64,000 nucleotides of DNA. Origin: Candidatus Hodarchaeota archaeon (GTDB lineage: Archaea > Asgardarchaeota > Heimdallarchaeia > Hodarchaeales > Hodarchaeaceae). Positions 1 through 64,000 of the stretch are shown here, piece after piece. The stretch lies in the NCBI GenBank assembly GCA_016839785.1, contig JAEOTQ010000177.1:30550-94549 (forward strand). The letters are read 5' to 3'. The translations under genes were made by a program, and so were the position numbers. Below the pieces are notes generated by a model. That model was not told the DNA's origin and did no database searches. It saw nothing but the letters and a program-made list of their open reading frames with translations. Each line of letters begins with the position of its first letter. Within the stretch, counting starts at the first letter, position 1.

Positions 1-1391
1 TCAGATTCCACCTCGATATTTCCACCAATTTCTTCTACTATTTCTTTGACGATGTTGAGCCCCACGCCTCGACCCGATATCTCAGTTGTTTTATCCGTCG
101 TTGATAAATTTTGAGAGAAAAGTAGAGCATGTAACTCTTCATGAGTTAAGTCAGTTCCTGAAGGGATTAGTCCTAAATTTTTTGCTTTCTTACTGATTTT
201 CTTATAATCTAGCCCACATCCATCATCTTTAATCTCGATTACAATGTCTGACCGCTCATGATTAATATTAAGTCTGATAGTACCTCGTTCGTCTTTTTTC
301 TTCTTAATCCGATCTGCAGGTAATTCTATTCCGTGATCTACAGCATTTCTGAGCAAGTGTGTAAGTGGATTTGTTAATTGCTCAATAACAGACCGATCAA
401 CACCGATGTGCTTCCCAGAAATAATCAAATCTACCTTTTTGTCACTTTTTTGACCCAAATCACGGACCATTCTAGGAAAACGTGTTAAAATTGTCTCTAG
501 AGGTACTAATCTCATTTTAATGACCAAATCCTGTATGTTGGAGATGGTTCTTTCATAACTTGCTAAATTTTCTTTAAATGATCTAGAGTATGCTTGTTGT
601 TCTCCTATCTCACGAATAAACTGACCAGATATCACTAATTCACCTAAAAGTTGAATTATACGGTCTAAATCTTTGAGTCCAACTCTTACATTTAGAGGTT
701 CTTGGCTATCATCCATAACACTTGTCTTTTCAACTGTGCTCACCGAATCTAAAAGACGAGATATATTTGCCGAGATTACATCTTGAGTCTCTTCTATAAT
801 CTGTGTTATTGCCTCTTCATCCTCTTGAGTTGTCAATTCCACAAACAACTCTTTGAAAGTTATTCCTGCTTGAATTTCCTCCATAGGTGGAACAGTGCGT
901 TCAACTGTCGCTTTTTTCTGTAGTTTCTTCAGAAGAACTAAAGTGCGTGCGCTTATAACCTTGCAATCTGGACTAAATAGTACCTTAATACCAAATTTAT
1001 TTCCAAGATTGACAATGAAATCATCAAATGAAGCTAATTGCTGAGTAAGCTGATCAAATCTTAGCAACTCGGGTGTTTTCCCACCACGTAGTGAATTTGC
1101 AAGGCTTTGCAACTCATCACTGTATTGGAATAGAAGTGATACGACCTTTTCAACCCCTCCACTGTCAATAGTTGATAATAAATTTTCCATGCTATGAGTC
1201 ATGGAACTAAGTTGTGGATACCCAGACAGAGAAAATAGCCCTTTAAGACTGTGTAAAGTATGAAGAATTCTATCAGATTTCTTCTTTGGATTTTTTTCTA
1301 ATTCTAATAATCCAGTATTCAGCTCTTCAACACGTTCGGTTAGTTCCAATAACATAACATCTTGGAACTCTTCTGTTTCAAAATCTTCCAT
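1..1391 (-). CDS. cheA: Chemotaxis histidine kinase CheA (N-terminal ~460 aa; C-terminus runs off the window start)
   Basis: I translated the minus strand from an ATG at 1391-1389, which has a TAA immediately upstream. It shows an HPt motif LHTLHSLKG, an HATPase N-box HLLRNAVDHGIE, and G-boxes DDGCGLD and GRGVGLNIV. It is not in the ORF track because it is partial. Confidence 0.85.
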   Translation of the reverse strand, partial: MEDFETEEFQDVMLLELTERVEELNTGLLELEKNPKKKSDRILHTLHSLKGLFSLSGYPQLSSMTHSMENLLSTIDSGGVEKVVSLLFQYSDELQSLANSLRGGKTPELLRFDQLTQQLASFDDFIVNLGNKFGIKVLFSPDCKVISARTLVLLKKLQKKATVERTVPPMEEIQAGITFKELFVELTTQEDEEAITQIIEETQDVISANISRLLDSVSTVEKTSVMDDSQEPLNVRVGLKDLDRIIQLLGELVISGQFIREIGEQQAYSRSFKENLASYERTISNIQDLVIKMRLVPLETILTRFPRMVRDLGQKSDKKVDLIISGKHIGVDRSVIEQLTNPLTHLLRNAVDHGIELPADRIKKKKDERGTIRLNINHERSDIVIEIKDDGCGLDYKKISKKAKNLGLIPSGTDLTHEELHALLFSQNLSTTDKTTEISGRGVGLNIVKEIVEEIGGNIEVES

Positions 1392-1451
1392 TAATAAGAA
1401 CCTTCAGTTAATTTTTACACGTACAAATTAAGGCCGTTTATGTTCTATTCA

Positions 1452-1811
1452 TTATAGCAGTACGTTTTCAATCGCTTGAACAAGCTGATCGACTTTGAAC
1501 GGTTTAATAACAAAATCCTTTGCCCCAATTTTCAGTGCTTGTCGTACAAGGGGTTCATGCCCCAATGCTGTAACCACTACAAAATTGGCTTTAGGATCTA
1601 TTGCCATAATCTCTTTCATTGCTAAAAGACCGTTCATTTTTGGCATAACGATATCCATCGTCACGACATCAGGTTTGAAATTCTTATACTGTTCGATCGC
1701 TTCAGAACCTGTCTCAGCCTCTGCGACAACTTCGTGGCCGTGTTTCTTCAAGATCTTACTTATCATTAGACGTAGATATTTTGAATCGTCTACAATTAGG
1801 ACGTTAGCCAT
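1452..1811 (-). CDS. cheY: Chemotaxis response regulator CheY (single REC domain)
   Basis: 119 aa with LIVDDS, the phospho-acceptor Asp in VVTMDIVMP, and a K in FVIKP. These are classic receiver-domain motifs, and it lies directly next to cheA. Confidence 0.9.
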   Translation of the reverse strand: MANVLIVDDSKYLRLMISKILKKHGHEVVAEAETGSEAIEQYKNFKPDVVTMDIVMPKMNGLLAMKEIMAIDPKANFVVVTALGHEPLVRQALKIGAKDFVIKPFKVDQLVQAIENVLL

Positions 1812-1814
1812 GTT

Positions 1815-4067
1815 TTACTCCTCTTCTTCATTTTTTTCTTGTTTATTACTCGTTATTAGGGGATTTAACCCCTTTTTCGTTATGATTTTTGTTAGAAACT
1901 CATTTTCAATGATATTCACTGAAGATGAGCTATTATCATCAATAAATTGGTTTTGACAACATTTAATACCCTCTAAAAATAAATTATTCTTTACCCAAGG
2001 TATTAAATCGTCCTTAAATGTTGTTACCACGGCTTCCAAATTATCTACTGGAATCAGGTAAATTTTCTCCTCAATTACTATCGAGAAGAAATCAATTTCG
2101 TTATCAAAATTTATTTGTTCACTTGTGACCAATATAAGCGATGTTAAATCAAGTATTGGATATTCATTATCATTTATGACGCCTTTTCCAAGAATTGGAT
2201 GAGCTTCAGTTGCAGATTTAGTAATCTCTACTGATGTACTAAATACACCCTGTACAAAAGCAACATCAATAGCTAATTTTACGTCACTTAATTGGAATAC
2301 AAGATAATTTAATCGATCTTTATCAAGATGCGTTGAGAGATAAAGATCTCGTTCCTTGTTCTGGTCTTGAAGTCGTGTTAAAGAGTGTTTGTCTTCAGGA
2401 AGTAATTTAGAAACCATATCCTCAGCATTTTGCATATTTAATTCTGTTCTGATAATTGAATAGGTTTCTTCTATTAATCGATTTGGTTTTACGATTATAC
2501 CAAGTTTTCCGTTATAAGAAAAAAAGCCAGAAATTATTTGGGACAGCATTTTCGTGTAAAAACTTGTTTCAGGTTGGAATATAGCGAGCTGTTCTATTGA
2601 GGTTTGACCTAAAATATTCTGTACAATAAAAGTGGCTTCTAAACCACTTTTTTGATCATGGAGTACTACTCCAGCTAATTTTCCAGAAGAATTGTGATCA
2701 AATTTCTGTCCTTGAACTAGAAAATTGAAATCGACCAAGGGACTTAATACTTGATGAGAAGTAATCCCTAGGATAGCGTCATGACCATAATCGCTTTGGA
2801 AAAATGCCTCCTGCTTTACAATTTGTAATACGTATTCAGAATCGATGAAATAAAGAATCTCTTCATTTTGAATTAAAAGTCCCTCTTGGGACGAACTTTT
2901 TACCTTCTCTGAATCAGTTTTATCAGGATTTTGAAAGGAAATAATCGGTGAATTGAACTCTTCAAGACTTCCTGAAGTGAAATACTTTGTAAAGATATAA
3001 CTTATATTTAGAATTAAAATGATATTTCCAGATTGCTCAAGAATAACACCCTTGAATATATAATCAGCATTACCCTCATTATTCAGTGTGATAGTTTGCC
3101 TGATGTCTGTTTTCTGAATCTCAATGATTCGAGGAATTTCATCCATCATAAGAGCAAGTTTTTCATTTCCATACTCTACAATTAACGCGCGTGTCTGTTC
3201 AAAGTCTTTCTCGTTAATACTTGAATTTGAATTACCTAAAAGTAATTTCTCCAAGTTAATAGCATTTATTATCTCACCTTGATAATTAATAGCCCCAACA
3301 ATAATATCAGAGGTATTCGGAATCTCGGTTAACCGTGAGATGGTAAATATTCTAGACACATTTTCATTTGGGATTAGAATTGATAGGTCCTGGACAGAGA
3401 TAACTGTTCCTGTATACTTAACTTCTTTTGGGGGGCGGATTAATCTATCCGCTCTCCATCCTGAAATGGGTGCTGTTCTCTGAATTTGGTGTTGTAGATT
3501 AATATTGTACCCTTCTAGAGTATCGGTGTTATCATTGAGAGCGCTTGAAACTTGGAGAGAGGAAAGCGACTTCTGAAATGAAATATTAGAGTCTAACAAG
3601 ATCTGATTGAAAATCATGTTAATTTTAAGTTGTACAACAATATTCTCCTCCCACATAAAAGCGGAATTAAAAAATGAATTAGCGATGGCTTCACCATCAG
3701 TAAACAAATTTCTTGTCAAAGTTTCATCTGTTTTACCTATTATACCAATGATACTTTCAACCTTCAAAAAAATTGTCTGTTCCTCGTAATCGACCACTAG
3801 AAAGTTCCGACTTTTTGTATCAGAATGTTTTTTGTCTTTTTCAATTCCATAGAAGTAGGTTCCCAAATCTATTGCTGCTAATACTTTCCCTTGAAAAGCT
3901 GTTGATCCCAAAAAATAAGGAATGGTGTTTGCAACTGGATTTATGAACGGATTCTGTATGATTTGAAATATCAAGGAGTTATCAATAACAAAATGCTTAC
4001 CACGCAAAGTAAAAAGGACAAAACTACTTTTAACATTTCTTCCCTTTGTAGTACTTGCTATGGTCAT
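1815..4067 (-). CDS. Large (750 aa) coupling protein made of several tandem CheW-like domains
   Basis: CheW-like segments recur about 5 times, e.g. GKVLAAIDLGTYF, FLVVDYEEQTIFLKVESIIGI, ALMMDEIPRIIEI and YVLQIVKQEAF. It sits between cheY and cheW in the same operon. Domain boundaries are not resolved. Confidence 0.55.
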   Translation of the reverse strand: MTIASTTKGRNVKSSFVLFTLRGKHFVIDNSLIFQIIQNPFINPVANTIPYFLGSTAFQGKVLAAIDLGTYFYGIEKDKKHSDTKSRNFLVVDYEEQTIFLKVESIIGIIGKTDETLTRNLFTDGEAIANSFFNSAFMWEENIVVQLKINMIFNQILLDSNISFQKSLSSLQVSSALNDNTDTLEGYNINLQHQIQRTAPISGWRADRLIRPPKEVKYTGTVISVQDLSILIPNENVSRIFTISRLTEIPNTSDIIVGAINYQGEIINAINLEKLLLGNSNSSINEKDFEQTRALIVEYGNEKLALMMDEIPRIIEIQKTDIRQTITLNNEGNADYIFKGVILEQSGNIILILNISYIFTKYFTSGSLEEFNSPIISFQNPDKTDSEKVKSSSQEGLLIQNEEILYFIDSEYVLQIVKQEAFFQSDYGHDAILGITSHQVLSPLVDFNFLVQGQKFDHNSSGKLAGVVLHDQKSGLEATFIVQNILGQTSIEQLAIFQPETSFYTKMLSQIISGFFSYNGKLGIIVKPNRLIEETYSIIRTELNMQNAEDMVSKLLPEDKHSLTRLQDQNKERDLYLSTHLDKDRLNYLVFQLSDVKLAIDVAFVQGVFSTSVEITKSATEAHPILGKGVINDNEYPILDLTSLILVTSEQINFDNEIDFFSIVIEEKIYLIPVDNLEAVVTTFKDDLIPWVKNNLFLEGIKCCQNQFIDDNSSSSVNIIENEFLTKIITKKGLNPLITSNKQEKNEEEE

Positions 4068-4187
4068 AATAATTACCTTAAAACGCCTTTTTTACATGAA
4101 TTCTATTCTTACTATCATTTCGTTCATTATTAAGTAGCTTGATTACTTTGATAATTCTTTGTCTTTTGTCATATCTTCCATAAAACT

Positions 4188-4760
4188 TTAAGAACCTTCA
4201 TCTGGCAAAGTATACTGACTAAAATCGAAATCCATGTCATCTGTATCTTCTTGTACTTGTAATTTTTCAGAAGTTTTAAGAACGGTAAAATAATTTCCTA
4301 TTACCTTCTCAGGATCAACAATAAATACATCTGATTGATCATCTAATATTCCAATTTGAGTAATCAATGACTCATCAACGAGCTCTTTCCCCTTGAATTT
4401 GGATTGATCTGCATCTGTAAAACTTCTGATCTTTAATATTTGATTTACTTGATCTACTAATATACCAATGTCTTGCCCCTTAATTGTGACTACAAGGACA
4501 TTATAATTTCCATTTTTCTTCTCAGCTTGTCTATCGAACTGAGCTCCCCATAGAAGTACTGAAAGATCGAATACACTTAATATATAACCTCTAAGTTCTG
4601 TTATGCCAGAGAGAACTTGTGAAGTCTTAGGGAGCTTCAATATCTTGTCAGTTTGAAAAACTTCTTTTATATAATCTATTTTGATTCCGTATACATCCTT
4701 TACGATCTGGAAAACAAGATATTTTTCTGGAGTATGAAGTGAAGATTTCATAAATATCAT
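4188..4760 (-). CDS. cheW: Chemotaxis coupling protein CheW
   Basis: 190 aa with the canonical single-domain CheW pattern YLVFQIVKDVYGIKIDYIKEV...LPKTSQVLSGITELRGYILSVFDL. Confidence 0.85.
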   Translation of the reverse strand: MIFMKSSLHTPEKYLVFQIVKDVYGIKIDYIKEVFQTDKILKLPKTSQVLSGITELRGYILSVFDLSVLLWGAQFDRQAEKKNGNYNVLVVTIKGQDIGILVDQVNQILKIRSFTDADQSKFKGKELVDESLITQIGILDDQSDVFIVDPEKVIGNYFTVLKTSEKLQVQEDTDDMDFDFSQYTLPDEGS

Positions 4761-5353
4761 TCCTTTTTATTTGCATTAAGTATCTGTCTGAAATTTTTCA
4801 TTACTTTATTGAACTTCGAGTTAATTGGTTTTTGTATCTCTTTTGTAGTTCCTGAGTACTTTGAGCTAAGATAAGTAGAATCTGATTGCTCCATGGAATC
4901 CAAACTTCTTTCTAACTCAAAATCCTCAATATGTGTTGTAGTAGTCTCCATAACTATATTGTCAACAATGCTCCCTAACTGAGGAAAAATCGAGGATTTC
5001 TTTTCCTCCAAAGCTTGATCTGTAAAATCGAAGCTAATTTCTTCCACAAATCCAGATTCATATGAAGGAAGGCTGACAAGCATGAAAATAGTCTCGAATA
5101 TTCTTGATGAAAGATCATCAATAGACTCAAGGAAAACGCGATTCGTTAAATATGATAGTGGGAAATTTATAACTGTTAATAGGCATACAAGATCATTTTG
5201 AGTTCGGACAAATATGCGTGAACCTTCTTTTACTCCAATATCGTTTAATTCCATATTATTTCCAATCATTTCCCCGAATTGTACAATGGCAGCCATTAAA
5301 CCTGCAATCAGTGCTGGATCCTCCCCTGGAGAATTAGAAATCCTTTTATACAC
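4757..5353 (-). CDS. Hypothetical protein in the che operon; possible CheC/CheX-like phosphatase
   Basis: Its stop overlaps the cheW start by 4 nt, indicating translational coupling. AIVQFGEMIGNNM loosely resembles the CheC E-x-G-N motif but is not an exact match. Confidence 0.3.
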   Translation of the reverse strand: MYKRISNSPGEDPALIAGLMAAIVQFGEMIGNNMELNDIGVKEGSRIFVRTQNDLVCLLTVINFPLSYLTNRVFLESIDDLSSRIFETIFMLVSLPSYESGFVEEISFDFTDQALEEKKSSIFPQLGSIVDNIVMETTTTHIEDFELERSLDSMEQSDSTYLSSKYSGTTKEIQKPINSKFNKVMKNFRQILNANKKE

Positions 5354-5779
5354 TCTAGAGAATACGGGAAGACCACTTCGCTTATTTAATAAAAGAATTT
5401 CTCGAACATTGAGGTGGATACCAGCAATATCTTCTTGATTCTTATCTCTATCATCTATTTCCCGCTGGACGATAATTTATAACACCTCAATCTCTTTATA
5501 ATCATGATACTTCATAGTAATTCCAATGAAGCAAAAGTTCTTACTTCGCATTTTGGTAGTATTGCTCCTTCAATTATAACCTATCTAAATAAAACAAGCT
5601 TTCATAATAAATAGAAATACGGTAACGAAAATGGAAAAATTAGTAAAAAAATAGTTTTAGAATGAATTTCGGAGTCTTCTAACTTAAAATCTGTGTAAAG
5701 TGATTGAGAATTTCCGCACACTAAGTCGACGCTTAACCTGATTAAGAATTATATATTTGAGCAAAAAATCTTATCAAAT

Positions 5780-6880
5780 TCATCCATAGCGGTTGTAACA
5801 ATAATCAACTATAATTTCAGGAATTTTATGTAAAGGTGCTACACGATCAACTAAGTTGCCCTCAATAACTTTCTTTGGCATCCCATAAATAACACAGGTG
5901 GATTCATGTTCAGCAATGATATTCCCTTTAACGGCCTTTATGCTCTTTGCACCATCAAATCCATCCTTCCCCATACCTGTAAGGACAATCCCTACAACGT
6001 TTTCGCCGTACACCTTGGCTGCAGAAGTAAAAGTTACATCAGCTGAGGGTATCAGAAAGTTAATCTTTGGTCCTTTGTACATATTGAACCTTTTTCCCTC
6101 TTGAATCGCACAATGTTTTCCTCCTGGAGCTATATATACCTTATTAGGTCGAACTAACTCTCCGTCATCAGGAATAACTATATTTAAATGAGGATTTTCA
6201 TTTTTTAATCCCTCTACCCAACGATTTACCATTTCTTCAACCATATGTTGAATTATTACAATAGGAGGAAACTTTGAGGGAATTTTGGGGAGAATAAGAC
6301 GAATTGCACGAGTTCCACCAGTCGAGGATGCTATTACAAATAGTCTATCTTGAAATTTCTTTAGCCCTTTCTTTGGTTTTCTGGCTGCAATAGGTTCTTC
6401 TTTCAAGTGGTACTCAAGATCAAACCCTTTTATCGCTTTTACCAAGTTCATATGAGAAAGAATGCTAATTTTACTCATCAATTCCTTTTCAAAGCGTTTT
6501 TTATCAAACGGGTCATCGCTTGGTTTTTTGACAAATTCTACATAGCCAGAATTTATTGCTGCCATTCCTAGATTTGAAAGGGATTTGTCAACCTCCTTCT
6601 TGCTTAAAGAAGAGACAATTACCACAGGCATAGGATCACGATCCATAATATGGCTAATTGTTTCGAATCCGTCCATTTCTGGGGGGGGACCCATCATAAT
6701 GTCCATAGTGATAATATCTGGTTTAAACTTGGGAATTTCCATTTTAGTCAAAGCAATCTCGCCAGTAGCTGCCTTTCCAACTACTTTGATTTTTCTATTA
6801 CCCCTTGTTAGGATATTTGAAATGGTTTGCCTATATAATGCTGAATCGTCGACTATCAGTACTCTAATTTCATCCTTCAT
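5780..6880 (-). CDS. cheB: Protein-glutamate methylesterase CheB (REC plus methylesterase)
   Basis: N-terminal receiver VLIVDDSALYRQ...ITMDIMM. C-terminal methylesterase motifs IASSTGGTRA, VIIQHM, GGKHCAIQ and VLTGMGKDG. Confidence 0.9.
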   Translation of the reverse strand: MKDEIRVLIVDDSALYRQTISNILTRGNRKIKVVGKAATGEIALTKMEIPKFKPDIITMDIMMGPPPEMDGFETISHIMDRDPMPVVIVSSLSKKEVDKSLSNLGMAAINSGYVEFVKKPSDDPFDKKRFEKELMSKISILSHMNLVKAIKGFDLEYHLKEEPIAARKPKKGLKKFQDRLFVIASSTGGTRAIRLILPKIPSKFPPIVIIQHMVEEMVNRWVEGLKNENPHLNIVIPDDGELVRPNKVYIAPGGKHCAIQEGKRFNMYKGPKINFLIPSADVTFTSAAKVYGENVVGIVLTGMGKDGFDGAKSIKAVKGNIIAEHESTCVIYGMPKKVIEGNLVDRVAPLHKIPEIIVDYCYNRYG

Positions 6881-7057
6881 TTCTAAGAGGTCCTCGGTTT
6901 ACGAAATAGCTACAAAATTGGATCAATATTGTCAATTCTGGCAACTCAAAATGATTTCTTGACCAACAACCAGATTCTCATAGAGTGAATATTGTTGAAT
7001 GTTTAAATATGTGGGTTTATTGTTGACCTCATAGACTAATAGAAAGAGGCTATTTCA

Positions 7058-7834
7058 TTGGATTTTTATCGCTCAGAGAAATCGAATCAAGAAAAAGAAA
7101 ATTTAAGCCAAGAAATCCGAGAGTTAAAAGAGCTTGTTCAAAAAAATTCCTTCTTAATTGCAGAAATCAAAAAGGAAAAGGAACAAACAACTCTTAGTTC
7201 TCATGACGTAACTACTAGTCAAGATAATGAAAATCAGAAATTACTGACTAAATATGAGGAGCTAGTATCCAAATTAACAAGTCTAGAGGAGACAATAGCT
7301 CAGGATAAGCAAGAGACATTAAGTGAATATCAAAAATTCATTAAAAGCGGATCTCAACTCGATTATAAAGATACTTTTGTACAATTCAAAGATCCATTAC
7401 CATTAGTAGAAGAACGGGTTAATAAGAAACTTATGCTTATGAGTAAAACCCAGGAAGAAGCTCAAAACCAAATCAATACTCTTACAGAAGCTCTTGACAT
7501 GCTTGGAACTGGAATGGAAGAACTACATAATTTCATCAATCTAAAAACTGCTAAAATTACAGATACTCATCATATCAGGACAGACAATAAACAAATCTTA
7601 CAAGACTTTGTGACCAGTTTAGAAATTTTTGAACACGAAATTAAAACTGAAATTAGTAAAATTGTTAATGATAAATTCAAAGCAATTAGTTCCCTTCTTG
7701 TAGTAGTTACAAGTAAAACTGCAGAAATTAAATTAATTCTCGATGAAATTGACCCGCAAACCATTTCACAAGAAAAATCTGTAACTGAAATAGAAAGTCC
7801 AGAGTCTAATGATAAAAATACAAACCAATGGTAA
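7058..7834 (+). CDS. Coiled-coil hypothetical protein
   Basis: 258 aa, rich in E/K/Q with heptad-like periodicity. No catalytic motif recognised. It is divergent from the che operon. Confidence 0.45.
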   Translation: MDFYRSEKSNQEKENLSQEIRELKELVQKNSFLIAEIKKEKEQTTLSSHDVTTSQDNENQKLLTKYEELVSKLTSLEETIAQDKQETLSEYQKFIKSGSQLDYKDTFVQFKDPLPLVEERVNKKLMLMSKTQEEAQNQINTLTEALDMLGTGMEELHNFINLKTAKITDTHHIRTDNKQILQDFVTSLEIFEHEIKTEISKIVNDKFKAISSLLVVVTSKTAEIKLILDEIDPQTISQEKSVTEIESPESNDKNTNQW

Positions 7835-7994
7835 TAGAAAATAGGTTCTTAAAGTATTAATTGAAGTTTTACCATTTTATTGTTCATATAGGCAAGTAGA
7901 TAAAACTTTTCAAGTTCATAATGGGGGAGGAAAGATTTTACTGTGAAGGCGCTCTTCCGCGAAAAATGTTTTTAACACATTAAACTGCGAAAAA

Positions 7995-9257
7995 GTGGAA
8001 AAGATGGGATATACAGTTATTGAAAAAATCATTGCTGATCATTCCTCCGAGGAAGTGGCCCCAGAAAAAATTGTCTGGTTAAATATTGATGTAAGATCCG
8101 CACGTGATTTTGGTGGTGCAAATGTAGTCAAAAATCTTGAGAAAAACTATCCAGGGGAATCTCATGTTGCTGACCCAACGAAGACGTTCTTTACATTCGA
8201 TTGTGTCGTTCCAGCTAACAATTTAGGATATGCTGAAAATCAACAAGTAGCCAGGGTATTTGCTCGAAAGAATCTACCCCGAAATAATTTGTACGATGTA
8301 AACGCAGGTATTGGTTCTCACATAATGATTGAAAAAGGTATTGCGGTTCCCAATAGCACCGTTGTTGGAACTGATTCGCATTTAAATATTCTTGGAGCAA
8401 TAGGAGCATTCGGACAAGGGATGGGTGATCAGGATATTGCCTTTACATTTAAAACAGGGAAAACTTGGTTCGAGGTTCCTTATACAATGCGAGTTACCAT
8501 TGATGGTACTCCAGCTAAGAATTCTTCAGCTAAAGATGTTACTTTAGGGGTGTTAGAGAAATTAGGTTCGAAAGGCGCATTAGGTAAATCAGTAGAATTT
8601 TACGGAGCTACTATCGATGCTCTCGATTTAGCAGGACGTATTACTCTTGCGAGTCAAGTCACTGAAATGGGCGGAATAATTGGATTAATTACTCCCAATA
8701 GCTCAATCATAGAATACTGTAAGGAAAGAAGTGGTCGTGATTTTCCGATTCACAAAGCTGATGACGATGTTGATTATGTAGAGGATATACATTATGATTT
8801 TGAAGGGATTGAGCCACGAATTGCTTTACCCCCGAATCCTGCCAATGTGAGACCAGTCGCGGAGGTTACAGGTATCAAAGTGGATTCTGTCGTCATTGCT
8901 TCCTGCACAAATGGCCGATACGAAGATTTTGCTATCGCAGCCAAGATTCTCAAGGGTAAAAAAGTTCATCAAGATGTGATGATGAAAGTTGTTCCTGCAA
9001 CCCAAGAAGTTTACGGTCAATTATTACAAAATGGGCTTGTGGATCTATTCTATCAATCTGGTGCTATTATAAGTAATCCCGGATGCGCAAGTTGTGCAAG
9101 TGGGCAAATTGGGATGACTGGTGACGGGGAAGTGCAGGTTACTACAGGAAATCGAAATTTTACAGGAAAGCAAGGTAAAGGAGATACTTATCTCGCATCC
9201 CCAGCTACTGCAGCAGCTTGTGCCCTTGCAGGAGAAATCGTTGTCCCGGAACTATAA
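7995..9257 (+). CDS. leuC: Aconitase-family dehydratase large subunit (3-isopropylmalate/homoaconitate dehydratase, LeuC/HacA type)
   Basis: 420 aa with GTDSH, the cluster-ligand region SCTNGR, and CASCASGQ. This is the typical short archaeal-type large subunit. The start may be GTG 7995 or ATG 8004. Confidence 0.85.
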   Translation: MEKMGYTVIEKIIADHSSEEVAPEKIVWLNIDVRSARDFGGANVVKNLEKNYPGESHVADPTKTFFTFDCVVPANNLGYAENQQVARVFARKNLPRNNLYDVNAGIGSHIMIEKGIAVPNSTVVGTDSHLNILGAIGAFGQGMGDQDIAFTFKTGKTWFEVPYTMRVTIDGTPAKNSSAKDVTLGVLEKLGSKGALGKSVEFYGATIDALDLAGRITLASQVTEMGGIIGLITPNSSIIEYCKERSGRDFPIHKADDDVDYVEDIHYDFEGIEPRIALPPNPANVRPVAEVTGIKVDSVVIASCTNGRYEDFAIAAKILKGKKVHQDVMMKVVPATQEVYGQLLQNGLVDLFYQSGAIISNPGCASCASGQIGMTGDGEVQVTTGNRNFTGKQGKGDTYLASPATAAACALAGEIVVPEL

Positions 9258-9277
9258 TTCAATAGGAGAAGAACATT

Positions 9278-9811
9278 ATGAAAAAATCTACAACTCTAAC
9301 TGGAAAAGCAATTGTGATAAAGGATAGTCAAGGTACAGGTATTGATGACATAGATACAGATATGATTTTCCACAACAAACACTTACATATCACCGATATA
9401 AATGAAATGGGTCAATATGCTTTTGGAAATTTGGAGGGATGGAAAGAGTTTTCCTCATTGGTGACAGAGAATTCTATTTTAATTGTTGGTAAGAATTTTG
9501 GTGCAGGATCTTCACGACAACAAGCTGTTGACTGTTTCAAAGCTTTAGAAGTTATGTTAATTATAGGCGAATCCTTTGGAGCTATTTATAAGCGAAATGC
9601 CATCAATTCCGGAATGCCATTATTAACAGCTCCTGAAATTATGAAAACTGCAATTGAAACTGGAGATCTACTAAAAATCGATTTAACCACTGGGAAAATT
9701 TCATCTGAAACAAAAAAGTTACAATTCAGTAATATTACACCACTATCACAGGTACAGCTTGATATTTATTATGCTGGAAATCTATTTGAGTACGGAAAAA
9801 GTCTGGAGTAG
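9278..9811 (+). CDS. leuD: Aconitase-family dehydratase small subunit (LeuD/HacB type)
   Basis: 177 aa with GKNFGAGSSRQQAV, the swivel-domain motif. It is immediately downstream of the large subunit. Confidence 0.8.
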   Translation: MKKSTTLTGKAIVIKDSQGTGIDDIDTDMIFHNKHLHITDINEMGQYAFGNLEGWKEFSSLVTENSILIVGKNFGAGSSRQQAVDCFKALEVMLIIGESFGAIYKRNAINSGMPLLTAPEIMKTAIETGDLLKIDLTTGKISSETKKLQFSNITPLSQVQLDIYYAGNLFEYGKSLE

Positions 9812-9826
9812 TTCGGAATTTTGAAC

Positions 9827-10573
9827 TTACCTAGTTGAAACGGCCTGTAAAAATTGTTTCATCAGTTCTTTGGGATTTTCAGATTTCTCTAATACAGAAG
9901 AGACTACGATTAGATCAGATCCTGCTTCTACTAATCCCTCAACCTGTTCTTGCGTCCTGATTCCTCCTCCAGTGATCAACTCAGCATGCTTTCCATGAGC
10001 TAAACTTGATGCACGTTTTACGAGCTCTAGCCTGTTAGCTATAGATGCAGAAAAATTTCCCGAACCTGCTTCGATATAACACATTTCCCAGTAAGGACGC
10101 CATTTCAGAGTTAATTCCTCATATGCTTCCTCATCGGTAAGTGCCTTTGCTCGAAGTTTTTTGCCAACAGAGGATTCAGGACTTAAAACGATATATCCGT
10201 ACTTCCGGTCCTTTGGGAATTGACCAAAGATCAGGCGCCTAGTCCATTTAAACAACCAATGATATTTCTTACCAAGTTTAAGCACGACTTTTATCCTGAA
10301 ACGGTAGCAATTCAATAATGTAGGCATCTGAATGTAATCAGCTAATGAAGAAATTTGGAATGGATGCCCTGGAAAAATTACAACTGGCGGAAGGGTGTGG
10401 TCGAGTTTCTTGAGACGCCGAAGGTATTTATGAACTCCCCTCATAATTTCGTGCGAATCTCCTACCCAAATTTCAAGTGGAAGCTGGGAAGGATCCTCAT
10501 GCTCTTTGAGTATCTCGGTAAGAGCCATGTACATCCGTTCGGTCGCGTCACCCTTATTTGGGTCAATAAGCAC
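9827..10573 (-). CDS. Geranylgeranylglyceryl phosphate synthase (PcrB/GGGPS family)
   Basis: N-terminal LIDPNK, VIFPGHP, YIEAGSG, and C-terminal GGGIRT...GSDLIVV. This is the TIM-barrel prenyl-glycerol-phosphate synthase signature and an archaeal ether-lipid marker. Confidence 0.7.
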   Translation of the reverse strand: MLIDPNKGDATERMYMALTEILKEHEDPSQLPLEIWVGDSHEIMRGVHKYLRRLKKLDHTLPPVVIFPGHPFQISSLADYIQMPTLLNCYRFRIKVVLKLGKKYHWLFKWTRRLIFGQFPKDRKYGYIVLSPESSVGKKLRAKALTDEEAYEELTLKWRPYWEMCYIEAGSGNFSASIANRLELVKRASSLAHGKHAELITGGGIRTQEQVEGLVEAGSDLIVVSSVLEKSENPKELMKQFLQAVSTR

Positions 10574-10678
10574 TGCTAATTTCGCGATTTACTCCACCTT
10601 CTATCTCATCTAAACCAGCTTTTTTTATAACATAAGTTTATCTTTAAACACAAATTCACTTTTCAGTAATTATAACTT

Positions 10679-11347
10679 TTGTTGAATATCATGACTTCTT
10701 CTGAGATTAGACGTGACTTCCATGTTCACACGAACTTCTCTGATGGGTATTCCTCTCCAGAAGAATTAATCAAATTTGGAATTGAGAAAAATATCGAACA
10801 AATATGTTTTACTGATCATTATTCTTTTTTCAAACCAGCAATAACTGATGAGAATTTTAATTTATATTTAGATACGATTCAAAACTTAAAGAAGAAATAT
10901 TCGAAGAAAATCCAGATTTTTATTGGGATTGAAGTAGATACTTCATCGATTGAAGATTTCGATCATCTCGGACACTATCCATGGGATCTAATTTTATTTG
11001 AGTACGTTTTCGGTTTACCAAACTGGTATGAAATTTTTTCTAAAGTAAAGAGATTTACATCTAAATTTCCCAGTAAAAATGTTGGATTTGCTCATACTCG
11101 CTTTTCCCGACTAACACATGCAAAATTTGAGGAAGTAATGAATGTGATACAGCAGTACGGCCTCATCATTGAATTGAACACTGGTTATCAGAATTATCTA
11201 GACCCATGGTTCAATTATATGGATGATCAAAATAAATTTTCTGTTGGATCGGATGCACACTCCTTAGAACAACTTGGTAATATAAATGGGGGTATCAGCT
11301 TTCTCAAAAGAAGGAATATTTCGATTGATCGAATCATTGAATTATAA
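10679..11347 (+). CDS. PHP-domain metal-dependent phosphoesterase
   Basis: DFHVHTNFSDG near the N-terminus, then FTDH and SDAH, consistent with PHP metal-binding His/Asp clusters. Confidence 0.6.
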   Translation: MLNIMTSSEIRRDFHVHTNFSDGYSSPEELIKFGIEKNIEQICFTDHYSFFKPAITDENFNLYLDTIQNLKKKYSKKIQIFIGIEVDTSSIEDFDHLGHYPWDLILFEYVFGLPNWYEIFSKVKRFTSKFPSKNVGFAHTRFSRLTHAKFEEVMNVIQQYGLIIELNTGYQNYLDPWFNYMDDQNKFSVGSDAHSLEQLGNINGGISFLKRRNISIDRIIEL

Positions 11348-11400
11348 ACACATATCACAATTGCCCAGTAGATAGACCATATTCCACATTACGGACGTAG

Positions 11401-12456
11401 ATGAATAGAATGTCCTTACTCTTTGATCTTAACACGATTCTTGAAGATTTTTCTGATATGATGAAACAAACAGTTCGTTATGTTTATGCTCTCTCACTTT
11501 TACCAAGGCCAAAGGTAGCTTTTCATGCTAGCGATGCAGATGGCATAGTTTCAGCTGTCATCTTAAAGAATCTTTCACCTTTCCGAAAATATGTATTTAT
11601 TCCGTTAGGATATCAAGAATTACGGCATCCAGAGTTTGGTTCATTCTTATCTTGTGTTGAATGGAAAGCTATCGCAGATTTAGCTCCATTTCACACCAAA
11701 AGAATCACTCTTTACTGTGATCATCACCAAACATCAAAAGAATTGCCGAAAAACGCCGACCTCGTCCTTTTCCAAGCTGGTGCTCCAAGTGCTTCTTTTC
11801 TACTTGCCCAGCATTTTTACGCTCATTTATCCCCAAAAATTCAATTATTAGCTCAACTTACAGTAATTACGGACACGGCTTCTTATACCACGCCTCCTCC
11901 TACTGAACTTCCCAAAGATCTAGATCAGGCCCCAGAGGAAGAGCTAGCATGGCTTCTTGACGACTTATGTAGAACGGTTGATACCCCTGAAGAGATCTTA
12001 ACTCTAGTTCAGGATCTTTCTTCTCGACAATTGCAAATCAGTGACCAACCTGAATATCAGGAGAGACTGTACAAGTTGTATAGTTTACGAAAGCAAAGCT
12101 TTGAAATAGCGAACAACATACCCAATGCAGATGTAATAATCGTTATTCAAGGAAAGAACAAAGTTTTGACGTCTTCGTTGGTATACAGGCTTTTTGAAAA
12201 GGGTGTAAAACTAACATGTGTTTTATATCCTGGCAAACGATTTACGGGGTTATCATTCCGTGTGAGTTCCGCTATCTCGGATTTACAACTACCTGACTAT
12301 CGTGTTGACACATTAGCTTCAGACTTTTCAGGTGGAGGACACCCTCGGGCAGCAGGTGGACGGTCAGATTCTTTAAAAGAAGCTTTACAGAAGCTGAATG
12401 GCTGGATTGAGAAGAAGAATTTATCTGTCAACGTCTATGATCTACGAAAAGAGTAA
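11401..12456 (+). CDS. DHH/DHHA1-family phosphoesterase (NrnA-like)
   Basis: FHASDADG (motif I), CDHHQ (the DHH motif), and C-terminal GGGHPRAAG (the DHHA1 GGGH motif). Confidence 0.7.
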   Translation: MNRMSLLFDLNTILEDFSDMMKQTVRYVYALSLLPRPKVAFHASDADGIVSAVILKNLSPFRKYVFIPLGYQELRHPEFGSFLSCVEWKAIADLAPFHTKRITLYCDHHQTSKELPKNADLVLFQAGAPSASFLLAQHFYAHLSPKIQLLAQLTVITDTASYTTPPPTELPKDLDQAPEEELAWLLDDLCRTVDTPEEILTLVQDLSSRQLQISDQPEYQERLYKLYSLRKQSFEIANNIPNADVIIVIQGKNKVLTSSLVYRLFEKGVKLTCVLYPGKRFTGLSFRVSSAISDLQLPDYRVDTLASDFSGGGHPRAAGGRSDSLKEALQKLNGWIEKKNLSVNVYDLRKE

Positions 12457-12469
12457 AAACAAGTACTGG

Positions 12470-12838
12470 TTATTTATTTGTGTCTTTATACGGTCCTAGT
12501 TTACCTGAAACCATTTCGATTGGAAATCGTGATTCATTCTCAGAGAGTTTACTCCGAACAGCCGTAGCTATATCAATATTACAAGTATTGACCATACTTA
12601 GAAGATAAATAAGTACATCAGCTAATTCATCTTCCAGCGCCTTTTTCAAAGAAGGATCTTTATGTACGTTTTCCGATGCCTCTTCAGTTGTCACCCACTG
12701 GAATAATTCCATAATTTCAGCTGCTTCAATCGAAATTGACATTGCTAAATTTTTTGGGGTATGATACTTGTTCCAATCTCGTGTGTTAATGAAATCCGCA
12801 ACTAGCTCAGATAATTCTGTGAGGGTTGTTTCTGTCAT
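12470..12838 (-). CDS. MazG-like nucleotide pyrophosphohydrolase (all-alpha NTP-PPase)
   Basis: 122 aa with EAAEIMELFQW and ELADVLIYLL, the typical MazG/dCTPase-like acidic helices. Confidence 0.6.
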   Translation of the reverse strand: MTETTLTELSELVADFINTRDWNKYHTPKNLAMSISIEAAEIMELFQWVTTEEASENVHKDPSLKKALEDELADVLIYLLSMVNTCNIDIATAVRSKLSENESRFPIEMVSGKLGPYKDTNK

Positions 12839-12844
12839 GATTTT

Positions 12845-13795
12845 TTACTCCTTTGTCACTTCAATTCTGTATTGAACCTCAAATTTTTGGATATTAACAT
12901 ATTCTTGACCGTCTTCAGTGAAAGATTGACCACTTGGTCTAACAAACCTAAGCCGAAGTGTGTTCGAACTTTTATCAAACCCGATTTCATCCCATTTGTT
13001 AAGAAAATCCCCATATGCAAGAGATTTTAACGCAGAGGGCGAGCTTCGATCGATTTCGTCAGAGATGAATTCCTCTTCCTTAAATGGTACAAGTTGAGAT
13101 GGTTCCAATGGAATCTTCTTTTTTAGAGTTTCAGATACTCCCTCATAATAATTGAGAGTGGTTTTTATTTCCTCAGGATCGTAAAAAATTACAAAATAAT
13201 TTGGTAAAGGATTGATCCAACTTATAAACAAATCCAACGGAATTCCTGAATACGGTAACCTAAATTTTATAGTTCCATCAAGATTGACAATAAAAGGACT
13301 CCATGCTGACGTTTGAGGGTCATAGCTAATTGTTAACACATCTGAACTCATAGTTGAGCATAGTACTGTTGTAGTATTGGGAAGAGGAGGAGATACAAAT
13401 GATTTTGTACTAAGTGAGTAGAATTTTGTGATTATATCGAGTTCCTCTGTCACAAAGTATAAGCAGAGGATTTCACCCTTATATCCCCACGGAGCATAAT
13501 AGGAACGAATAAAAGAAGAATAATAGATAGGAAGAAAGAAATACTGATCCTCGAACGAATGGACATCTGTAATCTCAACTTCTCCCTCAAATATCGAGAT
13601 CTTCCACACATAATGAGCCATACGAATTTCCTCGACGGAATGAAAAACGAGGGAGAAATCAGAAGTTGGACTTTTAAATTCTAATTTTCCAGGCATAGTT
13701 TCAAAAGGAACGGGAATGGGTTCTCCTAAAGGTATTAGTTTCAACATGATTTTATTCCACAAGAAGTCATTACTAGCTAGAAAAAACTTTATCAA
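12845..13795 (-). CDS. Hypothetical protein
   Basis: 316-aa ORF with good coding periodicity and no recognisable motif. Confidence 0.4.
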   Translation of the reverse strand: MIKFFLASNDFLWNKIMLKLIPLGEPIPVPFETMPGKLEFKSPTSDFSLVFHSVEEIRMAHYVWKISIFEGEVEITDVHSFEDQYFFLPIYYSSFIRSYYAPWGYKGEILCLYFVTEELDIITKFYSLSTKSFVSPPLPNTTTVLCSTMSSDVLTISYDPQTSAWSPFIVNLDGTIKFRLPYSGIPLDLFISWINPLPNYFVIFYDPEEIKTTLNYYEGVSETLKKKIPLEPSQLVPFKEEEFISDEIDRSSPSALKSLAYGDFLNKWDEIGFDKSSNTLRLRFVRPSGQSFTEDGQEYVNIQKFEVQYRIEVTKE

Positions 13796-13834
13796 TTATC
13801 CTGTTGAACTTTTTCTCATTGGATTCGAGGTCGG

Positions 13835-14569
13835 ATGAGTCTCTCAGAAATTCCCTCTCTAAGAAGTAATGAAACTCTTCTACATAATAAAATTAAGTCG
13901 ATTTATGATAAAAATGAAAATGTGAAAACAGAAGTAACACAAAAAGTGAATGGAAAAAATTTTCGTTTTGATTTGTTAGATGACGATAAGACAATTATAT
14001 ACGAAATCCAGAGAGCGAGTTTCGGAGGGCGGTTTTCTCGGAAAATTCAAACCTTATTGGAATCAACCAAATATCGCATTAGAATAATACATCCCATCGT
14101 GCATAAACAAAAAATAACACGATTGAATGGAAATGACCATATTTCGACTTCATATCGGAATTTTTATTCTACTGAATATAATTTTTTTGATCAATTAGTT
14201 TACTTTAAAGTTAAATATCAAGATCGATTAGAATTCGATATTTTGGTGATTTATGAACATCTAATTAAGCAATTTGCTGGATATTATCAAAGAAGTGGAA
14301 GACGAAGATTCCAAACATTAAATCGTGATTTAGTCCGTGTTGATTCTATGAGTAAAATTAGAACTAAGCAAGATTTTTACAATTTCCTTCCAGAAGAATT
14401 ACCTTCTTGCTTCACAAACCAAGACCTACAAAATTCATTAAAGTTTAAGAAACAATCCCCGCGTAGTGGCCGATTGCCAGGGAAGATTACTTATTCAATG
14501 TGCCAATTAGGTCTTCTTGAACGGGTTGGAAAAAAAAGGAATGCGCATGTGTTTACACGACAACATTAG
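13835..14569 (+). CDS. Hypothetical protein (possible nuclease-like fold, weak)
   Basis: 244-aa ORF. The IIYEIQRASFGG segment is reminiscent of E-x-Q nuclease cores. This is speculative. Confidence 0.35.
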   Translation: MSLSEIPSLRSNETLLHNKIKSIYDKNENVKTEVTQKVNGKNFRFDLLDDDKTIIYEIQRASFGGRFSRKIQTLLESTKYRIRIIHPIVHKQKITRLNGNDHISTSYRNFYSTEYNFFDQLVYFKVKYQDRLEFDILVIYEHLIKQFAGYYQRSGRRRFQTLNRDLVRVDSMSKIRTKQDFYNFLPEELPSCFTNQDLQNSLKFKKQSPRSGRLPGKITYSMCQLGLLERVGKKRNAHVFTRQH

Positions 14570-14570
14570 C

Positions 14571-15410
14571 TTAATTTTCAAGATAAACTTTGAAATCCTT
14601 AGTGATTAATAAGCCTTGTACCTTTGATTCAACAATATTATAATTTTTCAAGATTTTGATATAATAGGACAATAAGGATTTGTTATAACCTAACTCTGTA
14701 CAAAGATCCTTTTGAGTTCTTATATTCGGATAATTTATTAGAACAAATAGAATTTCAGAAATACGTTTATTTTGCAGAAGGGAGTATAAAAGTTTTTCAT
14801 TGGTAGAAAATTCTTTTTCTCGTGTAAAATAATGATTCGACTTTCCCAATGAAACCATATCAATCTCCATTTCTTGAGCTAATATCCGCACCCAATATTG
14901 AGTGGAACCCATGGCTAAGCCCGAAGTTCGTGCTAATCCTCGTAGTGAAATACCTGGATTTAGTGTTATAGTAGTTTTAACAAGAGATTTATTATTTCCC
15001 CAATCCTTTTTAAATTTAGAATACTGGAGTAATTTGTATAATTGATAAGACAATAGCCCTACTAAGACACCAGATAATTCAGTTAGAAAATCAAAAGAAT
15101 TCAGAAATGATTCTAACATCATTGTGGATTGATCAGAACTAGCTATTGTCACAATTGCCTCTTGATTACTGTTACCCACATGGGAAAGACCGCCTATATC
15201 TATCAGTGATTGAGTTCCGTATGAAACGCCTAATTTTAAGGAGAAGGCAAGAAAGTTTCTATTAGACTCAGAAGCACTGACATCTACGGAAGGAGTGTCA
15301 ACGATAGTAACGAATGAATAGCATACCATAAAAAATAGTGTAAACATTGACAGATATTGCCATCCATTTTTTCGAGGAATGCTAATCACCTTTAGAAGAC
15401 AATGAGGCAT
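14571..15410 (-). CDS. Membrane-anchored winged-helix transcriptional regulator
   Basis: N-terminal hydrophobic helices (FTLFFMVCYSFVTIV). C-terminal wHTH-like segment ISEILFVLINYPNIRTQKDLCTELGYNKSLLSYYIKILKNYNIVESK. Confidence 0.45.
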   Translation of the reverse strand: MPHCLLKVISIPRKNGWQYLSMFTLFFMVCYSFVTIVDTPSVDVSASESNRNFLAFSLKLGVSYGTQSLIDIGGLSHVGNSNQEAIVTIASSDQSTMMLESFLNSFDFLTELSGVLVGLLSYQLYKLLQYSKFKKDWGNNKSLVKTTITLNPGISLRGLARTSGLAMGSTQYWVRILAQEMEIDMVSLGKSNHYFTREKEFSTNEKLLYSLLQNKRISEILFVLINYPNIRTQKDLCTELGYNKSLLSYYIKILKNYNIVESKVQGLLITKDFKVYLEN

Positions 15411-15565
15411 TCATCCTTTTAATTATTTCTCCAAAGGCAATTATTGGTTCAAAAATCGTACTAGGAATATTTATTCCCGTAACATCGACAGGGAATAAGA
15501 AATACTTTAGAAATTGTACCACAAAGATTATAAAAATTTCAAATTCAATTCTCTCTTGAATCAGG

Positions 15566-16273
15566 TTGATAGAAGTGCAATATTCCTCCTCTGCTCCAAT
15601 AATTGAACTGAAAGCTATTAGTAAACACTTTAAAGTAGGTAAAGAGCGAATAGAATTATTTAAAGACCTAGAATTCAACTGTAACGAAAATGAATTCATT
15701 ATATTTACGGGACCAAGCGGTTGTGGGAAAACAACACTTCTACAAATAATTGCAGGGTTAACACGAGTCGAAAAGGGTATAGTACGTGTATATGATCATA
15801 ATATAATGGAATTTAATGAAGAGTCGCTTGCCTTATTTCGCTCCTCCACAATCGGCCTAGTCTTCCAGATGGGACATTTAATAGAAACACTTACAGTGCT
15901 AGAAAATATCCTACTTCCCGTGGAATTGGCCCAAAGAGAGGAAAAGGATTATGAAAAACGTGCCTGGGAGTTATTAGAGGAATTTTACATGTCTCATCGT
16001 GCTCATTCACTTCCACGTATGATTAGTGGGGGGGAATATCAACGAGTAGCGTTTATTCGTGCGTTAATTCTAGATCCTCACATTTTACTGGTCGATGAAC
16101 CAACAGCCAATCAAGATGAAAGAACTAAGGTAGCAATTTTTCAGAAACTTGCACAGCTTAAAGGTAAAAAAACCATTCTAGTTGTTACGCACTCTCGTGA
16201 CATATTTCCACATGCTGATCGAATTTTTATCCCTGATAATTTGAAACTGTGTGAAAAAAATGGGATCGCTTAA
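15566..16273 (+). CDS. ABC transporter ATP-binding protein (MacB/LolD/FtsE-like)
   Basis: Walker A GPSGCGKTT, signature LSGGEYQRV, Walker B ILLVDEPT, and H-loop VTHS. Confidence 0.9.
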   Translation: MIEVQYSSSAPIIELKAISKHFKVGKERIELFKDLEFNCNENEFIIFTGPSGCGKTTLLQIIAGLTRVEKGIVRVYDHNIMEFNEESLALFRSSTIGLVFQMGHLIETLTVLENILLPVELAQREEKDYEKRAWELLEEFYMSHRAHSLPRMISGGEYQRVAFIRALILDPHILLVDEPTANQDERTKVAIFQKLAQLKGKKTILVVTHSRDIFPHADRIFIPDNLKLCEKNGIA

Positions 16274-18077
16274 TATCGCTTGGAAGGATGTCATCAGGAA
16301 ACCAGAGAGATCCTTTCTCTATATCTTCACTCACTCATTACTAGTCGCTACAGGCATTAATATCTTCCTTATATCTTCTGTCTTACAATTACAAGTTGAT
16401 CAAGCCACACAAATGTTTAATGGGTCAATCATCAATATTATGGATATGTATCTCCTTTTTTTAACAGGTTTTTCTTTTTTGGCCTCAATTATTTCTGCAA
16501 GTGTTCTTGCATCATTACTTGCAGTATCCAGAATGAAGGATTTAGCAGTTTTTCAGTCTCTGGGTGGTACTTTCAAGCAGATCCAACGAATTCCCATTGC
16601 AGAAATTTTCATAATTACTACTATTGGGGGAATCGTAGGGATTATAGAGGGATCTGTTTTGGGAGCGCTGCTCCTTTCTTTTTTGGATTTTTCAATTTTA
16701 CAAATACCTATTTGGGAATTTATACTTTTCTCCTTTTTATTTTTGTTTTTTTCTGCAGTGGGAACTTATTTTGCCGCAGGATTTGTTATTAACGTATTTA
16801 TAAGAAGAAAATTTCGTGAAATCTTAGATAGTCAATATTTTTTAACACCTACACACCCTAAGAGAATTTGGGGAATATCGACTAAGAAAAGAACTGCTTT
16901 TCGACTGGGCCATCTTCTCCAAACAAGGGCTCGATTGGTATCACGTATTATGATACTAGGTATTCTTGTTCTTACATTGATCTCCTCATTCGGAATATTA
17001 GGGGGATCTATTATACAAAGCACCACGGACACCTACGTGAAACGAGGATATGGAGGAGAGGATGTAGTAATTATTACACCTTCTCCTTCATTTTCTGATA
17101 TCATAAAGAGGTGTTATGATCCTCATGAAAAATTAACCTTTAATCCTTCTCCAAATTTTGCGAATGAATTTATCCCAGGAAGTTTCCTTAGTAATCTACC
17201 AAGTGACACAATTTTTGAATCAAGATTACTTGTTTTAGGTACTATTCGCTTGTTGGAAGCTCTTCGAGAAGTAAATGACGTTATATCAGCTGTTAATAGT
17301 ACATTTAATAGTTATATTTGGGGAGTCGATTCATCATTCTCAAGTATTTTCAACTATTATTCAGTCGGTGGTTCATCTGATTATCCAACCGAGGATTTCA
17401 TGTTTATGGCTGATGGATATCACCAGTTCGTTATCCATCAGGGAGTGATGCAGGTAATCCCTAAAACAGCGAATGGGGATGTACTTGAACTTCAAAGATT
17501 TAAGGTCAGTAAAGTCTTGATGGATCCATTTGCCAAGGGATATTGCACATATTTACATATTAACTCATTATCAGAGTTGAGCTGGAATATAACTAATACA
17601 CAGAGAAATGTTGTATTCATCAAAAACCCAAATGAGGATATTCTTAATCTAATCAATATTTCAGGGTTTGATTATTTCTATTTGAATTCTTATGGGAAAA
17701 TTTACCAATCTTTTAGTGCTCAATTCTGGTTAGTCTCAAATATCGTTCTTCTCCCAGTTGTTCTATCTATAGGCTTATCCTTGGTTGCCTTTTCAAGTTT
17801 ATATATCTTAATTCTAGAAAAGGATCTTTACATCATGCGAGTCCTTGGATGTAAGGCCAAAGTAATGAAACGAGTTATAATTTGGATAAACATCTTTGTT
17901 AGTCTTCCAGGCATTTTTTCGGGTCTTTTACTTGGATTTAGCTCCTCTTATTCACTATTAATTCCTCAACCCGTTCTTCCATCCTTTTCTTCTTGGTTTT
18001 TGCTTATTTCATCCTTTCTGTTGATAACGATACTCGTAGAACAATACATCAGGCGATTCGTTAGATCTATGAGATGA
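16251..18077 (+). CDS. ABC transporter permease, FtsX/MacB-like
   Basis: 608 aa with N-terminal and C-terminal TM bundles separated by a large extracytoplasmic domain. Its start overlaps the stop of the ATPase gene. Confidence 0.7.
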   Translation: MKKMGSLNIAWKDVIRKPERSFLYIFTHSLLVATGINIFLISSVLQLQVDQATQMFNGSIINIMDMYLLFLTGFSFLASIISASVLASLLAVSRMKDLAVFQSLGGTFKQIQRIPIAEIFIITTIGGIVGIIEGSVLGALLLSFLDFSILQIPIWEFILFSFLFLFFSAVGTYFAAGFVINVFIRRKFREILDSQYFLTPTHPKRIWGISTKKRTAFRLGHLLQTRARLVSRIMILGILVLTLISSFGILGGSIIQSTTDTYVKRGYGGEDVVIITPSPSFSDIIKRCYDPHEKLTFNPSPNFANEFIPGSFLSNLPSDTIFESRLLVLGTIRLLEALREVNDVISAVNSTFNSYIWGVDSSFSSIFNYYSVGGSSDYPTEDFMFMADGYHQFVIHQGVMQVIPKTANGDVLELQRFKVSKVLMDPFAKGYCTYLHINSLSELSWNITNTQRNVVFIKNPNEDILNLINISGFDYFYLNSYGKIYQSFSAQFWLVSNIVLLPVVLSIGLSLVAFSSLYILILEKDLYIMRVLGCKAKVMKRVIIWINIFVSLPGIFSGLLLGFSSSYSLLIPQPVLPSFSSWFLLISSFLLITILVEQYIRRFVRSMR

Positions 18078-18137
18078 GACTCCTTAGCTTAATCGAATGA
18101 TTATACAATATAAGCTATAGTTCAAAAATCCCTAAAT

Positions 18138-18746
18138 ATGAGAAATAATGATCAATTTGAGTATATTAAGAAGTATAGACCAACAAAATCAGTTTTAAAA
18201 GAGAATATTTCGACTGGAGAAGAACTACTTCTCGAAAAACTTGTTCCAGAAATAAGATCTGTTTCAAAGGAAATTAGATCCTACCAATGGGTTTTACGTA
18301 AATGGTGGAGGAAAATGTTTGGAAATAATAAAGGCCTTATCTTTTTATTCGAGGAAAGCACGGGAACGGGCAAAACTCTCTCAGCCAGTATTTTAAATGA
18401 GGAATTAAAAATTGATCTTTATCGAATTGATTTAGCATCAATCACAAATAAATATATTGGAGAAACGGAAAAAAATTTAAACCAATTTCTTGCAAAAGCT
18501 GAATCTGAAGATGTGGTTCTATTTTTTGATGAGGCTGACTCATTATTTGGAAAAAGGACGGACATAACTGATGCACATGATAGAATTAGTAATCAAAAGA
18601 CAAATTTTCTATTAGAACAGATAAAAAGGTATAAAGGAGTCGTTATTCTGGCAACAAATTCCAAACACCGATTAGATACCGCTTTTTCTCGTCGTATTCG
18701 TCGTGTCATAAATTTTTCAATATTGAAAGATGATGAAGAAGAATAG
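18138..18746 (+). CDS. Stand-alone AAA-family ATPase domain protein
   Basis: Walker A ESTGTGKTL, Walker B VLFFDEADSLFGKR, sensor-1 ATN, and Arg-finger region SRRIRR. Confidence 0.6.
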   Translation: MRNNDQFEYIKKYRPTKSVLKENISTGEELLLEKLVPEIRSVSKEIRSYQWVLRKWWRKMFGNNKGLIFLFEESTGTGKTLSASILNEELKIDLYRIDLASITNKYIGETEKNLNQFLAKAESEDVVLFFDEADSLFGKRTDITDAHDRISNQKTNFLLEQIKRYKGVVILATNSKHRLDTAFSRRIRRVINFSILKDDEEE

Positions 18747-18807
18747 AATTAAAAACTGGGTTAGTAATACTTTCCACTTAAACTAAAGAGATTTCAGTGA
18801 CGATCGA

Positions 18808-20130
18808 ATGAATATCGTGGATTTAATCAGACAATGGACATCAAATTCAAAAGATCTCAATCTCAACAAGATTTACACAGAATATGGCATTGCTTCTCAT
18901 CATTATCTCACAGAAATCATTCGGTATTGGAATCACCTTCACTTCATTGTCAAAAAAACACTTAGATCTTTACCGAAAGACAGTATGAGGGATAAAATAA
19001 ACATAGAGACTTGTCTTTACCTGTCCTATCGGTATTTTTGGGAGGCAGCACAATTTTCGGATGTTCTCAAAGAACTCACCATCGATGAAACGCTTCCAGA
19101 GAGAAGTTATTTGCAGACTTTCTATGATAAGCTATCTTCATTCAAGTGGGAAATAGCTCTTCAGAATAAATCGACAACTGAAAAACTAAGTATCAAATAT
19201 GCTATCCCTTCCTTTATAATTAACACTTTATTACCTATCATGGATTATACGAATATTACGAAGAATATCAAGGCTATGGATGAAGGAGCGAGAAATGGAA
19301 TTTTCTATCTTCGAGTTCAAAATTCTAATGACTCCATCACTCCCTTCACATACGATTTTTCATCCATAATTGAGGAATTCGCTAGAATTGGTGTGAAAAC
19401 AAAACCTGACAACGATTTCCCATCTATTCTACAGGTTAGTGTTAAGGATAAGGTAAAAATTCTTAAGAGTAAATATTATAAAGAAAAAAAGGTCGTTTTT
19501 CAGGATAAAGCATCGTGTGCGGCAGTCTTATTACTCGATCCTCAACCTGACGATAAGATTTGCGATTTATGTGCTGCACCTGGAATAAAGACGAGTTTAA
19601 TCGCTCATCAAACAAATAATAAAGCATTTATTGTAGCTGGGGATTTTCACCACACTCGAGCTTCTGAAATGGTTTCAGTTCTCAAGTCGTATAGGGTATC
19701 GAACGTACATTCACTACAGTGGGATGGAATACAGCCTCCACTTCAAGATAATTCATTTGATAAGATTCTCCTTGACGCACCTTGTACTGGTAGTGGAACC
19801 TTTACTTCTAATCCAGTCCTAAAATGGAGACAAAACACCCGATTTTTAAGAAGACATATTTTTCTTCAAGAAAAACTCTTGAAAAGTGCTCTCACTCTTC
19901 TAAAAAAAGGAGGAACCCTTGTTTATTCAACATGTAGTCTGTATCCCGAAGAAGGCGAGTATCAAATAGCGAAGATTTCAAACGATCAGATTGAGTTTGT
20001 AAAGGTACCCTCTTGGTTACCTCCTACCTATACAGTTAATGGTTCGGGAATAAATGGAAGTGGCAGATTTAATCCCGCAGATCATCAAACCATTGGATTT
20101 TTCGTCTCCAAAATGATAAAAAAACAATAA
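18808..20130 (+). CDS. NOL1/NOP2/Sun-family RNA cytosine-C5 methyltransferase
   Basis: DLCAAPGIKTS (SAM-binding motif I), DAPCTGSGT (catalytic motif IV with the Pro-Cys pair), and TCSL (the motif VI Cys). Confidence 0.8.
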   Translation: MNIVDLIRQWTSNSKDLNLNKIYTEYGIASHHYLTEIIRYWNHLHFIVKKTLRSLPKDSMRDKINIETCLYLSYRYFWEAAQFSDVLKELTIDETLPERSYLQTFYDKLSSFKWEIALQNKSTTEKLSIKYAIPSFIINTLLPIMDYTNITKNIKAMDEGARNGIFYLRVQNSNDSITPFTYDFSSIIEEFARIGVKTKPDNDFPSILQVSVKDKVKILKSKYYKEKKVVFQDKASCAAVLLLDPQPDDKICDLCAAPGIKTSLIAHQTNNKAFIVAGDFHHTRASEMVSVLKSYRVSNVHSLQWDGIQPPLQDNSFDKILLDAPCTGSGTFTSNPVLKWRQNTRFLRRHIFLQEKLLKSALTLLKKGGTLVYSTCSLYPEEGEYQIAKISNDQIEFVKVPSWLPPTYTVNGSGINGSGRFNPADHQTIGFFVSKMIKKQ

Positions 20131-20325
20131 GCTAAAAATTTAAAACCAATTTCAACGAATTAATTCGAAGATTACATCTTAGTCCTTGGATATATGTTCT
20201 TATCCTAAACCCCACCAAATTTGATATTGTATCAATTTTCAAAAAGGAATTCCCATCAGAATAAACAAGAAATTTCTGTTGACTAAAAAAAAAAGGAGAA
20301 ATGGGGAGAGTCGCGTGAAAAAGCT

Positions 20326-21207
20326 TTACTCGGAGATAGGAGCATAAAGATCTAAGATAAATGTATCAGGATCTGTGTTATGGGGATTAACGTGATGCTC
20401 TAACCATTGATGAGTTTTTACTAATGTGTACTTAGACTCTGAAACTCTTTCAACGAGTTTACCCCATGTAGGACCGATACTTTCCACACCTTGGCAACTC
20501 ATAACCGCGTATAAACCTCCATCAAAGGTTTTTACAGTCATTCCAGATTCTACATCAAAATCGTCAGGGATAGTCACCCAAAATTCATACCCATACAGAG
20601 GTTGCTCCTTTGTAGGATTAGGGTTATTAAACCCGTAGACCTGATGGATATCAGGTTGGTCAAACATTCCTTTAGGTTTAGCCCACTTTTCTAGCATACT
20701 CTCGGCTTCTCCTTCTGGGGAGTTACTCTCCTTTACGTGAAAGGAAACAACTCTTAGTTTAGAGAGTTGAACTATTTTTAATATTTCTTTTTCTTTACCC
20801 ATTGTCGGCACTTCTTGACTGATATAGGGATTTGTTTTCCCTATCAGTTGTAAAAGTCGCTCCAGTCGTTGTTGTTCTCTAAGCTTCGATTCAAGATAAC
20901 TGTGAGCTATCTTTTCAAGTAAATCGTCACCATCAACTGTTATTTGATAAACACCTTTTTCTTTTTTCTCGATCAGCGATTTATCACTTAATACACTTAA
21001 ATGATGAGCTAGGGCGCTTTTCTGCAGTTCAGTTTTTTCTTGCAAATCCCTAAATGTGATGTGTGCTCCTCCTAGCATCGCTATCAACATTTCCAATCGT
21101 TTTGGATGAGCTAAAGTATTCATCAGATCCATAATTCCTTCAAGAGAATGTGTCATAAACTCACGAAGGTTTGTTTTAGAGTTAAACGGTGACTGTGAGG
21201 CGACCAT
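20326..21207 (-). CDS. Transcriptional regulator: ArsR-type wHTH plus GyrI-like effector-binding domain
   Basis: N-terminal HPKRLEMLIAMLGG...LQKSALAHHLSVL. The C-terminal region (YGYEFWVTIPDDF...GGLYAV) resembles the GyrI/AraC effector-binding fold. Confidence 0.55.
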   Translation of the reverse strand: MVASQSPFNSKTNLREFMTHSLEGIMDLMNTLAHPKRLEMLIAMLGGAHITFRDLQEKTELQKSALAHHLSVLSDKSLIEKKEKGVYQITVDGDDLLEKIAHSYLESKLREQQRLERLLQLIGKTNPYISQEVPTMGKEKEILKIVQLSKLRVVSFHVKESNSPEGEAESMLEKWAKPKGMFDQPDIHQVYGFNNPNPTKEQPLYGYEFWVTIPDDFDVESGMTVKTFDGGLYAVMSCQGVESIGPTWGKLVERVSESKYTLVKTHQWLEHHVNPHNTDPDTFILDLYAPISE

Positions 21208-21338
21208 GGGGGTTTACTTTCCTATATTTTTAATCTGTTGTTCCTTGAATATAAGTATTTTTGGATTTAGGCTGAAATAAAACTCCTTAAGGCTAATGTT
21301 TGGTGGAGGTTACGAACTTACGGAAGTACTGAATATGA

Positions 21339-21836
21339 ATGGAAATAATAATATTTCAATCTTATGCACAAAATCACCGACGCACAAGGAGAGACCTACC
21401 TGAAATGTCCCGTGTAGAACATGCAGTAAGTTTATTCAAAGAAAAAGATAACTGCTCCCAAGCTGTACTAGCTACTTCCGCAAATCAATATGGAATACAA
21501 GAGAAAACAGCTCTTAAGATAGCAGAAGTTTTTAGTGGAGGAATTGTCCGTAAGGGGAATATTTGTGGGGCATTGAATGGCGCCTTAATGGTTATTGGTC
21601 TTCATTATGGAAAAGATAAAGATTCAGATTCAACGCCAAGAAAATCCGTTTATGATGTGGCAGATGAGCTGCTAGAAAAGTTCAAGAGCCAACATGGAAC
21701 AGCAAATTGTAGAGAGTTAATCCTCTTTGATTTAACCACTCCTGAAAATAGAAAGCTTGCTCAAGAGATGAAAGTTTTTCGAAATTGTCCCAAATATGTT
21801 GGAAGTGCAGTCGAACTTCTGGAAGATCTTCTGTAA
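21339..21836 (+). CDS. C_GCAxxG_C_C family protein (putative redox-active protein)
   Basis: NCSQAV, ICGALNGALMVIG, ANCRELI and RNCPKYV match the family's conserved Cys arrangement. The true start is probably an internal Met (MSRVEH...). Confidence 0.6.
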   Translation: MEIIIFQSYAQNHRRTRRDLPEMSRVEHAVSLFKEKDNCSQAVLATSANQYGIQEKTALKIAEVFSGGIVRKGNICGALNGALMVIGLHYGKDKDSDSTPRKSVYDVADELLEKFKSQHGTANCRELILFDLTTPENRKLAQEMKVFRNCPKYVGSAVELLEDLL

Positions 21837-21856
21837 GAATCTTCTCTTTTACGGGA

Positions 21857-22447
21857 CTATATTTTCCGAGAAAGTAGTAGCCCTTTTCCAACAGGTAAAA
21901 TAAGAGTGTCTACCCGACTATCGGCAAAAACTCTCTCTATAAACGGTTGTAGTTCATCTTCATGACTTATTACATTATCTGCGATGAAGAATCCTCCCTT
22001 CACAAGCTTTGGAACGATCAAATCGTAGCAATCATCATAATACTCCTTTTCAGCATCTAAAAAGCAAAAAGAAATATCAAAAGCATCCTTTAAATGATCT
22101 CTTGCATCTCCGTGTATCAGTTTTACATATGAATCCACTCTAGCCTGATTAAAAGTAGTTTCAGCTAGCTTAATCTTTTCAGGAAGGATTTCAAAGGTTC
22201 TTACTATTTTTTCTAAATAGCGACATGCAAGGATCAGCCATAAAGTAGAATATCCTGCACTCGTTCCAATCTCGATAATCTCTCCTTCAGGAGCAGATGC
22301 TGCTAATAGTGAAAGTAACTTTCCTGATTCAGATGGAATTTGACGTAATCGCTGCAACCTCGGAGTACCGTCCTGTCGATCTTTCGCATCTGCTTTTTCT
22401 AATTGTTCCATTCGCTCTTTAATCAAAATAGGTATTTGATGTAACAT
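21857..22447 (-). CDS. Class I SAM-dependent O-methyltransferase (caffeoyl-CoA OMT/YrrM-like)
   Basis: EIGTSAGYSTLWL (glycine-rich SAM motif), FLDAEKEYY and GGFFIADN, as in cation-dependent OMTs. Confidence 0.65.
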   Translation of the reverse strand: MLHQIPILIKERMEQLEKADAKDRQDGTPRLQRLRQIPSESGKLLSLLAASAPEGEIIEIGTSAGYSTLWLILACRYLEKIVRTFEILPEKIKLAETTFNQARVDSYVKLIHGDARDHLKDAFDISFCFLDAEKEYYDDCYDLIVPKLVKGGFFIADNVISHEDELQPFIERVFADSRVDTLILPVGKGLLLSRKI

Positions 22448-22485
22448 CCTTTCATCACAACCAATAAATTCACAACATAGGAATA

Positions 22486-23601
22486 TCAGTAGAGTAAATG
22501 CTTGTTTCCTATATGGACATTATCTAAATACTTTTGTGCGATCTCATAACACCTATTTGCTTGTTTTCGTGGAGTAACAGGTAAATCGGATAAGAAGGAA
22601 TCAGGGTGGAATAGTAATAGAGAATAAGGAATAGATCTATCTAATGAGGAGAGAAAACGTGCTATTCCTTCAACCTCATCTACGTCCACATATCCAGGTA
22701 CTAATAATGTAGTCGCACTCAGGAGCGGATAATCTGGTCTAGAGGCATAAAATTTATCGTAACACACTTTGAAATTGTGATATGATTGCTGATTAGACAC
22801 ACCACTCAGAACTTCAAACAAGGGCGGAGATGCGTATTTGAGATCAAATTTGGCATTTCCTCCTGATTTTGCAGAAAGCTTTACAGCATTAACTATTAAT
22901 TTCTCATTTCCTGATCCATTCCATTCCCAACAAATACGTAATATTGATCTTGAAGCATCAAGACCACTTAACGCCTTTCTAGCAGCTCTAATAGCAAACG
23001 GTAATTGAGGTTCCGGAGAACCACCAAAAAAACATACACACGATATTCTTGAGTTTGAATTTACTCGTTTCACGAATTTTTCAACAGAATAATGTTCTGC
23101 AGTATCAATATTTCTATGTTGATCATTTTGACATCCGAAACAAGAGAAATTACACCCATATAAGAAACAGGCAAGATTATAGTACCCAAACTCTGGACCA
23201 TCTGCATAAGTATAATGAGAGATATGACCATTAGTTCCAGCAGGGCAAAAATAGGTATTACAACAATTTGTAGGAAGAGGATCAAGGTACGTATGTAGAA
23301 ATCCTCCCTTTCCAGCCCGATTTTGAATTGACCCATCATGATTCGATCTAATTCCGCAATAACCTAAGTTTCCCTCAGAAATCCTACATTGGTTTGAACA
23401 TATGTGACATTCCACATCAGACGTATCAGGTACTGATTTGGGCAATTTCCAGACGTTTCGTGCAACCATATGAGAGTCCTTGGATAATTCAATAGAGTAT
23501 TCAGGATACTTTCGAATACATTCTGGACAAATGCCAATAAACCCTGCAAAGATCTCTGATCGTTTGTTACATATTTGACATGTAGAATGCATAGTTTTCA
23601 A
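22486..23601 (-). CDS. Radical SAM enzyme, PFL-activating-enzyme/AmrS-like, with an extra N-terminal zinc ribbon
   Basis: 4Fe-4S motif GCNFSCFGC (CxxxCxxC). Upstream CHICSNQCRISEGNLGYCGIRSN resembles the C-x2-C-x3-C...CG[IV]R-N lead-in of PFL-AE/AmrS-like enzymes. N-terminal CQIC...CPEC zinc ribbon. Confidence 0.6.
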   Translation of the reverse strand: MKTMHSTCQICNKRSEIFAGFIGICPECIRKYPEYSIELSKDSHMVARNVWKLPKSVPDTSDVECHICSNQCRISEGNLGYCGIRSNHDGSIQNRAGKGGFLHTYLDPLPTNCCNTYFCPAGTNGHISHYTYADGPEFGYYNLACFLYGCNFSCFGCQNDQHRNIDTAEHYSVEKFVKRVNSNSRISCVCFFGGSPEPQLPFAIRAARKALSGLDASRSILRICWEWNGSGNEKLIVNAVKLSAKSGGNAKFDLKYASPPLFEVLSGVSNQQSYHNFKVCYDKFYASRPDYPLLSATTLLVPGYVDVDEVEGIARFLSSLDRSIPYSLLLFHPDSFLSDLPVTPRKQANRCYEIAQKYLDNVHIGNKHLLY

Positions 23602-23739
23602 TGTAAAATCCTTTCAGCAGTACTTCCTGTAGACTTCACTTACCTAAAAGAAGACAAATATAAAATTCATCTATATTTTTGAGATTAATATGCTTTATTA
23701 GCTTTTAGAATAGAAAAAGAAGATACGGGAGAATAAATT

Positions 23740-24195
23740 GTGGTTTACAAATTTTTAATTGAAGCAATCCATCGTCATTTAGAAGAAACTGAACTTATTC
23801 TGAATCAACTTACCGATGAAGTGGTTCTGAAAGAACCAGTCAGAACTGGTCGTCCATTGGGTGAAATTGTAATACATATTATCCGTTCTTTGGAATATTA
23901 TTCCCAAGGACTTGCGAAAAATATTTGGGAACCTTTAAACTATACTTTAGATAAATATCCTGATGCAAAGAGCATATCATCCTTATACAAGGATGTTGTA
24001 ACCAGAACTAAATCTCATCTTGAATCAATCTCACCCCAGACATTAGACGAGGTGTATTCAGAAGGGAATCGCACAGCTACCAGAGCTGAATTGCTTCTAG
24101 AGTTATTAGAACACAGTGTTCAGCACCGGGGCCAATTATTGGTATATTATAGATTATTGGGATTAATTCCAAAAGAAATTCCATATATAATCTAA
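23740..24195 (+). CDS. DinB/YfiT-like four-helix-bundle protein (putative)
   Basis: 151 aa with His-containing helices (VIHIIRSLEYY, LEHSVQHRGQLLVY) in DinB_2-like spacing. This is weak. Confidence 0.35.
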   Translation: MVYKFLIEAIHRHLEETELILNQLTDEVVLKEPVRTGRPLGEIVIHIIRSLEYYSQGLAKNIWEPLNYTLDKYPDAKSISSLYKDVVTRTKSHLESISPQTLDEVYSEGNRTATRAELLLELLEHSVQHRGQLLVYYRLLGLIPKEIPYII

Positions 24196-24233
24196 TACGG
24201 GTACTTTAGACCTTTTGAGATGTGATATAGCTA

Positions 24234-25049
24234 GTGTACAAGTATCAAATGACGGTCGCTCGCAAAGATGTACGAACCTGCTTAACTATATGGAAGAATA
24301 TATTGTTAGAAGAATTTCCAGAAAAAATCGAGGTAATCTATTCGAAAGGTTCTGCATGTAAACCATGGACATCTGCTATTGACTATGTACCTATCATAAG
24401 TGATGTTGATATCCACGTTCGTTTTACAAATTCAAACCAAAAGGGCCCCCTTAACCATCTCTCACTGGATAAAGCATTAGATATTTCACAGCAATATGAA
24501 AACCTTTTCCTAAACAAAAGAAAGGAATCATTGCATCTACCACGAACTCAGATTGTGTCAGTAAATAAACTCATAGAAGACTCTTCCTTTATATTTCCCA
24601 GATCAGAAGACATATTACTGCTATATGGGTGGTATGACTCTCAAAACCTAGTCGTAGATGACACCATACGCGCTCTGGATAAAGAAAACGTTTTGACAGA
24701 TTTTAAATATTTAGAAAATGTACCTGGATCAGTTTTTGATCGCACAGGTCTCGATTATTGGTCTCTTTTTCGTAGAATTAATTGGCGTATTTCTCCAGCC
24801 CCTGTTAGATTATTAACGCAAATGCTACCTATTTCACCCTATGAAATTTGGACTTGGAACAGAAGCAAAATTGTGAGAGAATTGATTAAGCAGGATTTAA
24901 CATCCTTAGCGAAGTCCTATCAGGACTACTATCTTACAGGATGGAAGTTATTTCTAGCAGACTTTTCTGAAACGAAATATTATCGCGAACTCCTCAACCA
25001 TGGATATTCAGTACTATCGAAAATTTCTCTTATTCTGAAAAATTTGTGA
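24234..25049 (+). CDS. Hypothetical protein, possible Pol-beta-superfamily nucleotidyltransferase domain
   Basis: KGSAC...PIISDVDIHV resembles the GS-x(n)-DxD nucleotidyltransferase motif, but the spacing is atypical. Confidence 0.35.
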   Translation: MYKYQMTVARKDVRTCLTIWKNILLEEFPEKIEVIYSKGSACKPWTSAIDYVPIISDVDIHVRFTNSNQKGPLNHLSLDKALDISQQYENLFLNKRKESLHLPRTQIVSVNKLIEDSSFIFPRSEDILLLYGWYDSQNLVVDDTIRALDKENVLTDFKYLENVPGSVFDRTGLDYWSLFRRINWRISPAPVRLLTQMLPISPYEIWTWNRSKIVRELIKQDLTSLAKSYQDYYLTGWKLFLADFSETKYYRELLNHGYSVLSKISLILKNL

Positions 25050-25285
25050 ATTGTTAATCAAGTACAAGAAATGACATTAAGGTTGATCTATATAAGTAGT
25101 ACTTACGATATCCATTCTATTTAAGTTATTAAGACTCGATTCTGATAAGAGTACTTGATTAGAAAAATCGATATGTAAAACTAAAGTATTCGCAAAAAAG
25201 TCAATACTCGAATATTTTCTCTGGTAACTTTTTTTATATCCGACAATAAGTGTATTGATAACTAGTCTCTCGATTGTGAAAAATT

Positions 25286-25924
25286 ATGAGTATCTTTGAG
25301 GTAAAAGACGATTTGTATAAGATCTGTCTTGTCGGAGATGGAGGAGTCGGTAAAACGGCTATTGTTGAAAGGTTTTTAGGAAAAGGTTTCGCTTCTACTT
25401 ATAATTTGACCATTGGAACCAATATATGTACTCATACCGTGGATGTGGATGGTACAAAAGTCAAATTTCAAATTTGGGATTTAGCAGGACAACAACGGTT
25501 CGAATTCGTCCGTTCCATGTTTTATCGGGGATCTCATGCTATTGTTATGGTTTTTGATGTGACCAATCCAAATTCCCTTTCGAATTTACATGAATGGAAA
25601 AATGAAATTCTACAAAATCTGGACCATAGACACCATGCCATCCCCATTGTGCTATTAGGTAATAAAAGTGATCTGCAACAAAAATTACTTATCGATCAGG
25701 ACGCAATATCGAACTTCAAAGATGAATTACAGATGGAGTTCCACGCAGATTCAACCGCCTTTATGTACACAAGTGCTCGCTCAGGAATGAATATCGAGGA
25801 GTCATTTGAAGTACTAGGTCTATTGCTTTTAAAGAAGAAGAATCCACAATCCTATATTGATAAAACTTCAGGGAAATTTAAAATTCCAACGAATCTTCAT
25901 TCCATTGGACCCTCGAATGCATAA
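25286..25924 (+). CDS. Ras-superfamily small GTPase, Rab/Ras-like
   Basis: G1 GDGGVGKT, G2 Thr in TIGT, G3 WDLAGQQ, G4 GNKSD, G5 SAR. There is no C-terminal CaaX. This type is characteristic of Asgard archaea. Confidence 0.85.
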   Translation: MSIFEVKDDLYKICLVGDGGVGKTAIVERFLGKGFASTYNLTIGTNICTHTVDVDGTKVKFQIWDLAGQQRFEFVRSMFYRGSHAIVMVFDVTNPNSLSNLHEWKNEILQNLDHRHHAIPIVLLGNKSDLQQKLLIDQDAISNFKDELQMEFHADSTAFMYTSARSGMNIEESFEVLGLLLLKKKNPQSYIDKTSGKFKIPTNLHSIGPSNA

Positions 25925-26445
25925 GCTATTCCTTATTTCTTTTTTTTTCAACTAATCCTAGTCATTTGATATTTTAGAAGAGATAACCAGCCCTTAAAAA
26001 ATTCTTTTTCAGACTTGAAGCTACTTCTAATTTTGACACTTCTCTCTTCTACTCTAAAAAGGGGGAGTTACATTCAGTAATCAATGTAGGTGACTCCTTC
26101 TGTCTGTTAATGAAAAACTTCAGTTAGTAAATCTAGCCAAAGATCTTTCACTGTTCCTTCCTTATATACTAAATTTTGAAAAAAGCCTTCATCAAGAAAC
26201 TTCTAAGTTCATACTTTCATCATTCATATCAGATGGTCCAGTGCAACCTGGAATTGATTAAAATTTGGACTGATACATAACTTTAATCATGGGATTCAGG
26301 TTTTACTGAATATAATTACTCAATCAATTTGTATTTAATGATTTAAAAGGATATAAATGGTTGGATCATTAGATCACGAAACAATACAAATTCTTCTGAA
26401 TCTCGAACCGAATAAAACAAATAATCGTCCGAATGAAGAAGATAT

Positions 26446-27072
26446 GTGAAGTTGAACAAAATGACACAAGCCCAAGTATTACTAGCCTATGCATCAAATT
26501 TCGGCTCTACCAGTGAGATTGCCTTTGAAATTGCTGACGTACTCCAACAAGAGAATTTAATTGTAGATCTCATTGATTTGAAGTCAGACATTGAGATATC
26601 ATCATTAACAAGCTACTCTGGAGTGATTATAGGATCAGGAATTAGAATGGCACACTGGGTTGAGGAGGTGCTACATTTTGTTCAATCCAATAGCAAAATT
26701 CTGAAAACAAAACCATTAGGGGTATTCATAAGTTCAGGAGAAGCATCAAATCCTGATACCTATGAGAAAGCAAAAGAAAAATATCTTCTCACAATACTAG
26801 AAGAATTTCAACTAATGGGACCAAAAGTTATGTATGAAGCCTTTGGAGGTGTTTTTGACTTTTCTTCCTCCAGTAGCTATTCCTTTTTAGAGAAGAAAAT
26901 ACTCCAAAAAATCGCTGACTCCTCATCCAGTGGGTTCGTAGTGAATGATGGTAAACTAAACGATTTTAGAAATTGGCAACTAATACGAGAATGGGCCACT
27001 GCCTTTGCTGATTCGATTAATTCTTCTCAACTAAATGAGAAATCTCAAACACAATCTGCCTCCCGTGTTTAG
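26446..27072 (+). CDS. Flavodoxin-like domain protein
   Basis: N-terminal VLLAYASNFGSTSEIA, a flavodoxin-type phosphate-binding loop, with an alpha/beta pattern. The true start is uncertain. Confidence 0.45.
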   Translation: MKLNKMTQAQVLLAYASNFGSTSEIAFEIADVLQQENLIVDLIDLKSDIEISSLTSYSGVIIGSGIRMAHWVEEVLHFVQSNSKILKTKPLGVFISSGEASNPDTYEKAKEKYLLTILEEFQLMGPKVMYEAFGGVFDFSSSSSYSFLEKKILQKIADSSSSGFVVNDGKLNDFRNWQLIREWATAFADSINSSQLNEKSQTQSASRV

Positions 27073-27145
27073 TTAAAAATCATTGGGTGGGTAATAAACA
27101 AGCACCCTCCCCACATATATGATTTTTTCCAATCTTTAAAAGAGA

Positions 27146-27631
27146 TTACATCTTTTTCAACGAATGGTTCTCAATTAGCGAGCTTTTCTCCGAAATAACA
27201 ACTTCTTCCATCACATCACTATTCTGAAGTTTATCAATTATTTCTGTGCCGTGAGTTACCTCACCAAAAAGAGTATGAACACCATCTAGATGAGGTTGTG
27301 GAGCTCTAACTAGAAAAAATTGCGATCCACCAGTATTAGGTCCCGCATGAGCCATTGATAAAGATCCACGCATATGTTTATGCTTTCCTTTGTTTTTTTC
27401 AGTTTCACAAGGAATATTATACCCAGGACCTCCTGTACCCGTCCCTTGTGGACATCCTCCTTGGGATACAAATCCAGGGATATTTCGGTGGAAAGATAAT
27501 CCGTTATAGAAACCATTTTCGGCAAGTGAGACGAAGTTCTTGACTGTATTGGTCACTTCATCATAAAATTCGATTTTAATTGATCCATACCTTGTTTTGA
27601 TCGTAGCTTTCGTCATTTCAATCACATTCAC
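27146..27631 (-). CDS. Cyclophilin-type peptidyl-prolyl cis-trans isomerase
   Basis: FHRNIPGFVSQGG, GSLSMAHAGPNTGGSQFFL and LDGVHTLFGEV are canonical cyclophilin motifs. Confidence 0.9.
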   Translation of the reverse strand: MNVIEMTKATIKTRYGSIKIEFYDEVTNTVKNFVSLAENGFYNGLSFHRNIPGFVSQGGCPQGTGTGGPGYNIPCETEKNKGKHKHMRGSLSMAHAGPNTGGSQFFLVRAPQPHLDGVHTLFGEVTHGTEIIDKLQNSDVMEEVVISEKSSLIENHSLKKM

Positions 27632-27669
27632 TGTAAAAATATTCTGTTTCGCTTTAACTAAAGAATTTT

Positions 27670-29088
27670 ATGTCTGAATTAAGTATTTGTGCTTGCCTAA
27701 TCTATAATATTAATGAAGTGCATACAATGAGAAAGGGATCAACAACTGTCTCAATTTACGAGATAATGAAGGGATATATTAGCTTGAACTGGAATGTCCG
27801 ATTAGCTTACATACAAACAATTGCTCAAAGTGTAAGTTTTGGGATTATTCAGACTGCTTTTTCCATATTCATCACTCAAGGTCTTGGACATAGTGAATTT
27901 ACACTTGGGAACCTTTTTACCGTATCGGGAGTCGCCTCAACCCTTTTCGTCTTCCCTTCAGGTTGGTTTGCAGATAAGTATCGGAGAGACATTCTAATTC
28001 GCATATCAGTTTTGTTTGGCTTGTTAGGACAAGCAATACTCATTTATTCCACGTTGATCATTGCTCCTGCGACTAATACGATTGATTATTTATTCATCAG
28101 TCAAATTTGTGGAGGTCTCGGGTTTGGTCTCTCGGGTCCTGCATCACAGGCATTATTAGCTGATAGTATCGAACCTGGACATCGGAGTAAAACTTTCGCA
28201 AACATGCACTTTATAAATTTACTTGCAGCCGCATTAGGCCCTTTTTTGGCGGCAGGGTTGACGATTCTAATAGGCGATTCATGGGAACTTAATATTTTAC
28301 AAGTATTAATTGTAAGTGGGGCGATATTTTCGGTATTCGCATATGGGGTGATCTTCTTTGTTTCTGACAAATATTCCCTTGAAAACGGCCATTTACCTAA
28401 TTCCGCGGAAAAATCAAAAACGAAAGAGCAGATAGATCATGAGATACCAATTTCTTCTAATAATAAATCATATGATATGTTTGTTCCGGTGATACTAGTA
28501 GTCTCAGGCGTGATCATAGGATTTGGTGCAGGAGCAACTGTAGCTTTCTTTCCAGTTCTCTTTGCTGATCCAGAAATTGGATATAATTTATCACCACTTC
28601 TTACGTATAGTATTGTTGGAGTAGGTAGTGTTTTTACTGGATTAGCTGGATTAGGAGCCCAACGACTGTCACGTAGGATTGGTAGAGTATTATCAATGTT
28701 CATTGTGCAACTGCTAGCCATCATCTGTCTCCTAGGTATTGTAACTAATCTCTATTTATTTCAAAATAGTCTTATTGATGTTTCACTGTCTGTTATGATA
28801 TTAGCAGTCTTCTATATTAGTCGTAATGCCCTAATGAATGCTTCAGGTCCTGTAAGTAGAAGCTTAATCATGGACATTGTTCCTACAAGTTCACGTGCAA
28901 AGTGGAACAGTATGGAAACACTAGCCTGGGGTATGTTTTGGTCTGTATCAGCGAGTATCGGTGGGTGGGTTGTTGTAGAATTCGGATTCACTTATGTTTT
29001 TCTATTTACTGCCACTCTGTATACAATAGCAACGTTCTTGCTACTAGCTATCAAAAATAGGGCTCCCTCTGAAGCTAAAGATCTTTGA
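27670..29088 (+). CDS. MFS transporter
   Basis: About 12 predicted TM helices and the MFS loop motif GWFADKYRRD between TM2 and TM3. The likely start is an internal Met at ~27727. Confidence 0.8.
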   Translation: MSELSICACLIYNINEVHTMRKGSTTVSIYEIMKGYISLNWNVRLAYIQTIAQSVSFGIIQTAFSIFITQGLGHSEFTLGNLFTVSGVASTLFVFPSGWFADKYRRDILIRISVLFGLLGQAILIYSTLIIAPATNTIDYLFISQICGGLGFGLSGPASQALLADSIEPGHRSKTFANMHFINLLAAALGPFLAAGLTILIGDSWELNILQVLIVSGAIFSVFAYGVIFFVSDKYSLENGHLPNSAEKSKTKEQIDHEIPISSNNKSYDMFVPVILVVSGVIIGFGAGATVAFFPVLFADPEIGYNLSPLLTYSIVGVGSVFTGLAGLGAQRLSRRIGRVLSMFIVQLLAIICLLGIVTNLYLFQNSLIDVSLSVMILAVFYISRNALMNASGPVSRSLIMDIVPTSSRAKWNSMETLAWGMFWSVSASIGGWVVVEFGFTYVFLFTATLYTIATFLLLAIKNRAPSEAKDL

Positions 29089-29209
29089 AGATGAAAAAAG
29101 TAGTGAACCTCTTCATCGAACGAATTATTCATCCTAACGATCAGATTCGGATTCTGATACTCAGACATATGCCTTTAGAACACAAGAGGTTCAAGATATT
29201 CTATGAGTA

Positions 29210-30511
29210 ATGAATTATAACCTTTTTTACTATATTGTTGAATCGAGTCAACTAGATAATTTGATAAGGAACAGAGTGATTTATTGTAGATGGTCGTGTC
29301 TCAATTTGAGGATGAGGAGAATTATTATCTACTGGTTGGTATTCTCCCTAATTCTGGTTGTTGGATACCTTTTTTTACAAGTACTACATAGTATTAATTT
29401 TTGGGAGAATCTTGGCATTATTCCCGCTCCCGATCATATTGAGCCATTTTCTACAATCGGCATGACTTTTTTTACCATGGCCCTCGTTGTAGGGTGGAGT
29501 ATCATCTTTAGTGGGGTGATCTGGAAGTTGATAGGTCATATATATTCACCCTCTCAACCAATATTTCGACTAATTTTCGAATTATCTCAGTCTTGGATAT
29601 CGCTTTCTTTTTTTGAGATTTGTATATTCATCAATTTCACTGTTCTTTCAACTCTTGTCACGAATAGTAAAAACACCTTTCGTCCTACAGGTCAAATTTT
29701 GCTAGAAGTAGCTTGGATCAACTTTGTCCTGGTTTGTCTGTTTTATACTTTCATAGGAATTCAAGCAGCACGAAAAAACCTTGAAGTAACCCGTTTCGTC
29801 AGTAAACTAGCTTATGATTTCCTTCAAATATTATTTATGACCTTTGAAGGAGGACTCATCTTCCTTCCTTTTGGGTTGTTCGAGTTTCTGATTAACATGA
29901 GTAATTACCCAGTACTTTTGCTTTCCTTACTTATCTATAGCTACAATGCATTCTTGGCTGCATTTATTATTGAATTCTTAATCTGGACTGATGAGAGGGT
30001 GAAAAAGGAAGAGGCAGCAAAAAATGCTAAGACTAGCTTTCGAATCTTCATCTTAGACACTTCAATGATTGTTTTTCCCCTGTTATTGATAGCCACTTTC
30101 ATGGTTTATCCATTTTATATTCCTCTTCAATCCGTACCGGTATGGATTTTTCTAGTTGAGTTTTTGGTCATATTCTCAATTTTTGCATCAATTCTTTATA
30201 GTTTTGGTAAGATAATAGCTCCCAGGTTATCCAAAGACAGTTTATCAAAGATTCAAATTCTGAAATATAGATTTGAAGTATTGCTCGCAACTAGAGGAAC
30301 TATGTTTAATTACCCTACTCCCATCGATATTTTTTTAGGAGGAGAATTAACAGAAAAGATCGAACATCGCTGGGAAAAAGTTTCACTAAAGATGGCGTGT
30401 GGGCAATGTTATCATGTATTTGAAGCTGAGGCTCTCAGAAAGGGAACAAATATTAAACCTATTCCATGTGCATTTTGTGGTTCATTGGCCACAACCCCAG
30501 TATGGGAATAA
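29210..30511 (+). CDS. Polytopic membrane protein with a C-terminal C4 zinc ribbon
   Basis: At least 8 hydrophobic helices, then CGQCYHV...CAFCGS at the C-terminus. Confidence 0.5.
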   Translation: MNYNLFYYIVESSQLDNLIRNRVIYCRWSCLNLRMRRIIIYWLVFSLILVVGYLFLQVLHSINFWENLGIIPAPDHIEPFSTIGMTFFTMALVVGWSIIFSGVIWKLIGHIYSPSQPIFRLIFELSQSWISLSFFEICIFINFTVLSTLVTNSKNTFRPTGQILLEVAWINFVLVCLFYTFIGIQAARKNLEVTRFVSKLAYDFLQILFMTFEGGLIFLPFGLFEFLINMSNYPVLLLSLLIYSYNAFLAAFIIEFLIWTDERVKKEEAAKNAKTSFRIFILDTSMIVFPLLLIATFMVYPFYIPLQSVPVWIFLVEFLVIFSIFASILYSFGKIIAPRLSKDSLSKIQILKYRFEVLLATRGTMFNYPTPIDIFLGGELTEKIEHRWEKVSLKMACGQCYHVFEAEALRKGTNIKPIPCAFCGSLATTPVWE

Positions 30512-30517
30512 ATTGCT

Positions 30518-31021
30518 CTAATAAGTCTCCCGATGCACAAGTTTTTCCAAATTTTTTCGGTTCGATTCTCGAGTATGATCAGGATAACCCACCGCAACTA
30601 TTGCTAACACACGTAATTTCTCGGGGATATTCAGCATGGATTTAATTTCTTTCTCAATTTGCGGTTTATTAATAACTCCTGCCCAACAGGTACCCAAACC
30701 CAAGGCGTGAGCCATAATCATAAATTGCATAGTGGCAAGAGCGGTATCTGATTGATGGTAATCCTGATGGATAGTCGGGTCAGTGAGTGGAATAAAGATA
30801 ACAGGACTTTCTGCAACAAATTTAGCATAAGGATGGATAGCTGCCATTTTATTTCGAATTTCAGAGTCAGTTACAATCATGAACTCCCAAGGTTGCTTAT
30901 TTGATGCGGAGGGAGCCCATTGAGCAGCTTCAAGACATTTCTGAATTTTTTCTTCTTCTACAGGCGTTGATTTATATTTTCTAATACTTCGACGGGTTTT
31001 TAGTAATTCTAAGACGTCCAT
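30518..31021 (-). CDS. Nitroreductase-family NAD(P)H-flavin oxidoreductase
   Basis: TRRSIRKY near the N-terminus, then SASNKQPWEF. These are typical FMN-binding nitroreductase motifs. Confidence 0.8.
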   Translation of the reverse strand: MDVLELLKTRRSIRKYKSTPVEEEKIQKCLEAAQWAPSASNKQPWEFMIVTDSEIRNKMAAIHPYAKFVAESPVIFIPLTDPTIHQDYHQSDTALATMQFMIMAHALGLGTCWAGVINKPQIEKEIKSMLNIPEKLRVLAIVAVGYPDHTRESNRKNLEKLVHRETY

Positions 31022-31041
31022 TATAATTCCTTCTAGTTTTT

Positions 31042-32013
31042 CTATGTTACTTTCCAGCTCTGCAATTCACGTAAAGAAACATTTGCCCCGCAGAGAATGA
31101 TACCTATCTTTTCGAAGGGGGATAAATCAAACTTTTTCTCAAGAAGGGCAGCAACGATACACGAAGTTGCGGGTTCCACCAATATTTTTTCTTCCATTAG
31201 TAAGAACTTTAGGGCTTTTAGTGCCTCCTCATCAGTCACTGTTTGCATATCATTAACACTTACTTTTATGCGAGCCAACGTATCTTCTGTTGTTTGTTGA
31301 GCTCCTAAAGTTTTGGCAATACTAGTGATTGCAGGTAGATGCTCTATTTTTCCTGATTTGAAACTTTGGGTTACCGCGTGAGCACCAATTGTTTCTACTC
31401 CATAAACATGGATTTCAGGTTTCATTTGTTTAGCAACCATCCCCACTCCACTAATTAGCCCACCTCCACCGACTGATAAGAATATAGCGTCGAGATCTGA
31501 TTGTTCATTCAACATTTCAACTGCTATCGTTCCTTGTCCTCTAACTACAGCCACATCGTCAAACGCATGGACATAGGGTAACTGCATTTTTTCCGCATAT
31601 TCTTGCGCTTTTACATCCGCTTCATCCCATGATGACCCATGGAGAACGGGAGTTCCTCCCCAAAATTTAATTGATTCAATTACTTCTTTTCCTGAATTAG
31701 CTGGAAGATAGACGATAGCAGGGATTTTAAGCTCATTACAAATGTAAGACACAGCTAAACCATGATTTCCTCCACTAGCTGTTACCACACCTTCCTCGCA
31801 ATTCTCTAGTGAGAGTATTTTTGAACATGCCCCTCTTACCTTGAAGGATCGCGTGGGTTGGAGATATTCTAATTTGTAATAGACTTTTTTATTAAGTAAT
31901 ACCTCTAATGCATATCCACGAATGATAGGACTTCGTAAAATATATGGCCGAATCGTAGAAAGAGTTTTTTGGACTTCTTGAAGGGTTAAGCCCGCATAGA
32001 GATTCTTCGCCAT
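31042..32013 (-). CDS. PLP-dependent threonine/serine dehydratase (fold-type II, catalytic domain only)
   Basis: YLQPTRSFKVRGA (PLP-lysine motif) and the Gly-rich loop SVGGGGLISG. There is no C-terminal ACT domain. Confidence 0.8.
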   Translation of the reverse strand: MAKNLYAGLTLQEVQKTLSTIRPYILRSPIIRGYALEVLLNKKVYYKLEYLQPTRSFKVRGACSKILSLENCEEGVVTASGGNHGLAVSYICNELKIPAIVYLPANSGKEVIESIKFWGGTPVLHGSSWDEADVKAQEYAEKMQLPYVHAFDDVAVVRGQGTIAVEMLNEQSDLDAIFLSVGGGGLISGVGMVAKQMKPEIHVYGVETIGAHAVTQSFKSGKIEHLPAITSIAKTLGAQQTTEDTLARIKVSVNDMQTVTDEEALKALKFLLMEEKILVEPATSCIVAALLEKKFDLSPFEKIGIILCGANVSLRELQSWKVT

Positions 32014-32015
32014 GG

Positions 32016-32807
32016 TTATCCCTTTTTTGAGTAATATTTCTTTGCGAGGATGGCAGCTCCATAAGCTCCATTCATCTGAGGCTCTGCTGGAATTTTAAGC
32101 TCTACTTCTAATTCTCTTTCCAGCATTGTTCTTACTGCAGGATTTAACGCTACTCCACCTGTTAGAGATATTTCTGGGTGAATACCTACACGAGCGGCAA
32201 GCGCTATGATTTTACTCACGATGGAAGTATGAATTCCTGCAATAATATCATCACGATCCGCCCCTTGATTTATTCTAGAGATTACTTCAGATTCAGCAAA
32301 TACCGTGCATGTACTTGAGATTTTACTTGGTGATGTTGATTTAAGCCCCATAGGCCCAAAGTCTTCTATCGAGACTTCCAAGGCACTAGCCATTACTTCC
32401 AAAAATCTTCCTGATCCAGCAGAACATTTATCATTCATCTCAAAATCTTGAACCTGACCCTTTTCATTGACACGAATTACTTTTGAATCCTGTCCTCCAA
32501 TATCAATTATTGTTTGAATTGAAGGGTCAGAGTGATGAGCTCCTACAGCGTGACAGGTTATTTCAGTTATAGTTTTGTCAGCATTCTCCACTAATTTCCG
32601 TCCATACCCCGTTGATATGATATAATCAATTTTTTGTTTACCAAAAAAGTCTTGAGCATTATTTAGCAGGTTTCTTGCAATATTACCTGGTGCATAGCCC
32701 ACTTTTTTTAATTGAGAAAAATTATTTTTATTAGAAGGATCTTTGGTATTTAGGACCACAATTTTTGCAGTAAGTGAACCAATATCTATACCTGCGACGA
32801 GTGCCAT
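32016..32807 (-). CDS. BadF/BadG/BcrA/BcrD-family ATPase (2-hydroxyacyl-CoA dehydratase activator, HgdC-like)
   Basis: Acetate/sugar-kinase-fold phosphate motifs GIDIGSLTAKIVV, TGYGRK and DIGGQDSKVI. The cluster-bridging region NDKCSAGSGRFLE. Confidence 0.7.
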   Translation of the reverse strand: MALVAGIDIGSLTAKIVVLNTKDPSNKNNFSQLKKVGYAPGNIARNLLNNAQDFFGKQKIDYIISTGYGRKLVENADKTITEITCHAVGAHHSDPSIQTIIDIGGQDSKVIRVNEKGQVQDFEMNDKCSAGSGRFLEVMASALEVSIEDFGPMGLKSTSPSKISSTCTVFAESEVISRINQGADRDDIIAGIHTSIVSKIIALAARVGIHPEISLTGGVALNPAVRTMLERELEVELKIPAEPQMNGAYGAAILAKKYYSKKG

Positions 32808-32974
32808 TCGTTTTATCAGTCCTAGACAATTCTTGCATAAATTTTCCTTTGATCAGGTCGTTGCAATTTAGCATTATAAACTAAGTCGTGTGCTAATAAT
32901 ATTTGATGAGGAGGATTTTGGTTAACGAATTAATGGAAAGAAAATATTGGAAAAAATTTTAAAAATGAATTTAC

Positions 32975-34936
32975 TCAACAATAAATGCATAAATCATTAG
33001 CCCGTATATGCTTGGAGCAATACCACTTTTGACAGTTGTTACACTGCCGAAATGTTGAGTAATAGTCAACTTGGTTATTTGATTGATCAAGTGCTTTCCG
33101 TAATGAGGTGATCATTTTGTCTCGCTCAACATTTGACACAATCAATTCATCTAATTCATTAAGAAAGGTAAATGAATCAAGAGAGGTAATTTGTTGCTCT
33201 GAATCAGTTATTTGTTTCAATTTTGTAAATAGTAGATCGATATTTGACATTTTTTCCTGATCTAATTGTTCCCATCCTTCTGGAAACGACTCTATAAGTG
33301 TTAAAACTTGTGAAAAGTAAATTAATTTACGCCATCCAATTGCATCATCGTATTTATACAGAAAATGTTTGCATAAAGCATGATTGCACTTAAAAACTAG
33401 GGAAATTTTGTCTATAGCTTTGTTATACTTTATACTACTCGGAATAGGAAGTAATTTTAATAAAATCCGATAAGAGTTTAATAGATCTGAATGTAGCTTT
33501 TTGGCTGATGTGGTAATGGAGGAACGTTGGTCAGTGAATTTCTCTATCTGTTTATCAAGTCGTTCCTTCAGTTCTTGAACAAAAACTGTATTGTCCTGAT
33601 CTTCGGTTACTTGTTCTTGGAGCATTGAAATAGTCATCACTGACCTCTCTAATTGACTAGCTAAAATTCGTAAATCGGCTGAGTGAAGGAACAGTGAATC
33701 TGTATCAGATAAAGATTGTAGGACTTGGAACTCTGATAAAGCTTCAGAAATGACTTCTGTTTCAACAACTGACTGAATAACCGGTAGTTGAGCCAGAATT
33801 GGATCCAATGGTAAAAATAAATCGTTTACTTGCTGTCGGATATCTTGTATAGTAGCAAAATCTTCCTCGGTTCGAATTTTCTGAGGTTGAATGACCAATA
33901 TTTCTTTTCTAGAGTGTTTTTCTCTTCCAATCCTCCCCAAGATGGCGCTGTTACTGATTAAGTATTCAAGCGCCATATGTAAAACTTCTGCTGGTAACTT
34001 CATACGCTTTCGCAAATAACCAATTGAAATTTCGTTTGCACCAAAATTACGTGCTACACTCATTATCTCGTTAACTAAGGAATCAAGTGTTTCGGTGTCA
34101 AAAATATTTAGGCTTTGCATCTCTTCTTCGGTTATTTCCCCTGAAAATTCTTCACGTAATTCTGATAGGATTTTTTCTCGTTCAGGATTTTTAGTTTCGG
34201 GAACATAAACATTAAACAAAATAGGATCTGAGATATTCGCGTACATCATCTGTAATTTTTCATCGACGTTCAAATCTACTCCTGATATCCTCTGAGTAGT
34301 AGCAAATGCCAAATCTCTACTTGGATTAAACGCGACATTTAGCTGTAAATTCTCATTTCCATAAACCATACACGTGGATACTCCTCCAGCTGCCACTTCC
34401 ATATCGATACGTTCTACAAGGGTTAATAAGGAAGTTATTGAAATTGCGAATAAATATTCATCAATTTGTTGAGTTTCAGATATCACCCAGATTGGGTAAC
34501 CTTCCGAAGCAACTAAGCCAACCGTTTCAAATTTCGTCTTATAACCAAGTTCTATAACATGTTTCATCAATATTTTCATGAAGTCATTTGAATCAAGGTT
34601 TACATCGTGTATCAAAGTCAAATAGATCTTGGGATAGGGAGTAAGTAATTTGATCGATAATGCTCTGGAACGTCCAGATATTGTGAGGGTTCTCCAATTT
34701 GATAGCTGTAACTCATTAGTAAGGATTTGTGTAAGGATAGACCATGCTCGATCAAAAATTGTAAGATATTTCTTATCGACTCTGACTTTATTCACAAATA
34801 TCTTTGATTTCTCATCTTCAATGGAAAAAAGAAACGCCGAATCAAGAGGTGAATCTGAAACCTCAACCATGGTATGCTCCAGGGCATTTTCCAGCAGATC
34901 AAACCATTCTAAAGGACTGCTCAAAAATTCCACCAT
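32975..34936 (-). CDS. Large hypothetical protein: two N-terminal Roadblock/LC7-like domains, a long helical region, and a C-terminal zinc ribbon
   Basis: Residues ~60-110 and ~130-220 (TVGLVASEGYPIWVISETQQIDEYLFAISITSLLTLVERIDMEVAAGG...NVAFNP) show Roadblock-like alternation. The C-terminus has CNNCQKWYCSKH...CIYC. Confidence 0.4.
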   Translation of the reverse strand: MVEFLSSPLEWFDLLENALEHTMVEVSDSPLDSAFLFSIEDEKSKIFVNKVRVDKKYLTIFDRAWSILTQILTNELQLSNWRTLTISGRSRALSIKLLTPYPKIYLTLIHDVNLDSNDFMKILMKHVIELGYKTKFETVGLVASEGYPIWVISETQQIDEYLFAISITSLLTLVERIDMEVAAGGVSTCMVYGNENLQLNVAFNPSRDLAFATTQRISGVDLNVDEKLQMMYANISDPILFNVYVPETKNPEREKILSELREEFSGEITEEEMQSLNIFDTETLDSLVNEIMSVARNFGANEISIGYLRKRMKLPAEVLHMALEYLISNSAILGRIGREKHSRKEILVIQPQKIRTEEDFATIQDIRQQVNDLFLPLDPILAQLPVIQSVVETEVISEALSEFQVLQSLSDTDSLFLHSADLRILASQLERSVMTISMLQEQVTEDQDNTVFVQELKERLDKQIEKFTDQRSSITTSAKKLHSDLLNSYRILLKLLPIPSSIKYNKAIDKISLVFKCNHALCKHFLYKYDDAIGWRKLIYFSQVLTLIESFPEGWEQLDQEKMSNIDLLFTKLKQITDSEQQITSLDSFTFLNELDELIVSNVERDKMITSLRKALDQSNNQVDYYSTFRQCNNCQKWYCSKHIRANDLCIYC

Positions 34937-34937
34937 A

Positions 34938-35360
34938 TTACATAAGTATTTTCAAATTATTAGTGAGTTTTTCAGCCAATAGATTAGCACTACCGTTAGG
35001 GTCAGTAATTACAAGAGTAATTACCTTTTCTGCGATTGAAATCGCAATATCCCGTGATTCACCCTGAACATGAATTAATCGGACTGTTTCTTGGCTTAGG
35101 GTGGATAATGTGCGGTCTCCTAACGATGTACTTGCACCGACAAGTGCGGCATACCGATTGGTTATACTCGCATCGGTAATCTCCTCTATCCCAGATCCTT
35201 CCCGAGAAAGAAGTATGATTGGTAGTCCTTCGGGGGAGGTGAGGGAAATCATCAGAACTTGCGAATTCTGTTCGAAAACTTCATTCAGAACTGGACGGAA
35301 CCCTTCAGATGAATTGTACAATACAAGACCTCGAACTTCTCTTCGAGAACCTAAATACAC
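34938..35360 (-). CDS. Roadblock/LC7 (MglB-like) domain protein
   Basis: 140 aa with the pattern VLMISLTSPEGLPIILLSREG...NRYAALVGASTSLG...IHVQGESRDIAISIAEKVITLVITDPNGSANLL, matching the Roadblock alpha-beta-alpha layout. Confidence 0.5.
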   Translation of the reverse strand: MYLGSRREVRGLVLYNSSEGFRPVLNEVFEQNSQVLMISLTSPEGLPIILLSREGSGIEEITDASITNRYAALVGASTSLGDRTLSTLSQETVRLIHVQGESRDIAISIAEKVITLVITDPNGSANLLAEKLTNNLKILM

Positions 35361-35468
35361 ATGTTATTAAAATATTCTGACCCATGAATATTTGATAACA
35401 CCGAAATGAAATTACAAAGTTCATCTGATTAGCTTCAAAAAAAAAGGAAATTCAAATGGTGTAATTAT

Positions 35469-36521
35469 TTGTCTTCACTTATTACTAGCTTCTGGCAGGA
35501 TCGAGGTTTAAAATTTAAACTATTAGCGGTGATGTTCGTTGTCACTGCCATTCCCTTAACTTTACTTATGACTGTTTATAGTTTTTCAATCAATAATGTT
35601 ATTGATACTATAAAAACTGAATTTAGCGGAAATGCAGCCATAGGTGAATTCGTAGAAGCCGAATTTGTTGACATGATGTGGACTTCGGGTCTCGTCTATA
35701 TAACTGGTTTATTTGGAGGTTTAGCAATAGTTTTTCTATATAGTCGATCTTTAACAAAGCCTATCTTAGATCTAGCTGAGTCAGCGGATGAAATAGCTAA
35801 CAGAGATCTCTCATTGGATAAATATTCAAGCTTAGAGAACCCACGTGGAGATGAAATTGGAAAAGTACAACATTCATTCCTTTTGGCAATCAAGAACCTT
35901 CGTAATATAATTTCTACAAATCAAGGATCAGCAACAAATCTCGCTGCATCTACGCAAGAAATTGCTGCTACTGCGGAAGAGGTGAGTGCTTTAACCGAGG
36001 AAATTGCGGCAACGATTCAAGCGATTTCTGTTGGTGCTTCAAAACAAAGTGAACTAGTCTCTAACGGTTTAAAAAACCTCGATGATATGGCTAAAGTTGT
36101 AGATTCCGCATTAATGAATATAAATAAAACGCTAGAGGTCATCGAGGAAATTGCTAACCAAACAAACTTACTGGCCATTAATGCGGCAATTGAAGCAGCA
36201 CGAGCTGGGGAATTTGGGAAAGGATTTGATGTTGTAGCGGACAATGTAAGACGATTATCCGAAGAAACACGAGTAAATGCAGTCGAAATTTCCCAAATAA
36301 CGCTTGAAATCACTTCTCAAATCAGAATCTCAACTGCAAGTCTTCGTGACCATCTTCAGGAACTTGCTGTCCAAGCTGAAGAGTATAGCGCATCAAGTGA
36401 GGAAGTGGCCGCGAGTACTGAAGAACAGTCCAGTGCAGTAAGTCAGTTGACATCTTCCTTACAAGAACTCACAAATTTGAGCACACAAATGACAGAATCC
36501 ATCGATCAATTCAATCTTTGA
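35469..36521 (+). CDS. Methyl-accepting chemotaxis protein (short MCP: 2 TM, HAMP, signalling domain)
   Basis: Two N-terminal TM helices, then the conserved signalling hairpin [21 protein letters not shown]...[30 protein letters not shown]. Confidence 0.85.
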
Positions 36522-36536
36522 TTTTTCTCAAGAAAT

Positions 36537-37079
36537 CTACTCAGTGTGTGTGAAATGCCATAAAGTATAGGTATTCCCTGATCCTGAATGAATCGCGGAT
36601 TCCTTACTAATTTGCTGAGTATCAACCAACGATTCAAGAACATTGACAAGGACATCACTATCAATTTCCAATCCTTTTGCATTTAAAGACTGGAGAATTC
36701 TTGTTTTAGAAAGTTTTTGATTGTTGAATTGAGATATTAACATCTTTTCAATTTCCTCTAATGAAATAGATTTACTTTCATTCTGTGAAGATTTTATATT
36801 ATTTTTATAGACTTGGTTCAGATTTCGCCCTTCTATTAAATAGGAGGAAAGGTAATTTGCTAATATCGCAGCCGTTCCATCACAGGGAATCCTTAACGCC
36901 TTACCATACGATATTTGGTCTTCTTCATTTTTCCGAGCTTCTTGAATTTCGATTGTAGCCCGTGTCATTCCCCATTGAGAATGGTTCGCAGGGGCCCATA
37001 ACTTAATATTTATACTTCGTTGTTTAGATATCTGTATTCTTTCAAATTTAACTGGACCAGAAGAGGATTGATTAACCAA
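36537..37079 (-). CDS. Hypothetical protein
   Basis: 180-aa ORF with no recognised motif. Confidence 0.35.
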   Translation of the reverse strand: MVNQSSSGPVKFERIQISKQRSINIKLWAPANHSQWGMTRATIEIQEARKNEEDQISYGKALRIPCDGTAAILANYLSSYLIEGRNLNQVYKNNIKSSQNESKSISLEEIEKMLISQFNNQKLSKTRILQSLNAKGLEIDSDVLVNVLESLVDTQQISKESAIHSGSGNTYTLWHFTHTE

Positions 37080-37353
37080 GAGACTTCACCAATTTTACTA
37101 ATAGTTTGTCTGCATAAAAGAGTTATTAAGGGTGATTTTGAAAATAAAGAACTTCTATTCATCATATAAAACCGAATTTCAAGAAGTCTTTTCAAAATAA
37201 GACAAATTTTCAATTGAGAAAAGAAATAAGACGAATACCGACACAGCAATCTTATAAAACTCATGAATATTAGAGTTGGTGTGCAAGCATCATCAGTTTT
37301 TAATAATCATAATTCACTCCAATTCAAAGACATGACGTGAGGGTATTTAGGAC

Positions 37354-40300
37354 ATGAGAGACTTTTCTGAGGATAATCACTCGAATGCAGATTATTTGAA
37401 GAAGAGGTTACACCAAGGTCGACTGTTGATTCAATCGATAAAAACTCGCAAGTTACGGTCTGAACTAAAGTCAATCAAATCTCATACACGAACTAATATT
37501 CGCTCACAAACTCAAAAACTTACTAAATTTTCATGGCAAAGGAGTACCAGACAAAGAGGAGCAGGAATCATGCTCTCCTGGGGATTAGCCAGACGAAATG
37601 TCACTAGATCGAAATATCGTTCTTTTTTGTTGATTTTTGGTATTATGCTAACGGTTGCTCTTGAAACAGGTATTGTAATATCTGTTGATACGCTCTATGA
37701 TGATTTTGTTTTTGACCATCGAAATCAAAACTACACCGATATTACAGTCCATCCTATTAATTGGCAGAATCTCGCGAATATGACGCAAATGGCACAGAAA
37801 GTTGCAAAAACCCCAGGGGTGGTAAGAGCCAGTCCAGTATACTATACAAACATAGATAATCTATTTGGTCAAGCAGTCAAGAAGAGTAACATACTGATTT
37901 ATGGAATTGACTCAAAAACACACCCTGATTTTCGACGAATCAATATTACATTAGGTGAACGGAGTTTAAAGAATAATCGGATGATTATTTCCGATACATT
38001 GTATGATCAAGGTGGGTTAACTATAGGTGAGAGTGTTAATCTTAATGATTTAGGCCCCGAATACAAATCCCAAGAGATTACTCTCGGCGGAGTAATGGAT
38101 GATGAACCATTTTTCGGGAATAAAATCGGTTATGCATTCATTCTTCTTGATATAGAGCTTCTATATAATATTGTTTATGAAAATCAACTTATTTCTTTGT
38201 TATCAAGTGAAATTGATGTAGAAATCAATAGTATAGTAGATATCAAGAAAATTAGTGAAAATATCAAAGATGCTGTAGGGTTAAATTACTATGTTTTTTC
38301 AGAAAAAGATATTTCAGAGATTGAAGCATCAGGAATACGTGCCTATCAAACTGCAATGAATTTAGTTATCATGGCGTCATTCGTTGTGGAATTTTTGTTT
38401 ATTACGAATGTTCTCGCAATTTCAATTCGTGATAGATCAAAAGAATTCGGTATCATAAGAGCTATTGGGGGGAAAGCATACCAATTGATTGAATCTGTTG
38501 CATATGAAATCCTCATTTATTCCGCTATTGGCTGTACTATAGGAGTAGGAGTTGGAATTGCCCTTTCTTCTGTGTTAACAGGTGTAATGGATGATTATTA
38601 TGTGGGTCTTGAGTTTCAACAGCTTTCTATTCATACTACCTCACTTATTGTGACATATCTCTCAGGAGCCCTTGTTGCATTAATTTCGGGTCTTTATCCC
38701 ATCTTTTTAGCTATTTCCATGCCTGTAGTTCAAAATATTCATTCAAGGATGAGATCTGGATCATCTTTTGATACTTTAACTAATTCTTGGAAATATACCG
38801 TAGGGACTGGATTTCTTCTAGCCCTTGTTGGTTTTATTCTGCAATATTATGTAGGCCCTTCGCGCTTTCTTGATTTTGAAATATTATCTCTCCATTTTGT
38901 TGCAGTTCTTATGATTTTTATTGGAACTGTATTTCTAGAAATAGGAATCCTTGTGTTTCTACCAAAAATTGCCATGAAATTATTAATTGGATTCAGTTTC
39001 ATTACTCGTACGATTTCCACGAGAAATATTGCACGTGAATTTCAAAAATCGCTTTTTACAATAATGACGTCTGCTATGGCATTAACTTTCATAATTGTTG
39101 TCGGATTGATTAGTGCTGCTGTTATATCTGGTGTACCTGCATATTATGAAAATCAATGGGGAGCAATTGATCTTGTAGCGGAGACAAGAGATGCTGAACT
39201 CCTTCCTACAAGTACCACAAACCGAATAGATGGTATGAGTGGAGTTGTTCGGAGTTCATTCATACAAGAAGTGAGAACTGAGGTTGATAACACATCTAGT
39301 TATGTTTATGGTGTCGATCCCTTCAAGTATGTTTATTTTAGCGAACCACCTGTTGATAGTTTATCATCCTTCCAACCGTATGAACTACTTAGTCAATCAA
39401 ATGTTAACAGGACGAATGGTGTAATTTCTCATATCCTATATCAAAAACTTCGAGTTCCGCTAGGATCTAATATTTCTTTAAAGATCGCAACTAATTCAAC
39501 CGTAAATAATTCAATTGTAAAGAATTCAACCGTAGGTAATTCAACCGTAAAAATTAGAACAGTAAATGTAACTCTGACCGCAGTAGTTAAAGCCAATATA
39601 TTCTTGGGGAATGGGGAGTATTTATATATTCCCAGTGCACAATTTCGTGAATTTTTCAACTCGACTGTTGCAAAGTGGTTTCTATGTGATGTGGAGGAGG
39701 ATGAGGTTCAAAGAGTAAAGAGGAATCTAGAGTTTAATTTTCCAGAATTTAAAGAAGATGGCGTAGTTTCCATTACTTTTTTCACAGATATGATGAGAGA
39801 GAGTTTGATCTTTCAGTCAGCGATTTTCCAAGTCTTATTTTTTGAATCATTTATTTTAGCTGCCATTGCTCAATTTGTTTGCATTTTAGTATCAACTTTG
39901 CGAATGGAGCGTGAAATTGGAATAATGCGAAGCTTGGGATTGAATCGGAGAGGAGTTTTCGGAATATTTATGACAGAATCAATTGCATTAGGCATTTCAG
40001 CATTATTTGTTGGATTGTTTGATGGAATACTCGGTGCTGTACTGCTTGCGGATTATATCTCTGCATCGATTCCAATTTTTGTCTCGTTCCCTGCCACAAG
40101 TTTAATCATCTGGATGAGTATTTCCTTTCTAATAACAATTCTTAGTACCCTTCTCCCTTCATATCGATCAAGTCGTAAAAATATTGTCGCAACGATCTCT
40201 GGGCGTCCTATGGTAAAGGGATATGTCGATAAAGATCCATACCGTTTAAGATCGGAATTAAGAGCGGTTGAAAGCCCATGGCTTACCTCATATGGTTCTT

Positions 40301-41577
40301 CAAATCCAACTAATCCCTTTATGCATTATTCAGATGACCCTCTATCAGAATCCAGTCGAGTACGGAGAAGACAAAATCAAGTATCGTCTGCAATATCTCA
40401 AAGTAGTATCCTTCGGTTTATTCGGAATAATATTCTACCAGTTCAGACGATATTTTTGTTATTAATGGCAATAATTACGTTCAATTATATTCTTGATGAA
40501 AACATAATAATGCGAGGATTAAATATTTTTGACACCTTTATTAGATTTACCATGTCCTTAACAGAATATATTGATCCTCAGTATCAAGTTACATTCCTTA
40601 ACATTAATCCAGTTCTGGTTATTGTTGGACTTGCTGCTATAACCCCCATTGCGCATTATTTAACATACAAACAAGGCCCCGAATCTCTCCTTATTTCTGT
40701 TCTTGGAAGTATATTCTGGGCTTTCCTAGGGATAATAGTTATTATTTTTTCAATGTTAGTAACGGCTTCCCTTGTAATGATAATTCTAATACCAGTTCAG
40801 GAGAGAATTGGAGATTTTTCGACTCCAAATACGGTAGTGCTACTCGAATTTTCTAAACTTGGCTCATTACTTCTAGTTGGTGTCATTTTCTTTTATCTCT
40901 TTCAAAAATTTTGGTGTTTTATGACTATCCGTGGGATAGAACCAGAATTATCATACAGAGGACATCTTACTCTTGTTAAAACATATGGTTCAAGGGGAAA
41001 TATGGGATTCATATTTTTGCTTTTAGGTCATATCTTACTCCAAACTGTCTTATACTCAATTGCTGGCCCATTTTCATTGTCCGATCCGATATATCCCGAT
41101 CTATCCACAACCCCTCCGATTGGACCAATTGAATTCTTAATTTATTCTATTTATGAAGTTGGATATTACCTCTTACTAATCATATATACCATTGTACATT
41201 TTGGAAAATCGGTTAATTTAGCAAGGAGTGGTTCAGTCCAATATAAACCTGTTAAAGTGCAAATCCCTGCAGAAACTATTGTTAAAAGTCAAGAACTGGC
41301 AAATAAAATTCTAGTTGACAATGTAAAAGGCATTTCTCTAAACAAAAAAGGTATTCAACTATTTAGTGAGGTGATCAATGGCCAGAAACTTCTTTTTTTC
41401 CAAGAAAACGATAGTAAAATACCAGTAGCAATGAACTATGCACTCCATTTTCCAAAAGAGTACGTACCATTATCCGAAGAACATCCTACTCAAATAAAAG
41501 TACCAAATGCTGAACAAATCGAGCGGTTCGTACATCTAATGCAAGATTTCGAATTTAGAGAAGATGTAACTTCATAA
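37354..41577 (+). CDS. Giant (1407 aa) FtsX/MacB-like permease-domain membrane protein with an extra C-terminal polytopic region and a conserved cytoplasmic tail
   Basis: Two FtsX-like units (TM, large extracytoplasmic domain, then 3 TM with the conserved RxxE(F/I)G(I/T)(I/M)RAIG motif, seen as RSKEFGIIRAIGG and REIGIMRSLG). Additional TM helices in residues ~1000-1300. There is no adjacent ABC ATPase. Confidence 0.6.
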   Translation: MRDFSEDNHSNADYLKKRLHQGRLLIQSIKTRKLRSELKSIKSHTRTNIRSQTQKLTKFSWQRSTRQRGAGIMLSWGLARRNVTRSKYRSFLLIFGIMLTVALETGIVISVDTLYDDFVFDHRNQNYTDITVHPINWQNLANMTQMAQKVAKTPGVVRASPVYYTNIDNLFGQAVKKSNILIYGIDSKTHPDFRRINITLGERSLKNNRMIISDTLYDQGGLTIGESVNLNDLGPEYKSQEITLGGVMDDEPFFGNKIGYAFILLDIELLYNIVYENQLISLLSSEIDVEINSIVDIKKISENIKDAVGLNYYVFSEKDISEIEASGIRAYQTAMNLVIMASFVVEFLFITNVLAISIRDRSKEFGIIRAIGGKAYQLIESVAYEILIYSAIGCTIGVGVGIALSSVLTGVMDDYYVGLEFQQLSIHTTSLIVTYLSGALVALISGLYPIFLAISMPVVQNIHSRMRSGSSFDTLTNSWKYTVGTGFLLALVGFILQYYVGPSRFLDFEILSLHFVAVLMIFIGTVFLEIGILVFLPKIAMKLLIGFSFITRTISTRNIAREFQKSLFTIMTSAMALTFIIVVGLISAAVISGVPAYYENQWGAIDLVAETRDAELLPTSTTNRIDGMSGVVRSSFIQEVRTEVDNTSSYVYGVDPFKYVYFSEPPVDSLSSFQPYELLSQSNVNRTNGVISHILYQKLRVPLGSNISLKIATNSTVNNSIVKNSTVGNSTVKIRTVNVTLTAVVKANIFLGNGEYLYIPSAQFREFFNSTVAKWFLCDVEEDEVQRVKRNLEFNFPEFKEDGVVSITFFTDMMRESLIFQSAIFQVLFFESFILAAIAQFVCILVSTLRMEREIGIMRSLGLNRRGVFGIFMTESIALGISALFVGLFDGILGAVLLADYISASIPIFVSFPATSLIIWMSISFLITILSTLLPSYRSSRKNIVATISGRPMVKGYVDKDPYRLRSELRAVESPWLTSYGSSNPTNPFMHYSDDPLSESSRVRRRQNQVSSAISQSSILRFIRNNILPVQTIFLLLMAIITFNYILDENIIMRGLNIFDTFIRFTMSLTEYIDPQYQVTFLNINPVLVIVGLAAITPIAHYLTYKQGPESLLISVLGSIFWAFLGIIVIIFSMLVTASLVMIILIPVQERIGDFSTPNTVVLLEFSKLGSLLLVGVIFFYLFQKFWCFMTIRGIEPELSYRGHLTLVKTYGSRGNMGFIFLLLGHILLQTVLYSIAGPFSLSDPIYPDLSTTPPIGPIEFLIYSIYEVGYYLLLIIYTIVHFGKSVNLARSGSVQYKPVKVQIPAETIVKSQELANKILVDNVKGISLNKKGIQLFSEVINGQKLLFFQENDSKIPVAMNYALHFPKEYVPLSEEHPTQIKVPNAEQIERFVHLMQDFEFREDVTS
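39493..39567 (+). repeat. 5 x 15-bp in-frame tandem repeat (aattcaaccgtaaat-like) encoding NSTV(N/K/G) units
   Basis: The units aattcaaccgtaaat, aattcaattgtaaag, aattcaaccgtaggt, aattcaaccgtaaaa and attagaacagtaaat are seen directly. They encode N-S-T sequons in an extracytoplasmic loop of the giant protein. Confidence 0.8.
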
Positions 41578-41669
41578 TTATACCTGAATGATGAAATTCT
41601 CATATTAAGTATTCAGACAAGTATGTTTTTTAGAATCAATCTACTTTATCTGCATTAAACGTGTAAATT

Positions 41670-41722
41670 AATACAAAAATCTCTTGAATTCTTTAGTAAA
41701 TTAGTTGAACCTCATTGGAAAA
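41670..41722 (+). promoter_or_regulatory. Conserved leader/promoter element, copy A (paralog of 46020..46072)
   Basis: tacaaaaatctcttgaa...gtaaa(t/a)tagttgaa(c/t)ctcattggaaa is near-identical at the two loci, although the flanking coding sequence has diverged to ~70% identity. Confidence 0.35.
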
Positions 41723-41923
41723 TTTCACAACATTGATAAGAAAAATTTATTAAAATCATACCTCCTTCTGATAGGAGCCACACTAATTTGGGGAGGAAGC
41801 TGGCCCCTTGGCAGGTGGTTGGTGTCTGAGGAAGTGGGAGGAGAAACGATTCCCCAATCAATGATTGCTATTGTGAGGTATTTTATCGTAATTTGGGCAT
41901 TTATCTTGGTATTTTCTTTGTAA
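41705..41923 (+). pseudogene. Truncated 5' fragment (72 codons) of an EamA/DMT transporter paralog
   Basis: Its translation (KSYLLLIGATLIWGGSWPLGRWLVSEEVGGETIP...) aligns with the N-terminus of the intact 321-aa EamA protein at 46065..47030, then ends at a TAA stop after the first TM helix. Confidence 0.5.
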
Positions 41924-42040
41924 GAGTTAATAAAAAACACAAAATCATTAGGAAGCGATTTTTCCAAAAGGTTAGATAATTCAGAGATTGTATATATACC
42001 TAAAGAAATCACACATTTGAAATTAAGTAAATTTCTCTAG

Positions 42041-42712
42041 GTGACTAATTTGGTAATTGAGAGGCTTTACGAAGCGTTGAAGAAATCTGTAGAAGAATAT
42101 AAACCCGAAAAGGCTAAGAAGATTACTAAAGAACTCTTAGAAGCCCAGGTTGACCCCTTAAAAGTGTTAGATGAAGTACTGAATCCAACAATGGAAGAAA
42201 TAGGGGAGAAATTTGATAATATGGACATATTTTTACCTGATCTTATGGGTGCTGCTGAAGCAATGCAAGCGGCTACCTCCATCTTAACAGAACAGATTAA
42301 GAAAAGTTCCACTAAACCCACTGAATCGAAAGGGAAAGTTGTACTAGGAACAGTACTTGGAGATATTCATGAAATCGGGAAAAATATTGTTAAAATTATG
42401 CTAGAAACCTCAGGATTTGAAATATTTGATTTAGGAAAAGATGTTCCTTCTCTTAAGTTCATTGAAAAAGCTGAAGAAGTTAATGCAGATGTGATAGCTT
42501 TATCAGCACTTATGACAACTACAATGCATTCTCAGAGAGAAGTTATTGAACTATTAGAAGCGTTAGGAAAGCGTGATAATTATATAGTTCTTGTTGGTGG
42601 TAATCCAACTAGTGAAAATTGGAAAAAAGAGATAGGAGCTGATGGATGGGCTGAAACTGCAGTCGAAGCTACAAAGCTCATAACGAAAATGATTAGCGAG
42701 AAGGTGAGATAG
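42041..42712 (+). CDS. Methyltransferase cognate corrinoid protein (B12-binding, MtmC/MtbC/MttC-like)
   Basis: N-terminal helical cap, then the B12-binding signature GDIHEIGKNIV (DxHxxG), then SAL and LVGG. GTG start. Confidence 0.85.
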   Translation: MTNLVIERLYEALKKSVEEYKPEKAKKITKELLEAQVDPLKVLDEVLNPTMEEIGEKFDNMDIFLPDLMGAAEAMQAATSILTEQIKKSSTKPTESKGKVVLGTVLGDIHEIGKNIVKIMLETSGFEIFDLGKDVPSLKFIEKAEEVNADVIALSALMTTTMHSQREVIELLEALGKRDNYIVLVGGNPTSENWKKEIGADGWAETAVEATKLITKMISEKVR

Positions 42713-44098
42713 ATGGGCACTCCTCCTTGGCGTATCAATGAAGTACTAGATAGAGCACAAAATGGACCAATCTGCTTAGAAAAGGATTTTGATTCTAACC
42801 TCTTTGTACCCGAACTTAAGAGAGTAATTAAGGAGTATGATATTTGTTTTGATAAATTGACACCCGTACCTTCTGATGATACTCTAGCAGATAGTATTTG
42901 GAAAGCCGCTATGGATTTTTACCTCACGGTGGGAACTCTTTGCACTGATACTTATCGTAGAATTGTTTTTACAGAAAATGAAATAAAGGAAGCTCTAGGA
43001 AATTTTCCTGGAAGGTTCACATTGGGCTTTGGACGTGATTCAAGAGAAATTACTGGTAGACAAATCGAAGATAAACGAAGACCTTTCTGTCTCTTTTCAC
43101 CTGACATCACATGTGACGAAGATCTTTTTGTTCCCATGAGTATGGCATATTTACAGGAACCTCTAGCTGATGGTGTTTGTGCTCCAATTCTTGATGAAAT
43201 TGAGGGTATGTCAATTCGATCTGGTTCTCCATCCGAAATAAAGGGATCAGTCGCGCATGCCATGATGTTTAGAGAGGCTGCAAGACGAGTTGGTCGTCCT
43301 GGAATTTTTCTTAAGAGTGTAGGAACCGCAGAGTCTGACGCAGCTCAAATCGCAGCCAGCAATCCTGAATGGGGAGAAAGATTAACTGATGGACGATTTG
43401 TGGCTAGTGTAACAGAACTGAAAGTGGATAATTCACTCTTGAACAAAATGGTACATTTTCATACATATGGTTGTTTTGTAGGAGCACTTACGGGTCCTAT
43501 TTTTGGAGGATTTGCTGGGGGCCCTGAAGGTACTGCTATTGTTGGCCTTGCTTATCATTTACAAGGATTACTTGTGAATCAAGCACATTTCTTAAATTAT
43601 TTTCCGTTTCACTTGAAACACACTTGTAATACAATGCGTGAGCTTCTTTGGGTAATCTCTATCACCTATCAAGCCTTATCTCGGAACAGTAATTTAATCT
43701 CTCTGTCTAATGGATTTACTGCAGCTGGACCATGTACCCCCATGGTCTTAAGAGAGGCCGCAACTCACTCACTTGTAAGTGTTGTTTCCGGTTCTAATCT
43801 TTGGGAAATAGCTGTCGCTAAGAATAGGAATAAGAACTTCGCCACACCCATGGAAGCTAGGATTGCCTGTGAAGTCGGTTGTGGAGCAGCAAAAGAAAGG
43901 ATTTCAAGAAGTGATGCGAATGAGATTGCGCTAGCTCTTCTTAAAACTTATGAAGAAGATATCGAGAACGCACCACTAGGGAAGAGCTTTCGTGATTGCT
44001 ATAATATACGAAAGATTAAACCTTCAGTAGAATATATGGATCTCTTCAATAGAATGAAAAAAGAACTAAAGGACAATGGTGTTCCATTCGTATATTAA
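42713..44098 (+). CDS. MtmB-family (monomethylamine:corrinoid methyltransferase-like) protein without pyrrolysine
   Basis: Blocks shared with Methanosarcina MtmB as I remember it: CTDTYRRIVFTENEI, GRPG, PIFGGFAGGPEGTAIVGLAYH, AAGPCTPMVLREAA, TPMEARIACEV, APLGKSFRDCYNIRKIKPSVEYM...KELKDNGVPF. The ORF is continuous with no in-frame TAG. The stop of the corrinoid gene abuts this ATG. Confidence 0.75.
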   Translation: MGTPPWRINEVLDRAQNGPICLEKDFDSNLFVPELKRVIKEYDICFDKLTPVPSDDTLADSIWKAAMDFYLTVGTLCTDTYRRIVFTENEIKEALGNFPGRFTLGFGRDSREITGRQIEDKRRPFCLFSPDITCDEDLFVPMSMAYLQEPLADGVCAPILDEIEGMSIRSGSPSEIKGSVAHAMMFREAARRVGRPGIFLKSVGTAESDAAQIAASNPEWGERLTDGRFVASVTELKVDNSLLNKMVHFHTYGCFVGALTGPIFGGFAGGPEGTAIVGLAYHLQGLLVNQAHFLNYFPFHLKHTCNTMRELLWVISITYQALSRNSNLISLSNGFTAAGPCTPMVLREAATHSLVSVVSGSNLWEIAVAKNRNKNFATPMEARIACEVGCGAAKERISRSDANEIALALLKTYEEDIENAPLGKSFRDCYNIRKIKPSVEYMDLFNRMKKELKDNGVPFVY

Positions 44099-44333
44099 CG
44101 TGCTTTCCTAATTCAAATTTGACCATATTCAGGTTCTATCTAGTTACATAAGATAATTACATTAAACCGTTTCACAATGTCTACAAAGATCTTCTCATCT
44201 TATTTGTGAAATATTTTCAGCAATATTTGTTGCATATGTTACTCAAAGGATCACTCGACAACCTGGATACAAAAGCATTCAGAAGAAATCTGAATGTCTA
44301 ATTGAACACACTTCGAAGACGTTCCAAATCTTA

Positions 44334-44704
44334 AAGACGTGGAGGGTTCAATAATCTCATAAAACCAACCAACTTCAGATCACTAAATCTTGCTTGTTGA
44401 GAATCTTCTGGGTGAATGTCGTGTTTATTAAAATAATCATATACATCGGTAAGGAATTCTTTTACTAATTCACCTTGTATTTCAATAACATCTCGTTTTA
44501 TGCTCCTATTTATAGGATGTTTCTTTTTACGTTCTTCTTGGATCTTCCACCCATTATTCAGTCGTTCTATGGTTTCATGTAGATCAATTTTTATTGTATC
44601 AAGGGAGTATAACTTTGCATACGATAAAAATCGTTGAGAAGCGAATATAATGAATGAGATAACTACAATAATAGTGTCTGCAATAACTAGTATTATAATC
44701 AGTC
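44334..44704 (-). pseudogene. 123-codon stop-free reading frame without a start codon: possible gene remnant
   Basis: It translates to protein-like sequence (...HETIERLNNGWKIQEERKKKHPINRSIKRDVIEIQGELVKEFLTDVYDYFNKHDIHPEDSQQARFSDLKLVGFMRLLNPPRL*). No ATG, GTG or TTG lies upstream in frame. An open frame of this length is unlikely by chance in ~31% GC DNA. Confidence 0.3.
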
Positions 44705-44886
44705 TTATAACTGTTTATATTCTACATACGCCGTTGGGGTGTCGTCTAGGTATCCATAAATATAAACAAGAAGGAATGGCAACATCTACACCAATAGAAT
44801 ATCACATGATCTGTTTAAGATGTGGCAAACCGAAAACTGTTTTTAGGAAAAGGAAAAAAAATAATTACAGAAACTCAAGTATTTAG
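44650..44886 (+). CDS. Small protein: N-terminal TM helix plus zinc-ribbon-like Cys pairs (doubtful)
   Basis: 78-aa ORF with TM ITTIIVSAITSIIISLITVYIL and Cys pairs C..C / C..C. It overlaps the minus-strand remnant. Confidence 0.25.
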   Translation: MNEITTIIVSAITSIIISLITVYILHTPLGCRLGIHKYKQEGMATSTPIEYHMICLRCGKPKTVFRKRKKNNYRNSSI

Positions 44887-44959
44887 TCTCTATTTGAATA
44901 AAATTTTTAAAAACTATACCACAGAAGCGAAATTTAGTCTTTTCTGAGGTTTAGGAAAA

Positions 44960-45634
44960 ATGAACAAAGGTTTTTTATTTTTGATCGTGATCCTTTTAGG
45001 TCTTTCTTTTGCGACCTATCCTTTACCTGTTGAGGGAGCAGTGATTCATAATGAAACTTCCCTCTTTCAACCGCTTTCGATTTCGGAACTCAGTCTATCC
45101 GGGAGGTTCTATTTTGAGAATAGTTCAGAACTGAATTCAATCTTTCGGTTATTATACTATTCTGCGGTACGTATCGGGGAAAAATATAATGTGTCTTTCA
45201 GTTTAGACAGTAATTCAACGACAAACGTGCGAATTACTTGTTCTATTAGTCCTAATATGTGGGAGGGCCCTACAGAGATAAATCTTCAACCCTTTGAGAC
45301 AAAGAGTCAGATTTATTTCTCCCATGTCTGTGGGGATAATCTAGATGTGATTAGTCCAGTCTTCAAACTCCAGTTAATGAATAGTACAGCTAAGGTGAGC
45401 GGATATTATGAAGCAGTCTTGTTATTTGCTGGATATCAACACCCCTCCTGTGGGATTGGCCAAATAATCGTTTCAAATATTACACAATGGTTATTCGATA
45501 TTTCATCTAGTAAGACTACTAGTACGACTACTAGTAACACTACCTCCGATGTGACCAGAGAATTTCTAATTTATGTCTTCCTCGGGCCAATACTTATTGC
45601 ATTCAAAAGGAAAAGGCTATTATTTACCAGATGA
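44960..45634 (+). CDS. Secreted/surface-anchored glycoprotein (signal peptide, N-glycosylation sequons, Thr/Ser stalk, C-terminal TM plus basic tail)
   Basis: N-terminal signal FLFLIVILLGLSFA. Several N-x-S/T sequons (NETS, NSS, NVS, NST, NIT). Stalk SSSKTTSTTTSNTTS. C-terminal helix EFLIYVFLGPILIAF followed by KRKR. Confidence 0.55.
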   Translation: MNKGFLFLIVILLGLSFATYPLPVEGAVIHNETSLFQPLSISELSLSGRFYFENSSELNSIFRLLYYSAVRIGEKYNVSFSLDSNSTTNVRITCSISPNMWEGPTEINLQPFETKSQIYFSHVCGDNLDVISPVFKLQLMNSTAKVSGYYEAVLLFAGYQHPSCGIGQIIVSNITQWLFDISSSKTTSTTTSNTTSDVTREFLIYVFLGPILIAFKRKRLLFTR

Positions 45635-45782
45635 TTGTGGTATTCCAAAAATCTATATCGAATTATTATGTGAATCCAAAAAACAACATAATCGTGTTTT
45701 TATTTGGATTAGATACCGTTTTTCGACATTATTTCATATCTTAGGTGTCTATTTGGTGTGTGCGCGAAGCACACTGTCGTGT

Positions 45783-45947
45783 GATTCAATTGAGATACAT
45801 ATGATTTATACCTTTCATTTCACAAATGAGTATACAGTATTATCCGAAGATCTTAAAACTAAAGTAAAAGTCCCAAATGCTGATCAAATACAACGATTCA
45901 TGCATCTAATGAATGACATAGAGTTTACACAAGAAACGTCTATTTAA
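45783..45947 (+). CDS. Short ORF whose ~55-aa C-terminal module is paralogous to the tail of the 1407-aa protein
   Basis: MIYTFHFTNEYTVLSEDLKTKVKVPNADQIQRFMHLMNDIEF aligns with MNYALHFPKEYVPLSEEHPTQIKVPNAEQIERFVHLMQDFEF. The track's upstream part (45573..) overlaps the glycoprotein gene in another frame and is probably not coding. Confidence 0.3.
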   Translation, partial: DSIEIHMIYTFHFTNEYTVLSEDLKTKVKVPNADQIQRFMHLMNDIEFTQETSI

Positions 45948-46019
45948 AGACACAAAAATGACAGACAAATGACATTTTTTCTACAACACTTATTTTGTAC
46001 TGCCATATCAAAGGAAATA

Positions 46020-46072
46020 ACTACAAAAATCTCTTGAAATTTCAAGTAAAATAGTTGAATCTCATTGGAAAG
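46020..46072 (+). promoter_or_regulatory. Conserved leader/promoter element, copy B
   Basis: See 41670..41722. Confidence 0.35.
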
Positions 46073-47030
46073 CACCCAAAACGTAGAAAGAAAATATGAA
46101 CTGAAATCATACCTCCTTCTGATATTAGCCACGCTAATTTGGGGAGGAAGCTGGCCCTTAAGCAGATGGTTAGTCTCCGAGGAAGTAGGTGGTGAAACTA
46201 TTCCACCTTTAATGGTTGGGATCTTGAGGTATTTCATAGCTATTTGGGTTTTTTTCTTTTTATTACGATGGCGTGAGGGTACAATTAACTTTCCTGCTGT
46301 AACCGACCACTGGAAATCTATATTTCTAATGGGGTTGACTTCTGTAACCATTTACCAAATTGGTTTTTTATATGGAGAATATTATACAGCTGCAAGTGAT
46401 GCAAGTCTAATTGTGGCAACAAATCCAATCTGGGTCTTCATATTATCTGGATTCTTTCTGGGTGAAGGTTTTGGATGGAAAAAGGCAACAGGTGTCCTAT
46501 TAGCATTTTTTGGGGTCTTATTCGTTGTAGGATTTTCACCCAATGTAGATGTCCCAAATCGATTTCTAGGCACTCTCTTCATCCTTTTTGCTGCATTAGG
46601 TTACTCTACATATACGATTATTTATCGACACTACATTAATGGATTTGATACACCCTCTGACAAACCCTCTTCACTTTTTGTTATCACATGGGTTTCTTTC
46701 TTCGGTTTTCTTATCACAACTCCAATTTCATTGGTTTTGAATCCAGAATATTTAAACCTTTTTCAATATTTGCAAATTCCCGAACGTATCTGGCTTGGAG
46801 CGGCGTATTTATCATTATTATCAACGGTGGTTGCTTATTGGTTATATTTAGAGGCCGTTAAGAGGTTGAATGCCAGCCGTGCTGCAATCTTCATAAATTT
46901 AGTACCCGTATGGGGGGTTTCATTATCAGTTCTTTTTTTGGGGGAATTACTTGATCCATTAGTCCATACTTCAGCCTTCATTTTAATTTCCTTGGGAATA
47001 TTCTTAGTGAATCGGAGTCAAAATGGGTAA
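46065..47030 (+). CDS. EamA/DMT-superfamily transporter (10 TM)
   Basis: 321 aa with two EamA-like halves (…ATLIWGGSWPL…; …FAALGYSTYTIIYR…). Apparent TTG start. Confidence 0.8.
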   Translation: MESTQNVERKYELKSYLLLILATLIWGGSWPLSRWLVSEEVGGETIPPLMVGILRYFIAIWVFFFLLRWREGTINFPAVTDHWKSIFLMGLTSVTIYQIGFLYGEYYTAASDASLIVATNPIWVFILSGFFLGEGFGWKKATGVLLAFFGVLFVVGFSPNVDVPNRFLGTLFILFAALGYSTYTIIYRHYINGFDTPSDKPSSLFVITWVSFFGFLITTPISLVLNPEYLNLFQYLQIPERIWLGAAYLSLLSTVVAYWLYLEAVKRLNASRAAIFINLVPVWGVSLSVLFLGELLDPLVHTSAFILISLGIFLVNRSQNG

Positions 47031-47145
47031 CAGAATTTAAAATCCAATTTCACCAAAATAAAATAACTAGATTCCAACTTTTGATATCTAGCATATGTAT
47101 CCTGAAGTTTATTAGAAATTAGTAAATTTTGCCTCTTGATGCTGG

Positions 47146-48468
47146 ATGCCAGAATATGAATTTTTACTTCAAATAGGACTAATTTTAACAATTGGTGTTA
47201 TCGGTTCGGATGTTTTAAAGAAGATAAACTTTCCAGAAATTCTGGGGTTTCTTCTAGTGGGAGTTTTTCTCAATCTTTTTTTCATAATTAATGGACATGA
47301 AATTAATTTAACGGAGCTTTTGGATATTGTCGTTGCTGTTACCTTAGGGTTCATTGGATTCAATCTAGGTTCAGAAATCGATTGGAATACAATTAAAAAT
47401 ATGTCCACGAATATTATAATTATTCTACTCTTTGAATCTCTTCTCACATTTGCTGCTGTAACAGTAGTGGTTTATGCCTTATCATTCCCACTACATGTTG
47501 CGTTAGTTTTTGGTGCACTGGCATCGGCAACAGCACCTGCAGGAACTGCTGCAATATTCTGGGAAAATCATTGTATAGGGCCATTGACAACAGCAACAAT
47601 GTTCATACTTGCTCTAGATGATATTGTCGCGATTATATTAACAGACTTGGCAATGGATTATTCTACTATTGTATACAGTGGTCATGCTTTAAATCTCACA
47701 GAATTATTCTTACCCATAGTTTTTGATCTATCGGCTTCATTTATGTTAGGGATTACGGCTGGACTATTAATTGTTTATGCATTAAACCGAGTGGAAGATC
47801 ATGGACGATATGTAAGCCTCGTAGTTGGTTCTATCTTAATGTGTATCGGTGTTGCAAGCATTCTGAATATTTCTTACATTTTACCTACAATGGTATTCGG
47901 AATAACTGTTTCTAGTCTTTGTAAAAAGCCAGACATTGACTATCCAACAAAAAAGGTTTTACGGGAAGTACTCGGTTTATCCTCGCCAAAGTTAATGGAG
48001 ATTATCTATAATAAGAAGAAAAATGGAGAATTCAAGACTGAACCTCACCAGATATTTCATGAAGTATTTCGAATTTCAACCCCCATAATCGCTTTGTTCT
48101 TCATTCTAATTGGCATAAGTCTCGATTTAACCTCTTTATTTGATATAGGACTTATTGGAATAGTCTACATGCTCACTAGGACCCTTGCTAAGAGTGGTGG
48201 GGCATATTTTGGTGGAATTGTGGCTAAAGCGCAACCAGTAGTCCAGAAATATTTAGGCCTATGTCTGTTATCTCAAGCAGGAGTAGCGCTAGGACTGGCT
48301 GTTATTATTTCAGAACATTTTGCGCAATTTGGTACCGAAGCAGGAGCTCTCGGTATTTTCATCTTAAATACAATTACCGCTAGTACAATAATATTTCAAA
48401 TTTTTGGACCTGTCGCCATAAAATGGGCGATTGACAAATCAGGAGAGGGGAATGGTCAAAGCTGCTAA
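47146..48468 (+). CDS. Cation/proton-antiporter-like (CPA superfamily) membrane protein
   Basis: 440 aa with ~12 TM and a NapA/KefB-like helix pattern including discontinuous-helix Gly motifs (ALASATAPAGTAAIF). Weak family assignment. Confidence 0.45.
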   Translation: MPEYEFLLQIGLILTIGVIGSDVLKKINFPEILGFLLVGVFLNLFFIINGHEINLTELLDIVVAVTLGFIGFNLGSEIDWNTIKNMSTNIIIILLFESLLTFAAVTVVVYALSFPLHVALVFGALASATAPAGTAAIFWENHCIGPLTTATMFILALDDIVAIILTDLAMDYSTIVYSGHALNLTELFLPIVFDLSASFMLGITAGLLIVYALNRVEDHGRYVSLVVGSILMCIGVASILNISYILPTMVFGITVSSLCKKPDIDYPTKKVLREVLGLSSPKLMEIIYNKKKNGEFKTEPHQIFHEVFRISTPIIALFFILIGISLDLTSLFDIGLIGIVYMLTRTLAKSGGAYFGGIVAKAQPVVQKYLGLCLLSQAGVALGLAVIISEHFAQFGTEAGALGIFILNTITASTIIFQIFGPVAIKWAIDKSGEGNGQSC

Positions 48469-48496
48469 ATTAGTCATGACTTTTAATCCTCTGTTT

Positions 48497-50077
48497 TCAT
48501 GAGTTTAATCGATGATAGGCTTTCTTGTTATTCTTGTAAAGCAAGAGAAATTCTTTGAATATCCTGTCATACAATTTAACATTCTGAGGATTAGGAGTAA
48601 AGGTTTTAGAAACATGAATTAAGTGAGGTATTTCTTCAACTTTAATAAAGCCTAATGCGACCGAAGCGATAAAAGCCGCGCCTCGAGCATTCGCTTGGAT
48701 TGGATCTTTGATTTGTCTAATAGTGCGGTTTAGGACATCTGCGTAAATTTGACACCAGATATCTGATTTGGCACCTCCACCAATAATGTTAAGCGGATTT
48801 AATCGTCGCTTAGTAAATTTCTCAACATATTTTAACACCCAGCGACTATTATAAGCAACACCTTCAAATACAGCTCTTATAATCTCTTCTTTTTTAGTGG
48901 TCAAAGAAATATTAAAGATATTTCCTCTTAATTTATGATCTTCGACAGGTGTTCGTTCTCCATATAGCCAGGGAGTGAAAATTACTCCATTACTACCTGC
49001 AGGTACCTGTTCTACAAGCTTGTCAAACGATTGATAGACCTCTGAATTTCCATAGAGATCTTCATTGTCAGAATAAAAGATGTTATCACGTAGGAAGGTT
49101 AAACTGGCTCCAGCTGTTTCCTGTTCGTTCACTACAAAATACCTTCCTGGAATAACTGAAGGAATTGAAGCTATGTTATGACTGATATCTGTTTTCTTAT
49201 AGGGAACATGACAGATCAACCATGAACTTGTTCCAATATAGATATGACCCTGATAGTCGTTAATAGCTCCAGACCCGATGACCGCAGATTGGAGGTCAGG
49301 TGCGCCCATGGCTACTTTAACATCATGCTTTAACCCTAATTCATCAGCCACATCTGGTTTAATATCACCCAGGATAGAGGTGGGAGAATGGAGGTCAGGA
49401 AATTTATTTCTCTCAACTTTTAGTCGTTTAATCAGGCCTTCATCATAATGCACGTTGTCAATATTTCGGTTATTTGTTATCCAATGAAGAATGATAGAAG
49501 TTGTTGAAGCTGCAAATTTCCCAGTAAACTTCAAATTGAGGTAGTCAATACATTCAAGAAATTTGTAAGTCTTCTCATAAATTTCTGGGTATTTATATTT
49601 AATAAACAGAATATGGGAGATAGGATCCTTCCCAGAATGAGTTGGCGCTCCACCTGTCTTGTAAAGAAATCGAATAATATCTCTCAGCGGATATCCAGAA
49701 ATTTTAATTAATCCTCGAAAGACTTTTTCTTTCAAATATTTCGCTCCCCGAGCGTCCATCCATATTATAGCATTCATTAAGGGGTTTCCCTGTTCATCAA
49801 CTGCAACGGTTCCTGACCACTGAGAAGAGGAGGAAACAGCAATAATATCTTCAACTGGAACAATTTCTTTTGCTAATAATTCTTTTGATGTATTAAGAAT
49901 AGCTTGCCACCATTCATTTGGGTTCTGCTCTGCTCCTCCTTGATCCTGAAAATAAACAGGAGTATGTTCATACACGAAATCTAAAACTTCCCCGTGTGTT
50001 GAAACAAGGGCAGTTTTCATTCCAGATGTACCATGATCGATTGCTAGAACGTATTTCTTTGAGGAAGTAGATGTCAT
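48497..50077 (-). CDS. FGGY-family carbohydrate kinase
   Basis: LAIDHGTSGMKTALV (the phosphate-1 DxGT motif), GAPD..SAVIGSG, and C-terminal GGGAKS. Confidence 0.8.
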   Translation of the reverse strand: MTSTSSKKYVLAIDHGTSGMKTALVSTHGEVLDFVYEHTPVYFQDQGGAEQNPNEWWQAILNTSKELLAKEIVPVEDIIAVSSSSQWSGTVAVDEQGNPLMNAIIWMDARGAKYLKEKVFRGLIKISGYPLRDIIRFLYKTGGAPTHSGKDPISHILFIKYKYPEIYEKTYKFLECIDYLNLKFTGKFAASTTSIILHWITNNRNIDNVHYDEGLIKRLKVERNKFPDLHSPTSILGDIKPDVADELGLKHDVKVAMGAPDLQSAVIGSGAINDYQGHIYIGTSSWLICHVPYKKTDISHNIASIPSVIPGRYFVVNEQETAGASLTFLRDNIFYSDNEDLYGNSEVYQSFDKLVEQVPAGSNGVIFTPWLYGERTPVEDHKLRGNIFNISLTTKKEEIIRAVFEGVAYNSRWVLKYVEKFTKRRLNPLNIIGGGAKSDIWCQIYADVLNRTIRQIKDPIQANARGAAFIASVALGFIKVEEIPHLIHVSKTFTPNPQNVKLYDRIFKEFLLLYKNNKKAYHRLNS

Positions 50078-50099
50078 TTCTCAATTCTCCGTGAATTTT

Positions 50100-51320
50100 T
50101 CATATAGTAATTTTTTCGATATTTCCCTCTGCATCAATAGACTCGATAGTTAGAGGGGAGGATCCTCCACTAGCAGTTTCTAAACTAAGATGCTCTTGTA
50201 ATATCCCTAAAAATTCCATAGGATCCACACATGCCTCAGGGGGAAGGACTCCTTTATCAGTGACGAGTCCACGCTGTAACATGATTGCTCCAAAGGCCAC
50301 TGGCATTCCAGTACCCTCACCAAGTGCCTGATCAGCTGATGCAAGTGAAAATACAATTGTATGTTCTAAATCAGCTTTTTTTCCCTTAACAACAATTTTG
50401 ACACATCCACGTTGGGTACCAAAGTTGGATTCTTTTAGTATCCGTTCACGAGCATGAATTATGTACGATATTGCGAAATCAATTGGTTTAATTTTATCTC
50501 GAGTACCTTCAACATTAATCGGGGTTTCCTCATGCAGACCATTCTTCACCAAGTCAACAATTAAATAAAAATATTCAGGAGGAAGTACGGTTCCTTTATT
50601 GGTAACACGTTTCACATTCGGAATAAATTGAGGAATCGTAATCGTTTCAGGATGAGGATAGGGGTGTACACGGCAGATGCCTAATTTTTCGAACTCTACG
50701 TCCTCTTCTAAGGATTTGCCTTCATCACTGAAAAAATTAACAGTTTTAAAGCTTCCATCAATGAAAACAGGAATATCTGTTGTCATAGCATGGATTCGAT
50801 GGAAAATAACTCCTGGCCCTTCCGTGGGTTCCCCTCCATGAGCATGATACAAATCTATAGAATCAACCTCATCCAGTAAGTCAGTTGCAGCAAACCTAGC
50901 AAGAATATTAGTGACACCAGGAGAGCTACCTAATCCGATTATTGCAGATACTTCTGTAGCTTTTGCCTCGGAATGCATATTCAGTGCAAGTTGTGTTGCA
51001 TCAACATCATCGCTTACATCCACGTAATTTTTACCTGCTTGAATAGCAGCTTTAAGTACCAGAGGTCCATATTTATAAAAAGGGCCTATTGTATTAACTA
51101 CAACATCAAACTCTTTCAGAATGTCAACTAATCTATCAAAATTATTAACATCAATCTTTTGAAAAAAAATTTTCTCAGGATTGGTTTGAATTAATTCTTG
51201 CCCTTTATTGGAATTAATATCTCCAATTACAACCTCAGAAAAGTCAGGAAAGGCCGCAAGTGTCTTTATTGCAATACTTCCGACTACCCCACATCCCCCA
51301 AGACAGATTACCCTTGCCAT
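50100..51320 (-). CDS. Saccharopine-dehydrogenase-like NAD(P)-binding oxidoreductase
   Basis: N-terminal Rossmann motif VICLGGCGVVGS. Length ~400 aa, consistent with the Sacchrp_dh family. Confidence 0.55.
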   Translation of the reverse strand: MARVICLGGCGVVGSIAIKTLAAFPDFSEVVIGDINSNKGQELIQTNPEKIFFQKIDVNNFDRLVDILKEFDVVVNTIGPFYKYGPLVLKAAIQAGKNYVDVSDDVDATQLALNMHSEAKATEVSAIIGLGSSPGVTNILARFAATDLLDEVDSIDLYHAHGGEPTEGPGVIFHRIHAMTTDIPVFIDGSFKTVNFFSDEGKSLEEDVEFEKLGICRVHPYPHPETITIPQFIPNVKRVTNKGTVLPPEYFYLIVDLVKNGLHEETPINVEGTRDKIKPIDFAISYIIHARERILKESNFGTQRGCVKIVVKGKKADLEHTIVFSLASADQALGEGTGMPVAFGAIMLQRGLVTDKGVLPPEACVDPMEFLGILQEHLSLETASGGSSPLTIESIDAEGNIEKITI

Positions 51321-51615
51321 AAGTTATTTCTCCTAGGAATACAGTGAGTAGTTAATTAATCATTATCCCTTGAGAACTTTTTTAATAAAATATATCATCC
51401 TAGATCTTGCTCGCTTGTTATAGTAGAATTCAGAAATTTCTCTTGTACAAAAGATCTTTGTGATGGATTCATTCCCAAGCGAGCAACATTACTTTATCCA
51501 CATTAAATTTCACGAAATAATTCAAAATTTGTATAAAAGGAATCAAGATGTATTTTTGAGGAATAAATCTCCATCAGACAAAATTATATCACATTAACTT
51601 AAAGAAGGACAAATT

Positions 51616-51870
51616 ATGACAAGAACGATTGAAATTTTAGGGGGAGGATGTTCAAAATGCGAAGCTTTGACTAAAAGTGCTGAATCAGTGGTCGAAAAAC
51701 TCGGTTGGCAAGCAACAATTGTGCACATCACCGATATGGATGAAATTGTCGATAGAGGGATATTTACCACTCCCGCATTAGCATTGGATGGGGAAATTAT
51801 TGTATCAGGTCGGTATCTGCCTCCAAATCAACTCGAAACCCTTTTCCTCAAATATCCTACAAAAAAGTAA
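51616..51870 (+). CDS. Small thioredoxin-fold redox-active disulfide protein
   Basis: 84 aa with a GGGCSKCE (CxxC) active site early in the sequence. Confidence 0.6.
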   Translation: MTRTIEILGGGCSKCEALTKSAESVVEKLGWQATIVHITDMDEIVDRGIFTTPALALDGEIIVSGRYLPPNQLETLFLKYPTKK

Positions 51871-51882
51871 GTAATAGGGATT

Positions 51883-54294
51883 GTGATGTCTACCCAAAGC
51901 CTTAAGGCATCCATTCAGTCACTCATCCTCTCCCTATTCCCAATTGACCCAAGAGCAATTAGCGACCAACATTACACTGATATCCTATCTAAAATACAGA
52001 AAATCTGGAACTCTTACGAAAAAAAGCTACAGTCTGAGATAGAGGGCAAAAATAGAGATAATTTTGACAAAAACGAAATCCTCGGTCCCCGTGTCTACAA
52101 ATATTTATTCCAATATTTGGAAAAATTCCAAGAGGCACGAAAAAATCATTTTAAAAATGATTATCAGCCCCTTCACTGGTGGCCTAGTGCAGATGATGTC
52201 TTTCTGAGCAACCGAGTTCCTGCTTTCTCTCACACCTTCCGATTTCATGATTCGATGGTTTATTTTTCTTTGGAAGGATCATCGTTCAGGAAAAATGTCA
52301 AATATTCCCCAAGGAAGAAATATTATCTCTTATCTCCAACCCCCATTCAACAACAAGATTCATTGATCAGAATCGTGTTTCAACATAGACCACTTTCAGA
52401 GAATGAAACAGTTGAGATGGGAAAACAACCTAAACAAGAAAGAATTAATGATAAAATATTGAAAATACTTTGTGAAAAAATGAAAAAATTCCCTAATCTA
52501 GCAGATCTCGATTGGAATCAATACAATGAAGTTTTATCTTTTCATATCTCTTTATTCACTCAAAAAAATGACCCTATTATCTTACACAAGAATCTTTTAA
52601 CAAAATTTACAGCTTTAATCAATGATATTTGCTTACACAACTCATATAACGTTGCTTACCAAAACCGTCCTCCAAAACCAACAGAAAAGCAAGATATTCT
52701 CAAATTAAACGAGATTCATTCTTGGTTCTTATTGGAGGTAGCTAGGCTTCTTAGTTCATTCGAAGAATCCCTTCTGACTATTTGGGGGAAAAAAAGCCTA
52801 GTTTCTCAAACTGACTATATAATCTCTCTAGGAAAATTAATTGACTGGGTAGGAAGGGATTTTGTTGAAGAAATAGTAGATTTAATAATTGATAATGGCA
52901 AGCAGACAAAAGAATGGATTGATCTTTATAAAATTGACTTAAATACTATTAAAGAATATTTAGGAGATTCTAAACTCCAAAGAATTTTCTATATAGATAC
53001 AGGTCACTTTAACGATGATTTTAAAAGTAATTTACTGGATGCTTTACCTAAAGACCCCATACATGACCTTCTTGATGGTTACGTATACCGAAGTGATAAT
53101 TGGTATGCGTTAAATTCCCTAAGGGACCTGTGGGTTGGTAAAGTAAAATGTATTTATCTTGATCCCCCTTACAATACAGGAAACGATGATTTCATCTATA
53201 AGGACGACTTTTCTCGGTATGAGTGGATGGTTATGATGCGAAACCGTCTTGAACTTGCCAAATCTTATCTTTCAGAGGATGGAGTCATCATAATAAGTAT
53301 CGACGACAATGAAATGTATAATCTGAAATTATTGTTGGATGACATCTTTGACGATAACTCAATTGGGCCAATAATTGTACAAACCAATCCTCGTGGTCGT
53401 ACTTTAGATAAACACCTTGCCAAAACTCATGAATATCTCTTAATATATGCGATAAATAGAGACCATGTCAATACTTTGTTCAAAATTCCCAAGAATGAAT
53501 TTCAACTTGCCGAATACAATAAAATTGATGATGAGGGTCGTGCATATCGCTTAATTGAGCTCCGAAATAGAAATCCACGTTTTAATCGGACTAATAGGCC
53601 AAATCTATATTATCCTCTTTATACCAACAAAAACTCCTTTCAAATCTCGTTAACGCAATCAGCTAATTTTCCTATAGAGATCTTGCCAAAAACAAGTCGT
53701 AATTCCGATGATTGCTGGACCTGGAGCAAAGAAAAGACGCTTGCTAATCTAGATATCTTGGTTTCAAAAAAAGTTTCAACAGGTGCTTGGCGGGTCTTCA
53801 GAAAGAACTACTTAGATAAAAAGGGGGATTCATCAACCACAAAAGAAAAATCCATCTGGATAGAGGGTTATTTGAGCAATGAAAGAGGAAGGGAACAATT
53901 ACGTGACTTATTTGGATCGCATACTCATGATTATCCGAAATCTGTTGACTATATAGAACGCATTATTCAATTAGCCACAAATGATAATCATATGATTATG
54001 GATTTTTTTGCTGGATCAGGGACAACAGCCCATGCAATAATGCACTGTAATCAGAAGAACCATACAAAGAATAAATTTATTCTTATTGAGAAGTCCCACC
54101 AATTCCAAGATGTTATTTTACCGAGGATTAAAAAACTCTCATATTCTTATCAGTGGAAAAACGGATATCCACTTAATAAAAGTGGCGAAGGAGTATTCAT
54201 TCAGTACCAAATATTAGAACAACCCATGGAGGAAGTTTTTACTAAAGTTAATCTGAAGAATTTTCAATCAGGAACTAAAATGAAGTATACATAA
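51883..54294 (+). CDS. Beta-class DNA amino-methyltransferase (N6-adenine or N4-cytosine) with a ~400-aa N-terminal extension
   Basis: Motif IV IYLDPPYNTG, followed ~280 aa later by motif I MIMDFFAGSGTTAHA. The IV-to-I order matches Type III Mod-like and Type II beta methyltransferases. Confidence 0.75.
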   Translation: MMSTQSLKASIQSLILSLFPIDPRAISDQHYTDILSKIQKIWNSYEKKLQSEIEGKNRDNFDKNEILGPRVYKYLFQYLEKFQEARKNHFKNDYQPLHWWPSADDVFLSNRVPAFSHTFRFHDSMVYFSLEGSSFRKNVKYSPRKKYYLLSPTPIQQQDSLIRIVFQHRPLSENETVEMGKQPKQERINDKILKILCEKMKKFPNLADLDWNQYNEVLSFHISLFTQKNDPIILHKNLLTKFTALINDICLHNSYNVAYQNRPPKPTEKQDILKLNEIHSWFLLEVARLLSSFEESLLTIWGKKSLVSQTDYIISLGKLIDWVGRDFVEEIVDLIIDNGKQTKEWIDLYKIDLNTIKEYLGDSKLQRIFYIDTGHFNDDFKSNLLDALPKDPIHDLLDGYVYRSDNWYALNSLRDLWVGKVKCIYLDPPYNTGNDDFIYKDDFSRYEWMVMMRNRLELAKSYLSEDGVIIISIDDNEMYNLKLLLDDIFDDNSIGPIIVQTNPRGRTLDKHLAKTHEYLLIYAINRDHVNTLFKIPKNEFQLAEYNKIDDEGRAYRLIELRNRNPRFNRTNRPNLYYPLYTNKNSFQISLTQSANFPIEILPKTSRNSDDCWTWSKEKTLANLDILVSKKVSTGAWRVFRKNYLDKKGDSSTTKEKSIWIEGYLSNERGREQLRDLFGSHTHDYPKSVDYIERIIQLATNDNHMIMDFFAGSGTTAHAIMHCNQKNHTKNKFILIEKSHQFQDVILPRIKKLSYSYQWKNGYPLNKSGEGVFIQYQILEQPMEEVFTKVNLKNFQSGTKMKYT

Positions 54295-54333
54295 AAAAAA
54301 GGGGGAAGATAACTAAGCTTGATGTTTCAAAGC

Positions 54334-54714
54334 TCAGAATATACTTAATCCACCAAAAATAATTAAACATAATGCTGCAACCGAAACAACACGGAACCAG
54401 ATATTTTTGGACTCATCAAAGCAGACAGCAGCAAAAGATAACCCTGAGCATAGCCTGACAATTGCCCAGAGAAGCGCGTTAATCAAAGCAAAAAGTGGTC
54501 CTATTCCCTTAATGTAGATAAGATTTTTTGCCCCCACTACACCTGATCCAAGAATGTACGCATCTGCACCAGTTAGTACTCCAAAATTGTCATAAACGGG
54601 AACCACCCCAAACAATAGGGTAAGAAAGTATGCTATGACTGCTATCATTAATAAGACTGTACTCATCCTAGTAATTCGATTTGAAACTTTAGTTAATTGT
54701 TCTTCTGCACTCAT
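54334..54714 (-). CDS. Small membrane protein (4 TM), hypothetical
   Basis: Hydrophobic helices throughout its 126 aa. Confidence 0.4.
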   Translation of the reverse strand: MSAEEQLTKVSNRITRMSTVLLMIAVIAYFLTLLFGVVPVYDNFGVLTGADAYILGSGVVGAKNLIYIKGIGPLFALINALLWAIVRLCSGLSFAAVCFDESKNIWFRVVSVAALCLIIFGGLSIF

Positions 54715-54873
54715 ATTTAGTACCTCAAAGGTTTTTTACAATTTTCATACGAAAATTGAATAAAGTAGCTGAGAAAGTACGAATTAATAAATATTTACCA
54801 AGAGATTTAAGAAACTACAAACTACACATAGGAAAGTACCTGATTAATGTGATGAAGAAGAAAAAAGAGAAGA

Positions 54874-56862
54874 TTATGGATGAAATTTTTCTCTGAGCTT
54901 CTCTCGCTCTTCAGGACTCATCTTCTCAAACCGCTCTTTCATACTCTTACGATCTTCCACACTCATATTAGCGTGCATAGACATCATTGAACCCCCAGAT
55001 TCAGCCATAATTGGTGAAGAAACGGGAGTAGCTAAAACATCAGGGGCTTTCCGAACATCCTTTAATTCCTCCACACCTTGATGACTATAATATGTATAGT
55101 ACAACTCAGAATACACACCATCTTTTACTAATAATTCCTCATGTGAACCTAGTTCTACGAGTAACCCTTTTTCAAATACTGCAATACGATCGACATCCCG
55201 AATCGTGGTTAAACGATGAGCAATGACAAAAGTCGTACGTCCTTCGAAAAGAGCTTGTTGTGCAAGCTGAACGAGACTTTCTGAGTATGCATCCAATCTA
55301 GACGTTGCTTCATCAAGTACAAGAATCTTAGGATTGGCTAACATTGTCCTAGCGATGGTAATCATTTGTCTCTGTCCACTACTTAACCCCTTACCACTTT
55401 CTTGTAGCATTGTGTTATAACCATCAGGGAGGGCATCTATAAAATCATCTGCCCCGATGAGTTTACACAATTCATAAATTTCATTATCAGAAACTTCTGT
55501 ATTCCCGTATCGAATGTTTTCTAAAACAGTATCAGCAAAGAGATATGGTTCTTGAGGTATTAGGCCGATTGACCGTTGTAAGCTTTCAAGAGTTACATCT
55601 TTTAGATTCTGATTACCAATATAAATCTCTCCACTTGTGGGATCATAGAAACGAGTAATGAGTGCAGCAAGTGTAGTTTTGCCTGCTCCAGTATGTCCTA
55701 CAATCGCAATTTTTTCGCCTTGATTTACGGTAAATGAGACATCTTGAAGTACTGGAGTACCCTTCACATACTCGTAGGTGACATTATCGAATTTCAGGCT
55801 AGTATCGTCCAAAGAAATCTCCTTCGCATCAACTTTGGTTGTAACATGTGGCACTTGTTCTAGGACATCAGTCACTCGATCCATTGCAGCCAAACTGGAT
55901 TGTAATTGAGGATAAAACATCGACATATGGAGTATGGGACTTAGAAATCGCTGAACCAATACAGTTCCAAGATAAATCTGTCCGAAACTTATTGCACTTG
56001 CGGGTAACCAACCACCTACAATAAGAGTTAACGAAACAAGGATTATCGAAACCACGGAGACAGCAGGGAACAAAAAATTGAAAAGTGCACCTAGTTGTTT
56101 GAAATAATTGTAAGTCCGCATATTCAAATCATACAGAACAGAAGACGACCATTCCTCTCTGTTAAATGATTTTGCAATTGAAACACCTGCTAAACTTTCA
56201 GCCATTTGGCCAGAAACTTCTCCATAACTTTTTCTCGTCTTATACATAATTCTTCGTCCATAACCACCCAAGAACATCGCAAGAAAGAATGCAAATGGTA
56301 TTGCTAGTAATGCTATTCCCGCAATAATCCAGCTCGTCATAAGAAGCAAAACAAAGGTCCCAACTGTAAGTAAGAGTTGGGAACTTGCTTGGGTGAATAC
56401 TGTTAATCCTGTAGCTAATTCATCTGTATCACTAGTCACTCGACTGGTTACATTTCCAGATTGCTCCTTTTTGTGATAAGACATATCAGCTTTGACTAAA
56501 TGACTGAAAACATCTTTTCTCACATCATGTAACATATTAGCTTTGACTCTCGCCAAGATATATGTATTAACTGCATTAGTAAACCATACAAAAAGTGAAA
56601 TCCCCAGAAAAACATAAAATAATATAGTTAGGAATTCTACATTTGGTGAAGCATTTTCAACAGCAGCGTCGAGTCCTGAACTTATAATCAACGGCGATAT
56701 GATTTGACCAAGGGTTGAAACTAGAATTAACAATCCTGAAAAAAGAACCCAAAATTTAAATTTGCCTAAATACCCCCAAAGTCTGCCTAATAGCTGTTTT
56801 GTAGGACGAGTCTTCTTAGCTGACTCCATCATAAATCTACCAGGTCCGCGACCGTGCCCCAT
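54874..56862 (-). CDS. ABC exporter, fused permease-ATPase (half transporter, MsbA/MdlB-like)
   Basis: Six N-terminal TM helices. Walker A GHTGAGKTT, signature LSSGQRQ, Walker B LVLDEAT. C-terminal charged extension. Confidence 0.85.
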   Translation of the reverse strand: MGHGRGPGRFMMESAKKTRPTKQLLGRLWGYLGKFKFWVLFSGLLILVSTLGQIISPLIISSGLDAAVENASPNVEFLTILFYVFLGISLFVWFTNAVNTYILARVKANMLHDVRKDVFSHLVKADMSYHKKEQSGNVTSRVTSDTDELATGLTVFTQASSQLLLTVGTFVLLLMTSWIIAGIALLAIPFAFFLAMFLGGYGRRIMYKTRKSYGEVSGQMAESLAGVSIAKSFNREEWSSSVLYDLNMRTYNYFKQLGALFNFLFPAVSVVSIILVSLTLIVGGWLPASAISFGQIYLGTVLVQRFLSPILHMSMFYPQLQSSLAAMDRVTDVLEQVPHVTTKVDAKEISLDDTSLKFDNVTYEYVKGTPVLQDVSFTVNQGEKIAIVGHTGAGKTTLAALITRFYDPTSGEIYIGNQNLKDVTLESLQRSIGLIPQEPYLFADTVLENIRYGNTEVSDNEIYELCKLIGADDFIDALPDGYNTMLQESGKGLSSGQRQMITIARTMLANPKILVLDEATSRLDAYSESLVQLAQQALFEGRTTFVIAHRLTTIRDVDRIAVFEKGLLVELGSHEELLVKDGVYSELYYTYYSHQGVEELKDVRKAPDVLATPVSSPIMAESGGSMMSMHANMSVEDRKSMKERFEKMSPEEREKLREKFHP

Positions 56863-56863
56863 C

Positions 56864-58666
56864 TTATTTCCCTCCTACGATCTCTGGCAGTGCCTTGAAG
56901 ATCGTCTTATACTGTTCTGAAATTTCAAGCAGCTGTTCATGGGTTCCAGTAGCCGCTATCTCTCCTTTATCAAATAGAATGATGAAATCGGATTCTAATA
57001 ACGTACGTAATCGTTGAGTGACTACGATGGATGTACGGTTCTCCATGAGCTTATCTAGTGCTCTTCGAAGTAAAAGTTCAGTTTTAGAATCGATAGCAGA
57101 TACAGAATCATCAAGTAATAATACTTTAGGATCTGCTAGAATTGCTCTTGCAATCGCAATCCTTTGCCTCTGACCTCCTGAAAGCTTTGACCCACGTTCG
57201 CCTATTTTCGTATCAAACTGTTCAGGTAGTTTATTAATGAAAACCTCTGCTTGAGCGTTTTTCGCTGCATCGTAAATTTCTACATCTGTTGCATTGTCTT
57301 TAGCAAAAGCAATATTCTCCTTCACAGAGGCAGAAAAGAGGAAAACTTCTTGTTCAACCATAGTTACTCCTCTCCTGATTTCTTTAGCTGGAATATCGGT
57401 CATAGGAACACCTCCAAAGGTAATTGTTCCAGAAGAGGGATCATATAATCTTAAAAGCAGTTTTAGGAAAGTAGATTTTCCTGATCCCGGACCACCTATA
57501 ACAGCCACGCGTGATCCTTTTGGAATCGTAATGGAGATATTTTTCAGAGCATATTTCGAATTCTGTCCATATTGAAAATCAATGTGGTCAAAAACAACAT
57601 CGCCATTCCAGTTGGGAAGAACTCCTTCCTGAGCAAGGTCGGGTACTGGATCTTGCCACGTCATTTTTTTCCAAATTCTATCTGCATTGGTTTTTCCTGC
57701 CCTGACGTTCAGAATCGACATAGGTAACATGAAATTCATAAACTGAAGTGACAACAAGATTGAAACTGAAGCTATAAATTGGTTTAATGTGTCAGGATTG
57801 TTAGCGAGATTTATTAAACCTAATCCAAAAATAATAGCCGTTATTGCAACAAGTACAAGAGCTGGCCAAAAAAATGCCGATAAACGCCCTTCTTTGGTAA
57901 CAATGTCGGCATAATTATCACTCCCTGCCACAAAACGTACATTTTCACGATCTTCTTGATTGAAACTTCGGACTACTTCGATTCCACGAAATATTTCCTG
58001 AGTATCACGAGTGACAACTGCTAAGCGTTGGGCGAGTTCTTCACGGATTGGGCCAATTACTGCTGCATATCTAACCACCATGATAAGATAAATAGGAAAT
58101 CCAATAGCTAGAATTAAGAAATAGGTAAAATTAAAACTCAGAAAAAATATCATGGTAAAAATTAAACTTAACAGTGAAGCAGACATCATTCGCATCGAGG
58201 GATTAACTCCCATTCTCATTTGTGAGATTTCATTCATTGCCATTGATAATAAACTACTGCTATCAATCGAATCATGAAAACCCATACTGTGGTTCTGAAT
58301 AGTATCGAAGAATTCTTGACGTGCATCTCGTTCAAAACGGAAAGCTGCGAGGGTCCACGCATAATTAGTGATGAAGGTGAAAAAAAAGTTCAAAATTGCC
58401 GTGCCAATAATAGAAAGGCAGATAAGTATAAAACCTGTACTAAATCCTTCATTTTTCAATACATCGAATGCTACTCCAAGTAAAATACTAGGTGCTAGTG
58501 TTAATAGTGTACTGATTAAAGAAACCCCGAGACTAAGAATAACTAATCCAGGACTTCTCCAAAAAAAGCTCAAATACCAATGAGTGGCCGAACGATACTT
58601 ATTAGTGGGAAGTTGTGCCTCCTCAGGTCTCTGATACTCCATTGATGACGGTTGTGTAACATGCAT
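56864..58666 (-). CDS. ABC exporter, fused permease-ATPase (partner half transporter)
   Basis: Walker A GGPGSGKST, signature LSGGQRQR, Walker B LLLDDSVSAID. It is adjacent to and co-oriented with the second half transporter. Confidence 0.85.
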   Translation of the reverse strand: MHVTQPSSMEYQRPEEAQLPTNKYRSATHWYLSFFWRSPGLVILSLGVSLISTLLTLAPSILLGVAFDVLKNEGFSTGFILICLSIIGTAILNFFFTFITNYAWTLAAFRFERDARQEFFDTIQNHSMGFHDSIDSSSLLSMAMNEISQMRMGVNPSMRMMSASLLSLIFTMIFFLSFNFTYFLILAIGFPIYLIMVVRYAAVIGPIREELAQRLAVVTRDTQEIFRGIEVVRSFNQEDRENVRFVAGSDNYADIVTKEGRLSAFFWPALVLVAITAIIFGLGLINLANNPDTLNQFIASVSILLSLQFMNFMLPMSILNVRAGKTNADRIWKKMTWQDPVPDLAQEGVLPNWNGDVVFDHIDFQYGQNSKYALKNISITIPKGSRVAVIGGPGSGKSTFLKLLLRLYDPSSGTITFGGVPMTDIPAKEIRRGVTMVEQEVFLFSASVKENIAFAKDNATDVEIYDAAKNAQAEVFINKLPEQFDTKIGERGSKLSGGQRQRIAIARAILADPKVLLLDDSVSAIDSKTELLLRRALDKLMENRTSIVVTQRLRTLLESDFIILFDKGEIAATGTHEQLLEISEQYKTIFKALPEIVGGK

Positions 58667-58751
58667 AATAAATCGATCTCATAGACAATGTTTTATTGAT
58701 AAGTTTGGAGCAACAGGAAACCTATATATAGGTTTCCTTCATATATCTTAA

Positions 58752-59354
58752 TTGAAGGTTCTAGTATTGTCAACTCCCGTACAACAAGAAGAGGATGCAC
58801 AGCTATTAGTAGACACGTGGATACATCGGTACAGACGAGGTAGCCTTCGATTCTTTATTTTACATCTTCTTTTACATAAACACACCGATCTTAAAGCTGA
58901 AAGTCAGTCATTTCACGGCTATAAACTTGCCAAGGCAATTCAAGAAGAAACACATGGTGAATGGAGTCCAAAAACTGCTTCAATATATCCTATATTAAAA
59001 GAACTTGTTAAAGAAGAAGTTATTGAGCATACCAGTGAACGAGAAACAGTTTCTGATGAGAGTTCCAGAAGCATTAAGCAATACTGCTTAACTCCTTTTG
59101 GAATGGTTGTAGCAAAAAAACTTGAAGAAAATAGAAAAAATATGGCTAAGCATTTCATTTCGAGACATGGAGATGCACCACGTCCTCTCCCTCCTATGTT
59201 CCGTCTTCCGAAAAAAGAACTATTAGCAATTTTAAAAGAATCAGATGTAGTCCATCTTGAAGATTTTCGACAACACTTGATTAAGATGCAAAAACATAAT
59301 CATGAACTTCTTAATATTATTGACAATCTCCTCAAGGAGAAGAAAACTGAGTAA
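58752..59354 (+). CDS. PadR-family transcriptional regulator (extended)
   Basis: RFFILHLLLHKHT...HGYKLAKAIQEETHGEWSPKTASIYPILKEL matches the PadR wHTH pattern. It is divergent from the ABC exporter pair. Confidence 0.55.
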   Translation: MKVLVLSTPVQQEEDAQLLVDTWIHRYRRGSLRFFILHLLLHKHTDLKAESQSFHGYKLAKAIQEETHGEWSPKTASIYPILKELVKEEVIEHTSERETVSDESSRSIKQYCLTPFGMVVAKKLEENRKNMAKHFISRHGDAPRPLPPMFRLPKKELLAILKESDVVHLEDFRQHLIKMQKHNHELLNIIDNLLKEKKTE

Positions 59355-59644
59355 ACTTACAAATTTTAATTGAAAATAATATATACAATGAAAACCGCTA
59401 TCATAGCGGCTACTATGTCTCTTACTCGGTTCTTGACGAATTGTTTTCTTCTATTGCTTTTAATATCAGAATTTTGGAAGATCTTGCTGACTTTTTTTTG
59501 TTCTAGGTCAACTTCGTACATTTTTCGCAGCATATCTTCGGATCCTGACACTTTCAAATTCAACCTCTACGATGTAAATAATTCTAACTCCTAATCCTAT
59601 TAAATTTTGTGCTCAATAATTATTGTGATAGGCTTTTAACTTAC

Positions 59645-60397
59645 TTACCTGCTGGCTAGACCACCAGCGAGTTCTCCTCCATCTATTACAAACGTTTGTC
59701 CTGTCAGGTATTTTGCGTCATCTGAAGCCAAAAATGCAAATAATCCTGCGACCTCTTCTGGTTTTCCAAGTCTGCCGAGAGGGACTTTACTTTCACATTC
59801 ACGAAGCATTTCGGGTGTGTATTCTGTTTCTTGCATAGGTGTGAGAATATAACCAGGACACACAGCATTTACTCTTATAGCTGGAGCTAATTCCAGAGCT
59901 AAAGATTTTGTCAGCTCTATCACTCCTGCTTTTGATGCATTGTACGAAGCATAAAATGGATATCCCGCAATTCCATTAGTTGAACCCATATTCAGGAGTA
60001 CTCCACCTGAATCTGCTAACATCATTTTTGCTGCAGCTTGCGCAACTAAAAACACACCGGTCAGATTAACACTGAGAACTTCCTCCCATTGGGAGAGGGA
60101 AATATCCAAAAAGGGATTTCTAATACTGATTCCGGCATTATTAACTAAAACATCAAGGCCTCCCATTAAATTTTTCACTTTATCGAAAGCAGAATTGATA
60201 TCAGAAAGGTTCACTACATCTGTCTTTATTATTCCCACAATATCAGGAAAATTTTCTTTTATTTTGCTTAAAGCACTCTCATCACGATCCAAAATGGTAA
60301 CTAAGGAGCCTTCAGATATAAATCGTGAAACTGTTGCTGCTCCTATTCCACTGGCTCCTCCTGTTATAACAACTCGTTTATTTTTCAAACCTTTCAT
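59645..60397 (-). CDS. SDR-family oxidoreductase
   Basis: TGGASGIGAA, NNAG and YASYNASK (YxxxK). Confidence 0.85.
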   Translation of the reverse strand: MKGLKNKRVVITGGASGIGAATVSRFISEGSLVTILDRDESALSKIKENFPDIVGIIKTDVVNLSDINSAFDKVKNLMGGLDVLVNNAGISIRNPFLDISLSQWEEVLSVNLTGVFLVAQAAAKMMLADSGGVLLNMGSTNGIAGYPFYASYNASKAGVIELTKSLALELAPAIRVNAVCPGYILTPMQETEYTPEMLRECESKVPLGRLGKPEEVAGLFAFLASDDAKYLTGQTFVIDGGELAGGLASR

Positions 60398-60584
60398 TAA
60401 TAATCCCTTAAAGATGAAAATTGAATAAACTGTGAATAATGCATTCTTAAAGAAATTATAAGTCTTGAGACTCGGAAGGTGTCATCGATATTTCTGAGAA
60501 AACGAAATAAATGTAAATTATTTATTTTTCTGAATTATAATAACTGTATCTTGATCTAGGAACAGATCTTTTGGGGATCATCAT

Positions 60585-61379
60585 ATGAATAATCAAAAAA
60601 TTAAATCTTCTACTTTTCTTTCTTTAGAAACCAGAGTTGCCGTAATTACTGGGGGAGCTGCTGGTATTGGGCTTTCAACAGCGAAATTATTGGCAAAAAT
60701 GGGGGCTACTATTGCATTATTGGATGTTAATGAAAGTCGTGGGCATGAGGCAATAAAAGAAATTAGAAAAATAGGAGTACAAGCTAAATTCTATCTTTGT
60801 GATGTAACGAAAGATACACAATGCCAAAAAACTGTAGCTGCTATTGTCAACGATTTTGAAAGAATAGACATTTTGTTTAATAATGCTGGAGTCATTGTGA
60901 GGAAAAATGCAGTAGAATTACAGGAAGATGAGTGGGATTTAGTTATCAATGTTAATTTAAAAGCAATATTTTTACTTTCACGCCACGTACTTCCTATTAT
61001 GATCAAACAGGGTAATGGAGGAAGTATTGTAAATACAGGGTCAGGTTGGGGACTTAAAGGGGGGCCGAACGCTGTAGCTTACTGTGCTGCTAAGGGTGGA
61101 GTTGTGAATATGACCAGAGCGATGGCCATTGATCATGGAAAACATGAAATTAGGGTAAATTGTATTTGTCCTGGTGATACTGATACAGAGCTCTTGAGAG
61201 GTGAAGCAGTTCAATTAAATCAAGACATGAAAGAATTCATGGAAGAAGCGGCGGAACGTCCACTAAAAAGAGTTGGTAGACCTCTAGATATTGCACACAC
61301 TGTTCTATATCTTGTTAGCGATCTTTCAAGTTGGATAACTGGAACTACAATTGTTGTTGATGGTGGAGGAATAGCATAA
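60585..61379 (+). CDS. SDR-family oxidoreductase
   Basis: TGGAAGIGLS, NNAG and YCAAK. Confidence 0.85.
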   Translation: MNNQKIKSSTFLSLETRVAVITGGAAGIGLSTAKLLAKMGATIALLDVNESRGHEAIKEIRKIGVQAKFYLCDVTKDTQCQKTVAAIVNDFERIDILFNNAGVIVRKNAVELQEDEWDLVINVNLKAIFLLSRHVLPIMIKQGNGGSIVNTGSGWGLKGGPNAVAYCAAKGGVVNMTRAMAIDHGKHEIRVNCICPGDTDTELLRGEAVQLNQDMKEFMEEAAERPLKRVGRPLDIAHTVLYLVSDLSSWITGTTIVVDGGGIA

Positions 61380-61414
61380 ATTCTGATTGATAAATTTAGA
61401 ATGGAGACACACAA

Positions 61415-62812
61415 ATGAATACCAAAAAAAATCTTGTTCATCCATATATACCAAACTCTGCACCAGAAATTAAAGAAAAAATGATGCGAGAAATTGGGAT
61501 TGATGATATTGAGGAACTTTATAACGATATTCCAGATTTTTTACGATTTAAGGGAAGAATGAATCTTCCTGACCCTTTACTATCGGAAATTGATCTTAAA
61601 AGTCATGCAGAAAGAATATTATCAAAAAATACAACATGTCAAGAATCCATCAGTTTCCTAGGAGGAGGATGTTGGCAACATTATGTCCCTGCAATCTGTG
61701 ATGAAATCAATCAGCGTTCAGAGTTTTTAACTGCTTATGCAGGGGAACCTTACGAAGATCATGGACGATTTCATGCCTTGTTTGAGTATGCAAGTATGAT
61801 GGGAGAATTATTGGAGATGGATGTAGTCAATGTTCCAACTTATGATTGGGGACAAGCAGCAAGTACAGCAATTATGATGGCTACGAGAATTGCAGATCGT
61901 ACGGAGATCCTCGTTTCCGAGAGTATTTCCCCTGATAGATTATTAATAATTCAGAATTACTGCAATCCAACACTAAAAATTAAAACTTTGAAAACTGATT
62001 ATGAAACTGGAAAAATAGATCTTGTAGATCTAGAGGATACCATTTCGAATAAGACTGCAGGAGTATATTTTGAAAATCCTTCCTATTTTGGCTGTATAGA
62101 AGATCAGGGGACAAAAATTTCAACAATCATCCACGATAATGATGCATTATGTATTGTGGGTGCTGATCCAGTATCACTAGGAGTATTGACTCCTCCAAGT
62201 AGTTATGGCGCAGATATTGTTTGTGGAGATATCCAAGGGTTAGGTATTCATATGCAGTATGGTGGAGGACATGCAGGGTTTATAGCTACACATGATGAAG
62301 AAAAATTCGTCATGGAGTATCCATCCCGATTATTTGGAGTTATTCCGACTATTGTTAAGGGAGAATATGGATTTGGTGATGTAACATATGACAGGACTTC
62401 TTTTAGTAAAAGAGAAAAAGGAAAAGAATTTATTGGTACTGCAGCAGCTCTATGGGGAATCACTGCAGGAGTATATTTAGCATTACTAGGTCCCCGAGGT
62501 ATGCAAGACTTAGGGAAGTTAATTTTACAGAAATCTCAATACGCTATGGAGAAAATATCCACTATTGACAAGATTGACATCATTTTCGAGAAAACCCCTC
62601 ACTTCAAAGAATTTGTTGTAGATTTTAATAAAACCCAGAAAAAAGTCTCAGAAATAAATGAACTCCTGGTTAAGAGGAAAATTTTTGGTGGAAAAGATTT
62701 ATCTAAAGAATTTCCTAATCTCAGAGAAAGCGCGTTATTCTGTGTAACAGAGATTCATAAAAAAGATGATATTGACAAATTAGTACTAGGATTAGAGGGG
62801 ATTATTCGTTAA
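61415..62812 (+). CDS. gcvPA: Glycine dehydrogenase (decarboxylating) subunit 1
   Basis: 465 aa. The N-terminal YIPNSAPEIKEKMMREIGI and the overall split P-protein subunit-1 architecture. A subunit-2 gene follows directly. Confidence 0.8.
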   Translation: MNTKKNLVHPYIPNSAPEIKEKMMREIGIDDIEELYNDIPDFLRFKGRMNLPDPLLSEIDLKSHAERILSKNTTCQESISFLGGGCWQHYVPAICDEINQRSEFLTAYAGEPYEDHGRFHALFEYASMMGELLEMDVVNVPTYDWGQAASTAIMMATRIADRTEILVSESISPDRLLIIQNYCNPTLKIKTLKTDYETGKIDLVDLEDTISNKTAGVYFENPSYFGCIEDQGTKISTIIHDNDALCIVGADPVSLGVLTPPSSYGADIVCGDIQGLGIHMQYGGGHAGFIATHDEEKFVMEYPSRLFGVIPTIVKGEYGFGDVTYDRTSFSKREKGKEFIGTAAALWGITAGVYLALLGPRGMQDLGKLILQKSQYAMEKISTIDKIDIIFEKTPHFKEFVVDFNKTQKKVSEINELLVKRKIFGGKDLSKEFPNLRESALFCVTEIHKKDDIDKLVLGLEGIIR

Positions 62813-62827
62813 AGGAAGTGTTGTCGA

Positions 62828-64000
62828 ATGTCACCAGTTAAAAAAATTAAAGTACGAAATTTTCATCAAGCAAAGTGGGATGAACCCATAATCTTTGAAT
62901 TAGGAACAAAAGGAGAACGAGGAATTCTTTTACCTGAAATTGAGGGTGAAATTGAAGCAGCAGTAGGAGATGGCCTTTCAAAAATACCCAAGCATATGAT
63001 CAGAAAACAACCTCCTCGTCTTCCTGAAATTTCCCAAATGCAAATCTTGAAGCACTATCTTAGATTATCTCAGGAGACTCTCGGGGCTGATTTGAATGTT
63101 GACATCGGGCAAGGAACTTGTACAATGAAATATAGCCCTAAAATTAATGAAATATTAGCTACATCACCAAAATTAACAGCCTTACACCCCTCACAACCAA
63201 TCAGCACAGTTCAAGGAATATTAGAAATTTTTCATAAGACGGATTTATTTCTAAGAGAAATTTCTGGATTGGATCAATTTACATTGCAACCAGCAAGTGG
63301 TAGTCAAGCAATATTGACGATGAGCTCTATAATTAAAGCTTATCATGAGGATAATGGCGAAAATAAACAACGTGATGAAATTATAACAACAATTTTTTCC
63401 CATCCGTCAGATGCGGCAGCTCCAGCCGTACAGGGGTACAAGATCATTGATATCTACCCTAATCAAGAGGGATTACCTGATCTAGAGGCGTTAAAGGAAG
63501 CAATTTCGGATCGAACGGCTGGATTGTTCATAACCAATCCTGAAGATACAGGTATCTATAATCCAAAGATTAAAGAATTTACCAGGATGATTCACGAAGT
63601 TGGAGGATTATGTGGTTATGATCAAGCTAATGCCAATGGAATACTAGGGATAGCTAGGGCAAAAGAAGCAGATTTTGATATGTGCTTTTTCAATCTTCAC
63701 AAAACCTTTTCTTCTCCTCATGGATGTGGTGGGCCGTCAGCGGGAGCACTTGGAGTGAAAAAGGAACTTATAAAGTTTTTACCAATACCATTGGTGGGTT
63801 ACAACGGATCAGAATATTATCTTGATTATGATGTTTCTCATACAATAGGAAAAGTAAGGTCATACTATGGAGTCGTCTCAGCTGTTTTAAAAGCCTATTT
63901 ATGGATTATCAGCCTAGGGAAAGAAGGATTAGAAGAGGTATCCAGAATCGCTGTTCTTAACAACAATTATTTATTAAAAAAAGTCCTAGAAATTTCTGGT
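62828..64000 (+). CDS. gcvPB: Glycine dehydrogenase (decarboxylating) subunit 2 (N-terminal part; continues beyond the window)
   Basis: N-terminal IIFELGTKGERGILLPEIEG and a PLP-fold region resembling the P-protein C-terminal half. The 1173 nt stay in frame to the window end. Confidence 0.8.
   Translation, partial: MSPVKKIKVRNFHQAKWDEPIIFELGTKGERGILLPEIEGEIEAAVGDGLSKIPKHMIRKQPPRLPEISQMQILKHYLRLSQETLGADLNVDIGQGTCTMKYSPKINEILATSPKLTALHPSQPISTVQGILEIFHKTDLFLREISGLDQFTLQPASGSQAILTMSSIIKAYHEDNGENKQRDEIITTIFSHPSDAAAPAVQGYKIIDIYPNQEGLPDLEALKEAISDRTAGLFITNPEDTGIYNPKIKEFTRMIHEVGGLCGYDQANANGILGIARAKEADFDMCFFNLHKTFSSPHGCGGPSAGALGVKKELIKFLPIPLVGYNGSEYYLDYDVSHTIGKVRSYYGVVSAVLKAYLWIISLGKEGLEEVSRIAVLNNNYLLKKVLEISG

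Follow-up and report, generated by a model that had tools for sequence, protein, structure and literature searches.

The 64,000-nucleotide stretch of Hodarchaeota DNA analyzed here (the window) contains two abutting genes for Roadblock-like proteins, raising the questions of what kind of complex the pair encodes and whether this complex acts on small GTPases. Of the archaea known, Hodarchaeales count among the nearest relatives of eukaryotes, and they have many small GTPases. Informative neighbors are rare for Asgard Roadblock genes (PMC10933270), and a strictly conserved two-gene module represents a defined candidate complex. Expectations should nevertheless be modest, as Roadblock families are numerous in Asgard archaea, the superfamily comprising approximately 130 gene families among which lineage-specific multidomain architectures are frequent (bioRxiv 10.1101/2020.10.19.343400), and Roadblock domains occur widely across prokaryotes (PMC12962969).

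Organization and distribution of the gene pair

Both open reading frames were located on the minus strand, co-oriented and abutting as the first-pass annotation had claimed (Table 1). The small gene lies 5' of the large gene and the junction reads ATG TAA T ATG, with the small-gene stop at 34940..34938, the large-gene ATG at 34936 and a spacing of TAA plus 1 nt. The mechanically called small-gene ORF (34938..35360) extends up to a GTG at 35360 and encodes the 140-aa protein originally described. An ORF of that length is present, but the product is probably 127 aa, starting at a TTG at 35321, since homologues are 127-129 aa long and align from this TTG and a GAGGT motif precedes it. Transcription from the TATA-box-like element, if used, would begin downstream of the GTG and this likewise favors the TTG start. 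Homologous clusters were found for both the large (66) and small (82) proteins, indicating by homology that both ORFs are real genes. No further paralogues of the pair were found in the 64-kb window.

Table 1. Coordinates of genes, candidate expression signals and protein regions at the locus (positions are those of the window; residues are those of the large protein)
Feature	Position	Strand	Description and basis
Large subunit gene	32975..34936	-	653 aa; ATG 1 nt past small-gene TAA; ORF and junction read
Small Roadblock/LC7-type gene	34938..35321	-	127 aa from probable TTG; ORF and homologue alignment
GAGGT, Shine-Dalgarno-like motif	35328..35332	-	6 nt upstream of TTG start; direct reading, putative function
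TATTTTAATA, TATA-box-like element	35365..35374	-	Direct reading; putative
T-tracts TTTTT, TTTTTT, TTTT	32941..32965	-	Just past large-gene stop; archaeal-terminator-like; direct reading, putative
Domain 1, residues 8-111	34604..34915	-	Roadblock-like a-b-b-a-b-b-b; AF2, pLDDT ~64-90
Domain 2, residues 116-215	34292..34591	-	Roadblock, EGYPIW motif; AF2 topology a1-b1-b2-a2-b3-b4-b5 and profile A6
Winged helix, residues 281-349	33890..34096	-	Motif ISIGYLRKRMKLPxEVL; AF2 H-b-H-H-b-b topology
Coiled-coil hairpin, residues 402-495	33452..33733	-	Two helices, ~33 and 46 residues; AF2, pLDDT 88-96
Three-stranded sheet and helices, residues 496-612	33101..33451	-	Nearly invariant C517-x4-C522; AF2 and Cys conservation
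Cys/His tail, residues 613-653	32978..33100	-	C632-x2-C635-x4-C640-x2-H643-x6-C650-x2-C653

Only 28 clusters were found among 1.84 billion representatives, and all source-named matches were Asgard archaeal MAGs, mostly of Hodarchaeales or Heimdallarchaeota. Homologues of the large protein are 640-660 aa long and are named 'hypothetical protein' or, from JGI, Roadblock/LC7/MglB-family regulator, with no other names observed. Co-occurrence of the pair across Asgard genomes, which the first-pass annotation had proposed to check, was without exception wherever upstream DNA was available. The small gene directly precedes the large, co-oriented, in all 16 species-representative loci with such DNA, and the same order was found in all four deep relatives (gaps of 14-33 nt), in which all other neighbors differ and identity is 19-24% for the large proteins and 19-33% for their small partners. 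Between distant core members identity was 62% for domain 2 of the large protein and 64% for its winged helix, with 59-66% for the small protein (relative to that of the window) and 27-42% for domain 1 and the C-terminal half. The small protein, domain 2 and the winged helix are therefore conserved alike, with domain 1 and the C-terminal half less so. An iterated family search with the deep relatives extended the family by a single core-type fragment (P0175) without bringing in a new lineage, and no eukaryotic counterpart of the pair was detected. The pair represents a well-known GTPase-regulator fold in a lineage-specific form, its architecture being new and its kind known.

In all core loci reaching that far, the small and large genes are co-directional with genes encoding a BcrAD/BadFG-type activase and a PLP-dependent enzyme (PALP), and usually also a nitroreductase, with gaps of approximately 20-65 nt between the large gene and BcrAD. 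This would be consistent with the pair and these three downstream genes forming one functional operon in which the pair regulates or assembles a metabolic unit. However, most core loci also keep the upstream p180 and FtsX genes and the arrangement from small gene to BcrAD-PALP consequently looks like order-level synteny. Furthermore, the four deep relatives keep the pair without the three downstream genes, and in the window T-tracts and a 167-nt spacer with a TATA-like TTTATAAT separate the large gene from BcrAD. A single metabolic operon is accordingly considered very unlikely.

Roadblock-like domains of the two proteins

The proposed assignment of the small protein as Roadblock/LC7-like was supported by Pfam and by PDB profile matches. 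It matched Robl_LC7 (PF03259) at 20.4 bits (E 4.4e-4), not reaching the gathering score of 23 bits, a near miss that does not contradict Roadblock membership, and eight of the 34 members of its family matched at E <= 0.01. Shallow first profiles (A1 and A2) gave nothing significant against PDB sequences, and the profiles for both the small protein and domain 2 became specific once deep relatives were added. With the diversified family profile A5, all 16 PDB matches were Roadblock/LC7 proteins, aligned over approximately 80 residues (7f8f, E 0.0024, the best; LC7b, 0.0045; 9jue, 0.011; also 3l7h and DYNLRB1/2). The small protein is a divergent Roadblock/LC7 protein and, like MglB and MglC, a full-length one of MglB/LAMTOR2 type with a C-terminal helix. 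Its invariant residues (R69, L80, G81 and R83-T87) lie on the central helix, mostly in the C-terminal half, and in the segment after it.

The AlphaFold2 (AF2) model of the large protein comprises two Roadblock-topology domains, a winged helix, a coiled-coil hairpin, an alpha/beta region and a Cys/His tail. Its first ~220 residues had been described as two Roadblock/longin-like domains. The Roadblock topology was recovered, with residues 1 to ~215 modelled as two alpha-beta-beta-alpha-beta-beta-beta units, whereas the longin topology (b-b-a-b-b-b-a-a) was recovered for neither, as each opens with a helix in the model. The domain 2 profile A6 matched the Robl_LC7 crystal structure 7f8m (E 0.0018). 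The central helix of this domain (160-183) shows almost no variation, E175, R176 and E180 included, and is 85% identical between distant core members; G146, W150, E175, R176 and E180 are invariant with deep relatives included. The invariant E175, R176, E180 and V181 are located on the central helix, mostly in its C-terminal half, and in the following segment. Domain 1 is poorly conserved (approximately 30% identity between distant core members) and its sequence profile had no match in the PDB. The Roadblock fold is demonstrated for the small protein and domain 2, and domain 1 is predicted to be Roadblock-like from the topology of its model. A Foldseek search with the full large-protein model returned MglB, MK-D1 Roadblock3, MglC, LAMTOR, EGOC and LC7 with probability 1.0 and target TM of 0.5-0.66, the query residues matched not being reported. 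Comparisons by hhalign of the small-protein family with domain 1 (E 0.56) and domain 2 (E 0.032), and of domain 1 with domain 2 (E 0.073), were not significant and a common origin of the Roadblock units is therefore not demonstrable by sequence.

Winged helix, coiled coil and Cys/His site of the large protein

The remainder of the protein had been described as ~400 aa of helical sequence. The helical hairpin was indeed present, but the region is not uniform and also includes the winged helix and a mixed beta/alpha region. The winged helix gave weak scattered Pfam matches to the winged-helix families DnaB_2, PCI, Ribosomal_S25 and MarR_2, and the best match of its profile in the PDB was eS25 (E 0.11). 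A relation to DUF742 (PF05331) found no support, one of 17 segments having matched (E 0.052).

A well-conserved winged helix with weak matches to MarR_2, HTH_52, DnaB_2 and FtsK_gamma, and with a basic helix 2 and wing (3 and 5 K/R), could indicate a transcription regulator that binds DNA through this domain and possibly through the zinc tail and dimerizes through the coiled coil, the two Roadblock/PAS-like domains and the small subunit acting as a sensor or partner-binding module. Weak Foldseek matches of the N-terminal half including tandem PAS/dCache sensor domains, and the likeness of the Cys/His tail to nucleic-acid-binding zinc knuckles, are in agreement with this. We regard such a regulator as quite unlikely, however, as the helix at the recognition position (316-328, AEVLHMALEYLIS) lacks basic residues and carries two acidic ones, the DNA-binding families all scored under their Pfam cut-offs, the PCI- and eS25-type winged helices that were matched equally weakly bind protein or RNA, and the sensor-domain matches had TM < 0.25.

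The C-terminus of the large protein reads FRQCNNCQKWYCSKHIRANDLCIYC, as claimed, and the zinc ribbon assigned to it probably makes up one half of a larger site. The ligand pattern of the tail was read as invariant in the core family and is missing from two deep relatives (P0155 and P0172). C517 and C522 are conserved like C632, C635, C640, H643, C650 and C653, suggesting an eight-ligand site, and the alpha/beta module is probably locked by this putative two-zinc Cys/His site. Weak similarity to the AN1 finger (zf-AN1, PF01428) was observed in 25 of 46 family members (best E 0.013), under the cut-off of 27.9 bits, with 18.9 bits at best for the isolated tail and 14 bits for whole proteins. The C-x2-C-x4-C-x2-H spacing of the tail fits the central AN1 profile, whereas it ends in C-x2-C ligands where AN1 has H-x-C and the putative first knuckle, C517-x4-C522, is located approximately 110 residues upstream. 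A spliced construct of residues 513-531 and 629-653 scored 16.7 bits over profile positions 1-29 and hence did not raise the score. The terminal CIYC was also considered as a CaaX prenylation box and rejected, as R, Q, K, T and N also occur at its middle positions and deep relatives continue beyond the motif, one of them with C-x2-H in its place; from this variation, it appears to behave as a metal knuckle. The C-terminal 250 residues were modelled at pLDDT 92 and matched neither PDB entries nor viral models significantly, suggesting a possible new fold arrangement.

Comparison with known systems and a proposed complex

In bacteria, the Roadblock protein MglB serves as GAP for the Ras-like GTPase MglA, MglC is a paralogue of MglB, and Roadblock units of the MglB family work as dimers. 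MglB (1j3w, 3t12 and 6hjm) and MglC (7ct3) were the best Foldseek matches (E 5e-4 to 3e-3, approximately 120-127 aligned columns). Sequence identity was 11-16%, and in contrast to MglB, a single-domain homodimer encoded beside mglA, the partner here has two Roadblock domains and ~430 more residues and the pair has no adjacent GTPase. The Asgard Roadblock structures 7f8m, 7f8f and 9jue (MK-D1 Roadblock3) were closest by sequence profile, with 9jue also among the top Foldseek matches. They share the dimerization helix as the most conserved element but are stand-alone homodimers of 94-131 residues, as opposed to a two-gene system in which one multidomain subunit carries the Roadblock domains in tandem. 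Crystal structures of Asgard Roadblock proteins have been described (PMC10933270), and in these the central helix's C-terminal half mediates dimerization.

The Rab-like GTPase reported 7 kb from the pair is indeed a Ras-like gene (Pfam Ras, 7.5e-43), on the other strand and the only such gene in the window, but its synteny does not extend beyond close relatives; it was found in two 81%-identical relatives (L002 and L003) and not within 8 kb in other core loci. A conserved GTPase neighbor of the pair was not found, most core loci having no Ras-superfamily gene within 8 kb, nor was the cognate MglA-like GTPase of an MglB-type system found adjacent or in the operon. A convergent Ras-family gene near the pair in deep relative L021 is within chance expectation for Asgard genomes. 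As Asgard small GTPase genes are generally located outside the operons of their Roadblock genes (PMC10933270), the missing synteny is uninformative.

The lack of a conserved GTPase neighbor could also point to a GTPase-independent scaffold or adaptor, resembling the dynein LC7 light chain or SNARE-type longins, with the coiled coil and zinc module as the tether for partners in the cytoskeleton or membrane. Roles of Roadblock and longin folds unrelated to GTPases are documented, the dynein LC7 light chain among them (PMC10933270), the small-protein profile matches are partly dynein LC7 light chains, and L021 adjoins a tubulin-family gene. The nearest structural neighbors are, however, MglB-type GAPs and Rag/Ragulator platform proteins, the absent synteny carries no information for the reason given above, and the tubulin neighbor is present in one locus only, and we consider a GTPase-independent role unlikely.

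Roadblock proteins acting on small GTPases have precedents in MglB-MglA and Ragulator-Rag. The preferred reading, on which we are evenly divided, is that the pair forms a bicistronic operon peculiar to Asgard archaea of the Hodarchaeales type and encodes a heteromeric Roadblock complex serving as platform for a GTPase encoded elsewhere. The large subunit would contribute two further Roadblock-fold domains followed by the winged helix, the coiled-coil hairpin and the alpha/beta module with its Cys/His site, and the small subunit would pair with domain 2 via the central helices at the canonical Roadblock dimer interface, a heterodimer suggested by conservation patterns. By analogy with the fold family, the platform would bind and then regulate or localize a Ras-superfamily small GTPase, possibly as a GAP, whilst the winged helix, coiled coil and zinc part may supply oligomerization or effector contact.

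The actinobacterial conservon/Mfp G-protein systems (Roadblock CvnB/MfpD, DUF742 CvnC/MfpC and GTPase CvnD/MfpB) are a further, prokaryotic precedent, in which a Roadblock and an HTH-type protein jointly act on a small GTPase, the HTH-containing DUF742 protein being a GEF beside the Roadblock GAP (PMC11343762, PMC13343842). They differ from the pair, in which Roadblock and winged helix are fused in one chain and the operon has no GTPase and no histidine-kinase-like gene.

The first-pass analogy with Ragulator/LAMTOR- or DENN-like scaffolds was not upheld, with no DENN fold and no LAMTOR-specific similarity found, and the C-terminal half showed no DENN, LAMTOR or NPRL similarity in Pfam, PDB sequence or Foldseek PDB searches. 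The longin GAP complexes (FLCN-FNIP, NPRL2-NPRL3 and C9orf72-SMCR8) were similarly not recognized, with no DENN/NPRL match in Pfam or C-terminal Foldseek searches. Ragulator/EGO (LAMTOR2/3 and LAMTOR4/5; 5y3a, 5x6v and 6jwp) and the C-terminal Roadblock domains of Rag (6ulg) were matched by Foldseek at a level similar to MglB, and in Ragulator/EGO, as proposed here, several Roadblock units form one platform. Unlike Ragulator, the pair has no LAMTOR1-like tether, no fused or adjacent Rag-type GTPase and no sequence similarity, and Ragulator has no counterpart of the winged-helix, coiled-coil and zinc part. A more specific form of the platform, which we hold to be rather improbable, is an asymmetric arrangement of three Roadblock units, a pair of small protein and domain 2 flanked by domain 1, possibly doubled via the coiled coil, that couples a small GTPase of the lineage to an output module. 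This would be a Hodarchaeales-specific analogue of the asymmetric eukaryotic platforms Lst7-Lst4/FLCN-FNIP or Ragulator, its output module of winged helix, coiled coil and split two-zinc finger being without a relative among solved proteins, and if true would give the archaea closest to eukaryotes a GTPase regulator or effector of a new class.

Tandem alpha/beta platform domains within a single chain and a second subunit as partner are also features of the tri-longin RabGEFs (Mon1-Ccz1 and Fuzzy-Inturned/CPLANE). In contrast to these, the large protein has two domains rather than three, of Roadblock and not longin topology, and a single-domain partner; the mark of tri-longin proteins, two paralogous subunits with three longin domains in a row each, was not found. 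Mon1-Ccz1 and Fuzzy-Inturned were weak multi-domain Foldseek matches (230-290 aligned columns, TM ~0.17, rmsd ~16 A), and the sole tri-longin trace in Pfam was Intu_longin_1 (E 0.067) in one deep relative of the small protein.

The gene pair and its family

The first-pass annotation had described two co-oriented, abutting genes, one for a Roadblock/LC7-type protein (the small protein) and one for a 653-aa protein (the large protein), and both ORFs are present at those minus-strand positions, the window sequence reading ATG-TAA-T-ATG at a junction with 1-nt spacing. Nearly all homologues of the small protein are 127–129 aa in length with the alignment beginning at residue 14 of the window ORF, and a 127 aa product is more likely than one of 140 aa. 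Three T-tracts lie 3' of the large gene, and the 167-nt spacer between it and the next gene contains a TATA-like TTTATAAT.

Coordinates of the gene pair, predicted large-protein regions and neighbouring genes (window positions unless stated)
Feature	Position	Strand	Remarks
Small ORF	34938..35360	-	GTG start, 140 aa
TTG codon	35321	-	residue 14 of small ORF; GAGGT six bases upstream
TATTTTAATA element	35365..35374	-	from sequence
Large ORF	32975..34936	-	ATG start, 653 aa
Winged helix	large residues 281-349		AlphaFold2
Two long antiparallel helices	large residues 413-495		AlphaFold2
Three-stranded sheet + helices	large residues 501-612		AlphaFold2; short Cys/His tail after
Ras-family GTPase	25286..25924	+	212 aa
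433-aa hydrophobic protein	29210..30511	+	no Pfam match
BcrAD/BadFG-type ATPase, PLP-dependent (PALP) enzyme, nitroreductase	30518..32807	-	co-directional after large
Methyl-accepting chemotaxis protein	35469..36521	+	HAMP + MCPsignal
180-aa protein (p180)	36537..37079	-	no Pfam match
Multi-pass membrane ORF	37354..41577	+	1407 aa, very large
B12-binding corrinoid protein	42041..42712	+	
MtmB-family monomethylamine methyltransferase	42713..44098	+	directly after corrinoid gene
L021 tubulin-family gene	446..1798 of L021		beside pair
L021 1389-aa protein	1810..5979 of L021		near pair; no Pfam match
L021 Ras-family gene	8855..9406 of L021		convergent, directly downstream of pair

The proposed co-occurrence of the pair was borne out: the small gene lies directly upstream of the large gene on the same strand at all 16 species-representative loci with upstream DNA, and in the four deep relatives examined (diverged loci with large proteins 19–24% identical) a 119–132-aa gene precedes the large gene by 14–33 nt in every case. 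Full-length alignment of these upstream gene products to the small protein gives 19–33% identity, and three of the four weakly match Robl_LC7. Every other neighbour differs at these four loci. In the core family of nearer relatives a block of p180, small, large, BcrAD/BadFG, PALP and nitroreductase genes is conserved, as might be expected if the pair were functionally tied to the downstream metabolic genes; since the deep relatives lack the block, however, its members beyond the pair are treated as synteny rather than as parts of the module.

Homologues of the large protein form 66 clusters at 90% identity, nearly all of 640–660 aa, and those of the small protein 82 clusters from the same sources, every named source of the large protein being a MAG of Hodarchaeales, Hodarchaeota or Heimdallarchaeota or, in a few cases, a bin carrying the label of another Asgard phylum. 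Large homologues are named only 'hypothetical protein' or, from JGI, 'predicted regulator of Ras-like GTPase activity (Roadblock/LC7/MglB family)'. When 1.84 billion representative proteins were searched with a profile, only 28 matched, 8 or 9 of them diverged full- or near-full-length relatives (518–708 aa), the few named ones again from Hodarchaeales-type bins; an iterated word-indexed search for further members returned nothing new. This is a genuine, small family with a lineage-restricted distribution.

Domain composition of the two proteins

Assignment of the small protein to Roadblock/LC7 is upheld. It narrowly missed the Pfam Robl_LC7 cut-off (20.4 bits against 23; E 4.4e-4), the model was matched at E <= 0.01 by only 8 of 34 relatives, and a profile from close relatives alone had no significant PDB match. 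Inclusion of the four deep relatives in the profile gave 16 PDB matches, every one a Roadblock/LC7 protein, among them 7f8f (E 0.0024), LC7b, 3l7h, MK-D1 Roadblock3 (9jue) and DYNLRB1/2.

The large protein was modelled with AlphaFold2 from 46 homologues (pLDDT 78.5, pTM 0.44). Residues 8–111 (domain 1) are predicted to run helix-strand-strand-helix-strand-strand-strand, followed by a helix at 116–132, and residues 116–215 (domain 2) repeat this pattern; the model therefore indicates Roadblock rather than longin topology in both. The two N-terminal domains annotated as Roadblock/longin-like are thus retained as predicted Roadblock-like domains, the longin option being dropped. The domain 2 sequence profile matched Robl_LC7 structure 7f8m (E 0.0018), and that of domain 1 gave zero PDB matches. 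Foldseek searches of the model against the PDB returned MglB, Prometheoarchaeum Roadblock3, MglC, LAMTOR, EGOC, Rag C-terminal domains and LC7 (Roadblock-type matches at E 5e-4 to 6e-3, probability 1.0, target TM 0.5–0.66), with Mon1-Ccz1 and Fuzzy-Inturned as poor multi-domain matches (TM about 0.17).

The remaining ~400 aa, annotated as a helical extension, are predicted to include two long helices but also a winged helix and a three-stranded sheet. Residues 401–653 modelled alone reached pLDDT 91.7 and pTM 0.85; Foldseek found nothing significant for them in the PDB (best E 0.06, generic coiled coils), and the C-terminal half had no significant match by PDB sequence profile or against viral models. 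Residues C517, C522, C632, C635, C640, H643, C650 and C653 do not vary within the core family, hardly vary when deep relatives are included, and may form a putative two-zinc site stapling the tail to the sheet, which is not essential to the family because its ligands are missing from two deep relatives. In 25 of 46 members the tail shows a weak similarity to the central part of an AN1 finger, and splicing both Cys clusters in silico did not raise the AN1 score; the large protein lacks the defining features of both AN1 and DUF742.

Relation to GTPases and a proposed complex

The Rab-like GTPase noted 7 kb away is a genuine Ras-family gene (Pfam Ras 7.5e-43; Roc, Arf and Gtr1_RagA also match) with no other in the 64-kb window, but it recurs only in two 81%-identical relatives. 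Deep relative L021 carries a Ras-family gene next to the pair, and another deep locus has one at 6 kb. Ras genes near the pair are no more frequent than chance in GTPase-rich Asgard genomes, in agreement with the published remark that operons combining GTPase and Roadblock genes are unusual in Asgard archaea (PMC10933270). Unlike MglB systems, defined by an adjacent GTPase, the pair has none; it differs from longin GAPs in topology and in lacking DENN, and does not share the defining features of tri-longin GEFs. The suggested analogy with DENN-like scaffolds is not supported, the predicted topology being Roadblock rather than longin with no DENN.

Distant core members have small proteins 59–66% identical to that of the window; among these members identity is 62% for domain 2 and 64% for the winged helix, and 27–42% for domain 1 and the C-terminal half. 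Because the central helix's C-terminal half is the Roadblock dimerisation element in crystal structures (PMC10933270), a heterodimer of the small protein with domain 2 is proposed as the core of a complex, which the two proteins probably form. On the model of MglB, Ragulator and the conservon systems that combine Roadblock with HTH (PMC11343762, PMC13343842), the complex would provide a platform to a GTPase whose gene lies elsewhere, the remaining large-protein domains serving oligomerisation or output; action on a GTPase is put forward tentatively. The lack of a linked GTPase would also suit a GTPase-independent scaffold, a less likely reading against which the MglB and Rag resemblances count. 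Conservation of the winged helix would fit a transcription factor, although this region gave only scattered sub-threshold matches (DnaB_2, PCI, eS25, MarR_2 and one DUF742).

No description of the small/large architecture was found in the literature searched. This architecture is new; the superfamily is known and very large in Asgard archaea, with about 130 gene families, many of lineage-specific multidomain architecture (bioRxiv 10.1101/2020.10.19.343400), and Roadblock proteins are common across prokaryotes generally (PMC12962969).

Surrounding genes

The BcrAD/BadFG-PALP-nitroreductase order recurs in core-family loci extending that far (a few lack the nitroreductase), with large-to-BcrAD gaps of about 20–65 nt against 167 nt with T-tracts in the window; no dehydratase or reductase partner of the ATPase was seen nearby. 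The p180 product has a winged-helix-like C-terminus by eye, and its gene is co-oriented upstream of the pair in most core-family loci, directly adjacent in several (41–72% identity), and absent from all four deep relatives. Between p180 and the pair, the chemotaxis-protein insert occurs only in the window, L002 (81% identical) and relative L015, others having a different insert or none. The 1407-aa ORF is kept beside p180 in most core-family loci reaching that far, and its 47%-identical counterpart in relative L001 bears Pfam MacB_PCD and FtsX. The 433-aa protein, probably multi-pass membrane, ends in a zinc-ribbon-like CxxC...CxxC (CGQCYH...CAFCGS). The MtmB-family ORF runs uninterrupted for 461 aa over Pfam MtmB positions 3–449 of 450 and therefore has no in-frame amber codon; this Asgard genome may encode an MtmB homologue that does without pyrrolysine.

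Follow-up and report, generated by a model that had tools for sequence, protein, structure and literature searches.

Diverged direct repeats of a giant permease/EamA junction around a methyl-corrinoid cassette in a Hodarchaeales genome: a candidate footprint of cassette insertion

The window analyzed here is a stretch of 64,000 nucleotides from a Candidatus Hodarchaeota archaeon (contig JAEOTQ010000177.1), and all positions given below are counted from its first letter. The locus of interest holds a giant permease gene, a two-gene methyltransferase/corrinoid cassette, an EamA transporter gene and a Na+/H+ exchanger gene, with the cassette situated between two copies of a repeat, named copy A (left) and copy B (right). 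Its features are:

37354–41577, plus strand: giant FtsX-like permease gene, 1407 aa, intact, with MacB_PCD, two FtsX regions and a long C-terminal extension
41431–41577, plus strand: tail A, the last 48 codons and stop of the giant gene, functional, left end of copy A
41578–41714, plus strand: leader A, an unconserved spacer followed by the conserved EamA upstream block in a decaying state (41651–41714)
41715–41923, plus strand: EamA 5' pseudogene fragment of copy A, with the orthologous TTG start at 41715
41924–42040, plus strand: left junction spacer with the cassette's own TATA-like box (TTGTATATATACC, about 41989–42001)
42041–42712, plus strand: corrinoid (B12-binding) protein gene (Pfam B12-binding, 5e-27)
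42713–44098, plus strand: MtmB-family methyltransferase gene (Pfam MtmB, 1e-96), uninterrupted and free of in-frame amber codons
44099–44238, plus strand: non-coding stretch 3' of MtmB, common to the sister population, with which the insert originally ended on its right side
44239–45797: 1.56-kb segment present in the window lineage only, with CATATG at both ends
about 44280–44600, minus strand: start-less ORF remnant within the 1.56-kb segment
44650–44886: ORF of 78 aa within the 1.56-kb segment
44960–45634: gene within the 1.56-kb segment for a 224-aa protein with a signal peptide and a C-terminal TM
45801–45947, plus strand: tail B, an orphan giant-gene end (last 48 codons and stop) with which copy B opens on the left
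45948–46064, plus strand: leader B, the working upstream region of EamA, probably promoter and 5' UTR
46065–47030, plus strand: intact EamA/DMT transporter gene, 321 aa, with two EamA domains (Pfam EamA, PF00892, 5.3e-39)
47146–48468, plus strand: Na+/H+ exchanger gene (Pfam Na_H_Exchanger, 3e-24), the conserved downstream neighbor that serves as synteny anchor

Self-BLAST of the window returned one long direct repeat, 41446–41913 against 45816–46264, with 71.5% identity over 477 columns (E=1.2e-56). The repeated sequence is not low-complexity, and beyond it the window matches itself only in a 24-bp palindrome (58715–58738). The observation of the first-pass annotation that the unit is present twice is thus borne out. 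In a MAFFT alignment the homology reaches left to 41431, as that annotation had it, paired with 45801 (offset 4370) and not with 45811, which is about 10 nt off; nor is the match base for base, as the intergenic part contains indels and copy B is about 20 nt shorter there. Relative to copy B, copy A also carries a 1-nt deletion after the EamA start codon. The unit, about 480 bp long, runs from the last 48 codons and stop of the giant gene through the intergenic leader into EamA, of which it covers roughly the first 70 codons, and the longest identical runs between its two copies are 24 nt (at 41783) and 21 nt (at 41753). Sliding identity between A and B gives the same profile as between orthologues, with the coding parts and the upstream block conserved and the spacer at random level, and no crossover or mosaic boundary between the copies is visible in it. 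Recent gene conversion between A and B was rejected, since identity tracks orthologue conservation and the best 40-nt window scores 0.90, against 0.82–0.85 to the B3_Heim lineage (L001). Both copies are also found in at least four independent assemblies of a sister population, which rules out an assembly artefact.

With the left copy the giant gene is complete and an EamA stub follows, while the right copy opens with a giant-gene stub and runs into a working EamA gene; the gene content of the two copies (a 1407-aa FtsX-like protein and a 72-codon EamA ORF on the left, a short ORF and an intact 321-aa EamA on the right) is as originally described. The giant permease (Pfam FtsX 1.5e-21, MacB_PCD 1.1e-9) has orthologues with 70–71% amino acid identity directly upstream of EamA in L001, L003, L011 and L012, and a word-index protein search with its C-terminal 407 aa gave a single match. 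On the right side, only the last 49 codons of the ORF at 45573–45947 are homologous to the giant gene, and no homology to it was found upstream of the tail B ATG. Tails A and B align without indels at 69% nucleotide and 52% amino acid identity, whereas tail B is 62–65% identical at the amino acid level to the tails of L001, L011 and L003. The right end of copy B is formed by the first 67 or so codons of the intact EamA (to about 46264), a protein with 83% amino acid identity to CEE45_02010 of B3_Heim, and the exchanger (84–91% amino acid identity) directly follows EamA in L001, L003, L011 and L012. Immediately before the TTG start the leader carries blocks conserved between lineages; of these, TACAAAAATCTCTTGA and AGTAAA(A/T)TAGTTGAACCTCATTGG are common to copies A and B, L001 and L011 and are diverged in L003 and L012. 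A search of the leader for regulatory RNAs gave no credible Rfam match (best E=0.25, to an animal miRNA model), and RNAalifold found 4 pairs, none of them covarying.

Giant gene and EamA are single-copy, uninterrupted and cassette-free in five related lineages, namely L001, L003/L004, L011, L012 and the P0242/P0007 contig. The ancestral locus was a single-copy series of giant FtsX-like permease, EamA and Na+/H+ exchanger, and the check proposed in the first-pass annotation has a clear outcome, with the intact EamA immediately preceded by a giant gene of full length. No second giant-EamA unit and no A-type EamA was found in these five lineages. The sister population (L051–L057, about 96.5% nucleotide identity to the window) possesses both copies and the cassette. 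It shares with the window identical runs of up to 848 nt, which shows that homologous recombination is active.

The cassette is missing at the orthologous locus in L001, L003, L011 and L012. Its closest counterpart, in L005, is 90.8% identical at the nucleotide level over 42028–44114 only (dS 0.33) and lies in a different context, adjoining giant and EamA homologues of just 38% and 69% amino acid identity, respectively; from about 41985–42028 on, the left junction spacer is weakly similar to the sequence that precedes the corrinoid gene of L005. Further close copies (Hodarchaeum mangrovi, 87% amino acid identity) occur in unrelated contexts. This distribution clearly points to an acquired cassette whose history is foreign relative to its flanks. 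Placing the operon exactly at the truncation point of copy A was correct in so far as it lies close by, between the copies, and inexact in that it begins about 60–110 nt past the end of homology. The stretch at 44099–44238 is 92.8–93.6% identical to L002/L051, in which it directly abuts the tail fragment, and the 1.56-kb segment that follows it in the window is absent from L002 and L051–L057; none of the ORFs of this segment matched a Pfam or NCBIfam family. The novel junctions join EamA codon ~70 to the cassette and the cassette to codon 1359 of the giant gene, and the junction segments 41914–42040 and 44099–44238 (60–140 nt each) gave no match outside the sister population.

The locus has the geometry that is left by prophages which replace the 3' end of their target gene. 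Prophage e14 and phage 21 integrate into the icd gene of E. coli with an integrase and a short att core, replacing its 3' end. As in those cases, the target gene here works with an incoming, diverged 3' end, supplied by the left copy, and the displaced homologous 3' end is an orphan beyond the insert. It is nevertheless extremely improbable that a site-specific element of this kind produced the locus with the repeats as att sites, because neither Pfam nor NCBIfam detected an integrase or recombinase in any ORF of 41924–45800, and the insert of the sister population comprises just two metabolic genes and 140 nt. The repeats themselves are 480 bp long and 30% diverged, with no identical run above 24 nt, and they cross the promoter into a second gene.

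The age of the arrangement can be approached through the EamA piece of copy A, which keeps 72 of the 321 codons. Its 1-nt deletion brings a TAA at 41751 into frame (the start-to-KSY segment measures 40 nt here and 41 nt in copy B, L001, L002 and L003). The 72-codon ORF at 41705–41923, which begins at an alternative TTG (41705), is fortuitous, and its product has no Pfam match. Between the window and the sister population 20 of 171 positions of the stub differ (5 synonymous and 14 non-synonymous changes, omega 0.85), with a dN of 0.128 compared with 0.016 in the intact EamA; the dS of the flanking genes is 0.05–0.15. The stub of the sister population has an in-frame TAG as well as W33Q, Y59H and T48P at invariant positions, and both populations share the frameshift together with L24G and L52S, residues absent from all 119 homologues. 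From the truncation, the frameshift, the in-frame TAG, the omega value and the altered invariant residues we conclude, in agreement with the first reading of this locus, that the piece is a pseudogene, and it is now neutral.

Its earlier history was different. The reconstructed ancestral stub (KSYLLLI[L]ATLIWGGSWPLGRWLVSEEVGGETIPP[L]MIAIVRYFIVIWVFFF) has an omega of 0.04–0.12 (about 0.07) against orthologues, and after a dS of 0.6–0.7, to the consensus or to copy B, it had just two aberrant residues and one frameshift. Branch-wise omega is 0.10 for stub A and 0.07–0.13 for functional genes, the A–B pair gives 0.13–0.21, neither of the coding stubs (150–170 nt) contains an indel even though the spacer is saturated, and the stub branches are no longer than those of functional genes. 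The low omega of the ancestral stub at such a dS means that most of the divergence between A and B arose while both copies were parts of working genes. Hence the 30% difference is that between two working loci and not the age of a duplicate, and until shortly before the split of the two sampled populations each repeat copy was part of a giant-EamA locus functional in its own right.

These values disagree with the original interpretation, an ancient duplication in situ of the 480-bp segment alone, with the redundant halves decaying ever since. Such a duplication would give direct repeats in the same orientation and a truncated EamA in copy A, as found. It also predicts an omega of about 1 on the A lineage and of at least about 0.5 for the pair, both far from the values observed, and it is refuted by the shift from 0.07 earlier to 0.85 recently. 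With so few lesions in the ancestral stub, indel-free coding stubs beside a saturated spacer, orphan branches of ordinary length and no support for A and B as sisters, we consider it very improbable.

The sisterhood of A and B bears on another alternative as well. The best maximum likelihood tree over 407 sites is ((L001,B),A,(L003,L012)), in which B joins L001 and A is left out; the sequences did not support A and B as sisters (RELL 0.048, on a zero-length branch), although with a delta lnL of 1.6 on 407 sites this rejection is not firm. A, B and L001 group against L003/L012 with a RELL of 0.755, while quartet counts and neighbor joining are star-like. Separate histories for the left and right flanks were considered and rejected, as neither side departs from a star-like pattern of identity to L001 and L003. 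A recombination breakpoint at 41431 gained no support, the difference in identity to L001 before and within the tail (69% and 56%) not being significant. The alternative is that two old full-length tandem paralogues, giantA-EamA_A followed by giantB-EamA_B, were both functional for a long time until the interior, from the 3' part of EamA_A to the first 4 kb of giantB, was recently replaced by the cassette or deleted around it, leaving giantA, two stubs and EamA_B. This is the nearest workable form of the duplication with subsequent reciprocal loss that had been proposed, and we regard it as a real, if less probable, possibility. It accounts equally well for stubs that were under purifying selection while they diverged and have been neutral only recently; by dS, moreover, B is the sequence nearest to ancestral stub A (0.71, compared with 1.16 to L001). 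On the other hand, none of the five sampled relatives has two units or an A-type EamA, and the best tree separates A from B. Two copies of a 4.2-kb gene would have to be retained together for long in one lineage only, lost several times independently elsewhere, and then hit by a replacement ending exactly so as to spare one of each gene. Tandem duplication with complementary loss likewise ends with each gene intact once and remnants of its other copy; the locus differs in that no relative has two units, the trees give no support to A and B as sisters, and the remnants lie on either side of an acquired cassette. The pattern described as reciprocal loss needs no special explanation, since a repeat that reaches from the 3' end of one gene into the 5' end of the next will always produce it when it flanks an insert.

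A functional link between the tail module and the EamA transporter had also been suggested. It is improbable that the 48-aa tail peptide (ATG at 45801) is an interaction or regulatory module linked to EamA, and/or that leader A drives the cassette. Tail B does retain its ATG and an open frame, is annotated as a gene of 48–51 aa in sister assemblies and shows no difference from the sister population at 147 positions (tail A shows three), and adjacency of giant gene and EamA is conserved in the clade. The identity of tail B was, however, rejected as evidence of purifying selection, because identical runs of 200–850 nt are common between the two populations, a recombination mosaicism in which this run ranks 11th, and the adjacency is merely conserved gene order. 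Homologues conserve residues ~19–121 of the query, and an alignment-based AF2 model predicts a compact domain at residues ~20–116 (pLDDT averaging 84 across the 124-aa query and exceeding 90 in the domain core), superseding a single-sequence model with a pLDDT of 39; Foldseek of the domain against PDB gave nothing (best E=0.26). According to this model the tail module amounts to the last 40% of a domain of about 100 aa and does not begin at a domain boundary: the fragment starts at residue 77, inside the domain, and lacks the first helix and a three-stranded beta-sheet. N78I and P84T in tail B alter positions at least 90% conserved among 10 homologues (B-type giant-gene tail, with N and P in brackets: M[N]YTFHF[P]NEYTVLSEDLKTKVKVPNADQIQRFMHLMNDIEFTQETSI). 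As for leader A, it is 8–11% diverged from the sister population with two 1-nt indels, about the neutral level, and like the EamA stub it decays, whereas the 117 nt upstream of the cassette contain only three differences (97% conserved); promoter capture was rejected on this ground. The stubs are dead fragments with no demonstrated function, and as a side possibility the retained 48-aa ORF might still be expressed.

The reading that we favor, with moderate confidence, is that the repeat is the footprint of a recent insertion of the cassette, in which two homologous loci were joined together with it, probably through import from a related lineage. DNA of a related Hodarchaeales lineage about as distant as B3_Heim would have come in with the cassette, and the 480 bp of homology would have mediated recombination with the locus already there. 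This may have been a Campbell-like single crossover or recombination in which only one end was homologous, and direct repeats 30% diverged would have arisen in a single step. Searches for a donor lineage found none, with at best 87% amino acid identity to ancestral stub A and 65% to tail B, and a metagenome scan with the orphan peptide yielded, among the matches listed, only relatives at no more than 75% identity. Related lineages do occur in the same samples, L003 with L052 in 3300041086 and L004 with L051 in 3300041080.

Two well-known processes resemble the insertion that we favor. In Campbell-type (single-crossover, or pop-in) integration, as here, the target segment stands as a direct repeat on either side of the insert, the gene upstream stays whole by virtue of the left repeat and the gene downstream by virtue of the right one, relatives without the insert have one copy, and a crossover between the repeats would remove the insert precisely. 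Here, in contrast, the repeats are 30% diverged (homeologous recombination), the insert is a metabolic cassette and not a plasmid or vector, and no circular donor or crossover point was identified. In homology-facilitated illegitimate recombination of naturally transformable bacteria, foreign DNA is anchored by homology at one end. Acquired DNA beside a homologous anchor, novel junctions without homology and displaced remnants of the resident sequence are common to that process and to our locus, although it is known from transformable bacteria and not from Asgard archaea, and anchor and illegitimate side are not assignable here. The finding is no new kind of system.

For annotation, the ORFs of 72 aa and of 48–124 aa at this locus should be treated as gene remnants. 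It is an unlikely possibility that the giant/EamA junction of about 480 bp acts as a portable homology arm, with the cassette looping out and re-inserting at the same junction in other Hodarchaeales; if so, metabolic operons, MtmB with the corrinoid protein among them, would move between Asgard lineages without a recombinase of their own. The locus offers a clean, datable example of an Asgard archaeon of the Hodarchaeales gaining a methyl-corrinoid operon at a conserved position, with gene stubs that record the event. These stubs also point to possible recombination between lineages that differ by about 30%, which is relevant to the share of gene flow in the making of Asgard genomes.

The direct repeat that flanks the corrinoid/MtmB cassette is the scar of a recent insertion between two homologous but diverged loci. 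When the 64-kb window was compared with itself by BLAST, exactly one long repeat emerged, 41446-41913 against 45816-46264 (71.5% identity over 477 columns, E=1.2e-56), so the 480-bp repeat of the first-pass annotation stands. MAFFT extends the homology to 41431 and 45801, at an offset of 4370, and the alignment of left copy A with right copy B is gap-free in its coding parts. The content of the repeat had been described correctly, while the coordinates of copy B had slipped by 10 nt and intergenic indels contradict a strict base-for-base match. The features, with about 1.7 kb of poorly coding DNA also separating the copies, are:

37354-41577, giant FtsX/MacB_PCD permease gene, 1407 aa, last 49 codons in copy A
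Copy A intergenic sequence, 137 nt, downstream of the giant gene
41705-41923, 72-codon ORF of copy A (EamA stub), without Pfam match
42041-42712, corrinoid protein gene, between the copies
42713-44098, MtmB-family methyltransferase gene, between the copies
45573-45947, 124-codon ORF of copy B, last 49 codons homologous (tail B, an orphan 3' end of a giant gene), remainder unrelated
Copy B intergenic region, between the 124-codon ORF and the EamA gene
46065-47030, intact EamA gene of copy B, 321 aa

The other self-BLAST match is a perfect 24-bp palindrome between two divergently placed ORFs (58715-58738, AGGAAACCTATATATAGGTTTCCT), which could act as a TATA element in both directions or as an operator. 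The giant gene is unusually large and comprises MacB_PCD, two FtsX regions, a long multi-TM C-terminal extension and an Asn/Ser/Thr-rich repeat stretch (…NSTVNNSIVKNSTVGNSTVK…).

Exact-sequence look-up found a sister population in four JGI samples and three NCBI MAGs. Its loci (L051-L057 and fragment L002) match the window at 96.5-97.6% identity and have the order giant gene, copy A, corrinoid gene, MtmB gene, tail fragment, EamA; this shared arrangement shows that the repeat is not an assembly artefact and is older than the split of the two populations. Segment 44239-45797 is missing in the sister population and has CATATG at both ends in the window. These 1.56 kb, bounded as in a microhomology deletion or insertion, contain a start-less minus-strand ORF of about 105 codons (~44280-44600), a 78-aa Cys-containing ORF and a 224-aa protein with signal peptide, Thr-rich linker and C-terminal TM anchor, and no family matches were found for these ORFs. 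The Na+/H+ exchanger gene (47085-48457) is also cleanly absent from L002 and L051-L057, where an FGGY kinase gene directly follows EamA. Functional genes differ by 2-3.7% (dS 0.05-0.15) between the populations, and between window 34497-56004 and L051 identical runs of 848, 845, 553 and 479 nt neighbor a 7%-diverged block (48458-51529). Such strongly mosaic divergence indicates that homologous recombination between the two populations is frequent.

In five related lineages, namely B3_Heim, a JGI lineage (L003/L004), Heimdall MAG_8, Hodarchaeota YT2_004 and the P0242/P0007 contig, the giant gene is full-length and directly upstream of an intact EamA, followed in four of the five by the Na+/H+ exchanger. 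None of the five carries the cassette or a second copy. The EamA homologues (83% aa identity in B3_Heim) place the host among the Heimdall/Hodarchaeales Asgard archaea. These orthologous loci, whose inspection the first-pass annotation had proposed, are uninterrupted, which shows that the window has an insertion at a conserved junction; the adjacency of giant gene and EamA is simply conserved gene order within the clade. Word-index protein search retrieved almost none of the known giant-gene orthologues.

The closest corrinoid and MtmB copy (L005, MtmB 93% aa identity) matches the window at 90.8% nt identity over 42028-44114 only (dS 0.33-0.36), and its orientation is convergent with DUF1232 and with homologues of EamA (69% aa) and of the giant gene (38% aa). 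Cassette copies in Hodarchaeum mangrovi (87% aa) lie in unrelated contexts. These contexts mark the cassette as acquired DNA. The corrinoid gene is preceded by 117 nt with a TATA-like box that are 97% conserved between window and sister population while leader A decays, thus the cassette is driven by its own promoter. Neither an in-frame amber codon nor any other interruption breaks the 461-codon ORF of the MtmB-family gene, whose partner is a B12-binding corrinoid protein. At L005:411-2497 the cassette again has as neighbours an EamA transporter (accompanied by DUF1232) and a divergent gene of the giant FtsX-like type; from this recurrent proximity, EamA might import the methylated substrate.

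That the EamA fragment of copy A is a pseudogene was confirmed. Window and sister stubs differ at 20 of 171 sites (11.7%; 5 synonymous, 14 non-synonymous; omega 0.85), with dN of 0.128 compared with 0.016 in the intact EamA. Both share a 1-nt deletion which shifts the orthologous TTG start (41715) into the frame of a TAA, as well as L24G and L52S, residues unseen in the family. An in-frame TAG interrupts the sister stub, which also has W33Q, Y59H and T48P at residues invariant or nearly so in 119 homologues; in the window stub, P51Q replaces a proline present in 119/119. Leader A diverged at the same rate (8-11%, two 1-nt indels), so copy A beyond the giant gene's stop codon is neutral DNA.

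This decay accounts for little of the distance between A and B. We reconstructed the stub at the split by polarising window/sister differences against copy B and the B3_Heim (L001), L003 and YT2_004 (L012) loci. The reconstructed stub, KSYLLLIGATLIWGGSWPLGRWLVSEEVGGETIPPSMIAIVRYFIVIWVFFFV, has omega 0.04-0.12 against functional orthologues and 0.07 (dS 0.62) against their consensus; branch-wise its omega of 0.10 is indistinguishable from 0.07-0.13 in functional genes. Neither coding stub contains indels, the spacer between them is saturated, and the A-B identity profile mirrors that between orthologues. Most of the A-B divergence therefore predates stub death, and from the omega and dS values we infer that about 85-90% arose with both copies inside working genes. 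This excludes the ancient 480-bp segmental duplication with slow decay that had been proposed, only the recent change being near-neutral. Two changes in tail B, N78I and P84T, affect positions conserved in at least 90% of sequences; this damage is comparable to that of stub A at the split and consistent with a single event having made both stubs.

The C-terminal region of the giant gene is a rare domain: 1.84 billion representative proteins yielded 11 matches, mostly at C-termini of giant-gene fragments. Conservation spans residues ~19-121 of the final 124 aa (window 41203-41574, protein residues 1284-1407), and an alignment-based AF2 model (mean pLDDT 84, core above 90) has helix 23-39, strands 45-48, 51-58 and 61-67, helix 77-82, strands 87-89 and 97-99, and helix 103-115. 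This domain of about 100 aa matched no Pfam family and no PDB fold significantly (best Foldseek E=0.26). Since residue 77, where the repeat begins, lies within the modelled fold, the tail fragment is not an autonomous module, and the suggested functional link to EamA finds no support here. Tail B shows 0/147 differences from the sister population, a match that on its own could point to constraint but was discounted as evidence, as identical runs of 200-850 nt are common between the two populations and this one ranks 11th. The conserved leader blocks directly upstream of the TTG start matched nothing in Rfam and gave no covarying structure; they are most plausibly the EamA promoter and 5' UTR.

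Distances among A, B, L001/L011 (B3_Heim and MAG_8), L003 and L012 are star-like. With recent stub decay removed, ML over all 15 topologies (JC+gamma, 407 sites) preferred ((L001,B),A,(L003,L012)) with RELL 0.56; A and B as sisters had RELL 0.048 and a zero-length branch, at a delta lnL of only 1.6. On these alignments B lies at about the same distance from A as from B3_Heim, and sisterhood of A and B is disfavoured. DNA of another lineage of the same radiation, brought in along with the cassette, could have recombined at the homologous junction, either in a Campbell-like way or through homology at a single end, which would yield 30%-diverged direct repeats at once. We give such an import about an even chance; it fits the single-copy relatives, the acquired cassette, the joint presence of related lineages in the same samples and the window/sister mosaicism (runs up to 848 nt). 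A search for the donor lineage, crossover point and source of the junction sequences identified none. The data also fit a possible but rather doubtful alternative, in which the cassette recently took the place of the interior of old tandem paralogues, both of full length. Either history predicts what had been taken as a special reciprocal loss, because a repeat spanning the 3' end of one gene and the 5' end of the next, when it flanks an insert, leaves the first whole on the left and the second whole on the right. Whichever applies, the scar is a further example of an already known kind of event, with a modest bearing on Asgard genome dynamics.

Follow-up and report, generated by a model that had tools for sequence, protein, structure and literature searches.

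A conserved gene pair encoding a corrinoid protein and a pyrrolysine-free MtmB-family methyltransferase in an Asgard archaeal genome

Corrinoid-dependent demethylation of methylated amines controls the turnover of choline, betaines, and similar nitrogen-rich osmolytes in anoxic sediments and determines whether these compounds become methane. We present here two adjacent genes from a 64-kb stretch of DNA (the window), one for a corrinoid protein and one for an MtmB-family TIM-barrel enzyme without pyrrolysine, which probably make up the substrate-specific half of a system for corrinoid-dependent methyl transfer. Many lineages of archaea and bacteria have kept the two genes together. The pair is neither rare nor unrecognised; its branch is widespread, strongly conserved, and already known as pyrrolysine-free. 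A first-pass annotation, made from the sequence alone, had described a methyltransferase and its cognate DxHxxG corrinoid protein, lacking pyrrolysine, in an Asgard-like genome, and this description holds: the best homologs of both genes lie in Hodarchaeales/Heimdallarchaeia MAGs (up to 93% and 82% identity).

The methyltransferase gene (42713..44098, plus strand) encodes 461 amino acids. The protein matches PF05369 over profile positions 3 to 449 of 450 with 325 bits (gathering cut-off, 25; E 1e-96) and the Methanosarcina barkeri MtmB chains 1NTH, 1L2Q and 1TV2 with E ~1e-67 and 30% identity. Its AlphaFold2 model (pLDDT 95.9) superimposes on the same three structures in Foldseek with TM scores of 0.94 to 0.95 and an rmsd of 1.5 Å over 454 columns, and the proposed MtmB homology is thereby confirmed. 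The motif blocks from which it was first recognised (CTDT, GRPG, PIFGG.AGG, AGPCT.M, MEAR, and CY) are all present in the alignment with M. barkeri MtmB. The protein is presumed to be a substrate:corrinoid methyltransferase (MT1). Close homologs carry the NCBI product name "monomethylamine:corrinoid methyltransferase," which is an automatic, family-level label.

Both ORFs lie on the plus strand at the coordinates first assigned to them, with an amended start for the upstream gene. This gene, which is mtxC-like (42041..42712, plus strand; stop codon TAG at 42710-42712), encodes a corrinoid (B12-binding) protein with a B12-binding_2 cap (PF02607, E 1e-18), a Rossmann B12-binding domain (PF02310, E 5e-27), and the DxHxxG motif D108-I-H110-E-I-G113 (42362..42379), whose histidine is presumably the lower ligand to cobalt. 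The motif also occurs in 76 of 77 corrinoid proteins from related loci. Translation most likely begins at TTG 42050 (220 aa) rather than at the GTG 42041 of the ORF (223 aa), as read from the DNA; relatives' proteins align from residue 4 of the 223-aa ORF, and a Shine-Dalgarno-like GGTGA (42040..42044, plus strand) is situated 5 nt ahead of TTG 42050. This GGTGA-N5-TTG geometry is common to the closest relative (locus L002), and the same geometry stands ahead of the second, MtmB-family gene. A TATA-like element, TATATATA (41991..41998, plus strand), read from the sequence ~52 nt 5′ of the probable start, is a possible archaeal promoter candidate.

Among solved structures, the corrinoid protein is nearest to MttC (7XCN_M, E 2.8e-47), Moorella and Desulfitobacterium corrinoid proteins, and MtmC (E 3e-33), and it also matches the B12 domains of MetH. 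Its NCBIfam scores of 210.5 for MtgC (cut-off, 310), 204.6 for TIGR02370 (215.3), and 193.8 for MtbC (350) are all below threshold. As judged from sequence, it falls within the broad methylamine/betaine-type group (TIGR02370; MtgC, MtbC, MttC, and MtmC); no substrate-specific NCBIfam model was matched above its curated cut-off, and none names a specificity for it.

The corrinoid stop codon TAG (42710-42712) directly abuts ATG 42713, with both ORFs in the same frame, and a GGTGA Shine-Dalgarno-like element (42703..42707, plus strand) lies 5 nt ahead of that ATG with the TAG inside the spacer. In loci L002 to L005, the equivalent GGTGA includes the upstream TGA stop. Translational coupling had been proposed here; the abutment of TAG and ATG is real, but nothing is special about the TAG, since the corrinoid genes of related loci end in TGA (23), TAA (15), or TAG (6), with gaps of 0 to 7 nt and varying relative frames. 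On this comparison, the junction reflects ordinary tight gene spacing, and the in-frame TAG is coincidental. There is almost no chance that the junction TAG is read as pyrrolysine or read through to yield a fusion protein, or that a sequencing error has hidden a TAG in the MtmB gene. A fusion would fit the frame shared by 42041 and 42713, which the TAG alone separates, and some Asgard archaea (Sifarchaeia) do decode UAG as pyrrolysine, yet they often keep UAG as a stop, and Heimdallarchaeia are reported to have lost the pyrrolysine machinery (PMC9723677). Read-through is ruled out by the TGA and TAA stops and the variable frames and gaps of the relatives and by the GGTGA ahead of ATG 42713; in addition, TAG ends 9 of the 52 ORFs of the window, within which no pyl genes and no tRNA were found. 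The MtmB ORF is unbroken in more than 100 homologs from independent assemblies, against a hidden TAG. Both versions are refuted as far as sequence comparison allows.

No in-frame TAG occurs within 42713-44098, and the ORF is likewise uninterrupted in all 120 nearest homologs, almost all of which are ~460 aa long; the frame was thus correctly described as free of a pyrrolysine codon. Alignments, codon, and model secondary structure place AAG (43313..43315, plus strand), encoding Lys201, in the column of Pyl202 of M. barkeri MtmB. Lys201 ends barrel beta-strand 199-201 of the model and is followed by Ser202; Pyl202 is itself located on a barrel beta-strand (PMC9842639). The earlier assignment of Lys201/Ser202 to this site is therefore right as to position, but not as to significance. 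Among the 120 nearest homologs, the column holds K in 58, Q in 47, V in 7, and A in 5, tracking lineage (K in Asgard archaea, Q in Bathyarchaeia and Hadarchaeia, and V/I/A in bacteria), and across the whole MtmB family, it is hypervariable. Lys and Gln codons as relics of an ancestral TAG, one substitution away in each case, were considered and rejected: the Lys codons are 19 AAA versus 6 AAG, the residue merely varies with lineage, and pyrrolysine-containing MtmB is not the sister group of the clade.

Pocket residues were compared as strand-end alignment columns with M. barkeri MtmB as the reference. The role of Glu205, Glu229, and Glu259 around pyrrolysine in MtmB was reportedly described by Hao et al. 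in 2002, and all three positions are Glu in the M. barkeri sequence. They align with G204, F229, and L259 of the window protein, which are kept in 112, 109, and 120 of 120 clade members, respectively. Lys, Gln, or Val at the pyrrolysine position, together with the replacement of Glu by Gly, Phe, and Leu, predicts a hydrophobic, aromatic, sulfur-rich pocket.

Relatives of the pair were found in species-representative genomes (n = 284), and loci were compared for the best 80 of these 284, at 50% identity or more, which come from Asgard lineages, Bathyarchaeia, Hadarchaeia, Anaerolineae, and other bacteria. At this identity, the clade reaches from Hodarchaeales, where the branch is multi-copy, to Anaerolineae, Thermoleophilia, and Arenicellales. 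Of the 80 loci, 63 have a corrinoid gene close by, as a rule just upstream in the same orientation; 44 have it within ~40 nt upstream, mostly with gaps of 0 to 7 nt. It is the sole recurrent neighbour of the methyltransferase gene in this set, and six Hodarchaeales loci have the corrinoid-then-methyltransferase order. Other neighbours vary by lineage (MFS, Liv-type ABC, CitMHS, enolase-superfamily, TPP enzyme, aromatic amino-acid lyase, and Ogt/Ada) and so indicate no single substrate. Eight related loci carry a non-pyrrolysine MttB beside the pair. The MtmB family as a whole comprises ~960 clusters at 50% identity, most top representatives of which are uninterrupted; most of the family is pyrrolysine-free. 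In a rough neighbour-joining tree, the window clade and pyrrolysine-containing MtmB occupy different major branches.

An EamA/DMT transporter paralog flanks the pair on each side, as first noted: a truncated 72-aa fragment upstream (41705..41923, plus strand) and an intact gene downstream (46065..47030, plus strand; PF00892, E 5e-39), to which the fragment is 71% identical over 62 aa. The fragment is part of repeat D1. A duplicated block of ~480 bp, made up of a permease-gene 3′ end, a spacer, and an EamA 5′ end, is present at 41431..41913 and again at 45801..46264, where it runs into the intact EamA gene; a repeat search resolved it as repeats D1 to D3, with 72 to 86% identity and a spacing of ~4350 to 4370 nt. 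The suggestion that EamA supplies the methylated substrate does not survive comparison, because an EamA homolog is near the pair in 1 of 87 related loci and the window copies reflect local duplication. EamA is thus ruled out as a dedicated transporter and is a neighbour, not a conserved partner. In Candidatus Hodarchaeum mangrovi loci, a minus-strand gene encoding 222 aa comes after the pair, and 44147..44242 (minus strand) is probably its decayed remnant here; the match is weak (tblastn, 53% identity over 32 aa, E 1e-5) and stops interrupt the frame.

The original annotation reported no second methyltransferase or activase in the window, and our profile search of the larger ORFs of these 64 kb agrees, finding no UroD/MtaA, MtrH, pterin-binding, RamA, or pyl gene; no tRNA was found in the window either. 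Linked to the pair, the window holds no UroD/MtaA-type, pterin-binding, MtrH, or Hcy-domain methyltransferase, and a RamA/RACE-type activase appears neither there nor as a recurrent neighbour. Within 4 to 7 kb in the 80 related loci, no second methyltransferase or RamA-type activase recurs, with the exception of PF02574, and no MT2 or activase family recurred when 115 ORFs neighbouring the pair in Asgard loci were scanned against Pfam. The exception concerns six Anaerolineae loci, in which a stand-alone PF02574 homocysteine S-methyltransferase adjoins the pair. With no linked second methyltransferase or activase, a three-component scheme is assumed for this organism. For Heimdallarchaeia, C1 enzymes of the folate type and a fusion protein with homocysteine S-methyltransferase have been reported (PMC11193907).

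Non-pyrrolysine MtmB-family members had been called essentially uncharacterised, which is no longer accurate: NCBI annotates close homologs, and MtqB of Methanococcoides methylutens Q3c (ACT9XH_RS04775), a non-pyrrolysine MtmB, demethylates tetramethylammonium and choline as the MT1 of a three-component system (PMC13044021, 2026). That study describes non-pyrrolysine MtmBs as long known and as distributed across the Asgard archaea; the predicted MtqB pocket has many sulfur-containing and aromatic residues, and MtqC and MtqB are peg.949 (216 aa) and peg.950 (459 aa) in the supplement (PMC13044021). MtqB-directed profile and single-sequence searches reached one Methanomassiliicoccales and two Methanosarcinaceae non-pyrrolysine clades; neither Methanococcoides locus examined shows the corrinoid-then-methyltransferase arrangement. 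Indirect evidence (no Methanosarcinales among the 80 best genome loci, 25 to 29% identity to the retrieved Methanosarcinaceae homologs, and the separate major branch in the rough tree) suggests that the window clade lies outside the MtqB clade.

By the biochemistry of MtmB/MtmC and MtqB/MtqC, the window enzyme would bind a small methylated compound and offer its methyl group to the corrinoid of the partner protein in the Co(I) state, giving CH3-Co(III). From there, a second methyltransferase encoded elsewhere would transfer the group to an acceptor in the cell; tetrahydrofolate or homocysteine is the most likely acceptor in Hodarchaeales. An ATP-dependent reductive activase, also encoded elsewhere, would rescue oxidised Co(II). 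The donor would not be monomethylamine activated via a pyrrolysine adduct. By analogy with MtqB and with non-pyrrolysine MttB enzymes, our best guess is an N-methyl compound that is bulky or carries a permanent charge (for example, a quaternary amine, a betaine-like osmolyte, or a derivative of an N-methyl amino acid). This is the least certain element of the scheme; the identity of 25 to 29% to the retrieved Methanosarcinaceae non-pyrrolysine homologs, which do not include MtqB, makes this transfer of substrate class weak. Non-amine donors are possible as well, because in Formimonas grown on dichloromethane, a non-pyrrolysine MtmB-superfamily protein showed the strongest induction of all proteins (PMC9768040). 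The chloromethane dehalogenase CdmB (PMC13222342) was considered as a relative and set aside as an unrelated member of the UroD superfamily.

Three other functions were weighed. The pair is unlikely to be the functional equivalent of MtqB/MtqC, that is, to serve a choline and/or tetramethylammonium:corrinoid methyltransferase. The family, the corrinoid-then-methyltransferase order, and the lack of pyrrolysine are shared, the hydrophobic, aromatic, sulfur-rich pocket positions resemble the pocket described for MtqB, and sediments are rich in choline; nevertheless, Methanosarcinales contribute none of the 80 best genome relatives (at least 50% identity), the retrieved Methanosarcinaceae homologs are as distant as stated above, and the rough tree puts the window clade off the major branch of pyrrolysine-containing MtmB, next to which MtqB is placed (PMC13044021). 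The ~960 clusters with hypervariable pocket residues also argue against equivalence and suggest many specificities. That the enzyme is a true monomethylamine:corrinoid methyltransferase, with Lys201 or another residue in the role of pyrrolysine, is highly improbable. Pyrrolysine is derived from Lys, but Lys lacks the pyrroline imine that is established as the catalytic part (PMC9842639), and it is not kept, giving way to Q in Bathyarchaeia and Hadarchaeia and to V/I/A in bacteria at more than 50% overall identity. Full-length PF05369 membership, a near-identical fold, and the small residual monomethylamine activity of MtqB (PMC13044021) favour monomethylamine, as does the NCBI name of the homologs, automatic as it is, but E205, E229, and E259 around pyrrolysine are all gone.

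It is also rather unlikely that the two genes encode the methyl-donating part of a split methionine synthase that depends on cobalamin but not on folate. In this reading, an MtmB-like barrel would stand in for the methyl-THF barrel of MetH, and the methylated corrinoid protein would be demethylated by a separate protein with a homocysteine S-methyltransferase domain. The match of the corrinoid protein to MetH B12 domains is consistent with such an arrangement, as are the PF02574-containing fusion protein encoded by Heimdallarchaeia (PMC11193907) and the six Anaerolineae loci, where the stand-alone PF02574 protein (291 aa, with Zn-binding Cys motifs) lies divergently upstream of the pair and an MFS transporter lies downstream. 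Only a single bacterial lineage shows this linkage, however (6 of 87 loci, mutually 73 to 81% identical), and neither the window nor any Asgard locus has it. Stand-alone PF02574 enzymes such as MmuM and BHMT normally accept the methyl group of S-methylmethionine or betaine directly, with no corrinoid in between, and the genes may thus be neighbours because they serve one pathway, not because they share a corrinoid.

We retain the substrate-specific half of a corrinoid-dependent system as the probable function. A broader proposal, that the clade is the entry enzyme for a single abundant methylated compound outside the known corrinoid systems, with the methyl group passing to homocysteine or folate and not to coenzyme M, is doubtful. 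Hodarchaeales are the Asgard group closest to eukaryotes; if the proposal were true, the pair would belong to a split folate-independent B12-dependent methionine synthase or a methylotrophy module in the archaeal lineage nearest to them. The finding overturns nothing: it is a well-defined orphan enzyme, and the pyrrolysine-free side of its family had been recognised before. Within that pyrrolysine-free part, only the MtqB branch has an assigned substrate. Knowledge of the substrate and acceptor of the window branch would give Asgard metabolic models a concrete point of entry for methyl groups and would help to account for the origin of pyrrolysine in so few branches of these families.

Compared with M. 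barkeri MtmB/MtmC (1NTH, 1L2Q, and 3EZX), the window pair shares full-length PF05369 membership, the TIM-barrel (TM 0.95), the motifs GRPG, ELK, P..GG..GG, AGPCT.M, MEAR, and CY, and an adjacent gene for a cognate DxHxxG corrinoid protein. It differs in having a methyltransferase that is 30% identical, with Lys201 instead of UAG/pyrrolysine and Gly, Phe, Leu, Asn, and Phe in place of Glu205, Glu229, Glu259, Gln333, and Tyr335, in a non-methanogen host with no MtbA-type CoM methyltransferase or RamA nearby. With MtqB/MtqC it has in common a non-pyrrolysine MtmB member encoded directly downstream of a corrinoid protein of ~216 to 220 aa and pocket positions predicted to be mostly aromatic or sulfur-containing, whereas the clade is apparently different (no Methanosarcinales among the best 80 relatives at 50% identity or more) and a non-methanogen host rules out coenzyme M as the acceptor. 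Hodarchaeales genomes that carry the pair also encode a second type of non-pyrrolysine MtmB-family paralog, "type B" (for example, L006 7728-9116 and L001 12455-13834), whose gene often lies divergently next to the corrinoid gene of the pair. These paralogs share ~45% identity with the window protein and group with it on one major branch of the family tree; they differ in the motif around the pyrrolysine column, GRPxIGFHNLLGTALS with a one-residue insertion, and are absent from the window. Non-pyrrolysine MttB systems (MtgB/MtgC/MtgA for glycine betaine, MtpB for proline betaine, MtcB for carnitine, and MtyB for gamma-butyrobetaine), which act on quaternary amines, belong to PF06253 instead of PF05369 and show distant fold similarity only (Foldseek TM ~0.5, 11 to 15% identity), but they too are pyrrolysine-free with a corrinoid partner, and it is against MtgC-type models that the window corrinoid protein scores best.

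The 461-aa product of the open reading frame (ORF) at 42713-44098 (plus strand) belongs to the MtmB family. It matches the Pfam MtmB profile (PF05369) from end to end at 325 bits, against a cut-off of 25, and the M. barkeri MtmB chains 1NTH, 1L2Q, and 1TV2 with an E value of about 1e-67 and 30% identity. An AlphaFold2 model made with 68 homologs as input (pLDDT, 95.9) superposes on MtmB with a TM score of 0.94 to 0.95 and an rmsd of 1.5 Å over 454 columns, whereas the TM score drops to about 0.5 for the folds ranked next, MttB and MtgB. The matches of profile, sequence, and model are far beyond chance. Both the profile and the structural comparison thus confirm the family to which the first-pass annotation had assigned the protein from its MtmB blocks. 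The rest of that description is accurate as well: both ORFs of the pair lie on the plus strand, and Lys201 (codon AAG, 43313-43315, plus strand) stands opposite pyrrolysine (Pyl) X202 of M. barkeri MtmB in the context GRPGIFL-K-SVGTAES. Its core interpretation, a non-Pyl MtmB-family enzyme paired with a corrinoid protein, was right, and we describe the pair as an orphan clade of the non-Pyl MtmB family with its corrinoid protein.

The corrinoid protein is encoded at 42041-42712 (plus strand) and contains the B12-binding domains PF02607 and PF02310, with the motif D108-I-H-E-I-G113. The first start codon of the ORF, GTG 42041, lies inside a ribosome-binding-like GGTGA element (42040-42044, plus strand) located 5 nt before TTG 42050. 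The same GGTGA-N5 geometry precedes ATG 42713 of the methyltransferase gene. Because GGTGA-N5-TTG is also found in the corrinoid gene of the closest relative, and because related corrinoid proteins mostly align from ORF residue 4, TTG 42050 is the likely start, which would give a protein of 220 aa. The element TATATATA at 41991-41998 (plus strand), a candidate inferred from sequence, may be the promoter. The TAG stop codon of the corrinoid gene (42710-42712, plus strand) abuts ATG 42713, with no change of frame between the two ORFs. A meaning for this in-frame TAG was considered and rejected, since stops and frames vary among relatives and the window has no pyl genes. Where the corrinoid gene is immediately upstream (44 related loci), it ends in TGA (23), TAA (15), or TAG (6), and the frames of the two genes vary, with gaps usually of 0 to 7 nt. 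Of the window's 52 larger ORFs, 9 end in TAG, and neither pyl genes nor tRNA genes were found in its 64 kb. Among Asgard archaea, Pyl machinery is reported to be present only in Sifarchaeia and lost in Heimdallarchaeia (PMC9723677).

The emphasis first placed on Lys201 does not hold across the relatives. At the Pyl column, the 120 nearest homologs have K (58), Q (47), V (7), A (5), H (2), or M (1). At the DNA level, the column reads K in Asgard archaea (AAA, 19; AAG, 6), Q in Bathyarchaeia and Hadarchaeia, and V, I, or A in bacteria; among family representatives it is hypervariable (L, I, G, V, S, A, T, M, C, H, and others), and the GRPG just before it is conserved. Because the column follows lineage, Lys201 is not a conserved catalytic stand-in for Pyl. 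The codons of the related loci give no sign of a recent TAG ancestor. Elsewhere in the pocket, MtmB residues E205, E229, E259, Q333, and Y335 align with G204, F229, L259, N333, and F335 of the window protein, the first three of which are nearly invariant in its clade. Positions 205, 229, and 259 are Glu in the MtmB sequence, and these residues reportedly surround Pyl (Hao et al., 2002). Phe, Cys, and Met abound in the barrel strand-end segments of the window protein, a composition similar to that of the pocket of the characterized non-Pyl MtmB, MtqB, which is described as sulfur-containing and aromatic (PMC13044021).

Of 441 homologs retrieved by a word-indexed search, the best 120 share 53 to 93% identity with the window protein and are nearly all about 460 aa long and uninterrupted. 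The nearest named ones come from Candidatus Hodarchaeum mangrovi and from Hodarchaeales, Heimdallarchaeota, and "Promethearchaeota" metagenome-assembled genomes, with more distant ones from Bathyarchaeia and a bacterium. NCBI already names these products "monomethylamine:corrinoid methyltransferase," and a function for MtqB is published (PMC13044021), so the near-total novelty proposed in the first-pass annotation is outdated. Scanning a single genome for each prokaryotic species yielded 284 relatives. Among the best 80 (at least 50% identity), Asgard proteins (Hodarchaeales/Heimdall, Sif-/Borrarchaeum, Hermod-, and Thorarchaeota) share 78 to 87% identity; those of Bathyarchaeia, Hadarchaeum, and other Thermoproteota share mostly 56 to 75%, with one bin labeled Bathyarchaeota at 84%; and those of bacteria (Anaerolineae/Chloroflexota, Thermoleophilia, Arenicellales, Desulfobacteraceae, Spirochaetales, Bipolaricaulota, and Neomarinimicrobiota) share 50 to 56%. 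When cluster representatives were searched exhaustively with HMMER (E values up to 1e-3), 960 clusters at the 50% identity level matched. Of the top 150 representatives, most are full-length, which indicates that Pyl-free proteins dominate the MtmB family.

Across 80 loci, every ORF lying up to 7 kb from the MtmB-family gene was included in a clustering. The corrinoid protein is the sole recurrent partner (63 of 80 loci), usually encoded on the same strand just before the MtmB-family gene, and the same pair is present in all six Hodarchaeales loci retrieved by exact protein look-up. No second methyltransferase of the UroD/MtaA, pterin-binding, or MtrH type and no RamA activase occurs in at least three loci in a Pfam scan of 115 neighbor ORFs from Asgard loci, and none is found among the larger ORFs of the window. 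The proposal that an EamA transporter could supply the substrate is not borne out, as just 1 of the 87 loci examined has an EamA homolog close to the pair. Rarer neighbors include Liv-type ABC transporter parts (11 loci), a non-Pyl MttB (8), an enolase-superfamily enzyme and a TPP enzyme (5 each), an aromatic amino-acid lyase (4), and MFS transporters. In six Anaerolineae loci of one lineage (L054, L055, L057, L059, L061, and L068), a stand-alone 291-aa homocysteine S-methyltransferase (PF02574) is encoded near the pair, in most of them directly and divergently upstream (e.g., L068, 8256-9131, minus strand), and an MFS transporter lies downstream in four (L055, L057, L061, and L068). This layout resembles a split methionine synthase.

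Other gene associations were observed at the Asgard loci. Three Hodarchaeales loci contain extra non-Pyl MtmB paralogs, clustered at L001 (12455-13834), L006 (7728-9116), and L007 (3956-5335), with further copies at L006 (3069-4454) and L007 (1239-2648). Sharing about 45% identity with the window protein, a second paralog type (type B) reads GRPxIGFHNLLGTALS around the Pyl column and often adjoins, divergently, the same corrinoid gene. The L006 cluster also contains an MFS transporter, a 574-aa B12-binding protein, and an octopine-dehydrogenase-like gene. Genes for Ogt (O6-methylguanine-DNA methyltransferase) and an Ada-Zn/AraC regulator occur near the pair in four Asgard loci of the survey, either directly downstream (L017, 11968-12570; L018, 11475-12050 and 11986-12567; L024) or about 7 kb downstream (L002/L026, 18268-19336); either common descent among these closely related genomes or a connection with methylating agents could account for this. 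In five Asgard loci (L009, L012, L014 [e.g., 11525-12520], L021, and L023), the pair is followed by a 331-aa protein that has CxC and CxC-type motifs and matches DUF6144 only below threshold, and in four of these a small SAM-dependent methyltransferase comes next.

In the window, the cassette is located between two diverged copies of a block of roughly 480 bp (41431-41913 and 45801-46264; 72 to 86% identity, 4.35 kb apart), in which a spacer links the 3′ end of a permease gene to the 5′ end of an EamA gene; in the upstream copy, EamA is shortened to 72 aa. The permease, of 1,407 aa and FtsX/MacB type with a long C-terminal extension, is encoded immediately upstream of the cassette (37354-41577); a second FtsX-domain protein is encoded at 16251-18077. 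The interval from 44.1 to 44.65 kb has no intact ORF. At 44147-44242 (minus strand), it retains a weak remnant, interrupted by stops, of a hypothetical gene (222 aa) located after the pair in Candidatus Hodarchaeum mangrovi (L002-L005; 53% over 32 aa; E value, 1e-5). The survival of this weak remnant suggests that the pair kept part of its ancestral right-hand neighborhood while the flanks were rearranged. This Asgard-like window also contains bacterial-type chemotaxis genes (1815-6880 and 35469-36521), encoding a 750-aa CheW-domain protein, CheB (methylesterase and receiver domains), and a HAMP/MCP receptor.

The pair combines an MtmB-fold barrel without Pyl and a DxHxxG corrinoid partner in a tight gene pairing kept across domains of life. 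We propose that the barrel would bind a methylated compound and the Co(I) of the partner would take the methyl group, which a separate methyltransferase would hand on, with an activase repairing Co(II). The acceptor in the Hodarchaeales host would be tetrahydrofolate or homocysteine, not coenzyme M. Folate-type enzymes of C1 metabolism and a fusion protein with homocysteine S-methyltransferase have been described for Heimdallarchaeia (PMC11193907), and a glycine-cleavage P protein is encoded in the window. The PF02574 neighbor hints at a methionine-forming variant in the Anaerolineae lineage only. By analogy, the methyl donor would most likely be a quaternary or otherwise bulky N-methyl compound, the weakest step of the proposal. 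The finding would matter more only if the clade feeds an unrecognized methyl donor into Asgard folate/methionine metabolism.

Among characterized systems, a non-Pyl MtmB homolog, MtqB of Methanococcoides methylutens Q3c, demethylates tetramethylammonium and choline onto the corrinoid protein MtqC; the study presents this as the first time that a function was assigned to a non-Pyl MtmB (PMC13044021, Front Microbiol, March 2026). In Methanococcoides sp. LMO-2 (L090), gene-less stretches at 4417-5847 and 12556-13992 (minus strand) match MttB and flank a non-Pyl MtmB homolog; these are presumably Pyl genes missed by the gene caller, and the locus also contains two 365-aa EamA-like genes. A non-Pyl MtmB-superfamily protein is the most induced protein of dichloromethane-grown "Candidatus Formimonas warabiya" (PMC9768040), so non-amine methyl donors are, by analogy, possible for the family. 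The order MtqC (216 aa) and then MtqB (459 aa) (PMC13044021 supplement) is that of the window. Methanosarcinales loci are absent from the best 80 genome relatives (at least 50% identity), and non-Pyl homologs from Methanosarcinaceae (Methanohalobium, Methanococcoides, Methanolobus, and Methanohalophilus), a set that does not include MtqB itself, share 25 to 29% identity with the window protein. A rough neighbor-joining tree places the window protein with bacterial and second-type Asgard representatives, far from Pyl-MtmB; MtqB has been placed near Pyl-MtmB (PMC13044021). The window protein would work as a substrate:corrinoid methyltransferase in the manner of MtqB and MtmB but, given these differences, is probably not an MtqB ortholog.
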